This document shows, one piece after another, positions 1 through 64,000 of a stretch of DNA of 64,000 bases (its first letter is position 1; every line of letters starts with the position of its first letter). The translations under genes were made by a program, and so were the position numbers. The stretch covers positions 18,113,880 to 18,177,879 of the forward strand of contig OZ316895.1 of the NCBI GenBank assembly GCA_973895155.1, in the 5' to 3' direction. Below the pieces are notes generated by a model. The model was not told the DNA's origin. It was given only the letters and a program-made list of their open reading frames with translations, and did not search any database. The stretch is from Marsupella aquatica (lineage: Eukaryota > Plantae > Marchantiophyta).

Positions 1-1997
1 ATGTTCAGCTCATGTCGTTTAATCCGTAGTTCATCTTGGGCTTTCTTGGCCGTCCTTAGATCTTCAATCTTGGCTTCCATCCTCCTAAGCCGCCGAATGA
101 CCTCGTCCTTCTTGCTTCTCTCTAAAGCCACCGCTTCTTCTAATTGGTGCTTCTCCAACTGCTCCCTATGGAAAAAGGGTCCTACCTCCAACTCCTCTCC
201 GTCGGTAGGAGCTTGAGGCAATTCTGCCTCAGATTCGGAGCTTGAGGTTCCCACGTACATTCGAACACCTGGCTTGGATTCCGGCCTGATTCTCTCCTTG
301 TCTCCAGCAAAGGGGTTTTCTCTTGTGAGCCGGTGTAGGCCTACCTCTGTAGTAGTGTCCTGCATTGTTGCCGTTGCCGTTGTTGTTGCCGATGCCGATT
401 TCTTTTCTTTCTCCAGTAGTTTCAGCAGACTCTGCATGCCTGGTTGCTGCATCGGCAAGTCCTCCTTCCTGGGCCTAAACACCTGCTCGATCGTAGGACT
501 AACAGGTGGTTGAGGCTTCTCAGCCAACGGCCTCGGCGTTGGAGCTTCCTCGGGTGCCCTTACCTGCAGGGGAAGTACCGGGGCAAAAGTCTGACCTCTG
601 GCATACCGGCACAACAGCGGCATGTGATAGCCCAGCCGCGATACGCTCCCCATGCCGATTACCTGCTGCTCCTCCTTTAAGATCTTCTTCAATTGGTTGA
701 GGAGGTACCCGTTGTAGTCCCGGCTTGGGTCTGGCCTTTCTGCCAGATAGACCTGTGCCTTGCCGATCTCTGCCCTCGGCAAGTTACAATGCATGGTCAC
801 CCGCAAGAAGTCGATCATCTCTCCTATGTGCGGGTTGGTGCAGGTGTTCCGGAAGAAGCCATTCTTTGTTGATGGCCCGGGGAACGACCGGAACTCCTTG
901 TCAGGCAAGGTCTTCCTGGTATCAACTTTGGTCTTATTGCCTATCGGCAGGCCAAACACTTCGGCAATTACCTTGGGAGTAAGATAGAAATCCTTCCCAT
1001 ATATCCTCGTGCAATTGGTCTCGGGTTCCCATGACCCCACGAATTCTAATAGGTCTGACTCCGGTACCTCCGGCTTCAGCCATGGTAATCTTACAAAGGC
1101 CTCCAAGCCGGATCCGGCCATGAAGCCTTGGTACTTCTTGGTCTGCATGGCCGTAAAGCATGCATCCTCCTCCCGTGCAAAATGTAGTTGCACCTCCACC
1201 GGTAGGGTTGCCGCCCAGCCCTTCCAGGTGTCATCCCTGGTTGGAATGGCCTTGATGGGATCGACCTCCTCCTCTTCGGCTTCTCCCTGCCTCCTGTTCT
1301 GCTGCTCGGCTGGCTTCTTTGGTGCCGCTGACCTCGTTCTTTTTGCCGGGGTGGCTTCATCGTTGACGGCTCCCTTCCTCTTCATCTCTGCTGCCGTGGA
1401 GGTTTCTCCTAGCACCGTTGCCTGGGTCCACCTTTCCGTGCTACCCTTTAATTCCCAATGTATGTCGTTGCAGTTCTTGATGGCCTCTCGGATGCCGACG
1501 ACGTTGTCTTTGCAAAACAGAAGATCGTCGAGTTGATTGGAAGTAGGCGTCCACAGGAACTCGTCCTTGATGAGTTCGCCTCCTAAGAAAGCCGTCTTCT
1601 GCAGCTCCCACAATCGAGCGAGCTCCTGCCGTTCTCGAGCTGCCCTTTCTGGCTCCTCGTCCTCGTAAGTCTTGATGTACTCAGTTGCCCGTTCGAACAG
1701 GCATCCCCAGAAATGTGCCGCTTGATTGACGTTGCTCATACCCTCCTTAGGTCGATCGTCGGTATCTACTCTCTCCCCGAGTGCTTGCCTAAGCAGCTGA
1801 CAGTAGTTGGCCTCCCGTAGTCGTCTGCCTAGTTCGTGCTCGCAAATGAGCCACCATCTCCTGCAAGCGCTCCTTACCCCTCTCCTCCGCCGGTCCTTCT
1901 TCCCGTTGATCCTTCCTAGCCGCCGACGCTTAACGCGCCCTAACCCTAATCGGGTTTTCACCCTCAGCCTTACCTCCGGCCTCGGCCCGGGTTCCAT
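1..1997 (-). CDS. LTR-encoded protein, 3'-LTR copy (open to the window edge)
   Basis: Same frame and sequence as 9105..12386, with ATG at 1997. None of the substitutions I found creates a stop. It is absent from the ORF track because its stop lies outside the window. Confidence 0.85.
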   Translation of the reverse strand, partial: MEPGPRPEVRLRVKTRLGLGRVKRRRLGRINGKKDRRRRGVRSACRRWWLICEHELGRRLREANYCQLLRQALGERVDTDDRPKEGMSNVNQAAHFWGCLFERATEYIKTYEDEEPERAARERQELARLWELQKTAFLGGELIKDEFLWTPTSNQLDDLLFCKDNVVGIREAIKNCNDIHWELKGSTERWTQATVLGETSTAAEMKRKGAVNDEATPAKRTRSAAPKKPAEQQNRRQGEAEEEEVDPIKAIPTRDDTWKGWAATLPVEVQLHFAREEDACFTAMQTKKYQGFMAGSGLEAFVRLPWLKPEVPESDLLEFVGSWEPETNCTRIYGKDFYLTPKVIAEVFGLPIGNKTKVDTRKTLPDKEFRSFPGPSTKNGFFRNTCTNPHIGEMIDFLRVTMHCNLPRAEIGKAQVYLAERPDPSRDYNGYLLNQLKKILKEEQQVIGMGSVSRLGYHMPLLCRYARGQTFAPVLPLQVRAPEEAPTPRPLAEKPQPPVSPTIEQVFRPRKEDLPMQQPGMQSLLKLLEKEKKSASATTTATATMQDTTTEVGLHRLTRENPFAGDKERIRPESKPGVRMYVGTSSSESEAELPQAPTDGEELEVGPFFHREQLEKHQLEEAVALERSKKDEVIRRLRRMEAKIEDLRTAKKAQDELRIKRHELN

Positions 1998-2112
1998 GGT
2001 TGCCCCTAATTGTTTATATTTTCCTTGTTTTGTCCCTATACTAAGGTGTTCCTAGGGTGCCTTCCTGCTTTACCCACTTAACCGGCCGAGTGATTCCTGT
2101 CTAGGCATCACA
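1..2112 (-). repeat. 3' LTR (partial, truncated by the window edge)
   Basis: Near-identical to 10390..12501. Begins TGTGATGCCTAG on the minus strand immediately after AAGTGGGGAGCTA. Confidence 0.9.
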
Positions 2113-4149
2113 TAGCTCCCCACTTAATTGTGAAGCGTCCTCGCAAACAACTTCATCTTCGTCCATATAGTATTTCTTGAGGCGGTCATAATGGATGCGA
2201 ACTGGATATACCTCTCCCGTAATGTTGGCCAATTGTACGGAGCCATTGGGGAACATCATGGTTACTCTAAAGGGTCCTAACCAGCGAGTGTAAAGCTTTC
2301 CTGGAAACCTACTATACCTACTGTCATAAAGTAGCACAAGATCACCGGTATGAATACTAACTACTTTTAACCTTTTATCATACTGCTGCTTCATGATATT
2401 CTGTCTATATTCTACTCTCTCGGCTGAAATCATTCTCGCTTCCTCTAAAGCTTCTAACCTATATTCTCGCTCCTTTAGGCTCTCCTCCGCTGAGGCTCTT
2501 TCCTCAATTGTAACTTGAAATGTCGGTATCTCAAGTTGCATGGGTACCAGGGCTTCTTGTCCAAAGGTTAAGAAGAAGGGTGTATGACCGGTAGTGGATT
2601 TATAGGCAAGATTGTAAGCAAAAACAGCAGCAAACAATTTATCATCCCAATCGAGTTTGTTCTGAGCTACTGTCTTGTTCAATATCTTTCCTATAATTCC
2701 GTTTGCTCGTTCTGTCAACCCGTTTGCCTTTGGATGGTAGGGAGTAGTAGGCCTATGTTTAACTAAATACTGCTCATTTAAACGACTAATTATATCATTC
2801 AAAAAATGGGTTCCTCTATCACTAACTAATTCTAGGGGTGCTCCATACCTGGTGAAGATCTGCTCATACATGAATCTAGCCGTAGTAATTGCATCATCCT
2901 TCGTTGTTGGTCTGGCCTCTACCCATTTAGTTGCATAATCCGTAGCCAGGATTATGTACTTGTTCCGTCGAGGGTGGGTCAGTGGTTTCAGAGGTCCAAT
3001 GTAATCAATACCCCACTTCTCGAATGGTGCCAGAGGTAGAATAGGGTGTAGTGGATGCCTGGTGGACGCCCTTGGTCCTCCCGCTCGTTGACAAGGATCG
3101 CATTGTTTGATAAACTGATAGACATCTTTGTGCAAGGTGGGCCACCAGTAACCGGCATTTAATATCTTTTTAGACGTGGTTACTGGGGCAAAATGTCCTC
3201 CGGCCTCCTCTCCATGCATGGCCCGTAGGACTCGTTTTACCTCTCTCTTTTCCAAACATCTTTGAATCGTGCCGTTGATTCCATGCTTGTGCAGTATGCC
3301 TTTAATGCACTGATACTGTCTGACCTTCCGCACAAAGACTGCGGCTTGCTCTCGGCTTAATCCTGGCTGTAATCTGGAAGTGCTGAGAAATTGTAAAATC
3401 TCAGGGTACCATGTACCAGCTATTTCCACAACGAATAGCTCCTCGTCGGGGAATCGATCATCGATGCAATCCGTGGCAGGTTTACCTGTGATCCTTGAAA
3501 AGAAGTCGGCATTGGCATGTAACTTTCCCGGCTTGATCCTCAGCTCATAGTCAAACTCCTGTAATAGCAAAATCCATCTTGCTACTCTGCCTGTAAGGTC
3601 CGGCTTATTGACTAGGTACTTCAAACTTTCATGATCAGTATGAAAGATTACCTTGTACCCTAGTAAATAATGCCTAAACTTTTTACAAGAATAAATGACT
3701 CCTAATGCTTCTCTTTCCGTGGTAGAGTAGTTCTGTTCGGCATCGGCAAGCTGACGGCTTGCGAAGTATATGGGATGGTCCCTTCCTTTCTCATCCAACT
3801 GACTTAGTACTGAGCCAATACAGAAGCCCGAGACATCTACAAAAACATGAAAATCTTTGTTCCAGTCCGGTGCTATCATGACTGGGGCCTCTACTAACAT
3901 CTGCTTCAATTCTACCACCGCTGTGACTCGTTCGGGTGTGGGTTCGAAGTCTGCTCCTGCCTTGAGCATATTGGTTAATGGTAAAGCTAGCTTGGCAAAA
4001 TCCTTGATGAACCGGCGATAGTAACCAATGCATCCCAAGAAGGATCTTACATCCTTTATGTTCTTAGGTTGCATGATATCTAGCCATACTGCTAGCTTAC
4101 CTTTGTCAATCTCAATGCCCTTCCTTGATACCTTGTGACCTAGTAGCAC
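2101..4149 (-). CDS. pol: Pol C-terminal part: RT thumb, RNase H, integrase
   Basis: VRSFLGCIGYYRRFIKDF; FVDVSGFCIGSVLSQ and NYSTTEREALG (RNase H); H-x6-H...CDPCQR zinc finger; WGIDYIGP, SDRGTHF and NGLTER (DDE); WLGPFRV (GPY/F motif). Confidence 0.95.
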   Translation of the reverse strand: MLLGHKVSRKGIEIDKGKLAVWLDIMQPKNIKDVRSFLGCIGYYRRFIKDFAKLALPLTNMLKAGADFEPTPERVTAVVELKQMLVEAPVMIAPDWNKDFHVFVDVSGFCIGSVLSQLDEKGRDHPIYFASRQLADAEQNYSTTEREALGVIYSCKKFRHYLLGYKVIFHTDHESLKYLVNKPDLTGRVARWILLLQEFDYELRIKPGKLHANADFFSRITGKPATDCIDDRFPDEELFVVEIAGTWYPEILQFLSTSRLQPGLSREQAAVFVRKVRQYQCIKGILHKHGINGTIQRCLEKREVKRVLRAMHGEEAGGHFAPVTTSKKILNAGYWWPTLHKDVYQFIKQCDPCQRAGGPRASTRHPLHPILPLAPFEKWGIDYIGPLKPLTHPRRNKYIILATDYATKWVEARPTTKDDAITTARFMYEQIFTRYGAPLELVSDRGTHFLNDIISRLNEQYLVKHRPTTPYHPKANGLTERANGIIGKILNKTVAQNKLDWDDKLFAAVFAYNLAYKSTTGHTPFFLTFGQEALVPMQLEIPTFQVTIEERASAEESLKEREYRLEALEEARMISAERVEYRQNIMKQQYDKRLKVVSIHTGDLVLLYDSRYSRFPGKLYTRWLGPFRVTMMFPNGSVQLANITGEVYPVRIHYDRLKKYYMDEDEVVCEDASQLSGELCDA
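2113..2127 (-). promoter_or_regulatory. Polypurine tract (PPT)
   Basis: Minus strand TTAAGTGGGGAGCTA lies directly before the TG that starts the repeat. Confidence 0.8.
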
Positions 4150-5368
4150 CCCTTCGGTTACTGCAAAAAAAACATTTATCTGGGTGTAACTTGAGACCCA
4201 CCTCTCTACATCTCATGAAGGTTTTCCTGAGGTATTTAGCATGTTTCGATGCCTTCCCGAATACTGCAAAGTCGTCAATGAAGATTTCCATGAACTTTCT
4301 CAAGTAATCATGAAAAATGTTCACCATTAATCGTTGGAACATAGCTGGTGCGTTGCAGAGTCCAAACGGCATACGATTGAAGACATAGATCCCCCATTCC
4401 GTGATGAAGGCCGTCTTGATTTGGTCTTCCTGTCGAATCCTGATTTGGTTATAACCAGAGTATCCATCCATGAATGAATATAGTTCATGACTGGCTACCA
4501 TGTCTAGTACCATATCAGTAAACGGTAAAGGAAAATGGTCTTTTAATGTTGCTTCATTCAGCTTCCTATAATCCTGACAAACCCGGATCTTGGGTTTACC
4601 ATCGGGTCCAGCTTTCTTGGGAACTATCACAATTGGAGACACCCAGTCTGAATGCAGGACTGGAGTGATGAATCCAGCTTCCACTAGTTTGTCGATTTCT
4701 GTTTTGACCAGCAGGGAATACTTCGGGTTCATCCTTCGAATTGGTTGTCGAAATGATTTGGCTCCTAACATGAGATCAATTCGATGTTCCCCTAGTGTTG
4801 GATCTACTCCCTTTAGATCTTGGTGACTCCATGCAAACACATCCTGAAATTCAATCAATAAGTCACTGATCTCTTTCTCGAGCTCAGGTGCTAGGTTTCT
4901 CCCTAAGTTCAGTTCTCTTCCCTCTCCTAAGTCGAGCTTCCGATATTGCCGTGCTTGGATCATATTAATCTGCTTCTTCAAATTCGGGTCCAGTTCGGCT
5001 TCCAGTCTCTCTAATCTCATACCTCCATAAACTGGGATCTCGGCTGGACTAGCCGAGTCGGTCCCTTCCTTGGTGTCCATAGATTGTCCCCTTACCGGTC
5101 TATTCGGTTTTGAATTAGTGGTCGGCTCCCCTTCCTGCCTTGGCTCTGGATCGTGTCTGTCCATCTCATCCACCTCTTGCTCCTGAGAGTTAGGCCGCTG
5201 TGCTCTCTCGGCTTCTAATAGGGCCTCAATTTGTTCTGCCCTCGTAATCGGCTTGTATGCCGATCCCTTGGTATTTAATTCCTTGCCGATGATCGATGGC
5301 GTTGTGAACCCTGCCGGCTCTGCCACAACGCCTGCAGAAAATCCACTGTCCCTGCTACTGCTCCCCAC
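4112..5368 (-). CDS. pol: Pol middle part: spacer plus reverse transcriptase
   Basis: WVSPIVIVPKK, RVCQDYRKLN, DGYSGYNQI, MPFGLCNAPA, FIDD. Joined to the next ORF across a T8 run at 4165..4172. Confidence 0.95.
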   Translation of the reverse strand: MGSSSRDSGFSAGVVAEPAGFTTPSIIGKELNTKGSAYKPITRAEQIEALLEAERAQRPNSQEQEVDEMDRHDPEPRQEGEPTTNSKPNRPVRGQSMDTKEGTDSASPAEIPVYGGMRLERLEAELDPNLKKQINMIQARQYRKLDLGEGRELNLGRNLAPELEKEISDLLIEFQDVFAWSHQDLKGVDPTLGEHRIDLMLGAKSFRQPIRRMNPKYSLLVKTEIDKLVEAGFITPVLHSDWVSPIVIVPKKAGPDGKPKIRVCQDYRKLNEATLKDHFPLPFTDMVLDMVASHELYSFMDGYSGYNQIRIRQEDQIKTAFITEWGIYVFNRMPFGLCNAPAMFQRLMVNIFHDYLRKFMEIFIDDFAVFGKASKHAKYLRKTFMRCREVGLKLHPDKCFFCSNRRGATRSQGIKEGH

Positions 5369-8268
5369 TTAGCCGTTTCATCCAATTGGTCTACATCCTT
5401 TACTTCCTCCGGAATTGCAGCTAAAAAGGTGGATTCTATTGTAAAGCAGTCCTCGACCTCTTCGTCTTCTTCTTCCAAGTCACCTTCCATTGGTTCTTGC
5501 CATAATCCGCTGGGGGCTACCTCTGGTCCAAAGACACCTTCTTCGGTTAGGTTAGTGAGGCATTCTAACCAACGTACTTCATCGGCTGACTCCAGTCCAC
5601 TGTCGTACCCATCTACTTCCCTTATGCTTTTCCTACGGTCATCCTTAGTGTCCCAGGATACCGTGATAGAGGGGGTCCCGAAAGTGAACTGCTTTTTACC
5701 CCAATCTTCTATTACCTCGGCTAGGTACAGCCATGGCCTACCAATCAATAGTCGGAATGACGTAGGATTTACCGGCTTCATTACTACATAGTTAATGCTA
5801 AAGAAGATACCTCCTATCTCTGTCTTGATGCCGGTTAACACTCCCGTGGGAATGACCTGATATCCATTGGCCATGTTCAACACTCTTCCAGTCATCTCCG
5901 GTGTTAGACCCCACCCTTTTGCTGTTGAATCAATCATAATACATACCCCTGATCCTCCATCGATGGGTACCCGTAGTAATAATTCTCCTTGAATCATTAA
6001 TGGTAATGCTGGGGCTCCTTGATCTTCTTCTATCATTAGTACGTCGGATCTGGTTGCTACCTTGGGTAATCTCGGCTTGCCGAGAATAGCCTTCCTTAAT
6101 TGCTTCCGGAAGTACGGGCTATTTTTCAATAGTTGACCTACTGTTGCCGAGACTCTAGATTCTAGTACATCTTTAGCCAGGTCATAGGGAACAATCGGCT
6201 TCTCTTCTGGTGGTGTTTCCGTCTTGGATTCGGCCAGTTTTGCCACGCTAGTCTCCACAGCTGTTGGGTCTTCCGAAGCAAACAATGCTTTTGCTCGTTT
6301 TACATCCTTGGCAATGGCTTCGGTATTCTCCAGGGTTTCTAATTCTCTTAGTTGTTCCTTAACACTAGCCGTAACAGAGGGGTAGAACAACTTAGGATGA
6401 TCTCGATTGAAGTCGCTATCTTGTGAAGGATTGGTTTCACTGGTGGGCTCATGGCTTACCTGTATTGCCGGAGCCCTCCCTTCTCCTTCTGTTGATGTTG
6501 ACGAAGAGTCGATCCTTTCCTCCGTAACCTTCCCTTTATTTTTGGCCAGCCCATCCCACCTTTCCTTCCTTCTGGTAGATCGAGTAGAGACCCGGTAGCA
6601 ATCATGATCTAAATCCTCCTCTGAGAAGGTTGATAGGGCTTCGGCCTCATCAGCAGATGGTACGAACTCTGCCTCGGCATCCTCTTGCCATCCTAGTTCG
6701 ATGTGGTTGATTTGAACTCCTCCGGGGGTAGTACCTGGCGGTAAGATCTTGATCGGCAAAAGCTTATGATTTGCGGCCAGGCCTGCCAACCAAGTAGGAC
6801 ATTGCCCTAGCATATGACCTTCCTGTCGGCATCCCATACATAGCTGAGCTGGTTGTCCATCACCCTGTTTGCGTGCATTCGGGCATTCTCTAGCAAAATG
6901 GCCAGGTTGACCACAATTATAGCACGCCGCAAATCTTTGCACATTCGGCCTAGGAGGTACTGACGGGTTCTGAATAATCCGAGGATACATCTCTCCTGGA
7001 TTGTTCCTTAACCCTGACCACAGAGATGCAGGTCTGTTGGATAGGTCTCGTGCTCCAGTCTCACTGATGCCGAAAACACTATCAGCGGCATCTCCTAAAA
7101 AGTACTCTACTTCTCCCTGACATGGTCTGATCTCGGCCACATGCCGAACATGATTAGTATTAAGCTTAGGACACGCATCTTTATGGTGTCCGGTTTTATA
7201 ACATAAGGCACACCATACAGAGCTATCCTCCTGTACTACCTTCTTCTTTGGTTTTACCTCTGCAATGATAGCCTTAAGTTGCTCGGTAAGGGCTACGATG
7301 TTATCTGGTGGCTTAGCCTCCATCTTGACTTTCGTCTTCCCTCTCCTTCTGCCCTTCCTTTTCCTAGTTTTTTCTTCTTCAGAACTAGAAGATGACTCAC
7401 TCTTGCTACTCCCACTATCCGAGCTTGACTTATCACTTCTAGACTTCTTGGGATGTTTCTTCTTCTTATCTTTTTTCTTATGGGGTGATCCCTCCTCTGA
7501 TGAGGAACTCTCAGACTTAAGCTGTTTCTTCCGGCTTGTGATATCTGCATTAATGTATAATTGAATATCCTTAATTGCTTCGGCTAAAGTCTCCGGGTTC
7601 TCCTTCCTAATTGCAAAACTCATCTTCTGTGGCAAAGCATTCACCAACCATTGAAGTTGCATACCTTCAGATGCATTGGTCTTTGTACGTCTTACCAGTT
7701 TCTGAAAGCGTTGCAAGAACTTCCTGAAGGATTTGTTCTCCTTGAACCAAAGTTGTCCCAACTTGAGCACTGCTAGTTCTGAAGTTCCAATGGGTCGAAA
7801 CTCCTTAACAAAGAGTGTTTTGAAGATATCCCAGATGGCTTGATCTTCCACATCTAATGCTCTGTACCAAGGCCTAGCCTCACCCTTGAACAGGCCGGGA
7901 AGAATCTGCATCTTGATGGCCGATTCTCCATTTGCTGCAGCGGTTCCCTCGAAATCATCCAACCATTCGTCCGGATCCTCATCTCCTCTCCCATGAAATG
8001 CCTTGTAATGTATGCGCGACCGCTGGCTCAATCTGGTCCCTGGCCTCTCGTCTGGCCGTGCCTCTGGTTCCCCCATGTCGGTTGGAGACTCACTTCTCCT
8101 TACCGACTCTTCTTCTGGTATGTCTTCTTCGACGCCACTCCCAGTTTCGGAGCTACCAGCTCTTTCTGCCCCTCTCAGTCGCTGTGTATCATGCCACCCG
8201 GCGAGCTGCTGTAGTCGAGCTCTCTCCCGTTGAATCACTCTTTCTTCCCTCGGCGTAAGGTCAGTCAT
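5275..8268 (-). CDS. gag: Gag-protease polyprotein (997 aa)
   Basis: Retrotransposon gag core (EDPDEWL...LFKGEARPWY...F), three CX2CX4HX4C knuckles, and aspartic protease motifs IDGGSG and LLIGRPWL. Confidence 0.93.
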   Translation of the reverse strand: MTDLTPREERVIQRERARLQQLAGWHDTQRLRGAERAGSSETGSGVEEDIPEEESVRRSESPTDMGEPEARPDERPGTRLSQRSRIHYKAFHGRGDEDPDEWLDDFEGTAAANGESAIKMQILPGLFKGEARPWYRALDVEDQAIWDIFKTLFVKEFRPIGTSELAVLKLGQLWFKENKSFRKFLQRFQKLVRRTKTNASEGMQLQWLVNALPQKMSFAIRKENPETLAEAIKDIQLYINADITSRKKQLKSESSSSEEGSPHKKKDKKKKHPKKSRSDKSSSDSGSSKSESSSSSEEEKTRKRKGRRRGKTKVKMEAKPPDNIVALTEQLKAIIAEVKPKKKVVQEDSSVWCALCYKTGHHKDACPKLNTNHVRHVAEIRPCQGEVEYFLGDAADSVFGISETGARDLSNRPASLWSGLRNNPGEMYPRIIQNPSVPPRPNVQRFAACYNCGQPGHFARECPNARKQGDGQPAQLCMGCRQEGHMLGQCPTWLAGLAANHKLLPIKILPPGTTPGGVQINHIELGWQEDAEAEFVPSADEAEALSTFSEEDLDHDCYRVSTRSTRRKERWDGLAKNKGKVTEERIDSSSTSTEGEGRAPAIQVSHEPTSETNPSQDSDFNRDHPKLFYPSVTASVKEQLRELETLENTEAIAKDVKRAKALFASEDPTAVETSVAKLAESKTETPPEEKPIVPYDLAKDVLESRVSATVGQLLKNSPYFRKQLRKAILGKPRLPKVATRSDVLMIEEDQGAPALPLMIQGELLLRVPIDGGSGVCIMIDSTAKGWGLTPEMTGRVLNMANGYQVIPTGVLTGIKTEIGGIFFSINYVVMKPVNPTSFRLLIGRPWLYLAEVIEDWGKKQFTFGTPSITVSWDTKDDRRKSIREVDGYDSGLESADEVRWLECLTNLTEEGVFGPEVAPSGLWQEPMEGDLEEEDEEVEDCFTIESTFLAAIPEEVKDVDQLDETAKWGAVAGTVDFLQALWQSRQGSQRHRSSARN
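5285..5344 (-). promoter_or_regulatory. Candidate programmed -1 ribosomal frameshift signal
   Basis: In-phase G_GAU_UUU at 5344..5338, a 5-nt spacer, then a perfect 9-bp stem (GGCGTTGTG 5332..5324 with CACAACGCC 5306..5298). It lies inside the overlap of the 0 and -1 frames. Confidence 0.7.
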
Positions 8269-8315
8269 TACCTACGCTTCCGTTCTAACTTCATATCTCA
8301 CGGCTTAAGAAATGC

Positions 8316-8333
8316 CCCCTCCATCTAGCGCCA
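8316..8333 (-). promoter_or_regulatory. Primer-binding site (non-Met tRNA type, TGGCGCTAGATGGAGGGG)
   Basis: TGG start (complement of tRNA CCA) follows the LTR end ...CACCACA and TTTT. The cognate tRNA was not determined. Confidence 0.7.
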
Positions 8334-8337
8334 AAAA

Positions 8338-11300
8338 TGTGGTGCGTCCCATGGCTCCCTAAACCCAAGAAACCCCCCTGCTCAAGCCGATTCCCGCAGG
8401 TTTCGTGCTTGGCGAGGCCGTTTCCGCGGCTTAGCGGCATGGGACGCTGCTAACCTTCTACTACTACTATTAACATTTTACACACATATACTGGACAGAT
8501 CCTTCATCGGGTCATGAGATACGTAGCCGGCCTAATATAGGCCTTCCCCTGTCTTCCCCTGTCTTCCCCTCCGTCTTGTTAGGTATGTTTGGATTCCGCC
8601 GCCGGAATGATCCCCAATAGGCTTGGTTAAGCCGCTAAGACCTCTCTTAGCTCGACACATCCAACTCTCACTCCCCTGCTTACTTTCCTTCCTTCTGTTG
8701 ATGTGGGCACTCTTCACACAAGTTAATGCGACACACAAATAGCAAAATGACTCATTCTGACTGAGTCATACCATGCACTTGCCATACAAACAGTACATCT
8801 CATACACAAGTTCTGCGAACTAAGCCGTGAGGCCAACTCTATTCAGCTCTTAGGCATGAGGAAACATGAATATACACAAGGGTCACTGTATGACTAACCG
8901 AGAGCTTCTCGTACTACTTGATCCCAGCCCGGCTGGTGCAAACTAAAAACTTGCTAAAGAAGAGGCCCTGAGCTCCCCGCTGCCCAGGTACTTATCCTGG
9001 TAGTGGATCCGCCATTCTTTGCATCGTAAGCCTAATCTACTTAACAGTAATCTACTTGCCCGAATCTACCTATGTATAGCAAGGCAGGAGCACAAGTGTT
9101 GCTCCTACCAGTGGGACCGCAATCCCACTAAGCTAAGTGTCAGGGCCGCTCCTGGTTCTGATCCTAATCCTAAACGTGGAGATCCGCGCCCGCCCTGCCC
9201 ACTCACGCCTCCTCCCTCCACGTCCGCCCTCCCTAAAAGGAACGGCGCCCTTGCACCGTCACGACACCGGTGGTGGATCCTTAATGGACGCCCCCAACGC
9301 TTCCTCCTCAGCCACTGCCGTAGGCTCATTCCCTGACAGATTACCTGCCCTTGACTCAACTCTCCATTGGCCTGACTGGGTCCACCATCGGCGTCGGCAT
9401 CGGCTCGAGAATCGGTTACGGCCTTAGCCTCGGCTACGGTCTCCCCGGCCTGCTCAAGAGGCGGATCTGGAATACTGGCCTCCTTACTGAGTAGTTCGGC
9501 TTGGGCCGCACCATCCCTACCTGTGATCATAGCGGGATCTATTGCCGTATTCATGTCGGAGGATGGTGCTGGTTCTACCTCTTTGGTCACCACGGCTTGT
9601 GGAGTCGGATTACTCCTTGACCCTGAAGGTTTCCGCTTTTTCTTCTTTTCTGGTTCGGCAGCTGGTCCCTTCCCCTTCCCACTTACCTCCGGCACTGGTG
9701 CAGTTGGCGCGGCTTTTTCTTCGGCCAGTACCACTCCTGGTAACTTGGTTGCCCCAATTGGAGTTGGGCCTGATGAAGACAAGCACCTAAATACTGCGGC
9801 TTGTTTCTTCAGCCGCTCCGTTTGGTTGTCGGCCCGCCGCTGGAGGTTCTCCATCTTTCTCGTGATTTCCTCCAACTCCTCCTGGGTCTCATCCAGGTCC
9901 TTGCATGCCTCCTCTAGTTCCTTATGGGCTTCCTCCCGTTCTTGTTTCAAGGTAGTCCTCTCCTCCTGGGTTGCTTTTAGCTCCTTGTCGAGCTCTGCAA
10001 TGATGACAGACTCCATCTGGTTTATCTTGGCGTAAGTCTGTTCGAGCATCTCGTCCTTCTCCCTTAGGTCGGCCTTGAAGCTGGCCGTCAGGGACGCAAG
10101 CTCCTGCTGCAGCGCCATAATCCCTTGATAGGATTTCCCTAACTCGGCCTCCTTCTGCTCAAGGGCTCCGCGGATTTTCTCGAGCTCCCCTTTCAACGCC
10201 CATTCCTTTCTTTGGGTCTCCGCCATGGCCCGGCTGTTGGCTGTTATGTGGGCCTCCTCTGTATTCTTCAGCTCTTGCTTCCACTTCTCCCTCTCTTTGA
10301 TCGTGTCGGCCAACTCTTCCTGCGTCTGAGTCAGTTTATCCTTGATATTCTGATTATCAGCCTGCGCGGTGTCCAACTGCCCCTGCATGATGTTCAGCTC
10401 ATGTCGTTTAATCCGTAGTTCATCTTGGGCTTTCTTGGCCGTCCTTAGATCTTCAATCTCGGCTTCCATCCTCCTAAGCCGCCGAATGACCTCGTCCTTC
10501 TTGCTTCTCTCTAAAGCCACCGCTTCTTCTAATTGGTGCTTCTCCAACTGCTCCCTATGGAAAAAGGGTCCTACCTCCAACTCCTCTCCGTCGGTAGGAG
10601 CTTGAGGCAATTCTGCCTCAGATTCGGAGCTTGAGGTTCCCACGTACATTCGAACACCTGGCTTGGATTCCGGCCTGATTCTCTCCTTGTCTCCAGCAAA
10701 GGGGTTTTCTCTTGTGAGCCGGTGTAGGCCTACCTCTGTAGTAGTGTCCTGCATTGTTGTCGTTGCCGTTGTTGTTGCCGATGCCGATTTCTTTTCTTTC
10801 TCCAGTAGTTTCAGCAGACTCTGCATGCCTGGTTGCTGCATCGGCAAGTCCTCCTTCCTGGGCCTAAACACCTGCTCGATCGTAGGACTAACAGGTGGTT
10901 GAGGCTTCTCAGCCAACGGCCTCGGCGTTGGAGCTTCCTCGGGTGCCCTTACCTGCAGGGGAAGTACCGGGGCAAAAGTCTGACCTCTGGCATACCGGCA
11001 CAACAGCGGCATGTGATAGCCCAGCCGCGACACGCTCCCCGTGCCGATTAGCTGCTGCTCCTCCTTTAAGATCTTCTTCAATTGGTTGAGGAGGTACCCG
11101 TTGTAGTCCCGGCTTGGGTCTGGCCTTTCTGCCAGATAGACCTGTGCCTTGCCGATCTCTGCCCTCGGGAAGTTACAATGCATGGTCACCCGCAAGAAGT
11201 CGATCATCTCTCCTATGTGCGGGTTGGTGCAGGTGTTCCGGAAGAAGCCATTCTTTGTTGATGGCCCGGGGAACGACCGGAACTCCTTGTCAGGCAAGGT

Positions 11301-12501
11301 CTTCCTGGTATCAACTTTGGTCTTATTGCCTATCGGCAGGCCAAACACTTCGGCAATTACCTTGGGAGTAAGATAGAAATCCTTCCCATATATCCTCGTG
11401 CAATTGGTCTCGGGTTCCCATGACCCCACGAATTCTAATAGGTCTGACTCCGGTACCTCCGGCTTCAGCCATGGTAATCTTACAAAGGCCTCCAAGCCGG
11501 ATCCGGCCATGAAGCCTTGGTACTTCTTGGTCTGCATGGCCGTAAAGCATGCATCCTCCTCCCGTGCAAAATGTAGTTGCACCTCCATCGGTAGGGTTGC
11601 CGCCCAGCCCTTCCAGGTGTCATCCCTGGTTGGAATGGCCTTGATGGGATCGACCTCCTCCTCTTCGGCTTCTCCCTGCCTCCTGTTCTGCTGCTCGGCT
11701 GGCTTCTTTGGTGCCGCCGACCTCGTTCTTTTTGCCGGGGTGGCTTCATCGTTGACGGCTCCCTTCCTCTTCATCTCTGCTGCCGTGGAGGTTTCTCCTA
11801 GCACCGTTGCCTGGGTCCACCTTTCCGTGCTACCCTTTAATTCCCAGTGTATGTCGTTGCAGTTCTTGATGGCCTCTCGGATGCCGACGACGCTGTCTTT
11901 GCAAAACAGAAGATCGTCGAGTTGATTGGAAGTAGGCGTCCACAGGAACTCGTCCTTGATGAGTTTGCCTCCTAAGAAAGCCGTCTTCTGCAGCTCCCAC
12001 AATCGAGCGAGCTCCTGCCATTCTCGAGCTGCCCTTTCTGGCTCCTCGTCCTCGTAAGTCTTGATGTACTCAGTTGCCCGTTCGAACAGGCATCCCCAGA
12101 AATGTGCCGCTTGATTGACGTTGCTCATACCCTCCTTAGGTCGATCGTCGGTATCTACTCTCTCCCCGAGTGCTTGCCTAAGCAGCTGACAGTAGTTGGC
12201 CTCCCGTAGTCGTCTGCCTAGTTCGTGCTCGCAAATGAGCCACCATCTCCTGCAAGCGCTCCTTACCCCTCTCCTCCGCCGGTCCTTCTTCCCGTTGATC
12301 CTTCCTAGCCGCCGACGCTTAACGCGCCCTAACCCTAATCGGGTTTTCACCCTCAGCCTTACCTCCGGCCTCGGCCCGGGTTCCATGGTTGCCCCTAATT
12401 GTTTATATTTTCCTTGTTTTGTCCCTATACTAAGGTGTTCCTAGGGTGCCTTCCTGCTTTACCCACTTAACCGGCCGAGTGATTCCTGTCTAGGCATCAC
12501 A
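8338..12501 (-). repeat. 5' LTR, 4164 bp, containing a long ORF
   Basis: Termini TGTGATGC...GCACCACA form a 7/8 inverted match. Followed by the PBS. Identity to the 3' copy stops exactly at 12501/2112. Confidence 0.88.
9105..12386 (-). CDS. LTR-encoded 1093-aa protein (about 1007 aa if it starts at ATG 12128): PMD/plant-transposon-like domain plus long coiled coil
   Basis: Uninterrupted 3.3-kb ORF. The motif EFVGSWEPETNCTRIYGKDFYLTPKVIAEVFGLPIG resembles Plant Mobile Domain cores. E/K/Q/L heptad region at ~aa 600-860. Homologous to 26003..28255. Confidence 0.85.
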   Translation of the reverse strand: MEPGPRPEVRLRVKTRLGLGRVKRRRLGRINGKKDRRRRGVRSACRRWWLICEHELGRRLREANYCQLLRQALGERVDTDDRPKEGMSNVNQAAHFWGCLFERATEYIKTYEDEEPERAAREWQELARLWELQKTAFLGGKLIKDEFLWTPTSNQLDDLLFCKDSVVGIREAIKNCNDIHWELKGSTERWTQATVLGETSTAAEMKRKGAVNDEATPAKRTRSAAPKKPAEQQNRRQGEAEEEEVDPIKAIPTRDDTWKGWAATLPMEVQLHFAREEDACFTAMQTKKYQGFMAGSGLEAFVRLPWLKPEVPESDLLEFVGSWEPETNCTRIYGKDFYLTPKVIAEVFGLPIGNKTKVDTRKTLPDKEFRSFPGPSTKNGFFRNTCTNPHIGEMIDFLRVTMHCNFPRAEIGKAQVYLAERPDPSRDYNGYLLNQLKKILKEEQQLIGTGSVSRLGYHMPLLCRYARGQTFAPVLPLQVRAPEEAPTPRPLAEKPQPPVSPTIEQVFRPRKEDLPMQQPGMQSLLKLLEKEKKSASATTTATTTMQDTTTEVGLHRLTRENPFAGDKERIRPESKPGVRMYVGTSSSESEAELPQAPTDGEELEVGPFFHREQLEKHQLEEAVALERSKKDEVIRRLRRMEAEIEDLRTAKKAQDELRIKRHELNIMQGQLDTAQADNQNIKDKLTQTQEELADTIKEREKWKQELKNTEEAHITANSRAMAETQRKEWALKGELEKIRGALEQKEAELGKSYQGIMALQQELASLTASFKADLREKDEMLEQTYAKINQMESVIIAELDKELKATQEERTTLKQEREEAHKELEEACKDLDETQEELEEITRKMENLQRRADNQTERLKKQAAVFRCLSSSGPTPIGATKLPGVVLAEEKAAPTAPVPEVSGKGKGPAAEPEKKKKRKPSGSRSNPTPQAVVTKEVEPAPSSDMNTAIDPAMITGRDGAAQAELLSKEASIPDPPLEQAGETVAEAKAVTDSRADADADGGPSQANGELSQGQVICQGMSLRQWLRRKRWGRPLRIHHRCRDGARAPFLLGRADVEGGGVSGQGGRGSPRLGLGSEPGAALTLSLVGLRSHW

Positions 12502-14011
12502 GTTTGCGAAACAATTGCAAAGCGGGTTGCCTCGCAATTGTTTCGCAAACTCTATTATAACCTTTTTCCCGTAAGGTTTGCGAAGCCATTGCGAAGCAAT
12601 CCGATTCGCAGTCTATTTCGCAAACTTAAATATATTTGAATTTGCGAAGGTGGGAGTTTCGCAAAGCTTGTTTCATTTTGAAAAACGTTTAGTGTTGAGT
12701 GACAAATGTTTGTTAGGGTAATGGGGTTTTTTTCTGGTTAGGGTACCCTTTTTACCCTTTTAGGATTCCTTTTTTGCTTAAGTACCCTTAGTTACTAACC
12801 CGGGCCCCTTATGTTTTGGTGTTTCATTTGTTTGTGGTAGTATAAGAGGTACCGCCGCAAGATAACAGCAAAGGAGATGGAGATAGGGGCAGAGCATGGG
12901 GCCAGACATCTCTTTGAGTTGGTTGATGCAGAGTTGGCTAGTGTGAGTGATTTGTAGTACCCTTTCTAAACCCGCACCCATTCCATTTATAAGGTTTATA
13001 CATTTTTCCTATTAACCCTAAACCCGAATTAACCTTGTGACATGGAAGCAGGATAAGGAGGAGCAGGAGGGGAGTGAGGATAGCAGTGAGGAGGATAGCG
13101 GCGCTGATGATGGGGACACTACCGGGGCCACCATGAGTGGGTCCAGAGGGGCAGGGAGTGCTGCCACACCTAGCACACCAGGAGACCAGGAGGATGATGA
13201 TGAGGATGATGACGATGATGAGGATGAGCCAGATGGGGAGGAGCAGCAGGCACCACCACCACCGCCACCACCACCACCCCCCCCCTCCCGTCCAGCTCGT
13301 CCCGCCAAAAGCAAGAAGGACAAGGGGAAGAGGCCAGCAAAGAGGAGTAGGCGGGCTCCATTATAGAGGATGCAGATGTAGTTCACTCCATATGGCATAT
13401 GGATTAGTCAAAGGACAGTGTCTTGGTATTTGATACCCCATAGGGTTTTAGAAAACCCTAATTTTTGTACATTCAGGGATTTTTGGCATATATAAAGTTT
13501 TGCTTTGGTATCTTCATGTGGAGGAATAAGACCCCAACCCAATTATGAACCCAAATATACAAAACCCAGCCCTCAAACTATCCTTGCAAAACACATGCGA
13601 ACGCCATACTATCGCAAACTTGCCATACATTGAGTATTGGAACATTGCGATACTTTTGGTTCCGCAATTGTGCGACACCCTGATTGACGCAGTTATGCGA
13701 TACCATATGAATGGCAACGGAATTGTCAAGACAACAGCTTCGCAAATAAGTTATAGTTCAGAGCGCGTCGCAAACCGATAAAGAGTCTGTCGAGATCGCA
13801 TAAATGTGATTTATGTGCGATAAAATAAGTTTCGCAGTGTGCGAAGGTGTTGCAAAGGGGTTGCAAAAGTCCAATTGCGAAGCTGTGGGTTTCAAAGAAT
13901 GCGAAAGGGTTGCGATGCGTAGCGTTTCGCAAACGCCGGAATTTCATAATTTGGTCCTTTGTTAGTTGCGATGGGACGGGGTTCGCAAAAGGGGTCGGTA
14001 GTGTTGTAGTG
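12502..14011. mobile_element. CACTA (EnSpm) transposon end, interrupted by the Gypsy element
   Basis: Minus-strand terminus CACTACAACACTACC at 14011. Dense TTTGCGAA/TTCGCAAA-type motifs in both orientations at 12502..12665 and 13590..13990. An acidic/proline-rich exon-like ORF lies at 13037..13366. Confidence 0.7.
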
Positions 14012-14920
14012 TCAGCCTCTCCTACATTCGAAACCTCTCTCCAAATCCCTAGAAAAACCGTCACAAAACTCAATCTCTTCACATTCAAAGCTTCTACTCC
14101 ATCTATCTCTTCACAAAATTGCCTCTACATCTCCTACCCTCAAAATCCTAAGGCCATGGCCAAGGAGGAGGGCTCCCCCTTCACTCATGCCTCATGCTCG
14201 AGCTCCCCTCAAGAGGTTCGCTCCTACAACTAAAAATGGGACTTAACACTCCAAAACGGCAAAACGGCAGCACTTCAGCAGCATCTAACCTCCGAACCCT
14301 TGGCCACTCGAACTTCCTCCTTTAGTATCCACGTGGGAAGGCCCAGGGCACCCACAAGCTCCTCCACTTATGGTTTTAATCCTCGTTGAATCACAGCCCT
14401 CGATCTCACACCAATTAGATCAAACGGCCAAAAATGAGCCAAAAAACCCCTCCTTAGTAACTTGCAAACCAAAAGAGCTTCGACCTTTTTGAAAAAGCCA
14501 CGACCTCCACCAAGCCCTAACTCACATCTCCACCTTAAATCCAAACCATCCATTAACCAAAACCAAGATCCACCGTTGAAGTAGATACATTGAATCTGGT
14601 CCATTTAACACAAAAATCTGAATCTGGTCCAAATCTCACAAAACTGATGCACTTGGTCCAAACCCTCTTACATGCCTTGAACCTGGTCACCTCCTCCATG
14701 TATTCAATGAACCTGGTCACCATGTTGCCAAAACCCTAAATACCTTGCTTGTCGAGCAAGCAACCTCCATTCCGCCGATCCGCCAAATGATAACTTAATC
14801 GCTGGTCACAAATGAAAAACATACCCCACAATAGTAACAAGGGTGGGTAGGCTCGACCTCATCCCTACCTTGACCCTCATAACTCTACTTCCTCCTTCAC
14901 CTTGGTCAAGTTAGCTCAAG

Positions 14921-16498
14921 TCAAGTCAACTTGCCCAAGTTAGAAGCAAAATTGGTTTCAACTTCCTTCACAAAACATGAGGATTCCTCCTTTAGGATGG
15001 AAACCTCATGACAATGTTGTAGCTTACGTCCAGGTGTCACCCATCCTTCCGCGTCCTGCAAGGTAGAATCAGGGATGAATTGTAAGGATTTCTGATTTTT
15101 TGCTTTCTTCTTTTCCTTCTCTTTTTTCTTATCTTCAGGCGGTGATCTTCTTGCCAGCTTTCGGGCTCTCTCCTTTTTTTGGGCGGTGCGGGAGATAAAT
15201 CGCTCGTACTCAGAAACCTCCATGTCAGATGGAATCTCAGGGGTAGAATTCTCATCCTCGGCCTCTACCATTTCGTCAGAAACACCAACGTTTAAAAGCA
15301 AAGGCACTACTGGTTCAGATTCTGGGGCACTAGGACTAGTTCTGGAATGCAAGAAAGAAAGCTCAAGAGTAGCGACAGAGTTCAAAATAGGCTTGTCCCT
15401 ATTCATAGCTTGCAAGTCATGAAGCACTCCCGGGATGGCATTCATGTCAGAAAAGAGATGAGCAGACGTTGCTTGCAAATTCAATCTGTCAGTAGATTCG
15501 TCAATTGCCCTGTCAATAGCAACTGCACGAGAATCCCCCTCAAGATCTTGAGAACTCCCCAAAAGTGCAAATTCTCCTTCCGCATTCATAGGTAGTCTTT
15601 GAGCCAATGGAGTGATACTCCTCCCTGTTGATAGGGGCAAGGTAGCAACGGTCGCAGGTTGGCTTGGCAGATCTAAATTAAGGGCGTTAGCCTCCGATGC
15701 AGCAACAACCAATGGCTCAGTAGTCGCAAGCACTAGGGGAGTGGGAACCAGGGGAGTTGGCAGCTCTTTAGCAAGTTGAGTGGTTGCAGGCGCGGGCACC
15801 TCATTTACTCGACAGTCCCGGGCTAAATGGCCCTTCTTATTGCAGCTAAAGCAATGAAATGGAATATTCTTGAATATTACTGGTTGCCATATAGAAAGAT
15901 CAACCTTGATCTGAACCTCAACACTCAATGGCACCTCCCGCTTGATATCCCAAAGTACACAGGCCCTATCGTGTGGATAAGTGCTCAGATCGTCACTCTG
16001 AATATAGTGAAGAATGTCGCCCAAGGACGCCGCAAGCTTCCGACGACAAGGTTCAAGTAGCAATGCGCGGAATGGAATCTCAATCCACACAGGCAATAAG
16101 GTATAAGATTCACTTCTGATGTCAAAGGAAGGATCCCAAGGGAAAGTGAATACAAATTTTTGCTCCAAGAACCAGGGGGCACAAGCCAGTGCAAAATCTC
16201 GATGTTTGGGATTCCTAAATGCTACCATATAAAAGTTTTTCTCGACGAATTTGACTTGCAAAATAGGCCAATTCATCTCAGAAACGAAGGTCTTCTCCAC
16301 CCAAAACTTAAATGTGGGCAGCATCGGTGTGCGATCGGTAAAATAACACATCATGGAGCAGTTATACAGTTTGGTCACTGTTTCAGCAGCCTCTTCAAGG
16401 GACCATTGAATAGTGGTATGTAGTTTAGATGGCCAATCATGGACAGTCAGATTTGAAATTCGTCGTAGAAGGGGAATGCACGCCTCTGCCTCCTCCAT
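14921..16498 (-). CDS. L1-type LINE ORF1 protein (DUF4283-like region plus zinc knuckle)
   Basis: KNFYMVAF...RDFALACAPWFL...W, PVWIEIP and CFSCNKKGHLARDC are typical of plant L1 ORF1. Broken upstream frames extend to ~17047. No intact ORF2 follows. Confidence 0.85.
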   Translation of the reverse strand: MEEAEACIPLLRRISNLTVHDWPSKLHTTIQWSLEEAAETVTKLYNCSMMCYFTDRTPMLPTFKFWVEKTFVSEMNWPILQVKFVEKNFYMVAFRNPKHRDFALACAPWFLEQKFVFTFPWDPSFDIRSESYTLLPVWIEIPFRALLLEPCRRKLAASLGDILHYIQSDDLSTYPHDRACVLWDIKREVPLSVEVQIKVDLSIWQPVIFKNIPFHCFSCNKKGHLARDCRVNEVPAPATTQLAKELPTPLVPTPLVLATTEPLVVAASEANALNLDLPSQPATVATLPLSTGRSITPLAQRLPMNAEGEFALLGSSQDLEGDSRAVAIDRAIDESTDRLNLQATSAHLFSDMNAIPGVLHDLQAMNRDKPILNSVATLELSFLHSRTSPSAPESEPVVPLLLNVGVSDEMVEAEDENSTPEIPSDMEVSEYERFISRTAQKKERARKLARRSPPEDKKKEKEKKKAKNQKSLQFIPDSTLQDAEGWVTPGRKLQHCHEVSILKEESSCFVKEVETNFASNLGKLT

Positions 16499-17732
16499 TC
16501 TGAGGTGAGCAGCGGTCCGTTCGCATTCGCAAGCCTGAGATTTGGTCTCCTACCGATCATCCATGTGCGTATCCTGCTCCTCCAGACCCATCCTTTTGCC
16601 AATATCCTCTCTATGGAAATCGCCATAAGCAGGTGCCTTGCGACCTTCCAAAGCATCCATTGATACCTCAGGAGGGGCTTGCTCGGAATCCCAACGCAAA
16701 AATCCATTAGTGTGGTTCCGTGTAGGCCTAAGACCAAACCAACTCTGAATTGGTTTAGAATCATGACTAGGAGCAGTTGACCCCCGTGTAGGCAGGCTTG
16801 ATTCAGAGCGGACGTCTTGGCCAGAGTAGCTCCCCTCATGAAGTGATGACTAGAGGGGTAAAGCAAGCTCATGAACAGGGGGTGGTTGACGGGCATTCAA
16901 ACTGGGATCCAGCCAGTGTCCGGCTCCACCTTCAGCATTGCGTTGAGCTGCGTCCCATTGAGCTTGACCCTCACGGAGATAGGCCGGGCCAGACATAAGA
17001 GCTCCTCGACCTCCAGAGGCCATCAAGTTACAAGATGGATATGCCATAATATATCACCCAAGATAGGGGTACGAGGTACGTGATAGAGAGACCCCAATTC
17101 CAGCAAGAAAAGGAAAGGTTATGAAAGGAATGGCACTATAGGATCGGTGTAAAAATCAGAATTCTTACGTGAATGAGTACGTCAAGGTGCAAGCTTAAAA
17201 GCAGGGTTCATCGAGGGAGAAGGCAAGGGCTCACCAAAAGTGACAGGAATTGCAGCTACCACAGCGTGATCCGCACCAATCTCCCCTTGTTCCGCCGTTT
17301 TGAGTTTACGTGATCATTCAGCACTGATGCCGCGGCAAATAGAAACACAATCGGAGCAAACAAAATACCCTGTTACCCAAAAAATGCTATAGTCTCACCG
17401 CTTATAGAAACCAATGTGTAAGCAAAGCACTTAAACCCTATAAACCTTCGTTGTGATTACTTAAGAACTTCGGGGACCTAATCTAGGTTATTGCGCGAGT
17501 CCACCGCATTACAGCGTCCAATGATCAAAAAAAGGTGTCAAAAGATAGCAATGAGAACCTCCATTTTGGAGGTAGAAGCAATCAGTTCCCAACAGCAAGA
17601 TTGACCATCAATGGCAATCCAAAGACCCACTCGACACAAAACCTGAGAACTTCAGCCCACTTCAGCTCCTTCAGTTCTCCTATTTCAGCACTTTCAGCCT
17701 CCTAACTCGTTGAAGATACCTAAAGTTAAGAC

Positions 17733-20700
17733 AATGGATCCTGAAAAACTAATTTTTGTGAATGTCACTTCTAACAGCAATCTGGGTGTTGCTTTGGTGG
17801 ATACAGGCGCAACCGCCTGCTTCATAAGTGGGCAAGTATAACCACCGTGTCAGGAAACAGTAAATAGGAAACAGGAAACAGTTAACAATAAACAGCAAAA
17901 TAGATGAAAAAATTTTGAAAAAATTTTGAATTTTTTTTGTTTAAATTTTTGACATTTTTTTACTAGCGCCCCAAGCTAGTAATAGTAGCACCTGGCGCTA
18001 GCCAAAAATGATCGTTTTTAAAAATATTTTGAAAATTTTGAGTTTTAATGAGAAATTTTTTATATCTCATTTTGCTGATAACAGGAAATCATTTTCCTGT
18101 TTCCTGGCACGGTGTAAAGCCTCGGCGGCAACTTGTCTTGGGGTGGACGTGCAAGAGTTACTACAACCGTTAGTGTCCAAGTTCGCCAACGACACGAAGG
18201 GGATAGTGTCAAGGGTAGACTTCGGGAAGAGGTCATAGGCAAACAACAAATTTTTGTTAGTCAAGAGATGTTCTATGTTCTAGACGGTCTAGCCGTAGAC
18301 TTCATTTTGTCGGTAGGTTATCTCAGAAAGCACAATGTTACCTTGAAACCGGGGGTGAGGTGCTCCATTTTCCCAATAAGGGCGGTGAGCCCATCGTTGT
18401 ACACAAAATTACCAAAAATAAAGAAAGATTTCTTAAAGTAAGTAAAGTGTCGTGGATGTCTCCGTGTGTATCGGCGAAGCAATGGTGGAAAGACTTCAAG
18501 GGTGGACATGAATGTTTCTTCTTCCATCTCCACCCAACTAAGGAGGCTGCGTTGCAGCCAAAGGTAAAGTCAGCTAAGGTTGGGCCCGACTGCGGTCGAA
18601 TTCCTGAAATTTTAGAGGAATTCAACGACATTCTCTCGCATAAGCTACCTAAAGGTTTACCCCGCGGAGAGAAGTGGATCACCAAGTTGAGTTGACCCCG
18701 GGATCGGCTCCTCAGGCTAAAGCTCCTTATCGTCTGAACCTAAACAAGCGAATGATGTTGAAGAACGCCTTGGAAGTGTTGATCGACCAAGGGTTCATTC
18801 GCCCTAGTAAGAGTCCTTACGGGGCACCCGCGCTGTTTGTGTCCAAAACGGATGGTACTTTGAGATTGTGCACAGATTACCGGGCCCTCAATAAGCAGAC
18901 GGTAAAGAACAAGTACCCGTTACCTCATATGGATGACCTCTTTGATTGCCTCTCTGGGGCTAAGAAGTTTTCAAAGGTGGACTTGCGGTCTGGGTATTAT
19001 CAGATCCGCATGGCTAAGGGAGACGAGTATAAGACCGCGATGCGCACAAGGTTCGGATCCTATGAGTTTTTGATTATGCCGTTTGGGTTGTGTAATGCAA
19101 CCGCAACGTTCATGAAGATGATGAATACCATCTTTCATGACTTGTTGGACCAAGGAGTGGTCGTCTTTATTGATGACATCCTAATCTACTCGAAAATGTT
19201 GGAGGAGCATGTGCAATTTCTCAGAGAAGTATTCTCTCACCTTCGTAAGGCTTGTCTCTTTGCTAAACCTAGCAAGTGCGAGTTTGCGATGAACGAGATT
19301 CAGTTCCTCGGCCATACCTTTACCCCAGAAGGGATTACGCCTAGTCAGGATAAGCTTAAGGAGATCAAAGAATGGGAGCGCCCGTCCAATGTAAGGCAAG
19401 TTAGAGCCTTCTTAGGATTTACGGGGTTCTATCGGAGATACATGAAAGACTATGCGAGGACCGCGAGGCCCCTAAACGCACTAACGTTGAAAAACAAAGT
19501 GTTTGTGTGGACACAGGATTGCGAGTTAGCATTCCTAGAACTTAAGCGGTTAATGATAACGCCGCTGGTTCTAAAGTTACCTGAGATGGGGAAGCCGTTC
19601 AAGATTTGGACATACGCAAGTGATTATGCCATCGGCGCCTGTCTTCACCAAGATGGGCGTCCTGTAGCCTTCGAGTCATGTAAGTTGGAAAATCACTGGA
19701 TCACGCCGAAAAGGGAAATGTATGTTGTGATCTAGATGCGTTGAAGAAGTGGGAGATTTACCTGAAGAACGGTCCCAAAGTGGTAATACACACAGATCGC
19801 TTGCCGACCGGGTACTTCAGTTCTAAGCCAAGGCTGAACCCCAAGGAAATGCGCTAGCAGATGTTCTTGGCGGATTTTGATTTTGAAGTCCGCCACGTTC
19901 CAGGGAAGACAAATATGGCAGCGGACGCGTTATCACGTAAGGACCAACATCGTGTCAATGGGATCATGATGCTCGAATTCGAGTGGCCAAAGGTTCTGGC
20001 CGCGGCGTATGTGGATGACAGGTTAGCTAAGGAATGGCAAAGCAATGGGGGTAGTCGAGGCAAAGTAAGGCACATATTGTTGGGGTTGGATACGACGCAT
20101 AATGTCCAGTTATGGCGATACAAGCATAGACGTGTGTACATACCAGAGTCTCTAAGGTTAGAGGTTCTGCAAAAGTACCATGACTCGCCCTGGGGAGGGC
20201 ATGGAGGACAAGCCGCTACGTATTGCAGCATGTCGTGAGATGTGTATTGGCCGGACATGAAGCAATCGGTCCTTCAACATGTGCAAAGTTGTTACTCGTG
20301 CCAAAAGAACCGAACGGTCTATAGGGCAAAAGGAGGACTGTTGCAACCCTTACCAGTAGCTGCGGCTCCATGGGAGTCTATCTCCATGGACTTGATTGTT
20401 AGATTACCTGAGTCCCACGGCAGTAACTCCATCTTAACAATCGTGGATCGTTTTTTCAAGATGGCGTATTTCTTGCGTACTATGAAGATGGTTTCGGCCT
20501 GAGAGGTTGTCGGTCTAGTGTTTGACAATGTCTTCCGACAATGGGGATTGCCGTTGCATATCCTGTCCGACCACGATACCAAGTTCACGGGCCATTTCTG
20601 GAAGGCATTGTTTCGGTTATCCGGAACAGACCTGACTAGGGGATCAGCGTATCATCACGAGATAGATGGCCAAACGAAACAGGTTAATGGTATCGTGGAG

Positions 20701-21453
20701 GACTACTTGCGTCACTTTGTGATAGCCAATCAAAAGGATTGGGCGAAGCATTTAACAATGGCCGAGTTTAGGTATAACTCGACCAAACATTCGGCGACGG
20801 GGTTTGTGCCGTTTGTGTTGGCCACAGGGAGGATGCCAAGGGCGCCCTCCTGGTTTATAAATCCGGAAGCTTGGCGGACGGAAAGCAAGGTTCCTTCTAT
20901 GGACAATTTTATTTGAGAGCGGCGCCTAGTTGTGGAAGCGGCTACCAAGGGTATGACCCTTGCCCAAAGTTGGTACAAGCAGCAAGGGGATAAACATCGA
21001 CGCCAGGTAAGCTTTGAAATTGGGGAGAGCGTCTGGTTGCAGTTGAGACCTGAGCAATACCACGGGAACATAAGTAGGAAGCTGGCTCCCAGATATGCGG
21101 GGCCCTATCGCATTATACGATGGGCCCACAAGGATAATCCGGTTTCGGTGGTGTTGGAGACACCCAAGGAAATGGGCGTGGGCAAAAGCTACCATGTTAG
21201 CCGGCTCAAGAAGTTTGTCAAAGACGATGATCCCAACCGGGATCAGGTCTTGCGTCCGGACGCCATGCTGGTGGAGGACGCTGAGGAGTTTGAGGTGGAG
21301 GCAATTCTGGACCACCGTTACAAACGCAAGTTGGGAAGGCAAATCTTAGAGTATTTGGTGAAGTGGGCTGGCTATGATCAGGCCGAGAGTACTTGGGAAC
21401 CGGAGGAAAATTTGGGTAATGCCTCAGAGATCCTTGGAAGCTATCGTAAGTGA
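17733..21453 (+). pseudogene. pol: Chromovirus pol pseudogene
   Basis: ALVDTGATACFIS (protease, ~17790); 18674..19735 RT/RH (FIDD); 20242..20916 integrase (WESISMDL, SDHDTKF); 20932..21453 chromodomain EEFEVEAILDHR...YLVKWAGY...STWEPEENL. Multiple stops and frameshifts. Confidence 0.9.
17843..18114. mobile_element. MITE inserted in the chromovirus protease
   Basis: 18-bp TIR CACCGTG(T/C)CAGGAAACAG with an AT-rich interior. Protease-like coding resumes after it. No clean TSD. Confidence 0.7.
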
Positions 21454-21910
21454 AGCGGCCTACCACCGTGGTGAACTGGTACAGGCAGCTGTAGCTACCC
21501 TTGTGAGTTGTATCCTAGTTTCACTCCTCTTGGCCTCTTAAGGATAAAATTGGATTGCGTGGGTGCTAGAGGTTGTTGGGCGGCCAATTTGCTTTTTGCG
21601 AGTGGAAGTTGATGGTGCCCGCCCTACATTTGTGGGCGGGCTAGTTCAAACCAAAGGGGAGCGCCCCAAGGGGAGGATATTGGGTCCGATGAGTTTGGAT
21701 TTAGCTTACTTGTTTGGACTGGCATCCTACTTGGATAAGTGGGATAGGTTGGAATTTCCTAAGTTTGGAATGCGCATACCAACCTGGTTTGCATCAGCCT
21801 TATGGGCAAACCATTTGTTACCTCATACAACTTTTAAAAGGCCCAAAGTGGTCTAGGCGTGTTGGAACGTTTACTGAGGTCACGCGGATGTGACCATTTT
21901 TAAGGGGGGG

Positions 21911-23392
21911 TGCAAGTCGCGGTACTCGACTACCTTAACACTTAGCTCCGGCGTCGCTGACTCTGACGCCGAGCTCCCTTATGGTCCAGGCCCAGATAGG
22001 CCATCCGGAGAGGACTTAGCATGGGGAGACTTGTGGGCAATGAGATGTAGCACTAGCGAGGCAAGGGGCCAATCTGGGGACACACACTAAGGACTTGGAC
22101 TAGCCTATGGCTGGTCGGGTCAAGGGAAAATGGGCCGGGCTCAAGGATGGCCGTCCGGACCGACGGATGGACTTTGAGTTCTGAGGGCTTGGGAATGAGC
22201 TCCTCTTGGGCCCAAGGCCAATGGAGTTGACGCCATTGGCAACGGACGCTTGGGGCGCAAGTTGTGGCCGATCCGGGTTGGGCCGGTCGGGGGCCCCAAG
22301 CGGCGATCAGACCTGAGGGCCTAGGCATGAGCACTGGGTTGCCCCGGTCACAACGGGCTAAGGCACTCCGCTTGCGGATGCCTATCAAGAAAGTTATGGG
22401 CGTTGCCAGTTGGTGGCGCGCCCATTATGCGCGATGGGATCCGGGTTGGGGGCCAAATGATTAGGGACCAAAGCTGGTTCGGGGGTGGCAGGTCCCCAGA
22501 AGCATATATGAGGGGAGTGGTGTCTCCCTAGGGGCTAAGGGCAAGCCGAAGTTGTGAGCCGCGGCGGTCGCGACACTAAGGGAAACCGCCAAACGGAAAT
22601 GGCGATATCTTTCGTTGGAGGACTTCTTGGGTTTGTTGGAAAGCTCTTGAGGAGGGCTGCGCCCTCTTGAGCTCAGATGGGTCCAGGGGTGCCATGGGTT
22701 CTCGTGGTTTGCGGATGTTAGCTCGCCCGCTTGCCAAATCCTGCCAAACAGCAGCCAAGCCGCGTTCAGTCTCCCAAGGGAGCTTGCATTGGGGAGGCAA
22801 GGCCAAGTAGGTATGGAGGCTGAGTCCCAAGGGTGCTCGGTCCCTAGAACATCAATGGGGCAAACCGGGAGCGGTTGCTAGAGTCGGGGCCGTTCTGGTC
22901 CCAGTGTGTTGGGACAAGCTTGGGACAAGCTTTAGGACAAGCTACGCTATTTGGGCCATGAGCATGTCCTGAGGTCAGGGCGGTCAGTTGGTGATGGATG
23001 GGTACGAGGGGGAACCCGGGCCGCGCCCAAGGAAGGAGCTGTCCTGGACGGACAATGGGCGTGGGTTCTGGTTCCGGCTTATGGCATCGGGAGGACCTAT
23101 TGCTGACCTATTTACCAACGTCTGTTGAGCTTGAGTTAGGATGCTAGACTTGGCGAGTTCTAGATCCGGAGGGGTTACTTACCGAGGTGCTTGGTTTCTT
23201 GTGCAGATAGTGAGGACCGTTGAGTAGCGGTTGTGTAGGCGAGCAAGTGCGGCTTTGTATGGGAGGGGCCGCAGGTGGTGCTAGAGGCACTCGGATGTTT
23301 GCTCGACGTATTCCGTGGAGGTGCTCGGGCACCAAGGGCACTTAGGCGCAAGTGCTGGGATTGGTGAGGGCGCTGGGTGGTGAGGTCCACCA
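21911..23392 (+). repeat. Chromovirus 3' LTR (~1.48 kb)
   Basis: TG start after the PPT. Collinear similarity with 39288..40748 ends near GGTCCACCA. Confidence 0.65.
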
Positions 23393-24341
23393 CTTGGTGG
23401 GAGGATGAGTCCCTCTACTCGATCTAGCCAAGAGAACGGATCCCATCAAATGGATACTTCCCCCGAGTTTCACACTCTTGGGATCCAGGGCCAACGCTTT
23501 CTTTAATCCAAAGTACCACCATCCGTAGGCATGCTTCGGGTGGTTTTTGATGTCATTGGCAATAGCCAACTGATCCCCACTTACCACTTTGGATTGGCCA
23601 CGACAAAGCACCCGTTAGTGTATCTTGGCCACAAATCCCTTGTACCCTGGTTACCTAAAGGATGAGAGGGGAATGTTGGTTATGGAGGTGGGATCCTTCA
23701 CCACCTCTACAAGCTTCTCCAACGTGGGTACCCCTGGTGGATCCACCGGCTGCAATGAGAAGTTTTGGTTATTGAGAAACTCTAATTGGACTAGTTTGGT
23801 GTTGGGGATCAAACGTCGTGTGCAATGAAAGTGTATCCCCTCCGTCCGCAACTCCATTCTTGCCCAAATGTCCCAACTCCTACCCGGGGGAATTATGATC
23901 TCCAACCTCATGAAATCCGTGAGACGGGTGGCCTGGAATATTTACTTGCACTCCTCCATCACCTTGGCAGAAGTCCGGGGGTACACTCTACGGAAAACCT
24001 TCCTCGCAACGGATGCGTTACAGGTGTCCGGTCCGGTATTCATGGCTGCTAGTCTCCCTTCTCTCTCTTCAACAATCCGTGACGCAATGTAGTCCCGGTA
24101 AGTGGCCTTGTATTTACGGATACAGGCTGCACTGAACTTCGACTTCTCCAACGACGATCTTATTCACATTCAGTTCACAACAATTTCTCTCGTCACCCGT
24201 AACCCAATGCAATCCTTGGCCTGAAAAAGCCCGCGTGACACGATTGAATGCCCACAACCAGACTGTCAATTTCTGTTTCCCTTGGCCCAAGCAGCCCCTG
24301 TAATGCGTCTTGGGTCGCCTCCGCTTCTCCGTCAAGAGCAC
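23393..24341 (-). pseudogene. Decayed ORF, probable distant homolog of the LTR-encoded protein
   Basis: ORFs 23942..24151, 23651..23911 and 23342..23611 share one frame broken by stops. IFQATRLTDFMRL and NIPLSSFR*PGYKGFVAKIH*RVLCRGQSKVVSGDQL align by eye with FMAGSGLEAFVRL and NGFFRNTCTNPHIGEMIDFLRVTMHCNFPRAEIGKAQV. Confidence 0.5.
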
Positions 24342-25500
24342 CCAACTGATGCCGTCACAAGGACCCCAACCACAATGAACACTTAACCTCCCTCAAGGAG
24401 AGCTTTCAAAAATGTGAGGGAGGAAAAGAGAATGCATTCGGAAATGTGGAAGGAGGAAGGGAGCTTTTGGCAATGGGGAGAGGAAAAAAACGCTTTCAAA
24501 AATGGGAAGGGAAAGAATGTGTTTTCAAAACCCGAAAACTCCCTCATCCTTATACTCGCTCCTGCTTGTGGCTCCCTCTTAATGGCCTTGGCACTTTCCT
24601 TGGAGCCGGGGCCTTGTACCTGCCCTCCCAGACGAGCTCCCAGATCCTGCTGTACCTGCCCTTTGAGTATCTGGGGTTTAATTTCCCCTTGCCACCCTTA
24701 TTACCTGCTTGCAAGGCCTCCCCCAAGTGCAAGGAGCCTCCAAATCCTGGGTGGCTTTTATTAGCCTCTTTACCAAATGGCGCGAGGCCCTATGGCCTGC
24801 CCCCAACTTGTCATTCCTCCCCCCGGTACCTGCTCACCCCAAGATTCGGGGAGCTTTAATGCCCCCCAATCTCTTGCCCCTTGGTACCTGCTCCTGCCCC
24901 AGGCCTGGCACCTATCCGCGAGGCCTCCCACAGGTGCAGGGAGACTCCAAATACGGGGAGCCCTTATTAGGCCCCCTCAACTTCTCCTTCGTCAACCGGC
25001 TCGCAGCCCTATGGGTGCCCTTTATGGCTGTCCCCTCCTGACTCGCTCCCTAGTCCCGGGAGCTACTAATTGCCCCCTGAGGCCTCCCTAAGGATGGGGG
25101 ATTAAATTTCCCCACCCCTCGCTGCCCCTTTGCCCTGGCGCTTGTGACGCCGCCGGTACGGCGGTTAATGAGTGATTCAGTCTAACTGCGCTCGGCACGC
25201 GCATTAGGTGGGTCTTAGGCCGCTATTATTAGCATAACGACAGTATTTAGGTAATCATTAGGGGTAGGACATCATTAGGCAATAAGGGGGACTTCAGGTT
25301 CGGGCTGGCGGCGGGTCGCTATTCGCACACCCGGGTTACGAGCGTGGAGGGGCCCCTCCCTCGGGTCCGTATAACGAACTTAAGGAAGCGGCCACTGACG
25401 CACGCTGACTCAGACCGGCGGAGTGGCCGGTACACCACAAGCGTGAGCGGTTCAACCTATGGGCGTCGAGGAGACGTCGGGGATCGACAAGCCCTCAAAG

Positions 25501-25507
25501 TATAAAA
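25501..25507 (+). promoter_or_regulatory. TATA box candidate upstream of the solo-LTR gene
   Basis: TATAAAA followed by a CT-rich stretch, about 100 nt before ATG 25609. Confidence 0.5.
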
Positions 25508-25608
25508 GGGGAGCCAACCCTTTGTAGTGCACCAGTCCATCAGTCCGTGCGCCAGCTTCGACCCCAGCTCTCTCGTTCTCTCTAGGTCGCCACTACTATC
25601 TCCTCTGA

Positions 25609-25971
25609 ATGTCGCACACGATCCTCTCCAGCTCGGCCATTCGATTCTGGACGCAGTTCCTATCTACCGGAAGGCACTTGGCCGATTCATTGAAACACGC
25701 CAACCCGCGCCGATACGAGATCGAACGCGAATACGAGAGAGCCATCCGCCTAGCAGGACGACACCACTACGTCCTTAACTTTGACTACCCGTCTCAGAGC
25801 GAGCTTTACCGACCAGCTGAGGTATCTGGGTACTTCTTCAACGGAGACAAATATCGGGTTCTGGGAAGCATTGCTTCGGCTTCCGGACGAGGTCTTCAAT
25901 ATCCCGGGTACAATCGACCTGTAGCGACATCACTTCGACCACATCCCTGCCCAGGTTTGGGCTGTCATTAA
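25609..25971 (+). CDS. N-terminal segment of the solo-LTR protein, frameshifted from the main ORF
   Basis: MSHTILSSSAIRFWTQFL...NPRRYEIEREYERAIRL aligns with MSNVNQAAHFWGCLF...EPERAAREWQELARL of the 1093-aa protein. Confidence 0.55.
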   Translation: MSHTILSSSAIRFWTQFLSTGRHLADSLKHANPRRYEIEREYERAIRLAGRHHYVLNFDYPSQSELYRPAEVSGYFFNGDKYRVLGSIASASGRGLQYPGYNRPVATSLRPHPCPGLGCH

Positions 25972-26002
25972 CGGCGAGTCCAGTACCAACCGTTCGACAA
26001 GG

Positions 26003-28255
26003 GTGTCCGCACTCGCTTCGGAGAACTTCTACCAGCATCTACAGAGCTTCATGGGAACTCGGCCATCAACCAACATGACCAACTCAGCCGGACCCGTACC
26101 CATACCCGTACCCGTACCCGTGCCCATGCAACCTCAGCTTCAGCTTCAGCCTCAGCCGCGGCCTAGCCAAACCCCACCACCTATCACCCAGCCAGCACAG
26201 GTACGCTCCGTCATCAACGCTGTGGATCTTAGCGATGACGACGAGGCTACCCCACCCTTGACCAGGCGGCCCAGAGGAACAAGCGCTCGGGGGGCCGACA
26301 CTATATCATCCCCACCCCCTGCTCTGACCCCAGGAGCGGCCCCAGCAGACAACATGGTGACCGTGGCCGCCCCGGGCCCGTTACCAACCGCAGTGGCACT
26401 CCCCAGGCCCGATCGGGAGGATGGGGAAGTATCACCTTCCCCGAGTCAGTCACGGGGAAAGAAGAGGAAGGAATCCGCCAGTGCATCCGGGTTACCGTTG
26501 GCCACGGTAGCCGTAGCCAAGGTAACGATGCATCGCATGGGGGAAAACGTTCACAGCAACATCCTCCATCCCAAGCATGCGGTGTACCTGAAGACTCAGG
26601 GATTTGAGCACCTCGCCTCTCTCCCCTGGAACACTTGCAGGTACTACAGGGAGGACATGACAGAATTCGTCAAGAATTATGACGACGTACGTCAACAGAC
26701 TCGGCTGCGGGGAAGGAATATGTCCCTCACAGAAGAACGGCTCAAGATGATCTTCGGGTTACCCGAAGGTGACCATCGAGTCGAATCACGGGCTCCCGGG
26801 GGCAAGGGGGCCAAGTACCAATCTTCAAGTTTTCCCTCAGAGGGATCAGTGGACAACGGGTTCGTGATGAGGACCTGCCTCATGCCCGAGATAGCTGAGC
26901 GGCTGGAGTTCCAGAGGTACGCTCTCCACATGATGGAACCCCGGGGGGAGATCTCCGTTGCCCAGGTCATCCAGGTCGAGAACTATCGACCTAGGAAATG
27001 GGCGTCGTACTTCGCTAAGAAATTCCATGAAGAGATGGAGCCGCGAAGGAAGACGCTGTACATTGGCGGGAAAGCATATTTCGCTAGCCACATCGAAATC
27101 ATTCTTGAGTGGTACGCCCGGTTTGATCGACGAACCCTTCCCCGCATCAACGTTACAAAGCTGGTCCCAGCTAGGTGGGTTTTTCCGGCATTGGAGCGAC
27201 GGCCCCAACCCGAGGCCCGAAGTCCAGTGGACACGCCAGCTTCACCCACCCCACCTCCACAAATAGCTGTAATCGTAACCGAGGAGGCGCCGGAGGGGTC
27301 GGTCATCGCAACCGTTGATGCGACCCAACTAGCCGGGCTAAGTACAGAAGTTGGTACGGCAGAGGTCTTACCCGAACCCGGGTCTCCCAAGGACCCGCCG
27401 GTGGCAATTCCGGAGAACCGGACATCGCTGCATGAGGACACTCCAGCCCCTTCCAACGTTATGTCCCCAGGGCTGGACGTCACTGCCCCGGCCCCTGCAC
27501 GTGTTGATGTCTGCCCGTGCCCAAATCCGGACAGGCACAACTTGGACCACCCGGAACTCTTCATACAGGGTACGTTTCTGAACGGGCTTCTGGGAGATTT
27601 CTCTCATCAAATTGCCCGGGATACCGGGGAGTTCATGGCCCGGAAGGTAGCCTGTTTCTTCAATCAGGAGTTGGTTGCCGCCGTAAAGGCAGGTCGGGCC
27701 CAGTCGGAGGCCCTTCAGAGGATAGAGCGGTACCGGGTGGAGTCCGTGTACCTAAAGAACGAAGTGGCAGCTCAAGAGGCTGAGCTTCTGCAACTACGAC
27801 CCAAGGTTGCAGCCGCCGATGAGTTGTTAGCAAAGGCGTACGCTCTTACCGCCCTAGCCGAACAAGCCAAAGCTGGGAACGAGGCCGAGATTACACGACT
27901 CCGGAACCAGATTGACAGTTTGAAGAAACAAGCTGTCACCTGGCAGAAAGACCTGGAGGAGGCCGAGGAGCGAGCCCAGCGGGACGCGACGGAGATAGCC
28001 ACGCTGCAGGCCGAGATGGCGCGGCTCCAAACCGAGGCCGAGAAGCAGGACCAGCTGGCGAGTAAACTGACGAGCGACGCCCAGCAGCTGGAGGAGGCAT
28101 GTCAGGAGGCAGCAGAGGAGACGGACGCGGCGAGGCGAGAGAACGAATCTCTACTGGACCAGGTCCAGCTTCTCAAAGCGGACAATGACAGGCTTCGAAG
28201 GCAGCGGGATGGCCGTTCCCATTCGGGCGGCTCTGGCAAGCGTGCCAGGCATTAG
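26003..28255 (+). CDS. Solo-LTR-encoded protein (750 aa open): PMD/plant-transposon-like domain plus coiled coil
   Basis: GFEHLASLPW...EFVKNYD...TRLRGRNMSLTEERLKMIFGLPEG...NGFVMRTCLMPEIAERLEFQRYALHMMEPRGEISVAQV matches the 9105..12386 core. C-terminal heptads. Confidence 0.85.
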   Translation: MSALASENFYQHLQSFMGTRPSTNMTNSAGPVPIPVPVPVPMQPQLQLQPQPRPSQTPPPITQPAQVRSVINAVDLSDDDEATPPLTRRPRGTSARGADTISSPPPALTPGAAPADNMVTVAAPGPLPTAVALPRPDREDGEVSPSPSQSRGKKRKESASASGLPLATVAVAKVTMHRMGENVHSNILHPKHAVYLKTQGFEHLASLPWNTCRYYREDMTEFVKNYDDVRQQTRLRGRNMSLTEERLKMIFGLPEGDHRVESRAPGGKGAKYQSSSFPSEGSVDNGFVMRTCLMPEIAERLEFQRYALHMMEPRGEISVAQVIQVENYRPRKWASYFAKKFHEEMEPRRKTLYIGGKAYFASHIEIILEWYARFDRRTLPRINVTKLVPARWVFPALERRPQPEARSPVDTPASPTPPPQIAVIVTEEAPEGSVIATVDATQLAGLSTEVGTAEVLPEPGSPKDPPVAIPENRTSLHEDTPAPSNVMSPGLDVTAPAPARVDVCPCPNPDRHNLDHPELFIQGTFLNGLLGDFSHQIARDTGEFMARKVACFFNQELVAAVKAGRAQSEALQRIERYRVESVYLKNEVAAQEAELLQLRPKVAAADELLAKAYALTALAEQAKAGNEAEITRLRNQIDSLKKQAVTWQKDLEEAEERAQRDATEIATLQAEMARLQTEAEKQDQLASKLTSDAQQLEEACQEAAEETDAARRENESLLDQVQLLKADNDRLRRQRDGRSHSGGSGKRARH

Positions 28256-30299
28256 CGGCAGAGTAGGAATAGATTAGGATTAGGATTGGCTTAGTCAGGC
28301 TCTTGGGACAGGCACCTGCCTTAGGTACAGCAGCGCTGCCCTGCTGTCCAGCCTGCGTAGATTAGGATCTTCTAATAAGACACAGCCGTTTTCCGGCCTG
28401 ACTGTCAGCTTAGTTAGGACCTTGGTCAGCGGATCTTCGGCGGGAGGACGCCCCGTTCCTCGGCTCTTTGTATTTAGTGCACCCCTCGGTAGAGGCAGGG
28501 GGGGTTTTTAGTTTTAGAGTCGGATATCCGCGGGACATGCGGGGAGTCCCGACCTCTGGGAATGACAGAGTACCAAGGGGAGGGGGTAGGACTAAGCTCG
28601 CCGGGCGAGTGCGGAGCCGGGCTCCGTTGTAGTGTGCACCCTTGGCCTTGAACCTGTGCATTCCAAGGCTGTCGTGTCAACTAAGTGTACGCATATGTTC
28701 CCTTTGTAGTAAAATCCTTTCCCATCATTTTTCCTTCGTGTAAATCGAGATTGTATGCATGTGTGCGCATATGTGTGTGGGTTTCTCGTATATGGGTGGC
28801 AGTGCCGGGCCAAACGCACTACCCGAGACGTGCACAGGGTGCAGCCTGCGGGTAAGTGGTTGCGAGCACGGGTTGAGGACCTGTATCATCGAATCCGGAT
28901 CGAAGGCGGACAGCACGAAGGCTTAGAAGCCCTTAAGCCGGGGTCGATCCTGCTATCGACTAAGGTACGTTCCGGCGGCGGAACACAAACCATACCTAGG
29001 AGGTGTCCGTATTTAGCAGTATGCGCACTTAGCGCTAGTTTACGAGAATAAGGTGCATTACGTGCTTCCCTTCCTGCCCGAACCCTCAGATTTACGAGGG
29101 ATGTGCCCGTCTAAGCTGAAGTCTGAGTTAAGGCCGAAGCCTACGATGTGACAGTGCTGACTCACTTCCTTGGGCTGTCAGGGCCCTTACCCAGCTCTTT
29201 CCTCCCGGGTCTCCCTCCGGCTCGCTTCCCTGCCCTCTGCTCTTGGCTCACCTCCCTACCCTCTGCTCCCGGCTTGCCTCCCTATGCCTTGCTGCCGGGC
29301 TCCGCCCTCCTCTGGCCCTCCCCTACCGGGGTTCACTGCAAGTTGGGCCTCCATTGCCGGACCCAGCTGACCTTATGAGTTCCCGGGCTTGGGATTCCAT
29401 GTGGCAGCCTCCGGGTTGCCCCTTATGGGCTCCCCTTCTCCTACCGGCCTCAACAAAAGGGGCTCTAATCCCCCCAAAAGCCCTGTACCCTAGCCGGGAC
29501 TTAACCTGCCAGGGTACTCTATTTTCACGGCATGGCCGTTACTCCCCGGCTCCAAGTCCACCGACCCTCCAATGCACACCGTGAACACACAGAATCGTCT
29601 CATTAACTGAGTTATGAAAAAAATTTAAAAATAAGTGGGAAATAGGATATTTACATGTGGCTTATCTACATCAAAAACACTCCGTAACCAATTAAGGTTG
29701 GTCTTTGGGGACGGGGACCCTGTCACAATCTATAAAACCAAGTCTATCAAGGGTTGGCCAAAATTGGCCCTTATGGAGTGCGTTAGTTAAAGATTGCACC
29801 TCTATCAGAGGGACCAACAGCTTCCTCATCACCACCAAGTTCCATCGTAAGGGGTTCCTCAACCAGTTCCTCTTGATTATCCTGGGGTCTTGACAATTAT
29901 TCTTTGTAGAAAAACAACAATGATGCTCACAATTGCCTTGCAATCGACAGGATCCTACAATGGAGAAACTCCTCAAGAAACTCTTGCAGGATCTATATCT
30001 CATGAGAAAGTACATGTGAAGAATGAGGAAGAGAATGTTGTCCCTCCAACCTATATCCCCCAATATCCCCCAGGGGGTCAAGATGTGTGGGCCTAATCTA
30101 AGTGGACTTTATCCTAATGTAATCTATGGTTAACTAACCCTAGTAAGGCCAAACTAACTAGAAGCCAAGAACTTGAGTCAATTCCTAAAAGGTTGATCCC
30201 TTCCTATCAAGATGTTGCCCTACTTTGGCTCATAAGAACACAAACCCAATTGGATGGACACAAAAGAAAGGAACAAGTAGACCCTAATATCCAATCTAG

Positions 30300-32507
30300 T
30301 CCCCTAGCTGAAAACTAGTGCACAATACAAAACCATCATCCTCTTCAGACATAGCTACGCAAGCTTGACCATGAATGCTACTATTCTTCTTCCCGTTCTT
30401 CTTGCAATATTGTGAAATGTGGCCCTTCTCACCACATTTCCAACACTACTATCCTCAAAAAACTAGTTTTTAATCTAGATTTATCTATACTTGAAGAACT
30501 TTCCTTAGACCTATCTTTGGTAACCACTAGAGTAGATACAGATGACGAAGAAGAACTCTCATGAATTTTCCTCCGCATCTCATGTGATAGTAAAAGAGCT
30601 GCATTTTCATCAAATGATAATGTACTCTTACCATACAAAATTGTTTGGATCAAATGCTCATAAGACCTAGGTAGAGAGGTCAACAAATTGAAGCGCCTTC
30701 TTCTCATCCTCTACCTTCTCATTGACTCTTTCCAACTCTGCTACAATCAAATTGAAGTTGTCAATATGTTCATGTAAAGTCTACCCTTCAGCCATCTTGA
30801 AGTTCATCAACTTCAAAGTCATGTATATCCTTGTTATTAGTGATGTCTTCTCGTACATTGCCTTTTATTAGCCAATCCCAGAGTTTTGTAACAGAGTAGT
30901 CATCACCTAAAGTAGTACTTTAGATGACTGATGTAGCTTGATCAGGCTGAAAGTACAAGCACAAATGTCATCCCAATCCTCTTGCATCATGCTTTATGGC
31001 TTTGTCTTGAATGCCAATCCCAAGCCCTCAGAAACAAGAACATCTTGCATATGTACCTCCCATAACGCAAAGTTATTTCTTGCGGTGAATTTCTCCAAAT
31101 CATACTTTGCATTGGTCATTTTCTAGGATGCCATGACAATATCCCCAACTCTTATGTGCGATGTATCCCCTTGTAGCTACTAAGGTGGTTGCAAAGCTTC
31201 CAAAACATGTCTGCCCCGCCCAACAGGCTTACCCAAAAAACCACCAAAAATTTAAAGTGACCAAATCTAGAAATTGATATCACATTTATGTAGCCTACAA
31301 GACACTCTTCCAAAATCCAAAAATTGTTTGTCAAACAGACATTCCAGTCTCAAGATATTCAAGTTTGAATATCATGCACGTAGTCGTGTGACTCGTGACA
31401 ACTTTAGTATCACGCGCCTGGTCATGTGATATTTCCTCCGGCTTGAGCCTCAAGTGCCCGTGTGCATGGTGTCTTGCTCCAGTCTCATGCTCCCATTGGC
31501 ATGTCAAAATCCGTCTCATTTTTGCCTAAAAAGTGTGCCACCATTTTTGGCCCGTATCTTTGTCGTTCAATCCATCTTTGTTTGGTCTATATTTTATAAT
31601 GTTGGAACCAGCGTGATGAGCTCTTTCCAACCAGCCTAGTGAACCACACGATCAAAACTTTCAAAAATTGACCCAATAATATTCGTTCCACAGTGCGGCA
31701 ACTACTTTGAGCTCCGGCTATGGTTGCCTGAGCTCAACAACAAACTTCAAACTGAAATTCTCAACCACAAAAAATACCAATGTGTTTCCAGATTGTTGCA
31801 GAGTGATCCCTGTCCCGTATGCAAACACTCGGATCAAGCCAACAATCAAAATGAACAAGCAAAGATACTGATTACGCTCACATTGAAGAAAACTGTCGAA
31901 AAACCCTCGACAATAACAAAAATTGTTTCCCACCTTCAAAATTGTGCAATCTTTTGCCAATGCAGTGCAGGAATCGCTAAAGCCTGTGCTATATTGCCTA
32001 GGAGAAAGTTCACACTCAAATCGTACTGAAAATGATAAAATCAATCATGATGAGCCCCTGACGCTTCTCAATCTCAATCCCCAAGCTCTGATACCAATTG
32101 TTGGGAATAAATCTAGACTAAATGAGACAACATCAACATAGGTGAACAACATCCATAGACTCCGACACTGAATGTACTTGGTTCACCCCGTCTGGGCTAC
32201 ATCCACGGCCGTGAGAGAAATCCAGTAATACTCAACACAATTACGCTTGCTCCGCCAACGTGCTAGAGCTCCTCCTCTCACCTCCTCACTCTCTCTCCTA
32301 GAGAATGAACCTTCAAGTGTGAGCACAAGTCTGTGTTCCCCTTGGGTATACCCCCTCCCATAGTCTATGGGAACTTGGAACTCAAACTAGTGCTATCCTA
32401 GTCTATTGAAGTCTACCTAGTACTATGGAAGTATATAGAGGCATATCCTAACAATAGTTAGGTTGCGGTTATATAATAACTATGGGCCTAAGAATAAATG
32501 CCTAACA
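30300..32507 (-). mobile_element. Truncated Ty1/Copia relic (5' LTR, PBS, gag remnant)
   Basis: PBS-Met TGGTATCAGAGC at 32096..32085; LTR end CA at 32099; gag remnant LLTSLPRSYEHLIQTILYGK (30429..30707). The outer LTR boundary is 32453 or 32507. Confidence 0.7.
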
Positions 32508-34731
32508 GAAACCTCACTGGCCATTTAAATGGTGAATTGTTTCCTATCATTGAGTGAGATTAACCTAATTAAAGGTGTCACTCCGCACCTTTTCCATGCC
32601 CAACCCATCACTCTCCCAATAGCTCGCACACTCCTTAAAATCCAGTTGTTAGACCAACTCCCTACAACATCAGACTGCCTGAACCTCTCACTTATGAACA
32701 ATGACGCTTCCCCTCAGCATCACTTACTATCCACAATGTTGTCTAATGCACGGGGATTGGGCTAGTGGATTCCTAATTAGTTTTTAGGAACATTGTAAAC
32801 CTACTATTCTGGGATAACAACACACAACAAAAGAAAGTGCATTCATCAGTTCCTCATGTCCATGATCTCCAAAAGGTCAAAGTTCAGATTCCTGTAGATC
32901 TCCAGTGTATCTGTTTTCTTTTCAACAATGAAACTTATTGGGTGCACAACTGCTGCATATGATCGCTAAAAAAACTGTCTTCTCCCAGTGTGCACTTAGG
33001 AGACTTTACTTTGTACTTTTAATTTTAGAAAACGACAAAGCACCAATCGTATTCCCATTCCCAGGTGGGAGACTTTACTTTTTATCTCAAAACAATACTA
33101 GTATGAGACGAATCTTACCTGAAATGTGCACGGAACTCCTCCACCCATGTTGTAAGAATCAAACAAAGTTAAGGATTTTGACATTAACTAATTCTTTATC
33201 TTTTGAAATGAACATTCAGTCATTCATCCTGTGAAACACTCACGGGTGAGCAAGTTCTTATTAAACTTTATCAAATCTCAAGCACCTGCAGATTCATAAA
33301 GTAACAGTAAGTCAAGGTGAAGCATATGTATTTTACTCTCTAAGTGTTCGTTGCTTAATTGGTTAGTGCATTAAATTGGCCTCATGGTTACTTTAATGTG
33401 AATGAAACTTGCAAATGTCCTATTTCCAAAGATTATACTTAACAGATGTCTCGAAGATAGACCTTGGGTGACTTCAGCATGCTTTAAACTTAGATCTGAC
33501 ATGAGCATTATTCGACATTCAACAAATAGCCCACCTCCCAATTAGTGCATGACTTTCAGCCTAAGGTACTTCAAATTCCTTACCTACAAGTACTCTTGAC
33601 AACAATAAATCAAATGTAAACTTAGTTGAAGAAAACAACACTCGACATTTTGGTCTATCATTCCTTTTCAATGGTTATCAAAATCTTCCTGTTGCCAAAC
33701 AGTGGAAATAGCTCAGAACAACAAGGTGAACAAACCCAAGAACAGTCGGAGACGGACGACCCGATATATGACAGTCCAAATTTAATTGGCACTTGTCGCT
33801 AACCTATCGAACTGTTACTAACTGCTAACATGCTATTAGATTAGATTGTAATATATTTTTCTCAAATTGATTGTCAAAGGCGTCTTTTCGATTGAAAGTA
33901 TGACCGCACGACTTCCTGATGTTTGTCTTGTTTAGAATACAATTGAGTCATTTTATGGAAGAAGGGCCAAAACAGTGAATCCACTATAAAGCGATTTGAG
34001 GGTCCTGTTGACTGAGTCACATGGCCATGAATAGCTGCTCAGATTTAGTAATTACCAGTCATCGAGGAAGACCAAATTGTGGATGAAGCTGCTTCCATAC
34101 TAGGAAAAAAGACGACTGAATTTCTAGAGACCATATCCTGGGGCAAGGGCCTGAATTCTCCCTCAGATTGAGTGTAGGCCACTTTTCAAGAAAACTAATG
34201 TATGGGTGAATGTCATTATCTTCATTTTCTCACAACTCTGGCTGGGTTCCTATTGATTAACGAGGTTCTAAACTAGATCATGGAGACAGGTATGAATGCC
34301 TCCTACTCACATAAATATTACAAATCAATGGAAGACTAAGCTATCGACGGAAAAGTTTATCCATATGTCCCATTAATCTGAGTAAGTACATGAAGCCCCA
34401 GCTGCAGTGAGTATTGACCGTCATCAAAGACAATTAAAAGTTTGAAGGATCAATTGGTCCATTTTGTCCACAGTGTTACTGGCTTGCTGTGTCTCATCGT
34501 AATCTTACACAGGCAAGAGCCGGAATTCCCAGCCACAGTGATCAAAAACCAGTCTTTAAAGGAACTAAAATGTGGATGGATTACTTCACACATCTGATGA
34601 ATTTGATCACAACGATCTCAATATAGACATGGATCTGAACTCATTATAAGGCTGTAATAACAAGTCCTCGTCCGACCTCGATGCTGCTCCAACAACAAAT
34701 CTGGCTCAAAGTTGTGCAATACCCTCTCGGG

Positions 34732-36486
34732 CTAGGGTGTCGATTCTTCAGAGTGGCTCAAAGCTAAAGTTGGACCACCCAAGTGCCTGATTATCGAGAA
34801 ATGAAAATCAAGCGAACTACCAAGCATCTTGTAATGTGCCTCCATCCATTTCTGTGCTACTGCGAATGACACCTCTTGACCTGCTCTTTGGAATTCTTTC
34901 ATAGCTGGATGAACGATCTCACAAGTTGTCGCAAAGTCTGACACCGCAGCCATCTCCAGCTCCTGTGCAAATTCGACTTCTGCACATGCAGCCTCTGAAA
35001 CAGGGAAGCAACTTGAAGCCTCATCTTCCAACAGTTTATTCACACGAGTCCTTGCTCGCTTGAACGCTTCAACTCTGAATAAGTTTTCGGACAGCATCTG
35101 CTCTACAGATGTGGCGGCTCTCCCTTCTCCACCCTGTGCTTCAGCATCAGACTTTGCCCGCTTCCTAGCAACCTTTATCTCCTCCTCCTCAAGAGCATTG
35201 GGTTTGACAGGAAGCTTTGTAATTCCTCTCCTCAGTCGTGCTTCTGGAGGTGTTTCCTTGACCTTTGCCACCACAGTTGCAATCTTTGGTGAGTCATCTC
35301 CTTTTTTAGTGGTGGCTGATCTACTACGTCGGACCAAGGTGGAGGTCTCAGCAGTTTTGACAACTGGGCTCTCTCCAGCGCCAGATAGTTGAGAAGCTTC
35401 TCTAGCTGCTTTCTCCATCCCTGCATCGTTGTCGACAATTCCTCTACCTTTGGTACTGGGCACACCTTTAAGCTTCTTGGGAACTATACCTTTGATAAAC
35501 GAGGACAGTGGAGCATCATCCTCATCAGCTGAAATTTGTGCATCTTCCACCTCAGTCCTTACAACATCATCGTCCCATGCGTAGGCATCTCTCTGTTGTA
35601 GATTTTGGGAGTTACGTCCAAGGGTGCCGACACAGGATTTTGCTCCACAATCACACCGGACTTTAGAACCTCCACTATACCATCTGGATTTTAGGTAATC
35701 TATGGTCAACTCTGTTCCAGCTGGTATATCCACAATTGTGAATATACCGATTCTATCTTCTCCAAGCCCTGTCAACTTCTTCATCTCACAATTAGGTTCA
35801 CAGCAGTGATTGACAAAGCGGCCGAAAGTACCTTTTCGAGTGGCATCGATAAACTCTGTTGCATTTAGTGAAATAATGTAAGAATCCTTCAAACCTGACG
35901 CCTCGTAGACTTTAGAACGAAAAATACCCTCTTTACTGGGTACAACTTCTCCACAGAATTCCACGACGAAATCTCCAGCTTTCAAATCTTCATCTGCTGC
36001 TAGACCCCAGCCTTTGTTTTCTGTCTTCACCAACTTCGTCTTTGAATCCTGATACCGCTGGAACTTCGGAATTTTACATTTATCTCCCAGCGGGCATGGT
36101 GGTGGTTGGTCTGTTTCACAATTCAAGGCCACACACTCGCACACAGCCGAGTCCGTCTCTTCTTCCTGTTTATTTCCCCTGTGCATGATTTCATTGCTGT
36201 CAATTAGGGCAAAGTCAGCCATTGGATCCGCTGAGTCACTGTCCTGCTTGAAGTGATCCTCCACCATTCTCCGAGCAGCTGTCTCCGCTGCTTTCTCAGA
36301 CAAATCCATTTTACGAGTGCGAGAACTGGTTACTCTGGCAGACTTCGGTGACGAGAACGGGGGAACCTTTTTTAATCGATCGTATATTCCCCACTTGACA
36401 CCACTCCGGCTGACGTGATCCCCGCCCTCCTCCGCCATCGTCTGTTCGGGTGGAGCTAATAGGACCCCCTCCAGAGCCGAAACCAT
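34732..36486 (-). CDS. ASHH1: Intronless ASHH1/SDG26-like histone-lysine methyltransferase (shortened AWS, SET, post-SET, ASHH1-type C-terminal helices)
   Basis: KTKLVKTENKGWGL, EFCGEV, DSYIISLNATEFIDATRKG, RFVNHCCEPNCE, ELTIDY, CDCGAKSC and C-terminal VAQKWMEA...LDFHFSII resemble plant ASHH1. Probably a paralog rather than the ortholog. Confidence 0.85.
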   Translation of the reverse strand: MVSALEGVLLAPPEQTMAEEGGDHVSRSGVKWGIYDRLKKVPPFSSPKSARVTSSRTRKMDLSEKAAETAARRMVEDHFKQDSDSADPMADFALIDSNEIMHRGNKQEEETDSAVCECVALNCETDQPPPCPLGDKCKIPKFQRYQDSKTKLVKTENKGWGLAADEDLKAGDFVVEFCGEVVPSKEGIFRSKVYEASGLKDSYIISLNATEFIDATRKGTFGRFVNHCCEPNCEMKKLTGLGEDRIGIFTIVDIPAGTELTIDYLKSRWYSGGSKVRCDCGAKSCVGTLGRNSQNLQQRDAYAWDDDVVRTEVEDAQISADEDDAPLSSFIKGIVPKKLKGVPSTKGRGIVDNDAGMEKAAREASQLSGAGESPVVKTAETSTLVRRSRSATTKKGDDSPKIATVVAKVKETPPEARLRRGITKLPVKPNALEEEEIKVARKRAKSDAEAQGGEGRAATSVEQMLSENLFRVEAFKRARTRVNKLLEDEASSCFPVSEAACAEVEFAQELEMAAVSDFATTCEIVHPAMKEFQRAGQEVSFAVAQKWMEAHYKMLGSSLDFHFSIIRHLGGPTLALSHSEESTP

Positions 36487-36957
36487 AAAAGTATGCTCGC
36501 TGTGTGCCCACCAGTTCTTCGATAAAAAATGCTTGAAATGACACGACGAATGCAGTCAAGCGGTGCAAGCTGATCGATAAATTAGGTGTGCGATGGAGTT
36601 TCAGCTCGCTTTGCCTGGTCTGCCCGTCTTCAGCTGGGCGTCCTTCAGTGTTTAGTAATGTTGTACTGCCATGCGTTCTGCTCCAGCTCGTCACTCCGCC
36701 TCTCAGAGTACTTGGTAATCACCAGAGAGAACCCAGAACCCTGTTGTTCACCTGCTGCACAGTACTGGTGACAGCAGCAGGTGTCTTCTCTTTAATGGCT
36801 GAACTTTCAGCCTTGTGGCCCAAAATTACTTTGTTGGCCCAAAATTACTCTTTCTTCTCCGCGCACTAGATTCTGCGTATACGATTTTGTGCATATGATT
36901 CTGAAAAATACAGTGTGCAATACTAAAGAGAATGCATTGCATTTACAACCCTTTTTT

Positions 36958-37071
36958 GTGACCAAATCTCTTTGGTCAGGGGGCTGGTTTGGTTAATAAA
37001 GAACAACTTTGAGGTTTTGTGACCAAATCTCTTTGGTAGGGGGGCTGGTTTGGTTAATAAAGAACAACTTT
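36958..37071. repeat. Tandem duplication, ~61-bp unit x2
   Basis: GTGACCAAATCTCTTTGGT...GGCTGGTTTGGTTAATAAAGAACAACTTT is repeated. Confidence 0.85.
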
Positions 37072-39287
37072 TAAATACATTGTCACTAAAGATCTTTGAA
37101 TTTACAATATTGTCATTATTTATTTTTGTATTTATAAAAATGTCATGGTTTCCTTATATAGTTCCCCTGTTTACCTTGGTAAACTTGTCAGCCGTGTCCA
37201 AAACCGTGATATTTTATAAATACAGAAAAAATAGTGGCAGTATTGTGAATTAGAACATCTTTAATGGCAAATTGATTAAAGCTGTAATTAAAAAGTATTG
37301 TACAACGGAAAAACGAGGGCCATGTATCAAAGCCCAGGGACTTGTTCTTTTTTGTGTAGGTCATCTTTATGGGCAGCCTCAAAGGGACAAACATGCCAAA
37401 TGTTCTTGCAAATCTCATTTATTAGGGGTCTCAAACCTCAAATTTTATGGACCTTAATTACACTGTTCACCATAATTAGTGTTATGCCAGAATTAGTGTT
37501 AGTCACACTAATTTATGTGAACTTGATCCGGAAGCAAAAGTAACACTAATTGGTGTCGGTTTTCAAAATCTTTTTTTTTTAGGTTTTGTTTAAATGTTTT
37601 GTTCAACATATTACTATAGAACATCTGGAGGTGAAAGCTCTGTAGTCATGGAGGGCTAGAGTATCTACTAGGGATTTGAGGGCTCCACAACATTTACACC
37701 CTCGCGCAATCATTTTTGGAGGTTTTATTTCACATCCAACAGAAGGGAATTTGGAGGTGCGGAGAGCTCTATAGTCGTGGAGGCTAAAGCATCTATTAGG
37801 GAATTCCTTTCAAATTCCAATTACAGATTTCTCTTTATTGCATTCCCGGATTGCATAATATTAATCAAATGTCTTGGTGGCATCAATCAATTCAGTTTGT
37901 GGCATTCAAAAGTTCTCACTACTGATCTACCACATCAGGTGTCCCTATGTACTTTGTTAGCCACAATGCCAAAGAGTTCACAGCATCTGCAAGAATTGTC
38001 TAGCGGTCATCATTCAACTTAGGAATTGGCAAAAGGGTCATTGACTTCACAAGCTTTGTCGACAACAGTACAGAAAACCTTGTTGACTAGTCTTTACAAT
38101 GCAATGTTACTTGCTCAAGACGTTATTTCCCAAACCCTAGCCTACACACAACTGGTCAGACTGGTCAGAACAATATACACTCAGGCTATGGTGTTGAATT
38201 TGGCTTAGTTAATTTTATGCTTCTTTGCCACTATCACTCTACCATTCCTTTCACCAGTTTTCCAGGCCCAACCCTTTACCTTCCGAATAGGTTTGACTAC
38301 CAGTAGGCAAAAGTGCAGCATCTATTGCAATTCCATCTGCATAGCTTGTATGTCATCTGCCTACACAGCCTGGGATAGAATTTCACTTTTCAGTTGGGCC
38401 TCTATTGCACATCCACCATCACCTGCTCCTGCAACATGAATATCCTTGCCCAATTTTACATTCACAACAACAACATCTGCTAGCTCTTCAAATATATTGA
38501 AGATGGGTGCCAAATTGCTAGGGGTATTGAGTACAGTGGTCATCTCTACATCACCAGAACATCATGTCATCCTCAATGCAAGCATTACCTCATTCAAGTC
38601 CAATTAATTCAACCAATGATAAAAGCAAACTCAAGTTAAACTGATTGATCTTTAAAACTTCACTCAATCTCACCTTCCACTTTACATGCCACTGTATTGG
38701 CCACATCTATTCCTATGGTCTCCACCTCCATTTGCTGTCTGATATTGCCATTTGGATTACTACAAATGGTGGAGGGATGCAACCCTTGAGAACTAGCATT
38801 TCATGTTGCAATCATGATACATTTGTAATTGTCTTCTTGCACATACATTAAGTTCTGAACATCATTCCTTAGCAGGGACAACTCATTTTACCATTTCATT
38901 CAAATCTTCAAACCAGGGTATAAACACATCATTGTCATGAGACCCATATGTTTAAATGTATTGTTCTTGGCCCTAAAAAGACAAAATCAAGAATCTGATT
39001 GAACCCACAGCAACCTTATATATCTAGTTACATGGTTTGAAGGATAACTCGATTGTCACATTTTTGCTTCTGTTTCCTTGCTTCAAGTCTCACCTCAAGT
39101 CTCGCCTCTTCCTTTGTTGGGGATTGTCCATTATGTTTCATTTGCACATATCACCACAACCTCTCCACACATCAATTGGAATGCCCAATAAAGAATGTAA
39201 TGCAGAGGGGACCATCATCTTACCATACAAAGAATATCCTTACCAGATATTCTACTATCAAACCATTCCCTTTCCATCCTGTCAAGT

Positions 39288-40748
39288 TTAAGTCATGGAA
39301 CTCGACTACCCTACCACTTAGCTCTGGCGTTGCTGACTCCAACGTCAAGCTCCTCTATGGTCCAGGCCCTCGGAATGGCCAACTAGTGGGGGCTAAGTAT
39401 GGCAACTAAGACTTGTGGGCAAGGAAGTGTTGCACTAGAAAAGATGATGCGTTGAGATAGTGATGCACACAAGGGACTTAGAATGGTGTTTGGATCAGGT
39501 TGGGTCATGGGAAGGGCCAAGCTCAAGGCGGACCGTCCGGACCCCTAAACAAACTTTGAGTTTGGAGGGCTTGAGTGAGAGCTCCTATTGATCCCAAAGC
39601 CAAAGAAGCTTAGTTCAAGAGGAATGGATGCTTGGCCCATGAGATACAATGCGGCATGGGTGTAGCCATCTAGGACCTCTGACTAAAGATGTGTTATGGG
39701 GGCCCGGGCATGAGCATCCTGCTGGTCTCATCATATTGGGCTAAGGCACTTTGCCTATGAACGTCTAACTAGAAAGCTATGGGCCTAGGAAATTAGCTTT
39801 GTGTAGATCGGGCTGGAGTCCAGGTAGAGGGCTAAAATAGGGGACAAAAGTTTTTCTGTGGGAAGTAGGTCTCCAGAAGCATATATGAGGGGAGTGGTGT
39901 CTCCCAGTGTATAGGGGGCAAGCCCAAGCTATGAAGTGTGATGATCACGCTACTAACTAAGGGGAAAAGCCAAACAAAATTGACTATATTAATTAACATT
40001 CTCAACGGGAATAGGAAGACTTCTTGGGTGCATTGGAAAGATCTCAAGGAGGACTACATCCTCTTGATCTTAATTGAGTCTGAGGGTGCCTTTGGTCCTC
40101 AGGATAAGGGCAACCTCGCCCATTTGCCGATCATGCCACAATAGTAGTCAAGTTGCGTTCAGTTTGCAATGAGAGCTTGCATTGGGGAGGCAACACAGAG
40201 TAGGCATGGATGTTGAGGTCCAAGTGCATCTTGCCCTTGGACTCCCGATTGAGCTAGATCCATAGAGACAATTGCTAGAGTTGGGGCCAAACATAACTAG
40301 TCATGTTTTATGACAAGTTGGCTACTTGGGCCATGGGCATGTCCTGGAGGCAAGGCAATCAGCCGGTGATGGATAGAAATTGGGGAATCTCAAGTGGCGC
40401 CTGGTAGAGGGGCTGTTCTAGACAAATAGTGAGTGTCAACCTTACCTTCAGCTTATGGCAAGACCACGCGGACCTGGGAGGCTCTTACTAACGACTGTTG
40501 AGCTTGAGGTAAGATTGGTCTGGGGATTTGAGATTAAAGCGGGTTACTTACCAATGTAATTTTTTGCTCGTGCACACAATAGGGGCTGTTGAGCAATGGC
40601 CGTGTTGAGGAGCAAGTGCAACTTTGTATGGGAGTTGCCATTGGCGGTGATAGAGGCACCCAATTGCTTGCTGTATAGGAGTTCAACACCAAAAGTACTT
40701 AGGCAAGGTGCTAGGTTTGGTGAGGGCGTTGGGTGGCTAGGTCCACCA
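39288..40748 (+). repeat. Diverged LTR related to the chromovirus LTR at 21911..23392
   Basis: Shared blocks ACTCGACTACC...CACTTAGCTC, CCAGAAGCATATATGAGGGGAGTGGTGTCTCCC, GAGCTTGCATTGGGGAGGCAA and GGTCCACCACTTG. Followed by a PBS-like TGGTATCA. Confidence 0.8.
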
Positions 40749-41449
40749 CTTGTGGTATCAAATCATTGCTTGCATAGACGCTGGGCCGAAGCTGGACTAA
40801 GTTTGAGATTATTGTGGGCTTTGAACATGTGTGGACATGAGTTCCACTTGTTCTCCATGTATGTGTGATGATGTATGTGTGATGTATTGTGCTTAGTTAT
40901 GGATGTATGTGACAAGCGATATATGTTGTGTAGCGATGTGTATGCGCACGACAGGAGGCATCAACTTAGACGAACATTTCAAGGAGGAGGATGATGAGCC
41001 TTTGGCTGGACCATCAGCCACTGTTGCAAACACCTTGTAGTATTACACTAGGGACATAAATCATCATTTAAGGTTCAAAACCTAGTAGTTGTTCCCATGC
41101 AAGAACATGTTTAGAATGGTTTTCTATCATTTAGGACTTATGAATGATTAAGGTATCAAAAACACAGGTTTGATCCTTATACTGTGAATGCTCAGCACGA
41201 CATAGATTTGAATGTTTGCAAATACAATTAACAAAATGGAAATGAATTAACAAAACACAAGGAAATTCTTGAGACATGATGAGCTAGTCTACAAACAACC
41301 AAGGTAACTTCTCAATCCCGTTCGCAATATAACTTCATTTGATGTGACTTAGAGTGGTAGATCTGCAAGAACATTTGTGGAAAGGACCTGGGAAAGAATT
41401 ACTTTACTAGGATGATCATTGAGGTGTCATCAACACATCTCAACCTTTC

Positions 41450-42500
41450 TTTCCAAGATACCCAGTTGGGATTAGCAACCAATCACTTCAATATCCAGGC
41501 GGTATTTTGTATCATAAACATTCAAGAGACTATCCTTATCAAATCAAAGTCATTAGTTTTTTGGTAAGTGATCCATTATTCTTGGCATCCAGTGCTCAAG
41601 CAAAATCAATCCAACAACTATGCATCAAGAAGTGTGCAAATTGTCTTGCGTTTTCCTTCCTATTTTATGTTCATTTGCATGTGAATCTACTTTCACGTGG
41701 AACTTGTGAACAGTTGGATCAACTGTTCATCTCTATCCAAACAAACAACAGACCTTGGCATGGCTACTCAATGGCACACTTGTTCTAGATAGACGTAATT
41801 CTATTCAAATTGGTTGTCAAAATCCCTTGCTCTGCATTGGCACTTAGATATCTCAATCATTATCTCTCCATGACAACATAGGCCCCTAGATATTCATCTT
41901 GATCCTAGATTGTGGATTCCAATGCTATCAGGAGAGATAGCTTTGTGCTTTAAGCTTTCTGCAAGGTAGGCACTGCAATGTCATTGCTAGACTACTCTTT
42001 CATCTTTTCTCTGCTTCAACTCACGAAAATACCCTTGGGTGCCTCTACAAACCAATCTTGACAGGGAGAAACAATGATTCTCTTCTCAATATCGAAGAGA
42101 TTACTTATTAAATCAATTTTAGTTTGAAAAACATGGATTCCTCCCCCACAGTCCCCATATGGTAGCTCAATTTCAACTTAATCTCACCAGGTCTCCCTTG
42201 GTTATGGCTTGCACGTACACTTGACTTTGTTGGCCTACTATATACTTATTCTTTCAGCAAGTTTACACTCGCTTTTGTCATTACAAATTTGTCAATGGAC
42301 AATTGCAGCACTTATGAGTTCTATTTCCTCCGGACAGAGAAACCTGAACTCAAAATCTATTTACAATGGGTCGAGAGTAATAAGTAATGAGTAAACTTGT
42401 TTGTAACTGCCCCCTGCAGTGGGATTCAGCTTAGTTACCATCATCATCAAATTGTAGAATTGTAGAGAGAGGAGCAGAGTCAAATGAAGATTTTGGTAAA
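41450..42500 (-). pseudogene. Possible highly decayed LINE ORF2 remnant
   Basis: LQFDDD (~42450) and YLG (~41890) resemble RT LQFADD and YLG motifs. No long ORF. Confidence 0.3.
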
Positions 42501-42889
42501 TGGTTGGAATCTATCAAGAGTTAACATACCTACCCTAAATTAGAAAATTGAACAGCGTGGCTGTGGCCTGAGTTTTTGCTTTCGAGGCTAGAAACCATTG
42601 ATGTGTGGTCTCATCTGTCCACTTCTCACCAAATCTTTTTGTTGTTATTTCAGTTTTTGTTGCATTTGTTTTTCTGTTTGTGTTGCTTCTTCTGTGCGGA
42701 CAGACCAGAGGGTATATAAGCGAGCAATCTTCTTATCGGGAGAATAGAGCACTAGCTCATGATTAGCAGCATTGTTCTGTGCATAGTGCTAACTTTCTGA
42801 TAACCTTTGGCTAAAGACTGCCTGTCAGACTTTGCAAACTTTCCACACTAGTTTCATTCATTCCCTTTTCTATCGTCGTCGTTTAGTCT

Positions 42890-43021
42890 TGATTTTTCTG
42901 GGTGCTCTTGTTTCTATCTGGAAGGTACAGACACAATGCTCTCATGCCGCAGTCCTTTAGACCTGATTTCTCTGGATGCTTTTGTTTCTATCTGGAAGGT
43001 ACAGACACAATGCTCTCATGC
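42890..43021. repeat. Tandem duplication, ~74-bp unit x2
   Basis: TTGTTTCTATCTGGAAGGTACAGACACAATGCTCTCATGC is repeated. Confidence 0.85.
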
Positions 43022-44008
43022 TGCGGACTTCAAACCGCTACAGTACTTACCTCCACTAAAGAACTGCTTGCAAAATATGGTTTCAGCACTGTGAGTTGAC
43101 CTCCAAACTAAAAAAATAATTGAAATTATTAATATCAATTTATTACAGCTAAAACACATATTTTGGAAATGGTACCAAGGATTATGAAAAACCAACTTTG
43201 TGGTCCAGCATCATCTTCGTACAGATTAAATCCATTTCGACATAGATTGGGCGCCAGTTTCTTAAATAATGTTCAGATTGAGGGGTAGTCTAGAAAAAAA
43301 GTAAATGGTTAAAATTAACGATAGTTACCATTTTGCACTATATGCTCCAACTGATGTCCATCACATAGACCGTTAATCCGTCGACGAGGTCACCACAGTG
43401 ACTCGAACTAAAAGTACTCGGCGGAAAGAGGTGATGCAATCTTTAAACTGATCGAAGATGTGTTCTTTGACGCAGCATGGACGCTAATGCCTTACTCAAG
43501 CAACGAAATTTGAGTCCAAAGTTTCCAATTGCTTCCGAACTGATTGTCAAACAAAACTCAAATGTATTACAATTCTCGTAATGGTCTCTGCCGTTCATGA
43601 AGACTCCTTTGCCTAGGGCATAAACAAGAACCCGCGAGCTAGTTTTGCCATTCCACGGTACAGTAGAAGAGATTTATGTGTCGGACAAAATCTACGGCAT
43701 TTAGTATTGAGTGACTGTACATTGGAAAACATGCCTTACTATATAACTATCCTTTCTACTGTATTTCTTTCATATTAACTCAAAATTGGAGAGAAGCTCA
43801 GAATACATACTTGCTAAGACAGAAATGATCATAGCAACTGTAGTCGGCGATCTCAAAGCATTTTGACGCTAGCCTTCACCAAGTTAATTGTCACAAGATT
43901 TGACATAAATCCGCAGAGGACAGCCGCGAAGAATCTACATAAATAGAGATGAAAATTGAACTAGGCAGAGGCGAGATAATCAACTAGTTCAGAGTTACTG
44001 TAAACTTG

Positions 44009-45115
44009 TTACATGTAAGATCCAGTGTTAGAACTTCCCTCCATGGTTTGAGTAGTGCGGATGTCGTGTGTATCACCACCAGGACTACTGTTACTGTGCA
44101 AGGTGCTGTGCGTCGGAACTCCACTTCCGTGCATAGGAATTTCACTATGCTGGACGGGATCCGAACTAGCAGAATCGACGGGATTAGTCGCGTTCGTATC
44201 CTCCTCTCGAGCCCGCTCTCTAGCATCAGAAACTGCAGGAGTAGAGGTATTTCGATCGCCAAGCTCGGCAGGGATTCCTGGTGCATAGGCATTCCTGGCA
44301 GTCATACCGGTCGATTCCTCCTCCCGTGCCTCAGAAATTGGTTCTTGAACGTCCGATTGGGTCGGACTGATCCCTGACGTGGCAGCAGGAGCGGTTGTCC
44401 TCTGCTCACCCGTGGCGGTGGCGTGCTTGTCAGCCTTGTTGGTGTGCTTGTCAGCCTTCTTCTGATGCAAAGCAGTCTTTGTCTGCTCTTTCTCAGCTGC
44501 GTTATCAGTTTTCTTCTGCTCATACTCACGAAGAATCTCAGCCTGTTTGGTATGATAGTTTGCTTTCGCGTCGTGCTTGCCAGCCTTATTCGCTGCCTCC
44601 AACCTCTCAGCCTGCTCATAACAGAAAATGCGGTGGGTTAGTTTAAAAAACTAAGTGCGTCGCTGAACGACACGATCTTTCACAATGGCCCTAAAAACTT
44701 TTCGCAGGTGGATTCACTCAAATCACAAAAACTCCTGAATGCTTGAAAAAGCAAGATTTCAAAACGGTCAAATCCCTATGTATGTAAACTTCCTAGCTAA
44801 ACCGGAGGCAGAATCCTCGAACCTCCACTCACTCCCTCTAGCTGGTCCTACCTAAGAATTCTCCTTCTGTGTCACAAAGGAAGCAACCCTAGACGAAATT
44901 ACTAGTTCTGTATGGCGCGGGTTGGCAGACTCTCCAATATAGGACAATGACACAATTGAAGTATTCACAGGACAGATCAAACCATAAATCATGTCTCATA
45001 GGTTCACCTTTGCAGTCGCGGATGCTTTGTTCAAAGCCGTCATCTCCTCTACTTTGGCCCCCACGTTCTGCATTTTCTCCTTCACATCCGCCTGTGCGCT
45101 CTTGAAAGCCTTCAT
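44009..45115 (-). CDS. LEA_1 (group 4)-like late embryogenesis abundant protein, 236 aa; exons 45115..45008 and 44611..44009
   Basis: A phase-0 GT..AG intron joins MKAFKSAQADVKEKMQNVGAKVEEMTALNKASATAK to AERLEAANKAGK.... Helical A/K/E-rich N-terminus and a hydrophilic disordered tail. Confidence 0.75.
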
Positions 45116-45303
45116 GTTGACGAATTCCGGAAGACTGCACCACTTCAGGCTCAATTGAAATATCTGAAGTAGCAAACTCGCTTGACAGTTCAAAACTAGT
45201 CACTCGGATTCTTCCCCGAAAACGATTTGAATCGATAATCGAAGCCAACAATAACCTGATGCAAGCGCATTACTCGAAAATTGCTGAGACGCCGGATTCG
45301 TGC

Positions 45304-45445
45304 TATATTTATAGCTGCCAAACGTAAGTGATCGCCGAGACATAGAGTAAATTCCATTTCGTTCTTGGTTCATCCGTTCAGTCGATGAGACAAACTTGGA
45401 CGCCTAATTTCTTGACCAGAAGTTGACACGTAGCGACCACGTGTC
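45304..45445 (-). promoter_or_regulatory. LEA promoter: TATA box plus paired ABRE/G-box
   Basis: TATAAATATA at 45313..45304; GACACGT at 45425..45431; CCACGTGTC at 45437..45445. Confidence 0.7.
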
Positions 45446-45723
45446 ACTTAAATGCCAACAAGGCTTCTTTCGATAGCTTGCTAATTATGGAATAGCCTGC
45501 CAGCACCAAAACTGGGACCGTGAGGAGCATAATTTTGATTTTTGAAGGTTCTCTTTTAGCCAGGGTGGCTAATGTTGAGGAATTTGCTTGGGAGTACCCC
45601 TAGAGATATGCTTAGTAGACCCCCTTCTGTAAAAAGTTTGCTTAATCAACCCCCTCTATATTGTTCCCCAATCTGGACCGTTGATGGACCTTTCGGTCTC
45701 AGATCTGGACCGGTGATAGACCT

Positions 45724-46066
45724 TGTTGAGCATAGAGGACAATTGCAACGGCAAGCCCATAAACCATCCAACACACAAGAGTCGACACAGAGAGATACGT
45801 GGTTCATCTTCAGATGAGACTACGTCCATGGAACACACAAGAGCTTTACTGCACTCTAGGCCGACCGGGCATACCAAAATCCACAGCACAAGCTCTCCCT
45901 CTCTCTCAACTAGCTCCATAACAACGAGCCTAAGTTCCCCCTCTCCAAGCAAACACCGCTTGGTTATAGAGTGTACACAACATGACTAACCTAACCAAGT
46001 CTGCGACTAAAGTTAGCCTTAACTACGGTACAATCATAACTCTAGACATAAGAGTAAATCCTAACA
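45724..46066 (-). repeat. Copia A 3' LTR
   Basis: TG...CA termini; matches 58317..58662. Confidence 0.92.
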
Positions 46067-46464
46067 ATCTCCCCCCTGACTCTGGTCTAGGGGAGGGTAA
46101 AGACTGCTACCAATATGATTGCTCAGCGGGAAGTTTTGGAAGCAAAAACCAAACCGGTTTTTGCCTCTTTATACGAGAGTAGACCAGAACTAAGCCGTAG
46201 CCTATATGTACAAGGAATGAGCAACGGGATGAGCAAAAGCATATCTCAATATCTACACAAATGTTAAGTAACCCTACTTGTGAGAAAACCTGCAACACAT
46301 CACGGTGTCTAAAAAAAATCTCCAAAGGAATCACTTTGGTAAAAGCATTAGCCGGGTTGAGTTTACCGTCAATCTTGACTATAGCTCAAACATATTATCG
46401 GACACAGCCTGCTTGATAAAATGGTACCTAACGTCAATGTGCTTCACTCTGCTGTCCATCACCT

Positions 46465-46757
46465 TGTTAGGTATTGCTTTTAGTCTTGTGACTCTTGAGC
46501 TAACCACAGTTAGGCTAACTCAGGTTAGTACTTAGCTAAGGTTAGCGGTAGTGCTGTTGTGTATATAGCCAGGGTTGGTGCTAGTCCCTGGTGGATCTTG
46601 AGTTCATTGTTGGAGTTGGGCAAGAGAGAAGTAAAGGTCTCTTGCTTTCCCGTGGACGTAGCCTCGGTCATGAGGTGAACCACGTACTCGCTGTGTCGAC
46701 TACTTTGTATGGTGTTCACATGTGCATGGTGTCTCGGGAGAGGGATTATCCCCGTCA
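46465..46757 (+). repeat. Copia B 5' LTR
   Basis: TGTTAGG...CCCCGTCA followed by the PBS. Confidence 0.92.
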
Positions 46758-48455
46758 AGTGGTATCAGAGCATGCCTGGGAGGTGACATCGTGGTGACAA
46801 GAGTTTTCTTGTGTAATCAACGGTCTGAAGATCTCGGGGGGGTTTAGTCGCATGAAACTTGTTTGAGGGGGACTCATCGGATAGATCGTTGTGAGGGCTT
46901 TCTAACAGCGATTAGAAATCATCAATCGGATTTCTGAGTGAGAAGTAATCGCGGAAATTGTTTTTTTGTGGAGTTTTCGTGTTCAACGGTTTTTTTTTTG
47001 TGGGAGAGACCAGAGTTCATTTTTGCAACGATGTGAGCTGTGCGGTGCGGAAGGCTTTGCATGTTATAGCTCAAGTTGAAGGTTGAGGTGAGCTGGTTGT
47101 TTCGGTACCTGGTTTGCTGGCGTTTGTGGAGCAAGTGCGTCGTGACGAGTGAAAGTTGAGCTCTGGTTTTTTGACAAGCTATGGTGCTTATTTTTCCCTG
47201 AACCGGATTACTCGTCGTGACGCTTGACTTGGAGGAAGAAACGCCAAGTGTTGAGGCTCAACGGAGAGATCGTGGTGAGACGATCATTTTGAGTCCAAGA
47301 TTGGCTCTTGATGCGGAGAGAGTAAGACGCGGCGGAGGTTTTTTCTTCTCTGGTGGAGCTGCAGCCATGCCGATAAAATTTGGCAATATTTTCATGTCGG
47401 CGGTCATCACTTTTCTCATTGGAAACCGAAGCGGAGACGACTGAGGTTTGTAACACGACCTTTGTGTCATTTTTTGGCACATTTTAAGGTAAGTTTAGAG
47501 CATTTTTTTGCCCCCATATGGCCCGTATACCTTCAAATCCCGACAAACCTACTTCGCCATACGCCCCGGCCTCCCACACCCCTATAAGCGTGAAAACGTG
47601 CATTTTTTGGTGCAAATACGGCCAAAAATGCCCTTATATGGCCCAAATACGCGCGTTTGACCCCTTTTTCACATGTTTTCACATGTTTTGTCGTTTTTAC
47701 GCGATTCTGGCCACGAACACGTGCACTTTTTCCAGGGGCTTTAAGACCCCTTTAAAGTGCTTTTTTCTGAAAGAAAAAAATTCTCTCCTCCTCCTCATTG
47801 GTTGTGCCACATCCCGGGCCTGTGACCCTCCGTTTTAACCGCTTGGACAGGAGGAACGGCCCCCTGTGAGCCTGCTATATTGTGCGGGGAATATTCTGAG
47901 AAAATAGAGAATGTGTTTTCGGCCGTACGACCAAAATTGGTATTGGGAAATAATAACTTTTTCCATTTGTTTTCGGGGAGGTGGTAGCTATTCAAGTTAG
48001 CTACACGGTGCAGCACTCCATTTGCGGTTCCAACATCGATTGCCCATTCACATTTTGGAGATTCTCAGAGGTCGTCAAAATGGGGTAGTTTTCCATGGTT
48101 TTACCCACCCTGACCAAAATCTGAATAACTTTTTTGTCAAAGTTTGTTTTTGATTTTTGTTTTCAATTTTGGACTCCTAGCTACGTGGGCTACGCGGCGG
48201 TGTTGAGTTCTGAGTTTTATGAGAAGTTTCAAAAAAATACATTTTTTTGTGATTTTCTCATATGAGTGACTCGGAGTATATTGGAAGAATCGACGTCGGT
48301 GGAGCTTTAGTTTTGCGACGGTCAGACGGAGAGTCTGAGTAGGAGCTAGTACCGTTGAGGAGGAACAAGTATCACCGGTACAATCACCGGTGCGACGTGT
48401 AGTGGAGGAAGCTGTTCTACTACCAGAGTTGTCGATAGTTGGGAAGAAGAGAGAG

Positions 48456-51417
48456 ATGGCAAGATTTGGAGGAGTGAAGTTTGAGGTGGAGAAGTACAAC
48501 AGCCGTACTTATTACTTGCTATGGGAGAAGCAAGTAAAGGGTGTTCTTTGTGTCATGGGCCTAGATCATCTGCTCTCTACATGAGAGCAGTATGATGGTG
48601 AGGAGAAGATTTCTATGAAGCAATGGAGACAGGAGCAGGTGATTGCTATCAATGCGGTGATGCTTTACCTCAAGCCACATATCATCAAGAAGCTGGATGA
48701 TTATGCGGATTGCGCATCACTCTTCGAGGCCCTCAAAGAGAAGTACTACCGGGAAGATGCATCAGATTGGCTGTACAAGAAGTCTCTCTTGATGAGCCTC
48801 AGGCTCAAGGAAGGGAACAAGCTGTAGGATCACCTGGATGAGTTTGACAGCCTGGCGGTGGATCTGTCAAACCTGGGTAAGGGAGTTGAAGATGAGGATA
48901 AGGCTTTGCTTCTGCTAAGCTCCTTACCGCCATCTTATTAGGGCTTGAAACAAGTGCTCTTGTACAGAGATCTTAAGTCCATTTTGTATGATGAGGTGGT
49001 GAGCTCTCTACTGTCTGATGATGCTCAGAAGAAGCTAGGTCTAGCACAAATAGCATCTTCTTCTGGTACTGCGTTGAACGTGAATTGTGGAAGACCAGCG
49101 CAGCGCATGAATGGGCAAAATAGATTAAGATCTACGTCAAGGGGGAGATCTAAATCCAGAGGAAAATTGCAAGAGAGGAAGCCTCTTGCACGTTAGGAAT
49201 GTGGCAAGTCAGGCCACATGAAGAGAGATTGTCGGGTAAAGGACTCTACCCCGTCAGCTAATGCGGCATCCAACGCACATGAGGTAGATTTACTTGATGA
49301 TGATATTTTGTGATGCCATTACTTTGCCCTCAACGTAGTATCATATCAGGGAGAGGATGGTTGGATACTAGATAGTGCTTGTACCTTTCACATTTGCTAT
49401 AGGAGAGAATTTTTCAGTTCTTACACGGTTTCCAACGGTTCAGTGTTGATGGGAAATGGAATCCCATGCCAAGTACTTGGACTTGGATCTGTGAGATTAC
49501 AGATGTTTGATGGTGTTGTAAGAACAGTGCGGAATGTGAGACATATTCCTGGCATGATGAAAAATCTCATTTCACTTGGAATGTTATAAGCAAATGGCCT
49601 TCAATGGAGTTTTGCTAATGGTGTCCTTCAGGTTTCAACCGGTACTAAGGTTGTGTTGAAGGGAAAGAGGCACAAAATTTTGCATGTTTTGGAAGGCAAA
49701 GTAGTATGGGATGAAGCCAATGTAATCTTATTTCATGAGGAGACGGCCCGGCTGTGGCACTTCTGACTAGGTCACATGAGTGAAAAAGGTTTGGCTGTAC
49801 TTCTGAAAAGAGGTTTGATTTCTAATTTGCAGTTTAGTAAGTTAGATTTCTGTGAGCATTGTGTGCTTGGGAAGTAGCATAGAAAACCCTTTGGAGTTGG
49901 AACTCACACCAGCAAGGAGGCACTTGAGTATGTACATAGTGATGTGTGGGGACCAGCCCCTACTCCCGGGGTAGCGAGGATCATCAGTTATCAGTTTTGC
50001 CGCCTTGAAATTTCTGAATCTTAGCTGAGCAGTTGAGATAGGGCCTTTGCATTTTTGCGCATCTCAGTTGGGGCAGCTGAGATTGACTCAATCTCAGCTG
50101 ACCTCGCCCAGATGGGCGTAAGGACAAAAAAAATGGAAAAAATAATAATTTGAAAAATTCCAACAAAAAAAATTCCAACAAAAAAATTTGGCAAAATTTG
50201 GCGTCCGTACCATACGGACATCGAACTATCTCGGCGGGTCTCGTCGAGATGTGGTATCCGTACGGTACGGACACCCAACAGTGGAAAAAAATCTCATTTT
50301 TTTTCTCCATCAAATTTTTTTTGCGCATTTTTTTTGGCGCCTCAACTTGGCGGCCTCTCTGAGATGACGTGGCGAATGATTAGGTCGACTGATGAAAAAC
50401 ACTGATAACTGATGATGTAGCTTTACTCCCTTACTCCTTCTGTCACACTTTGGACGGTTATACTATGTCACGTTCATAGATGATTACTCAAGGTATGTGT
50501 GGATCTACTTTCTCCACAACAAGTATGATGTTTTTGCCACTTTTAAGGAGTGGAAAGCCCAAGTTGAGAATCAGACTGGTAACAAGGTGAGATATCTTTG
50601 ATCGGATAATGGCAGTGAATACGGTTCTGGGGAATTTGGAACGTATTGTAGGAGCAAGGGATTACACGCCATCTCACAACAAGTTAAGTACCTCAGCAAA
50701 ATGGTGTTTTTGAAAGACTCAACCGAACACTATTGGAATGCTCTAGGAGTATGTTGAGTCAATCATGCTTACCACATGAGTTTTGGGCTGAAGTTGTCAA
50801 CACTGCATCTTATTTGGTAAATTTCTCTCCATGCCATTTGAAATGAGGTACGGGCGTCCAACAAATTACTCACATTTGAGGATTTTTGGATGTGATGCTT
50901 ATGTGCTTACACCTTCCCAGTTTCAATCCAAGTTGGAGTCCAAGTCGAAGAAGTGCATTTTCCTTGGCTATCAGAAAGGTGTGAAGGGTTATGGGATCCA
51001 GTAACCTGTAAGTTAATTGTCAGTAGAGATGTGTCCTTTAATGAATATCATCAAAGGAGGGGGAGAATTTTCATGACTTCCATACTGACAAGGGGAAATC
51101 TCTCATCCCGGACCGGGTTGAGGGGGAGATTAGTCATGATGATGTTCATGACAGAAGAGATGAAGAAGCTCCGCGCATGGAGCTGGTTCCTGTGATGGAA
51201 CAAGAGGAGCAGATTGTTGTTGGGGTACCTCAAATTCAGCCAATAACAGCAACAGATCAGCCTGAATCATCTACTAGAAGAACTTTCAATTGTTCTACTA
51301 GAGCTCCTACCAGGTATGGTCAATGGGCATACTCATCTAAGTTGGATGATATTGATATTGCACCTAATGATGATGATATGGCTTTGATCTTGGAAGAAGG
51401 AGAGTCTTCTTCGTACA
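48456..51417 (+). pseudogene. Copia B gag-protease-integrase, disrupted
   Basis: KFEVEKYN, LLLLSSLP, CGKSGHMKRDC, WILDSACTFH and VHSDVWGP fragments with stops and frameshifts. Confidence 0.85.
49967..50428. mobile_element. Mutator-like MITE in the Copia B integrase
   Basis: Subterminal inverted ATCATCAGTTATCAGT; 9-bp flanks CCCTACTCC and CCTTACTCC. Confidence 0.7.
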
Positions 51418-52971
51418 GTGAGGCTTGTGCTTCATAGCAAAAGCATGAGTGGAATGCAACAATGTAGAGGGAGTTGCAATCTTTTGAGTGACAACAAGAC
51501 ATGGGAGCTAGTGGAGCTTCCAAGAGGTCAGCAAGTGGTGGACAGCAAGTGGATTTACAAGTTGAAGGATAGTCCTTCAGAGGGTGGAGACAAGATCTAC
51601 AAGGCAAGGCTTGTTGCCAAGGGATTCACTCAAGAGAAAGGAGTGGATTACAATGAGGTCTTTTCACCGGTGGCTAAGTATTCCACAATTCGGATCTTGT
51701 GTCAACTTGTTATGTTTTTTGGTCTGGTGATGGATCAGATGGACGTTGTTACTGCTTTTCTCTATGGCAACTTGGAAGAGATGATCTTCATGAGACAGCC
51801 AATAGGCTTTATGAAGAAGGGCCAAGAGAACTTAGTTTGCAGATTACTCAAGTCCTTGTATGGATTGAAGCAAGCTCCTAGACAATGGAACAAGCGATTT
51901 GATGATTTCATGCTTGCTCAAGGTTTTACAAGGATGGTGTATGATCCTTGTGTGTATACAAAATCAGTCAAGAATGATGTGTTTGGTTTTATCATTTTGG
52001 TTCTCTATGTGGATGACATGCTAATTGTGGCTAAAGATCAATCTGAGGTTGACAGACTCAAGGCAAAATTGAGTTCTGAATTCAGGATGAAGGATCTTGG
52101 TAAGGCCAAGAGGATCTTAGGGATGAAGATTTTTAGGAACTCTGATACTGGACAGTTGTGCTTGAATCAAGGCAAGTATGTCAGGAAGGTACTTGCACGA
52201 TTCAACATGGAGGATTGTAAGCCAGTAAGTATTCCTTTAGCTTCACATTTCAAATTATCATCGGCTTTCTCTCCTACGGATGTTGTGGAGAAAGGTTTGA
52301 TGGCTAAGATTCCTTATGAGAAGGCAGTAGGCAGTCTGATGTATTTGATGACTTGTACTAGGCCTGACTTGGCCCTAGCAATGGGCAAGGTTAGCAGATT
52401 CATGTCAAATCCAGGAAAGGTACATTGGGAAGCTGTGAAATGGATTCTCAGGTATCTGAAGGGAACACAGGACTATGGATTACTATTTGATGCCAGATCA
52501 GATAGAACATTGGTTGGCTATGTAAATTCTGACTATGGAGGTTGTCTAGATACAAGAAGATCTACAACTGGGTATGTATTTACTCTTGGAGGATGTATCA
52601 GTTGGAAATCTACCTTGCAAAAGTGTATCTCTCAGTCTACTACAGAAGCAGAGTATGTTGCAGCAGCAGAAGCGACAAAGGAAGCAATTTGGTTGGATAG
52701 GTTGATCACGAAGATGGGTTTAGAACATGACAAAATGTCTCTAAACTGTGATAGTCAGAGTGCTCTTCACTTGGCTGCTCACCAGGTTATGGATAGCAAG
52801 GTGAAGCACATTGATATCAGGTACCATTTTATCAGGCAAGCAATGTCTGATAAAACTTTTGAGCTAGTCAAGATTAATGGAAAGCTCAATCTCGCTGATG
52901 CTTTTACCAAAGTGATTCCTTTGGAGAGTTTCTCAAGACACCGTGCTACTTTGCAGGTTTTGCAGTTGTAG
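51418..52971 (+). CDS. pol: Copia B reverse transcriptase-RNase H (open segment)
   Basis: YKARLVAKGFTQ, QMDVVTAFL, LYGLKQAPRQW, LYVDDML, STTEAEY, KHIDIRYHF. Confidence 0.9.
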   Translation: MRLVLHSKSMSGMQQCRGSCNLLSDNKTWELVELPRGQQVVDSKWIYKLKDSPSEGGDKIYKARLVAKGFTQEKGVDYNEVFSPVAKYSTIRILCQLVMFFGLVMDQMDVVTAFLYGNLEEMIFMRQPIGFMKKGQENLVCRLLKSLYGLKQAPRQWNKRFDDFMLAQGFTRMVYDPCVYTKSVKNDVFGFIILVLYVDDMLIVAKDQSEVDRLKAKLSSEFRMKDLGKAKRILGMKIFRNSDTGQLCLNQGKYVRKVLARFNMEDCKPVSIPLASHFKLSSAFSPTDVVEKGLMAKIPYEKAVGSLMYLMTCTRPDLALAMGKVSRFMSNPGKVHWEAVKWILRYLKGTQDYGLLFDARSDRTLVGYVNSDYGGCLDTRRSTTGYVFTLGGCISWKSTLQKCISQSTTEAEYVAAAEATKEAIWLDRLITKMGLEHDKMSLNCDSQSALHLAAHQVMDSKVKHIDIRYHFIRQAMSDKTFELVKINGKLNLADAFTKVIPLESFSRHRATLQVLQL

Positions 52972-53168
52972 GGCAAGTAGAGTTACTTAGCAAGGTTGTG
53001 ACTATTTGTATATGGATTACTCATTCCAGTTTGGCTACGGCTTAGTTCTAGTTAACCCTTGTGGTTTTTAGGGGGAGACTTGTTTAGGTGATTGTCTAGA
53101 ACTTCTTGCTGAGGATTCCATATGGTAGCAATTAGTCCAGTCCCAAAGACAAGAGTCAAGGGGAAGTT

Positions 53169-53461
53169 TGTTAGGTATTGCTCTTAGTCTTGTGACTCTT
53201 GAGCTAACCACACTTAGGCTAACTCAGGTTAGTACTTAGCTAAGGTTAGCGGTAGTGCTGTTGTGTATATAGCCAGGGCTGGTGCTAGCCCCTGATGGAT
53301 CTTCACTTCATTGTTGGAGTTGGGCAAGAGAGAAGTAAAGGTCTCTTGCTTTCCCGTGGACATAGCCTCGGTAATGAGGTGAACCACGTACTCGCTGTGT
53401 CGACTACTTTGTATCGTGTTCATATGTGCATGGTGTCTCGGGATAGGGATTATCCCCGTCA
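53169..53461 (+). repeat. Copia B 3' LTR
   Basis: Matches 46465..46757 and is followed by the TSD CACCT. Confidence 0.92.
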
Positions 53462-53466
53462 CACCT

Positions 53467-56400
53467 GGTTCATAGCAAGGTGGAGTGCACTCTCACTATC
53501 ACAATGAAGCTTCACATTCCCCTGTGGCAATCCCATCTCAATGATCAGTCTATCCAACCAAATCACTTCCTTTGCTGCTTCCGCTGTTGCAACATACTAT
53601 GCTTCTGTAGTAGACTGAGCAATACACTTCTACAAAGTAGACCTTCAACTTATGCATCCACCGCCAAGTGTGAACACATAACCTGTTGTTGACCTCGTCT
53701 GATCCAGATCCTGTGCATAGTCAGCATCTACATAGCCCGGCCATCAATGATCTAGCATTATCAGCATGTGCATAAAAAAATAGACCATGATCCACGATAC
53801 CCTTCAAGTACCGAATAATCCACTTCATTGTTTCCCAGTGTACCTTCCCTGGATTCAACATGTACCTGCTCACCTTGCCCATAGCCATGGCAAGATCAGG
53901 TCTAGTGCAAGTCATCAAATACATGAGACTCCCCACTGCCTTGTCATAAGGAACCTTTGACATCAACCCCTTCTCTGTCTAATCCGTAGGATAGAAAGCT
54001 GATGACAACTTCAAATGTGGAGCCAACAGGGTACTTACTAGCTTGCTATCCCCAATGTTGAACCTTGTAATTACCTTCCTCGCATAATTGCTCTGCGTCA
54101 ACCATAGCTTGCCAGCCTCCAAGTCACTAGTAATCTCCATACCCAAAATCCTATTAGCTGGCCCTAAATCTTTCATCTTAAACTTTGCACTAAGTAGTGC
54201 CTTGAGCTTAACAATCTCAGACCTATCCTTGGCCGCAATAAGCATGTCATCCACATAAAGTACTAAAATAATGAACCCAAAAACAACATTCTTCATCGGT
54301 TTAAGATACACACAAGGGTCAAACACACTCCTATGAAAGCCTTGTGCATGAATCCAATCATCAAACCGCTTATTCCATTGTCTTGGTGACTGCTTCAACC
54401 CGTACAAGAATCTCAGCAATCTGCAAACTAAATTCTCTTGCCCTCTCTTCACAAAACCTAGCAGCTGTCTCATGAAGATCACCTCTTCCAAGGTGCCATA
54501 GAGGAAAGTTGCACGCAACATCCATCTAATCTAGTAGTAGACCAAACATAACAACAAGCACACACAATAGCCGTATTGTAGAGTACTTAGCAACTGGTGA
54601 GAAGACCTCATTGTAATCCATATCTTTTTCTTGTGTGAATTCTTTGGCTACCATCCTAGCCTTGTAGACCTTCGATCTACCTCTTGTGGATTGATCCTTG
54701 TATATCCACTTGCTGTCCCTCAGACAGCTTGACAAGCTCCCAAGTTTTATTGTCCTTCAGTGACTGCATTTCCGTTTGCATTGCTATGTCCACTCGTGCT
54801 TCTCTTTAGAAGCACTTGCCTCATGAAATGAAGAAGGTTCCCCTTCTTCCAAAATCAACGCATCACCCTCATCATCAGTAACAAAATTTTCCTCTTGCAA
54901 CTGAGATGAATCAACCCACTGTCCATACCTTGGTGGAGCGCGTACAGTGCAGCCAACCAGATGTTCTTCTAGCCGGTGACTCCGGTTGATCTGTGTGTGT
55001 TGGTACAATTTGAAGCTCAGCAACATCCACTTGTTGCTCACCAGCATCAACAAACTCCTCTGGTTCCTCTGGCGTAGGAACCAACTCCATAATTGGAGCA
55101 ACTCCTTCTCTCCGGTCATGCACCTCATGACCAATCTCCCCCTCAACGAGATTTGAGATAGGAAATTTTCCTTTGTCAGTACGGGAGACCTGAGTATTCT
55201 CCCCCTCCTTCAATAATCTAGATTCATGAAGGAAACATCCCTACTGACAACTAGCTTACAAGCAATAGGATCCCATAGCCTATAGGCCTTCACACCACTC
55301 TGCTACCCAAGAAAAACACATTTCTTGGAGGTAGGATCTAACTTGGTCCTATTCTACTTTGGTGTGAGAGCATATGCATCACTTCCAAAAACTACCAAGC
55401 CATGATAGTCTGCTTGCCGCTTATAGCGCATCTCAAACGGCGTTTTGAAACTAATAGCACTAGAAGGAGAAAGATTTATTAAATAAACTGCGGCATTGAC
55501 AGCTTTTGCCCAAAATTCCTGTGGTAAACCTAATTGGCTCAACATACTTCGTGACCGCTCCAATAGTGTCTGATTGAGCCTCTCAACGACACCATTTTAC
55601 TGTGGAGTATAAATTGTGGTGAGATGGTGAGTTATCCCCTGTTCTGAACAGTACTCTTCAAATCCCACTAAAGTGTACTCCCCGCCGTTGTCTGACCTCA
55701 GACTCTTCACCCCTGTATGCAAATCAGAAATGATATCATTCTTTCGCAAGATAGCCAAACCCTTCTCACTCATGTGGCCTAGTCGTGAATGCCACAATTG
55801 AGTCATCTCCTTGTGAGACTTGGTTATATTGTCCTCTCCACATACAAATTCTTCTGTCTACTCCCCTTCAAAATCACTGTCTTTCTCGACCTACTTGAAG
55901 TTCACCATCAATAATGCTCCATTGATGACCATTTGAATCCAATACACTTAGTGAAATCAAATTCTTATGCATGCCAGGTACATACTTGACTCCAAATATT
56001 GTGCGCATAGTGCCATCAGACATTTGAATTTTCACATACCCAATGCCCTCAATTTGACAAGAGTGATCATTTCCCATCAGAACTGAACCGTTTGAAATAG
56101 AGTAAGAATTGAAAAACTCACGAATGTAACAAATGTGAAAAGAGCAAGCACAATCAAGAATCCACACATCATCTGCTCTCCTAGATGACGTGCACAAGGA
56201 TACCCTTGGCTTCATAACACATACTCATCATTGAGAAAATCAGCGTCTCCATCAACCCTAGCCACATTTGCCGATGAAGATTTAGCTGCCTCTTGGGGGG
56301 GGTCACTTCCACGGAAATGGCACATCATGTGCGACAAAGTATAGGCCCATTTAAATGGGTGTGGCGGAAGACTTCCAAAGTTTGGTGGAAGAACACATAG

Positions 56401-57422
56401 GGTATGTTTTATTGACCGGTTGACTTTAAAGAACACATAGGCCTATTTAATTGTAAAAAATACTTTCTTTAAAGTTTTTAGGAGTTTTTTTAGTAAAAAA
56501 TGACAAATTTAAAGAAAGAAAGGGTTTTGCAAAAAACAAATTCACTTATAAGTTAGGGGGGTCAAACTCTAAAACATCACACGTGATGTATGGCCCTCCA
56601 TATAGTGGCCCCCCCAAGAGCTGCCTTTCCCTTACAGTCTTGCTTGAAGTGTCCAACCTTGTTGCACTCCCAACATGTCACCTGCCTCCTCTCCGGGGAC
56701 TTGCGTCTGGACTTAGATCTGGATTTAGATCTAAATTAGGTTTTACGATCCCTAGTTGGCGGGCCAGTTGGTCGCTGCATACTCCTTCCACGGTTAACAT
56801 TGAGAGCAGCACCAGATGATGAAAGCTATGACGTGATCTGCATCTTCTGTTGAAGTTCATCAGTAAGCAGAGAACTCACCACCTCATTGTATGAGATGGT
56901 ATTCTTATCACGATGCAACAACACTTATGATAAGGACTGGTAAGATGGAGGCAATGAACTGAGAAGCTGTAGAGCCTTCTTCTCATCATTCAATTCCTCC
57001 CCAGGGTTTTCCAAGTCAACGACCATGTCGTTGAAAGCATCCACATGGTCCTGCAACTTTGTACCGGTTTCCTTCATCCTGAAACTCATAAGTTTGTAGA
57101 AAGTGTAGAGCCGATTTGACAACTTACTCCATGCGATGATACTTGTTCTGCAACTCCGCAAAGTAATAAGGACATACAATCCTTATGTGCACCCAATTGC
57201 TTGATGATGGGAGGCATGAGATAGAGTGTAACACACCACACTCCCTGCTCTTGCATTGTCCCATTGTTTTTCATCAACATCGCCTTCACAAGAGCTCAGC
57301 AGTTGGCCCATCCCCAAAGCATAGAGCACTCCCTTCACCTGCTTCTCCCAAAGCAAGTAGTCAGAGCGCCCATCATACTTTGAGACTTCATACTTGGGTC
57401 CCCCAAGCTTGAATGTACCCAT
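53467..57422 (-). pseudogene. Copia A gag-pol, disrupted; its RNase H tail continues at ~46280..46459
   Basis: KYEVSKYDG, WILDCACSFH, LRSDNGGEY, LYVDDML and YLMTCTRPDL fragments. Part of the integrase is deleted near 55712. Confidence 0.88.
56292..56618. mobile_element. hAT-like MITE in Copia A
   Basis: TIR CTTGGGGGGG(G)(T/C)CACT; exact 8-bp TSD AGCTGCCT at 56284..56291 and 56619..56626. Confidence 0.8.
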
Positions 57423-58316
57423 CTTCTTCTTTGGCACTATCGTGAGCTCCAGTAGTAGAACTGCTTCCTCCACCACACGCCGCACCGGTGATGGTACCGG
57501 CGTCACGTGTTCTTCCTCTTGCTCCTCTCTCTCCACCTCAAACCGTCATGGTGATCCTCGTGCTTCAAGTTTCACGTCTTCAAAAATCTCCTCTGAATCA
57601 CTCATATGACGTGTTCCACGTCTCAAAAATGTGTTCCACGTCTAAAAAAAAATGATGGAGACATGGAACACCTCCATCACTTCCATCAAAAAGGTGTTCC
57701 ACGTCTCAAAAAGGTGTTCCACGTTGCAGAGAAAAAACTTCCATCACATCGCCTTCACTTTGTGCCAAGTGCCAATCCCAGACTCAAAATGATCACTTCG
57801 CCACCCGCTTTGCCACAATCTCAATGTTGAGCCTTAGAAATTTGCGTTTCTCCCTCCGAGTCGGACGTCACAATGAGAAACTCGGTTCAGATGGGAACAA
57901 GCTACATAGCATGTGAAAAAATTTGAACGCATCTTTCAATTGCCATGACGCACTCGGTAACACTTGGTAGCAACTCAGCTACTAAAATGACCAGCTTGCT
58001 TCAATCTTCAACTTGAGCTATAACATGCGACGCCTCCCGCATCGCACAACTCAAACCGAACTTGCAAACACAAACTCTGGTCTCTCCCCCAAAAAACCGT
58101 CAAACATGAGAAACTTCTAAACAACGCAAACTTAGATTCCTCCGCACCACGGATACCAACCAGTGAGTTCTATACACCGATAGAAAGCCCTCTCACTAAT
58201 CTATCCGCTTAGCCATACACATTCAAGTTTCATGCGACAAAACTCTGAATGCAACACCGCTAGAGAAACCGTCACAAAATAACCTCATCACCTCCCAGGC
58301 ATGCTCTGATACCAAT

Positions 58317-58662
58317 TGTTGAGCATAGATGACAATTGCAACAGCAAGCCCATGAACTATCCAACACACAAGAGTTGACACAGAGAGATACGTGGTTCAC
58401 CTCCACATGAGGCTACGTCCATGAGAACACACAAGAGCTTTACTGCACTCTAGGCCGACCGACCATACCAAGATCCACAACACAAGCTCTCCCTCTCTCA
58501 ACCAGCTCCGCAATAACAAGCCTAAGTTCCGGCCCCCTCTCCAAGCAAACACCGCTTGGTTATAGAGTGTGCACAGCATGACTAACCTAACCAAGTCTGC
58601 GACTAAGGTTAGCCTTAACTACGGTACAATTGTAACTCTAGACCTAAGAGTAAATCCTAACA
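58317..58662 (-). repeat. Copia A 5' LTR
   Basis: TGTTAGG...CTCAACA followed by PBS-Met. Confidence 0.92.
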
Positions 58663-59670
58663 GACCTCAGGGGTTGATCAAGTAATAAGTTTCATTTTAG
58701 GGGTTGATCAAGCAAATACCTCTAGGACCCCAATTGAAAATATTTTACTCAACCAGACCCTAAAGCTGAAATCACTTGGTAGGACTCCAAAAATAGGTTT
58801 CAAAGGGAAAACCCTATAGAGCTGGGTGACAAGGACTTAGGGAGGTGAGAAGGGCGATGTGGGGGAGGGCGAGGGCTAGGGAGAGAGAGGGAAGTATGGC
58901 CCAGGCTCTCCCATCATTTCTTCAAAGGAAACATTGGAGACTCCTGTGTATATTGTAGTGCAAACCAACAAAAACTCCCCACAGGGAGACCAGATCCCAA
59001 AGGCAAAGCTACCCAATAAAGGGGAAGGGAAAAAGTTCCAAAGTAGACCCAAGAGGCTCAAAGTTTTTTCAGCGACTCAGATTTTCCAATCATCTGAGTC
59101 TCTATTGGGGAAGCTCCCATCTATTTTCCAAGGCTGGGAGAAGAAATTTAGAATGTAATTTGTTTGAGTATCAGTGAGGGCAGGGGAGGAGAGTAGTTGC
59201 TACTAGCCTTGTCAGCAGAGATTTGAATGGACAAGGAGTTAGCTGCCACAGGATACATCCCGTACTCAGGTCATAGGCAAAACATAGAATTGTTGGGTAG
59301 ATGAGGTTCATCGTAATTTTTTTAGATATGTGTGTTGGGCTGAGATATTTTGTGGAAATGGTGACATGTCATCAGATACCCGTTTAAGTGTCTCAATGCA
59401 ATTTTCAGTTCCAATTTTGAAATAAAAAACAGCCCATTTTATTTTGATCAACTTGAAGTTTTATTACACTGGAAAATTAATGCAATGACTGTATTTAGTG
59501 GATGTAATGTGGTTTATCTCAACCACTAATTATGGGTGAAATGATCCCTTGTTTCTCATGCTATCTCATCTGCAATGCTAAGAAAATAATCATTTGGGAA
59601 ATAATCCTTCCAGAAACAATGTAACTTTCTGTGAAGACAAAGATGCTAGGAATACTAGTCATCTAGTTTT

Positions 59671-60004
59671 TTTTGTTTTTGTCTTGAACTAAAATGGGGA
59701 AGAACACTTACTAGTCTCTCTCCACCCCAATAGTGACACTTTCTTTGTAGGGAACCCATATGAGGGTGAGCCCCTATGGATCCGACAGGACCTGCACCAG
59801 TAGGGACAGAGGATTAAAGCAGGGCCACAAAGTGGACAACCAGGTGCCGAGTAGATAATCAGAACTCCCATCCACTACTCACAAACCCCATCTCACCCAC
59901 ACACTTATACCTTCCACACCCCTGTGTGTGGAGGGGAGATTGAATCTGGGACCTCTCGGTTCCAGGCTCATCCCCTAGCCAATTCACCTAAGCCTTTTGG
60001 TTCC
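59671..60004 (-). mobile_element. tRNA-derived SINE
   Basis: Box A-like TAGGTGAATTGG and box B-like GATTCAATCTC; A-rich tail; 12-bp TSD TCATCTAGTTTT at 59659..59670 and 60005..60016. Confidence 0.7.
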
Positions 60005-60185
60005 TCATCTAGTTTTACTAAGTTAAATTCTGTGTGAGTTCTCTAGATCTATGGATCACCATTTAGATTCTGGATAGTAATGTCTGTGGTCAAATCTCCC
60101 TAGATTTAAGGATCTCCATTAGATTATGACTAGGGTCTGTGGCTACATGGAAACTGGCTAATGGAACAGAAAAAACATACCAAGA

Positions 60186-60621
60186 GGACGTCTCAAAGTT
60201 TGGCCTTAACAAGATAAAGCCCTCCCATAACTCAAGTATTTTGAGAACTCCTGTAAAAGTTATGGGAGCCGAACTTCGGCTACCATAAGGAAAGCCCGCG
60301 GGCTCAACACTTAACCCGTAACTTTCCAGCAACTTTAGGCGGAAATCCGGGACTCCGGAACTCTGGAAAGCCGCAACTGAAGACACGTGGAAATTGCTCA
60401 TGATGTGGTGATTGCTGCTGCATTTGAGGCAGCGGCTGATCAAGAATTGAGGAAAAAATAATATATGGTACGAGACATGTGAGGCCATAACTCCTGCCTT
60501 ATGAGCGGGTCAATGTTACCTCCCCTCATTTTTTAAATTCTATAACTGGGTCCCATAACTTGAATTATGGAATATATCACAAATCTGTAACTTTCACTAA
60601 TGACTCAGCTTTGAGACGCCC
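60186..60621. mobile_element. Possible Tourist-like MITE
   Basis: Inverted GG(A/G)CGTCTCAAAG ends; no matching TSD. Confidence 0.35.
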
Positions 60622-60882
60622 TAATTATGACCTAAGTGGTCAAGACATAAGCCTTCAGCAAATTTTAGCCACTAAAAATTAATTGTATGTGAGGTGTTCC
60701 TAATCTACATCCAGAGTTTAGGGCAATATTCAAGGGGCTTGCACTCATTCTTCACTTTTGTTTGTGCTTTAAATGAGTTTGGCCTTTTCTAGAAAACTAG
60801 TCCAATGCCCTGTTGATAGTAAGTGATGTTGTGCAACATGTTGTCAAGCATAAGTGAAATAGACAGGCAATGAAACACTACA

Positions 60883-60953
60883 GAGAATTTGTGAGCCAGT
60901 CTGGCAAGTGAATTTCAAAGAATTTGTGAGCCAGTCTGGCAAGTGAATTTCAA
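60883..60953. repeat. Tandem duplication, 35-bp unit x2
   Basis: AGAATTTGTGAGCCAGTCTGGCAAGTGAATTTCAA is repeated. Confidence 0.85.
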
Positions 60954-61476
60954 TGAATGTGTGAGTTGTGGGAGAGAGATCTCATCTCATCTCATGATAA
61001 GTGAAAAATGTTGTCATAATCAAACACCCAGAATTTGTTACAACCAACTCTTAAGTTTTGGTTAACACCTCTTAGGCTAATCGGCATTACGATGTTAATG
61101 GTGATTAGCCGCAACTCTAGTTCCTAGCATATGGGGGAGCAAACTAGGTGCTAGGTGAAGCATCTTGGAGGCTTCATTGTCTCAAAGGTACAAGCTCTCA
61201 GAGTTTTGTACACTTGGAGGCGGTGTCATTGTCTCAAGCCGCTCTGGACTGAGAATTACTTTGCTACCTAGCTTCAGAATATACTTACGGAATAAATTGA
61301 GAGGACTTCCCCAAACTTTCTGATGACCCTCATCCAACCAATCCGATGTAATCGATTGACAGCAATTTATGAAAAAGTGAGAGAGGATTGGGGGGTAACT
61401 CCTGCCCATCCTAATATACTTGAGCCAGACATAGAAAACAAGCTCCAACCAATAAATGTTCTTCCACACATTACAT

Positions 61477-61643
61477 CAGGGGTTCACAAACTATTTTTTG
61501 GGGGGTGGGGGAGAAGCAAAAGGAGTGAGTTAATTTTTTGTCTGACCAACACCAAGGCGCAGGGGTTCACAAACTAATTTTTGTTGCGGTGGGGGAGAAG
61601 CAAAAGGAGTGAGTTAATGTTTCTTCTGACCAACACCAAGGCC
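61477..61643. repeat. Tandem duplication, ~83-bp unit x2
   Basis: CAGGGGTTCACAAACTA...GGGGGAGAAGCAAAAGGAGTGAGTTAAT...CTGACCAACACCAAGGC is repeated. Confidence 0.85.
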
Positions 61644-62131
61644 TCAACCCTTCCTATCCCTTTTGGGTCTTCCATGCCCATCTTTCTCTCTGTGAACGTG
61701 TACGTCCACAACCACAACATTGTACAACTAGAACACAACCTCAACTACCACACGGTAGCAATTAATTATCATATGGCCTCATGGCTTCTTTTGTTTGTCT
61801 TGTAGTGATATAGGTAATGCATTTAATTTATTTTATGATAAAAAAATAGATACATGTAAAGTATATGCCAAGAGTGAGTGACATAACACACAAAACAGTA
61901 AATATATATGCAAAGAAAAGTACAAAGATACTAAAAATTTGTGCACATAGTGTACGGATTTTCACTCGCTTCTAGGTCATGAGCGTAAACTCAATTAAAG
62001 CCATAAATGTTGTAAAGGAAACCATGAGGGAACTTAGTACACCAGATATGCACATTATTCAAATTCACTTTCATGAGAAAAAAAAGAAGTCACTAAGGAG
62101 TGATTTAAAATGAAAGATTAAGCATTTATTT

Positions 62132-62655
62132 GGGGAGCCAAATACATTCAAAATATTCTAAGTTCACTAAAATTAAAAGGGGTTTAAAAGTTAATTCAAA
62201 ATAAATTTAATATAAATTATTCACCTTGTTAAAGCACATTAAAATCAAAATAGTGAACACAAAATATGAATAAGACAAAATTTAAAAAGTGTATTCATCA
62301 TATAAAAATAGTGGACACAAAAACTGAATAAGACAAAATTTGAAAAGTGCATTCACCATATAAAAATAGTGGATACAAAATCTGAACACAAAATCTGAAT
62401 AAGACAAAATTTAAAAAGTGTATTCACCATATAAAAATAGTGGACACAAAAATTAAATAAGACAAAATTTGAAACTCTATGTTGAATCCATGGTGAATCC
62501 ACCTTTCACAGGTTGTCTTATTCAGAGTTTTGGTGTCACATATTTTTATTTCAATGTGCCTTATCAAGGGGCAATATATATATATATATATAATATATAT
62601 ATGACCCCTTTAATTCTAGAATTCTAGAGTATTTTGAATTTATTTTGGCAGCCCC
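62132..62655. mobile_element. AT-rich foldback/MITE with an internal ~52-bp tandem array
   Basis: Inverted ends GGGGAGCCAAATACATTCAAAATATTCTA and TAGAGTATTTTGAATTTATTTTGGCAGCCCC. About four AAAATAGTGGACACAAAA...AATAAGACAAAATTT units lie at 62247..62470. Confidence 0.55.
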
Positions 62656-64000
62656 TTTTTAAATTTTGATGTTTGTGATTTATCAGAAAGAAAGGCTACA
62701 CCACTTGAACAAAGTATTCTCATGAGTGAGAGAAATGGTTCTGATTGTGTCTTAAGTTCCCCTTATGTTTTTCTTTCCTAAGTTTATGATTTTTATTGGA
62801 ATGGGTGTCATTCATGAGGATATTGAAATTAAGTGCAAACATTATAGTATCCTTGATTGTACTTTTCATTGGTCAATGTGCACCAATATTTCTAGTTATG
62901 TTTTCATATTTTATTTACTTTCAAAGCACTACAAGACAAAAACTCAAGCATGTTCTAGTGTAGGATGAACATGCTATATCACCATATAGGAGTTTCAATG
63001 GATAACATGGCCAAAACCACAACACAAACAATTACACTTGTGCAAGGCATTAAATTAGTTCAAACATATCCATGTGTAGAAAGTATACTTATTGAGCAAC
63101 TGTTCGATGATCAGACATCTTCCTCTACGTAAATCCTGTCAGGAGAAGAGGTTACCGATGTGTAACCATTTCTGCAGGGGCCTGCTATAGTCATAATCTA
63201 TTCTCCTGAAAACTTGAACCGGTAACCTCTTTCCGAGCAGGAGTTACATACGCTAATGCAGGGCAGGGCTGGGGTTATAGTCTGTAACCTGCTCCCCGAA
63301 TATTCAAAAAAGCTTTCCGGTAACCGTTGGTCAGCTTATTTTTATATTCCAGACGCAAGATTACAGCCTAATAACCCTGCGCCCAGACCTGCATTACCCT
63401 ATACGGGTTGATGGCGAATTTCAATGGCTCGCTTGTCCAAAGGTAGCCAGGGCCTTGTCACGAAGCTTTTTGTGTGTCCCTGTCTCCATTGCTGTAACGG
63501 GAGGAGGAGCGGAGCTGATGGGCGTTCCCATTATTCAGCCGTTCATATTACCGTTTGGGCCGCATTTCTCGCTCAATGAACACGCCCGTTGCGTTTTAAT
63601 AACAGCGTCGATTACAGCTTTCCACTAACGCAGCGGAGTACATGGGGACAATCAAGAGTCAGTCAATCGAATCACTTAAAAGGCTCTTCACAAAAAGCCT
63701 TTGCGATCAATTGAATTCACGAATTGCCAGTTAATGTAGTGCAGCTACGATCAATTTCCGGTGTACCCCTTTCTCGAGTTTCCACGGCCCACAGCTTCTT
63801 TGACATTGTCGGCCGGTCTCGACCGACCGCCTGCAAGCAAATCTGTTTCATCTAATTGGACTCGATTCTTACCTTCGAATTTTTCAGGGATAAGTGTCTT
63901 ACGCCAGTTGTGAAAGGACATTTCCGAAGAACGAGCTGTATGCTCTGCCGATACTCAACTACGCAAGTTGGAGGACGGAGGACTGTGAGTATTTCTCAGA

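Follow-up and report, generated by a model that had tools for sequence, protein, structure and literature searches.

An accessory gene with a predicted VANC/PMD-type fold in the giant LTR of an Athila-like retrotransposon, likely from a liverwort

Results

An LTR retrotransposon with a 4164-bp LTR

The window (the whole 64,000-nucleotide stretch of DNA that was analysed) carries on its minus strand a retrotransposon of ~14.5 kb in total, hereafter element 1. In addition to its 5′ LTR (8338..12501), it comprises an ORF for gag (capsid, CCHC knuckles) and protease (PR; 5275..8271), the first part of the reverse transcriptase (RT; 4112..5368) and, in another frame (the reading frame of this copy is broken), the remaining RT, RNase H and integrase (INT; 2101..4212), all on the minus strand. 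The pol stop codon sits within the 3′ LTR (1..2112, minus strand), which is cut by the window edge. The overlap between gag-PR and RT contains a slippery-like site, G GAT TTT (5338..5344, minus strand), followed by a predicted stem-loop of -20 kcal/mol, and this site is a candidate for programmed -1 frameshifting.

The 5′ LTR is 4164 bp long, with TG..CA ends and a 7/8 terminal inverted repeat. Self-BLAST of the window aligned 1..2112 with 10390..12501 at 99.43% identity (12 substitutions, no gaps), corresponding to 0.57% divergence of the LTR pair; nine of the 12 differences change an amino acid. The LTR is thus seen twice over 2112 of its 4164 bp, the remainder of the 3′ copy lying beyond the window. 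In minus-strand orientation, TGTGATGC opens both copies: at 12501 it follows unrelated flanking DNA, and at 2112 it stands directly 3′ of the purine tract AAGTGGGGAGCTA, which belongs to a hairpin and polypurine-tract (PPT) module adjoining the LTR start (2113..2152, minus strand). The upstream copy ends with GCACCACA at 8338 and is followed by TTTT and a primer-binding site (PBS) that starts with TGG (8315..8333, minus strand), 4 nt behind the LTR. This PBS is presumably of the tRNA-Asn type; a literature search for its motif returned nothing relevant. The expected target-site copy, GTTTG, is present at 12502..12506 (plus strand) and its partner falls outside the window. A profile built from 11 related loci recovered the PPT module at E 1.5e-9 and had no match inside either LTR. 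One candidate for a relic PPT, a G-rich word at LTR position ~3520, was rejected because the module profile gave it no support. Segment 8338..12501 is the LTR of an LTR retrotransposon, fixed by the PBS and by the second copy adjacent to the PPT.

Sequencing depth was compared between the LTR and the internal region in four runs; the 13 runs listed for the sequence included none of RNA. The ratios of median depth, which is a sum across contigs rather than a copy number, were 4.0, 3.4, 1.6 and 1.8, two of them below 2; relative to the nine nearest internal bins (4794..8240), LTR depth was 4.1, 4.0, 2.4 and 3.7. In two runs (X1 and X2) all LTR bins, including those of the ORF described below, lay above all internal bins. 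The depth changed stepwise at both LTR boundaries, and the ORF followed the depth of the LTR, not that of the internal region. These data support a full-length LTR of 4164 bp. They also bear on a tandem or segmental duplication, in which the true LTR would be confined to the final few hundred bases, with the ORF as the internal 3′ gene of a neighbouring copy. The left target-site duplication (TSD) lies outside the window and relatives with an internal ORF do exist; however, the upstream copy begins, next to unrelated flank, at precisely the TG found behind the PPT of the other copy, ORF depth tracks LTR depth, no PPT module follows the ORF, and a second family (see below) is present as a solo 4-kb unit with a near-perfect TSD. 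We consider such a duplication very improbable.

The order GAG-PR-RT-RH-INT lacks a chromodomain, as in non-chromovirus Ty3/Gypsy elements, and a single RNase H is directly followed by the integrase, with no additional RNase H (aRH), as in Athila. The Athila clade, as far as the available text of PMC6317226, PMC11728184 and PMC1142308 describes it, shares with element 1 this domain order, the absence of chromodomain and aRH, a PBS a few bases behind the LTR and the candidate 5-bp TSD. Unlike Athila, element 1 changes frame between PR and RT. The PBS of the Athila clade is complementary to tRNA-Asp, -Asn or -Ala. The Tat clade (TatI-III, Ogre, Retand) was discarded because element 1 has no aRH (compare the available text of PMC6317226). 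Phygy and Selgy were discarded as well: element 1 is ~14.5 kb long with a long extra ORF, its flank reads GTTT(G) and not NCGN, and the flanks of the family 2 solo LTR match over 5 bp and not over the 4 bp of Phygy/Selgy TSDs. The nearest named relatives are liverwort elements, and no relative of the element 1 pol was found among viral contigs. As the backbone of the integrase tree is not settled, element 1 is called Athila-like only, within the non-chromoviruses.

The LTR-resident gene

An uninterrupted frame of 1111 codons spans 9105..12440; the maximum reached by any frame when the bases were shuffled 300 times was 289 codons. Its first ATG at 12386 defines an ORF of 1093 codons (9105..12386, minus strand). 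Since the N-terminal domain, as judged by its homologues, starts around residue 90 of this long reading, the second ATG, at 12128, is the likelier start (1007 aa). The claim of the earlier note that a single ORF spans 9105..12386 thus holds for the open frame and probably not for the start; its observation that the 3′ copy is also open stands, for all 683 codons inside the window. A TATA-like word at 12403..12407 (minus strand, LTR position 95) is a candidate promoter for the ORF. There are 62 ATGs between LTR position 125 and gag, which speaks against one unspliced RNA for both genes.

The predicted protein consists of a helical N-terminal domain, a globular core (10962..11603, minus strand), a low-complexity linker, a long coiled coil and a basic patch, KKKKRK. 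A full HMMER search yielded 25 homologues, whereas word-indexed protein searches yielded none. Of the listed variant places in the element 1 ORF, three of eight are third codon positions, with no third-position excess, and some copies carry frame-changing indels within the last 250 bp of the ORF.

A solo LTR with a homologous gene

A solo LTR of a second family, family 2, lies at 25143..29153 (plus strand; 4011 bp, TG..CA ends), flanked by GCGCT and GTGCT (4/5 identical). It contains a homologous gene (25925..28255, plus strand; 776 codons from stop to stop), the product of which is 29% identical to that of the element 1 ORF over 185 aa (E 2e-19). A 120-codon frame (25609..25971, plus strand) lies just upstream of this gene in another frame, behind a TATAAAA at 25501. 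At each end of the solo LTR, depth changed by two to three orders of magnitude; contigs reaching across its junctions, with fewer than 31 letters to one side, were not accepted as bridges. A PPT-like loose end was observed at 25143. The two LTRs also have in common a hairpin-forming 29-nt motif, located near the 3′ end of the element 1 LTR (8580..8607, minus strand; 89.7% identity over 29 nt, E 3e-4).

Solo-LTR formation is normally a host route for deleting the genes of an element. With a gene inside the LTR, it would spare the accessory gene and its promoter. The earlier note had predicted that LTR-LTR recombination would leave a gene behind, and the family 2 solo LTR with its homologous gene is the predicted leftover.

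Third codon positions account for 12 of the 20 variant places listed for the gene in the solo LTR (p 0.013). This excess argues against a functionless passenger gene that owes its open frame solely to the young age of the copies. Such a reading would fit the LTR pair, which is only 0.57% apart with nine of 12 changes altering amino acids, but the two families retain 29% identity in the core, which is also conserved among loci with unalignable LTR DNA, and its fold is predicted with confidence. We regard a passenger as very improbable.

Related loci and origin of the layout

We collected 26 related loci, 24 of which include the integrase end. The PPT module was found in 11 of these 24, directly 3′ of INT in eight and after a long ORF in three. 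A homologous ORF follows the module in four of the eight INT-adjacent loci (profile E 3e-4 to 0.011; the best of 252 decoys scored E 0.13). The giant LTR claimed in the earlier note is thereby borne out beyond its own PPT, PBS and depth steps, by the family 2 solo LTR and by these four loci. No PBS was found in the 1.4–3.7 kb available downstream in the four LTR-resident loci. The sequence at the TG start of L002 and L004 recurs in inverted orientation at the end next to the PBS (9/9 and 10/11), and in L005, L007 and L010 the far LTR end is off the contig.

In other families (L001, L012), the ORF lies downstream of pol and ahead of a short LTR, an arrangement that the earlier note had taken as a sign of duplication; it was not seen in the family of element 1. 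The order in L001 is INT, ORF, module, 1-kb LTR and PBS. The internal ORF of L011 had no score against the ORF profile. In the second of two trees, rooted with three seed-plant rows, a single clade of internal-ORF loci was rejected (p-AU 0.007), which suggests that an ORF between pol and the LTR is the ancestral layout. The LTR-resident loci grouped together in this tree at only 69/65 support. Six short loci were left out of the first, larger tree, that of the integrase; unlabelled or long-branch rows were left out of the second, for which a simpler model was used. Both layouts being present among the relatives, the move into the LTR can be traced, and the ORF probably moved in this direction, from an internal position to the LTR.

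The LTR may instead have grown by a switch of plus-strand priming to an older purine tract behind pol, the gene being swept into U3 without recombination. In keeping with such a switch, a G-rich tract lies immediately 3′ of INT in nine relatives (L001, L003, L006, L008, L011, L012, L014, L018 and L023), in the same place as the element 1 PPT. However, the tract in the window carries the hairpin module typical of an LTR-proximal PPT (profile E 1.5e-9), the module profile misses the INT-proximal tracts, and neither window LTR retains a relic module after the ORF. A priming switch therefore appears rather unlikely.

Predicted fold of the LTR gene product

The model of the core domain (pLDDT 86.9) matched VANC21 in Foldseek (E 0.022, prob 0.97). 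A comparison with 48,161 chains (VIA) returned only VANC21 at Z ≥ 5 (Z 8.2; next 2.2), with an rmsd of 4.1, 201 of 214 residues aligned and 8% identity. VANC21 was again on top with a second model (Z 8.3, 215 aligned); Foldseek with a longer model did not list it. VANC21, a transposon-encoded anti-silencing factor solved bound to DNA, is the only solved relative. The fold match is moderate, and a common fold alone shows no function. Sequence searches with the core gave no direct Pfam match for the window ORFs (DUF1985 and PF10536 included) and no match in the PDB with the core profile, and the viral fold library gave none of 53 at E ≤ 0.001. The N-terminal helical domain had only generic helical-hairpin matches. 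Atlas leads were Transposase_32, ATHILA ORF-1, PMD and DUF1985 (0.81–0.89).

The core model points to a VANC/PMD-type DNA-binding domain rather than to a protein of the env or sag type. No transmembrane helix, the feature looked for in an env-like ORF, is present in the LTR protein. An env-like membrane protein for cell-to-cell spread would agree with an ancestral place downstream of pol, as described for env-like ORFs in the available text of PMC7264820 and PMC1142308, but the highest 19-residue hydropathy of the two window LTR proteins is only 0.9 and 1.13, and the predicted fold matches a DNA-binding protein, making this the least probable of the alternatives considered.

The Athila 3′ extra ORF is known as ATHILA ORF-1 (PF03078) or Transposase_32 (PF20167). 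The internal ORF of L012 matched Transposase_32 at E 4.9e-5 (23.7 bits, below the cut-off of 45), so that the accessory ORF of element 1 may be weakly linked to this family through L012. In Athila, as far as the available sources describe it, the extra ORF lies between pol and the 3′ LTR, whereas that of element 1 is inside the LTR.

VANC targets are short motifs clustered in non-coding element DNA, according to the available text of PMC5735166. No 6- or 7-mer was enriched in the non-coding parts of the two window LTRs. Words of the TCCGGA type were strongly enriched in the LTRs of L002, L004 and L007; they were not counted as a target array because they are also frequent in the pol genes of the same loci.

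Discussion

Extra ORFs are widespread in plant retrotransposons and, in the literature searched, are placed between the LTRs. We have little doubt that element 1 has a 4.16-kb LTR containing an accessory gene, an unusual layout for a plant retrotransposon. The literature searched did not describe an ORF inside a plant retrotransposon LTR, although the REXdb supplements of PMC6317226 might list such elements, nor did it describe the two-PPT layout of Athila or long LTRs of liverworts. Ogre and Retrosat2/RIRE3 are like element 1 in their LTRs of 3–5 kb and their extra ORF; however, in the available text of PMC6317226 and PMC3485330 this ORF lies upstream of gag-pol and is analysed separately from the LTR, Ogre has an aRH, which element 1 lacks, and Retrosat2 belongs to another clade.

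The LTR ORF is about three times as long as sag, a gene of MMTV. Like the LTR ORF, sag is a complete gene that lies in the U3 part of the LTR, occurs at both ends and fits the solo-LTR layout (PMC12548423, available text). However, it encodes a superantigen of an animal retrovirus, and a search of the viral fold library revealed no similarity.

On balance we favour the reading that element 1 is a young Athila-like Ty3/Gypsy element, likely from a liverwort, and that its LTR gene encodes a predicted anti-silencing factor of VANC/PMD fold. The product would bind DNA, act on the element's own chromatin and counter silencing; for an anti-silencing or chromatin role as such, we see about even chances. 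VANC21, from the Mutator-like VANDAL21 (PDB 9LNJ/9LNK), is like the LTR ORF in the fold predicted for the latter over ~200 residues and in being a transposon-encoded accessory protein with a coiled coil (PMC5735166, available text). In contrast, identity is 8%, the LTR ORF has no DUF1985 match and belongs to a retrotransposon, not a DNA transposon, and no tandem motif array like that of the VANC21 targets was found in the element 1 LTR. We thus place the LTR ORF outside the VANC family proper and suggest only that it may work like VANC. The VANC fold has also been reported for PMD proteins (PMD-A, carried by Gypsy elements, and the host proteins MAIN and MAIL1; PMC5418596, PMC13547354); the available text describes PMD-A from angiosperms, and the LTR ORF has no PF10536 match.

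The LTR-resident gene could be real and its protein have another nuclear job, as an LTR transcriptional activator, an integration tether or an import helper. According to the available text of the papers cited, the fold also occurs in MAIN and MAIL1, two host proteins with a role in silencing (PMC5418596, PMC13547354), which MAIN is reported to promote (PMC13547354), and the functions of plant extra ORFs are called unknown (PMC7264820). No motif array was found in the window LTRs. On the other side, the only solved relative is a DNA-bound anti-silencing factor encoded by a transposon, and VANC likewise combines a globular domain with a coiled coil (PMC13547354, available text). We consider such another job rather unlikely.

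Returning to the anti-silencing factor, a broader and quite tentative scenario can be drawn, in which a bryophyte Athila-like lineage moved a VANC-fold gene into its LTRs, hundreds of solo LTRs became dispersed trans-acting sources of unsilencing, and Transposase_32, ATHILA ORF-1 and PMD-A represent the ancient origin of the fold seen in VANC and MAIN. Solo LTRs would then be transcribed independently, and the accessory domain would already have been present in liverwort elements.

With its VANC-like predicted DNA-binding fold, the LTR gene of element 1 offers a testable answer on the function of extra ORFs. The layout also indicates that reverse transcription tolerates a coding U3 of ~3.5–4 kb. 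Finally, annotation may list the LTR genes of such elements as host genes; among the 10 homologue clusters examined, four consist of unnamed proteins of Calypogeia fissa.

LTR boundaries and the long frame of element 1

Self-comparison of the window yielded a single long near-exact repeat, 1..2112 matching 10390..12501 at 99.43% identity (12 substitutions, no gaps). In minus-strand orientation, one copy starts TGTGATGC at 12501, emerging from unrelated flank; the other, at 2112, has the same starting letters directly 3' of the purine tract AAGTGGGGAGCTA. At its far end, 8338, the upstream copy finishes with GCACCACA; next come TTTT and a primer-binding site (PBS) that starts with TGG. During reverse transcription, the polypurine tract (PPT) fixes the 5' end of the LTR and the PBS its 3' end; these positions therefore define a 4164-bp LTR (8338..12501), as the earlier note had proposed for this minus-strand Ty3/Gypsy retrotransposon (element 1). 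The large ORF claimed for it was also recovered: 1111 codons are open (9105..12440; longest frame among 300 shuffles, 289), and the frame stays open across the in-window part of the 3' LTR, whose left end, together with the target-site copy there, lies beyond the window's left edge. As homologues of its N-terminal domain begin near residue 90, the second ATG (12128; 1007 aa) is the likelier predicted start. The LTR pair shows only 0.57% divergence, which means that element 1 inserted recently, 0.2-1.1 million years ago under three assumed substitution rates. Its target, 12502..14011, carries dense short subterminal-type repeats (18 vs about 0.4 per kb elsewhere) and ends with GTAGTG, which resembles a CACTA element end.

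Contig depth across the LTR

Contigs from four public sequencing runs (X1-X4) were placed on 2113..13600 and their depth, which does not equal copy number, was summed per bin. Summed depth rises at the bin containing 8338 and falls at that containing 12501. The median LTR/internal depth was 4.0, 3.4, 1.6 and 1.8 in the four runs, and 4.1, 4.0, 2.4 and 3.7 against the nine closest internal bins (4794..8240), which are mostly free of cross-matches from the pol of other families. In X1 and X2, all LTR bins, including those of the ORF, exceed all internal bins. An internal ORF would track internal depth, which this ORF does not do; these data support that the whole 4.2 kb, ORF included, behaves as LTR. 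The contrary layout raised earlier, an ORF between pol and a short LTR, does occur in a relative, L001 (INT, G-rich tract, homologous ORF, hairpin-PPT module, LTR of about 1 kb, PBS, gag), a textbook internal extra ORF; unlike in L001, the depth, PPT and PBS of element 1 place its ORF inside the LTR. We consider it very probable that a whole gene lies within this LTR.

As the earlier note had stated, plant extra ORFs are placed between the LTRs, upstream or downstream of gag-pol, in the available parts of PMC7264820, PMC6317226, PMC11728184, PMC3485330 and PMC1142308. LTRs of up to 5 kb are known. MMTV sag is encoded in an LTR (PMC12548423, available part). The search listings and the papers cited here describe no plant retrotransposon whose LTR holds an entire gene; Athila and Phygy are recorded in a liverwort, without LTR-gene detail in the part available (PMC12885004). 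The LTR-resident gene is a real feature.

Coding regions and classification

Gag-protease (5275..8271), RT (4112..5368) and an RT-RNase H-integrase frame (2101..4212) occupy the region between the LTRs; there is neither a chromodomain nor a second RNase H. The gag-protease/RT overlap carries a G GAT TTT site, presumably of a slippery type used by plant viruses, and a predicted stem-loop, together a candidate programmed -1 frameshift. This copy has a frame break near 4.2 kb as well. The PPT core recurs as an 11-nt exact match (5361..5371, minus strand) at the gag-protease/RT junction, shortly before the slippery-like site; the match may be due to chance, serve as an additional plus-strand primer or be a relic.

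The nearest named RH-INT relatives belong to liverworts: Calypogeia fissa (55-64%), Riccia sorocarpa and Marchantia polymorpha. Of ten LTR-ORF homologue clusters looked up, four are C. fissa proteins and the others unnamed or 'hypothetical'; the host is probably a liverwort. By the clade table of PMC6317226 (supplement 3), Tat was rejected for lack of aRH, as were Phygy/Selgy, and element 1 agrees with Athila in the traits compared; on these clade criteria we file it as Athila-like.

Gene position among related loci

A metagenome scan with the RH-INT alignment gave 26 loci, 24 with the integrase end. The module followed by TG is present in 11 of these 24, and 13 have no module on the contig. 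It follows a long ORF in three (L001, L011, L012) and INT directly in eight (L002, L004, L005, L007, L009, L010, L015, L016). A profile from these 11 loci alone matches the window module (2113..2152; E 1.5e-9), a match that is not blind as the selection pattern was drafted with that module known; it detected no relic module inside either window LTR. A homologous ORF lies behind the module in L002, L005, L007 and L010 (E 0.011, 0.0047, 0.0017 and 3e-4; best of 252 decoys, 0.13), where no PBS was found within up to 3.65 kb. L002 and L004 each have a TG start that forms an inverted repeat with the PBS-adjacent end; the L004 LTR is at least 2.26 kb. The internal ORF of L011 gave no hit to the ORF profile. 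L002, L004 and L007 are TCCGGA-rich throughout, LTR non-coding DNA of L004 and L007 being about twice as dense as pol.

When a 20-row integrase tree was rooted with three seed-plant rows, a single clade of internal-ORF loci was rejected (p-AU 0.007), so the internal layout probably came first and the gene then moved into the LTR once or twice; the LTR-resident loci group together at only 69/65, and a 44-row tree under a richer model left the backbone unsettled. We hold the direction from internal to LTR to be fairly probable. Plus-strand priming might simply have switched to an older tract, but the window PPT carries the LTR-proximal type of module; for this reason we prefer a recombination that would have placed the gene behind the module.

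The encoded protein and its proposed role

Pfam yields only weak coiled-coil matches for the LTR-ORF protein, and HMMER found 25 relatives among 1.84 billion representatives. The core domain (10962..11603) was modelled at pLDDT 86.9 (214 aa, 25-row alignment). Its top Foldseek PDB match is DNA-bound VANC21 (E 0.022, probability 0.97, TM 0.50; next E 1.6), and with VIA-align VANC21 is the sole chain of 48,161 with Z >= 5 (Z 8.2, rmsd 4.0-4.1, 201-203 residues; next 2.2). A second, longer model has no VANC21 match by Foldseek and VANC21 first by VIA-align across the core (Z 8.3). The L012 internal ORF matches the core profile (E 2e-7 to 2e-9) and Transposase_32 short of the cut-off (E 4.9e-5); atlas leads are Transposase_32, ATHILA ORF-1, PMD and DUF1985 at 0.81-0.89. 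The LTR-ORF protein has a KKKKRK patch and no transmembrane segment. In the parts available, VANC is reported to have the same fold as MAIN, a PMD protein of the host, and to oligomerise via a coiled coil (PMC13547354), and angiosperm Gypsy elements carry PMD-A (PMC5418596). VANC proteins act in trans, binding short motifs in the non-coding DNA of elements and demethylating family members specifically (PMC5735166, available part); in contrast, no short motif proved enriched in either of the two LTRs of the window, which argues against a direct analogy.

Given the 62 ATGs counted from LTR position 125 to gag, transcription of the genomic RNA would begin only within the final few hundred bases of the 5' LTR; the RNA would span gag-pol and reach the U3 of the 3' LTR, with the gene in it. 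Plus-strand priming at the module just behind INT would then place a copy of the gene at either end. Each window LTR has a TATA-like word near its 5' end that may drive the gene separately, from solo LTRs too. In the nucleus, the product is predicted to bind the DNA of its family and to counteract silencing, a function for which we judge the case evenly balanced.

A solo LTR with a homologous gene, and neighbouring features

The predicted leftover of LTR-LTR recombination, a single LTR retaining its gene, was found in an independent family (family 2): a solo LTR at 25143..29153 (plus strand; 4011 bp, TG..CA, flanks GCGCT and GTGCT) contains an LTR-ORF homologue at 25925..28255 (29% over 185 aa, E 2e-19). 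X1 depth is 98-1,452 in flanking bins and 82,204-364,892 inside, with the same step in X2 and X4; in X3, which is without most of the flank, five contigs have a purine-rich loose end before 25143, ending like the PPT of element 1 (agreement 0.51). The sole alignable DNA between the two LTRs is a hairpin motif of 29 nt close to the 3' end of each. The family-2 gene has TATAAAA at 25501 and an upstream 120-codon piece in a different frame. Third codon positions account for 12 of its 20 listed variant places (p 0.013); the 8 listed for element 1's ORF show no codon-position skew.

Elsewhere in the window, a decayed Gypsy element of chromovirus type, whose C-terminus is chromodomain-like, lies at about 17500..23400 (plus); its presumed 3' LTR (21914..23396) is 65% like 39290..40752, likely a solo LTR. 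A LINE ORF1-like frame (DUF4283, zinc knuckle) occupies 14921..16549 (minus), and two Copia RT fragments are in inverted arrangement (51388..52971, plus; 53979..54530, minus). Among many transposons lies a single-frame SET-domain ORF of 607 codons (34732..36555, minus; Pfam E 5.9e-21), which may represent a retrocopied or captured histone methyltransferase gene.

Follow-up and report, generated by a model that had tools for sequence, protein, structure and literature searches.

VANC21, from Arabidopsis VANDAL, a Mutator-like DNA transposon, is an anti-silencing accessory protein encoded by the transposon itself (PDB 9LNJ/9LNK). VANC proteins contain a conserved domain among variable low-complexity regions (PMC5735166), resemble MAIN/PMD, are predicted to oligomerise through a coiled coil, and have been described as dicot-specific (PMC13547354). 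PMD-A clades are encoded by Gypsy elements, and the first descriptions of the host proteins MAIN/MAIL1 gave them a role in promoting silencing (PMC5418596); PMD/VANC-type genes in Ty3 elements are already known. The reviewed extra ORFs of angiosperm Ty3/Gypsy elements are located in the internal region, and what accessory ORFs do in plant LTR retrotransposons is still an open question (PMC7264820). According to PMC12844716, it has yet to be investigated whether Athila-like elements encode proteins that change how these elements are silenced.

In a 64,000-nucleotide stretch of DNA from the liverwort Marsupella aquatica (the window), two LTR families each carry a homologous accessory gene, and the central domain of the family-2 product has a predicted VANC21-like fold. 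Like VANC proteins, this product combines a conserved domain with variable low-complexity regions (PMC5735166) and has a predicted coiled coil (PMC13547354). Unlike VANC, it is encoded inside the LTR of a liverwort retrotransposon rather than by a VANDAL/Mutator-like DNA transposon, has no DUF1985 Pfam match and contains an extra N-terminal domain; no clear target-motif arrays are evident, ATTAGG being borderline in family 2, and the gene is known here from sequence and predicted fold. Through the reported VANC-PMD similarity, the Ty3-encoded protein would fall in the same structural superfamily as PMD-A and MAIN/MAIL, but the extra ORFs reviewed are internal, not in the LTR (PMC7264820), and none of the 42 proteins compared matches Pfam PMD. 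We also compared the gene with the Athila/Tat-type extra ORFs (env-like ORFs, ATHILA PF03078, Transposase_32 PF20167, the antisense ORFs of Retand/Grande and ORF0 of Retrosat2). It is likewise an accessory ORF in sense orientation that encodes a coiled coil, carried by a Ty3 element lacking a chromodomain or extra RNase H match, and weak leads in the Atlas and in Pfam point to Transposase_32 and ATHILA. It differs in that pol and the 3′ LTR adjoin without a spacer in family 1, and in that the gene is found in both LTRs and is kept by solo LTRs; unlike env-like ORFs, it encodes no transmembrane segment. The LTRs of Retrosat2 exceed 3.2 kb, but the only position described for its ORF0 is upstream of gag-pol (PMC3485330). 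The architectural precedent is sag/naf of MMTV, a protein gene that lies in U3 and is transcribed from a U3 promoter of its own (PMC9412291), although this animal retrovirus gene is unrelated in protein and role, and here about 900-1000 codons fill three quarters of a 4-kb plant LTR. A whole PMD/VANC-type gene inside an LTR was not found in the literature searched, the coverage of which was partial, and an earlier mention is possible.

The segment at 25143-29153 (plus strand, 4011 bp; family 2) has TG...CA termini of integrase type, with TGTGACGCC at 25143 and GATGTGACA at 29153, and is flanked by GCGCT (25138-25142) and GTGCT (29154-29158). The first-pass annotation had relied on these ends, on a near-perfect 5-bp target-site duplication and on a length close to that of a neighbouring LTR (4164 bp), all of which we confirmed. 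The duplication matches at 4/5 bases, with a single C/T mismatch at a CpG. Such a match has a chance of ~1.6% on uniform bases, and we dropped it as sole support for a solo LTR and used copy-boundary data instead. Neither a PBS nor a PPT was found beside this copy, whose two flanks resemble neither. The unit has no terminal inverted repeats beyond 5/6 bases, and no direct repeats were found inside its ends. The segment is very probably the LTR of a retrotransposon and, more precisely, likely a solo LTR from a liverwort Ty3 family with a high copy number.

Copies of the unit have boundaries that coincide with 25143 and 29153, a check proposed in the first-pass annotation. Repeat depth and mixed flanks stop at the left edge in 4/4 runs (loose ends are listed for two) and at the right edge in 2/4, the other two runs not reaching it. 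The mixed loose ends comprise 12 and 5 contigs at 25143 (agreement 0.45 and 0.51) and 7 and 8 contigs at 29153 (0.50 and 0.51). Depth in the element interior compared with the flanks was ~1e5 vs 1e2 in runs X1 and X2, 1e4 vs 15-74 in X4 and 23-308 vs 0-2 in X5, and it dropped across the right edge from 6249 to 22 (X4) and from 18509 to 85 (X2); these ratios are not copy numbers, and a firmer floor is given by one 87-bp contig in X4 with a depth of 3579, against 12-22 in flank contigs. The family-2 unit is present in hundreds of copies or more with common ends. In X5, the summary line preceding 25143 (5 contigs, agreement 0.51) ends in GGGAGCTA, which together with the LTR start equals the 13-mer at the family-1 PPT/LTR junction (2108-2120); the 8 bases before other family-2 copies in this one run are the final 8 of the family-1 polypurine tract. 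A weaker, partial echo is present in X4. This is modest evidence that some family-2 copies are preceded by a polypurine tract. At 29153, no PBS was found in the two mixed loose-end summary lines, and no family-2 gag-pol in the loose-end contigs. Flank contigs of X1, X2 and X4 overlap the element by 28-30 bases, which is just short of the 31-base overlap threshold, and differ from it at 0-1 positions; it is therefore likely that organisms A and B share the insertion.

A neighbouring family-1 Ty3 element (1-12501, minus strand, as are all its features) contains the gene together with gag-pol. Its 5′ LTR occupies 8338-12501 (4164 bp), and its 3′ LTR (1-2112), truncated where the window begins, contains a second copy of the gene's leader, N-terminal domain and central domain. 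The paired parts, 10390-12501 and 1-2112, are 99.43% identical, and their 12 differences (9 non-synonymous, 3 synonymous) are as in neutral decay. Because the second copy is cut, the boundary at 8338 is set by CA and the PBS-like TGGCGC... (8315-8333) that follows 4 bases after the LTR; no tRNA gene for PBS comparison was found within the window. The gag-pol region (2101-8271) encodes gag, a zinc knuckle, RT, RNase H and integrase in three frames. Its domain order is RT-RNase H-integrase, without a chromodomain or extra RNase H in Pfam, as in Ty3 non-chromoviruses of the Athila/Tat type. The RT nests with Calypogeia sequences (97/94 clade) inside a liverwort group (91/87), in a tree that does not include the Athila, Tat Z2 and Phygy references. 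The pol stop sits 12 bp into the 3′ LTR, and the polypurine tract (2113-2125) lies within the end of pol. The homologous ORF (9105-12128) is uninterrupted and free of introns, and encodes 1007 aa from the Met aligned with relatives; a further in-frame ATG lies upstream at 12386. The ORF is inside the LTR repeat, not between pol and the 3′ LTR, and the gene is present in both LTR copies.

In the family-2 segment, the gene is divided into three pieces on the plus strand. The first (25609-25866) contains the ATG and most of the N-terminal helical domain and ends in a frameshift near 25850-25866, slightly upstream of the 25880 suggested earlier. The second (25865-25924) contains the rest of this domain and ends at a TAG (25922-25924), which lies where the first-pass annotation had placed it. 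The main open frame (25925-28255, 776 codons) encodes a Pro/Ser-rich linker, the central domain (26522-27169), a linker, the coiled coil and a basic tail. The predicted coiled coil, with approximate limits of 27692-28204, has a heptad pattern, is charged and almost free of proline; a weak Pfam GAS match in this region is under the cutoff. The TAG is missing from more than 99% of the family depth. Because of this stop and the frameshift, the gene copy at 25143-29153 is a decaying pseudogene: the solo LTR retains the homologous gene, as had been proposed, but not a working one. Any selection therefore acts on the family and not on this locus. The evidence for selection is that the protein is conserved between the families and that third positions show a weak bias (15/27 sites, p 0.014). 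The earlier view of the gene as an integral, selected part of the LTR stands in that two families whose DNA has almost no similarity both have the gene within the unit, and fails for selection at 25143-29153.

The claimed protein homology is evident in the pairwise alignment of the two families, at 29% over 185 aa (E 3e-19), confined to the central domain. Matches between the LTRs in tblastx occur in coding frames only (E 9e-17), and the N-terminal domains give a weak match when a profile of relatives is used (E 0.001-0.007). Word-indexed homolog searches gave no match, and an exhaustive search among 1.84 billion representatives gave 41 relatives at E<=0.001, including a repeat protein (P0030) left out of the alignment. 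Relatives share the N-terminal and central domains, and the three-part organisation (N-terminal helical domain, central domain, coiled coil) is conserved across them; those with names are Calypogeia fissa 'unnamed proteins', and the C. fissa genes include CAM6101870.1, CAM6086213.1 and CAM6105325.1. None of the 42 members matched Pfam DUF1985 or PMD at E<=0.1, and 1/42 matched Transposase_32 (E 0.059). Atlas leads to Transposase_32, ATHILA and DUF1985 clusters scored 0.81-0.82, where the trusted threshold is 0.9. The ORFs scanned contained no transposase match. Basic clusters (RGKKRK, GKRARH) are present in the protein. A transmembrane segment was absent from 4/4 proteins (maximum 19-residue hydropathy 0.88-1.26), and we rejected an env-like role on this ground.

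The AlphaFold2 model of the central domain (pLDDT 90.5, pTM 0.86) has VANC21 as its best match by two methods with a wide gap, and as its only clear solved fold. Foldseek gave a probability of 0.98, TM 0.53 and E 0.022; the second method gave Z 8.0 and rmsd 4.2 over 204 aligned residues, the next match having Z 2.2. The fold match is moderate, with 9-10% identity. A profile search of PDB sequences gave nothing meaningful, VANC21 not being among its matches, and the model had no clear match in a viral fold library. These models suggest that the central domain probably has a VANC/PMD-type fold; a common fold shows no function. The gene had been read before as a coiled-coil gene, and a coiled coil is indeed predicted, but it is the VANC-like central domain that is informative. 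The N-terminal domain, modelled from relative P0054 (pLDDT 89.9), had no clear match among solved structures (Foldseek best E 2.2; best Z 4.8).

The LTRs of the two families have a common layout of short leader, ORF and non-coding tail, which our measurements bear out: 466, about 2650 and 898 bp in family 2, and 373, 3024 and 767 bp in family 1, counted from the Met aligned with relatives. The earlier statement that they have no nucleotide similarity does not hold. Both start with TGTGA-GCC, and both tails contain a 29-bp motif, at 28970-28998 (plus strand) in family 2 and 8580-8607 (minus strand) in family 1, with 26/29 identity, a score reached by 0/1000 shuffles. This motif is a candidate cis element near the R region. 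Its RNA folding was no better than that of shuffles (z -0.42 and 0.31), and we therefore do not describe it as an RNA hairpin. Metagenome scans with the protein and the motif, and a viral-contig scan with the motif, gave no match. Each LTR has a single TATAAA, near its 5′ end (+359 and +95), and none in the tail; the family-2 copy (25501-25506, plus strand) is a candidate promoter of the gene; it lies 108 bp ahead of the ATG, and the leader behind it is rich in pyrimidines. ATTAGG occurs 6 times in family 2 against 0.46 expected, a borderline count reached by 42/1000 shuffles, and nothing significant was found in family 1.

We lean towards the following overall reading: the segment is a solo LTR with a whole accessory gene, broken in this copy, whose product would act in the nucleus as a DNA-binding factor of VANC/PMD type and shield the family from silencing. 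Plus-strand priming would take place at the very end of pol, so that a gene located between pol and the 3′ LTR in other plant Ty3 elements would fall in U3 and be copied into both LTRs. The TATA promoter near the LTR 5′ end would drive the gene, with its mRNA ending at the LTR poly(A) site, and genomic RNA would start in the 0.8-0.9-kb tail near the common motif. This two-promoter U3 layout, assigned from motifs, is reasonably likely. The protein may oligomerise through its coiled coil, bind short motifs in the LTRs of its family and oppose DNA methylation or H3K27me3; going by the models, an anti-silencing role is about evenly balanced. Recombination between LTRs would drop gag-pol and leave promoter, gene and terminator, and young solo LTRs could provide the factor in trans until they decay, as the 25143-29153 copy already has. 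The broadest version, that leafy liverworts harbour a Ty3 clade whose LTR is a complete anti-silencing cassette, its U3 holding the gene for a DNA-binding factor of VANC/PMD fold, in two copies per element and intact after solo-LTR formation, is tentative.

Fold likeness does not fix function, and the same LTR-borne protein could instead serve integration targeting, transcription of the LTR as an ordinary factor, RNA handling or MAIN-like repression of copy number. The extra N-terminal domain (best Z 4.8), the lack of clear motif arrays, and the action of MAIN/MAIL1 PMD proteins in silencing (PMC5418596) and against Polycomb (10.1101/2024.09.27.615353) speak for such a job. We consider it unlikely, as the sole tested transposon-encoded protein with a VANC fold that we found is an anti-silencing factor (PMC5735166) and the product has no membrane segment. 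A host coiled-coil gene, or a passenger gene that was captured a single time and has since drifted neutrally, would agree with the annotation of relatives as Calypogeia fissa genes and with the broken copy. This is very improbable given the hundreds of copies or more with common ends, the intronless ORF in both LTR copies of a Ty3 element, and a protein conserved while DNA similarity is gone; for the 25143-29153 locus, a host gene is rejected on copy number and common ends, and largely refuted.

The gene might also lie in R/U5 rather than U3, with a single promoter near the LTR 5′ end, the ORF as first cistron of the genomic RNA, and gag-pol expressed by splicing or reinitiation, as compared with ORF0/Ogre ORF1 before gag. 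The position of the only TATAAA in each LTR fits this arrangement, as does Retrosat2 ORF0 upstream of gag-pol (PMC3485330). It is nonetheless doubtful: under the standard reverse-transcription scheme the strong-stop DNA would have to be some 3.6-4 kb long and the 5′ LTR poly(A) site would have to be suppressed, and the only DNA motif that the two families have kept in common sits in the tail, at 155-270 bp from the 3′ end. Finally, the 4-kb unit could be a self-moving, non-autonomous unit without its own gag-pol, spread by LTR-circle integration or in a DNA transposon-like manner. VANC genes do belong to DNA transposons, most loose ends are mixed flanks, and those at 29153 gave no family-2 PBS or gag-pol. 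But the PPT-like flank is identical to the family-1 junction, the start and tail motif are common with an LTR that brackets gag-pol, and the unit lacks longer terminal inverted repeats and internal direct repeats at its ends, making this reading improbable.

Under the favoured anti-silencing reading, the LTR gene is a candidate for one whose protein alters the silencing of its own element, and the fold predicted for it is VANC-like; the presence of two diverged families within a single genome permits a specificity test. As the gene lies inside the LTR, solo-LTR formation would leave it self-contained. If this is true, the main deletion route of the host would seed hundreds of trans-acting anti-silencing genes rather than neutralise the family, and a retrotransposon would have a sequence-specific anti-silencing system. 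A VANC/PMD fold in retroelements of a non-vascular plant would bear on whether host MAIN/PMD genes arose from transposons; how PMD originated is an open question (PMC5418596), to which a liverwort member is relevant. Annotation is affected too, because coding LTRs of 4 kb can be mistaken for host coiled-coil genes and can escape LTR finders that set short length limits. The earlier expectation that annotators would call such loci host genes is borne out in Calypogeia fissa to the extent that relatives of the gene, in LTRs or not, are annotated as host genes in 4/10 of the clusters looked up.

An accessory gene of probable VANC/PMD type has been shifted into the LTR in two element families, and we regard this feature as real. 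Family 1 is a Ty3 element (1-12501, minus strand) whose LTR is real: 10390-12501 recurs at 1-2112 with 99.43% identity, and the copies bracket gag, RT, RNase H and integrase. A PBS-like TGGCGC follows the first LTR (8338-12501) at 8333, and a polypurine tract (PPT) lies ahead of the second copy, with the pol stop 12 bp inside that copy. The repeat visible in the window spans the ORF leader and the N-terminal and central domains of the LTR gene, and the remainder of the ORF is assigned to the LTR because of the CA/PBS boundary. The family-1 RT is 68-71% identical to Calypogeia fissa RTs, and in a tree using 29 of 120 matches it groups among these, separate from the RTs of angiosperms and chromoviruses. 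The host is thus probably a leafy liverwort. Pfam found no chromodomain or extra RNase H in family 1, a lack also reported for liverwort 'Tat Z2' and Athila (PMC13468544). The family-1 gag-pol (2101-8271, minus strand) runs in three frames, overlapping at 5275-5368 and, within RT, at 4112-4212; this split despite 99.4% identical LTRs may reflect lesions, programmed shifts or assembly errors. The site where family 1 is inserted adjoins a TTGCGAA/TTCGCAA motif cluster (12500-12680), which includes an imperfect palindrome (12501-12551) and may mark where another mobile element ends.

Family 2 is represented by 25143-29153 (plus strand), and the LTR-like ends that the first-pass annotation described for a solo 4-kb LTR are present: the segment is 4011 bp long, starts with TGTGACGCC, finishes with GATGTGACA and has GCGCT and GTGCT as its flanks. 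No second copy lies within the 64-kb window. The segment is partly present in nine listed public sequencing runs, none recorded as RNA, and at least half of its words occur in four of them. In runs X1, X2 and X4, depth over the segment is about a thousandfold above the flanks, and in X5 cover is confined to the inside of the element. Loose ends with mixed flanks are found at 25143 in X4 (12 contigs) and X5 (5 contigs), among 24 of 1127 rows listed. At 29153, which cover in X5 and X6 does not reach, depth drops from 6249 to 22 (X4) and from 18509 to 85 (X2), and 7 and 8 contigs there have loose ends of mixed sequence. These depth edges and loose ends indicate that family-2 copies have both boundaries in common, in agreement with the expectation that copies would end at 25143 and 29153. 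The X5 summary line ahead of 25143 is purine-rich with terminal letters GGGAGCTA, which together with the family-2 LTR start form the 13-mer of the family-1 PPT/LTR junction (2108-2120); the chance of eight in-register letters agreeing is, by arithmetic, ~1.5e-5 on uniform bases. A 29-bp motif is also common to the LTR tails of both families (0 of 1000 shuffles). The evidence that family 2 is an LTR is strong but indirect, because no PBS was visible behind 29153 in the loose-end rows and gag-pol could not be linked to it. X1, X2 and X4 carry the flanks at 24700-25171 and 29124-29600, where the match extends 28-30 bases inside the element and shows 0-1 differences; this suggests the same insertion in both organisms named on the run labels.

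Inside the segment is a 776-codon open frame (25925-28255). Upstream pieces at 25630-25866 and 25865-25972, in different frames, match the N-terminus of two uninterrupted homologues, P0005 and P0045 (E 3e-10). These matches locate a frameshift at ~25850-25866 and a TAG at 25922-24 and bear out the proposed splitting off of the N-terminal part. At the TAG site, a different letter makes up >99% of the depth in all four of four runs, so the stop is peculiar to this copy or shared by only a small fraction of copies. Pairwise alignment of the family-1 ORF with the family-2 protein likewise confirms their proposed homology (29% over 185 aa, E 3e-19). Differences are mostly transitions; third positions account for 15 of 27 variant places listed in the main frame (p 0.014), which come from the 40 rows listed out of 289 and mix private and shared changes. 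The family-1 LTR pair has 12 differences (9 non-synonymous, 3 synonymous), compatible with decay after insertion. Between the families, domain order and 29% protein identity are kept and DNA similarity is gone save the ends and one motif, which is a stronger argument for selection than variant-position counts. That the gene is a selected part of the LTR, as proposed, is likely for the family but does not hold for 25143-29153 itself, which is a pseudogene.

When the central domain was used as query in an exhaustive search, 41 proteins matched at E<=0.001. Four of the ten clusters looked up come from Calypogeia fissa, where they are labelled 'unnamed protein products'; one of the four has six members on scaffolds of three lengths. 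Relatives have in common an N-terminal domain of ~110 aa, a low-complexity linker and the central domain, followed in full-length proteins by a coiled coil; no membrane segment was found in four proteins of this family, and Pfam gave nothing above cutoff for the family. The AlphaFold2 model of the central domain (26522-27190) is confident (pLDDT 90.5, pTM 0.86, 42 sequences). Foldseek ranked DNA-bound VANC21, an Arabidopsis VANDAL transposon anti-silencing factor, first (probability 0.98, TM 0.53, E 0.022; runner-up E 2.4, TM 0.13), and a second, independent alignment method, applied to 48,161 chains, scored VANC21 at Z 8.0 (204 aligned residues, rmsd 4.2) against a Z of 2.2 for the runner-up. 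The score of this predicted match is middling yet isolated, and the match spans the whole domain. Atlas leads to Transposase_32, ATHILA and DUF1985 clusters (0.81-0.82) agree, but lie below the trusted level. The N-terminal domain of a relative has a confident predicted fold with no clear match among solved structures.

The mechanism we propose draws on the LTR-internal gene of family 1, the common boundaries of family 2 and the conserved architecture. The PPT sits where pol ends, which would place the accessory gene in U3 and have it copied to both element ends. A candidate promoter, TATAAA at 25501, 108 bp upstream of the ATG, likely drives the gene, and genomic RNA would probably start in the LTR tail. 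As the search for TATAAA gave none in the tails, a rival layout with the gene in R/U5 retains some probability, though a lower one. For the U3 layout that we prefer, MMTV is a precedent (PMC9412291). VANC recognises short motifs and strips methylation from its own family (PMC5735166); by analogy, the LTR-encoded protein would likely oligomerise, bind family DNA and oppose silencing. As PMD-C proteins counter Polycomb (10.1101/2024.09.27.615353) and H3K27me3 marks many Marchantia transposons (10.1101/827881), methylation or H3K27me3 could be the target. Dense target-motif arrays were not found in the non-coding DNA of either family; (A)TTAGG, with 10 forward and 0 reverse occurrences in family-2 non-coding parts (reached by 42-50 of 1000 shuffles), is a borderline candidate.

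The likeness to VANC lies in the predicted central-domain fold and the setting. The LTR gene is not a VANC by membership, because the proteins have no DUF1985 match and the gene lies outside any Mutator-like element. PMD genes in angiosperm Gypsy elements (PMC5418596), VANC-MAIN similarity (PMC13547354) and Retrosat2, with long LTRs and ORF0 upstream of gag-pol (PMC3485330), have been described, and a liverwort genome paper lists element lineages (PMC12885004). A review puts plant extra ORFs in the internal region (PMC7264820). Listings from a literature survey that covered few subscription papers showed no plant element whose LTR carries an entire gene.

The solo LTR is nested in an older, degraded Ty3 element (~17000-29727, plus strand) with an RT at 18653-19735, a chromodomain ending at 21453, a purine tract ahead of 21911 and, starting there, a possible LTR that extends to TGTCACA at 29721-29727 (~3.8 kb without the insertion). 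It shows no trace of a VANC-like domain, and a 65% copy lies at 39290-40752. At 14921-16549 (minus strand) is a 542-codon ORF that combines DUF4283 with a zinc knuckle and is presumably similar to a LINE ORF1. A 607-codon single-frame ORF at 34732-36555 (minus strand) has a SET domain (E 6e-21) and may be a host gene or a transposon passenger. The interval 45723-58662 holds two copia-type elements that are related, oppositely oriented and apparently nested, with repeat pairs at 46464-46757/53168-53461 (96%) and 45723-46066/58316-58662 (91%) and RVT_2 at 51388-52971. AT-rich 58-bp tandem units, including inverted copies, are found at 62140-62645.
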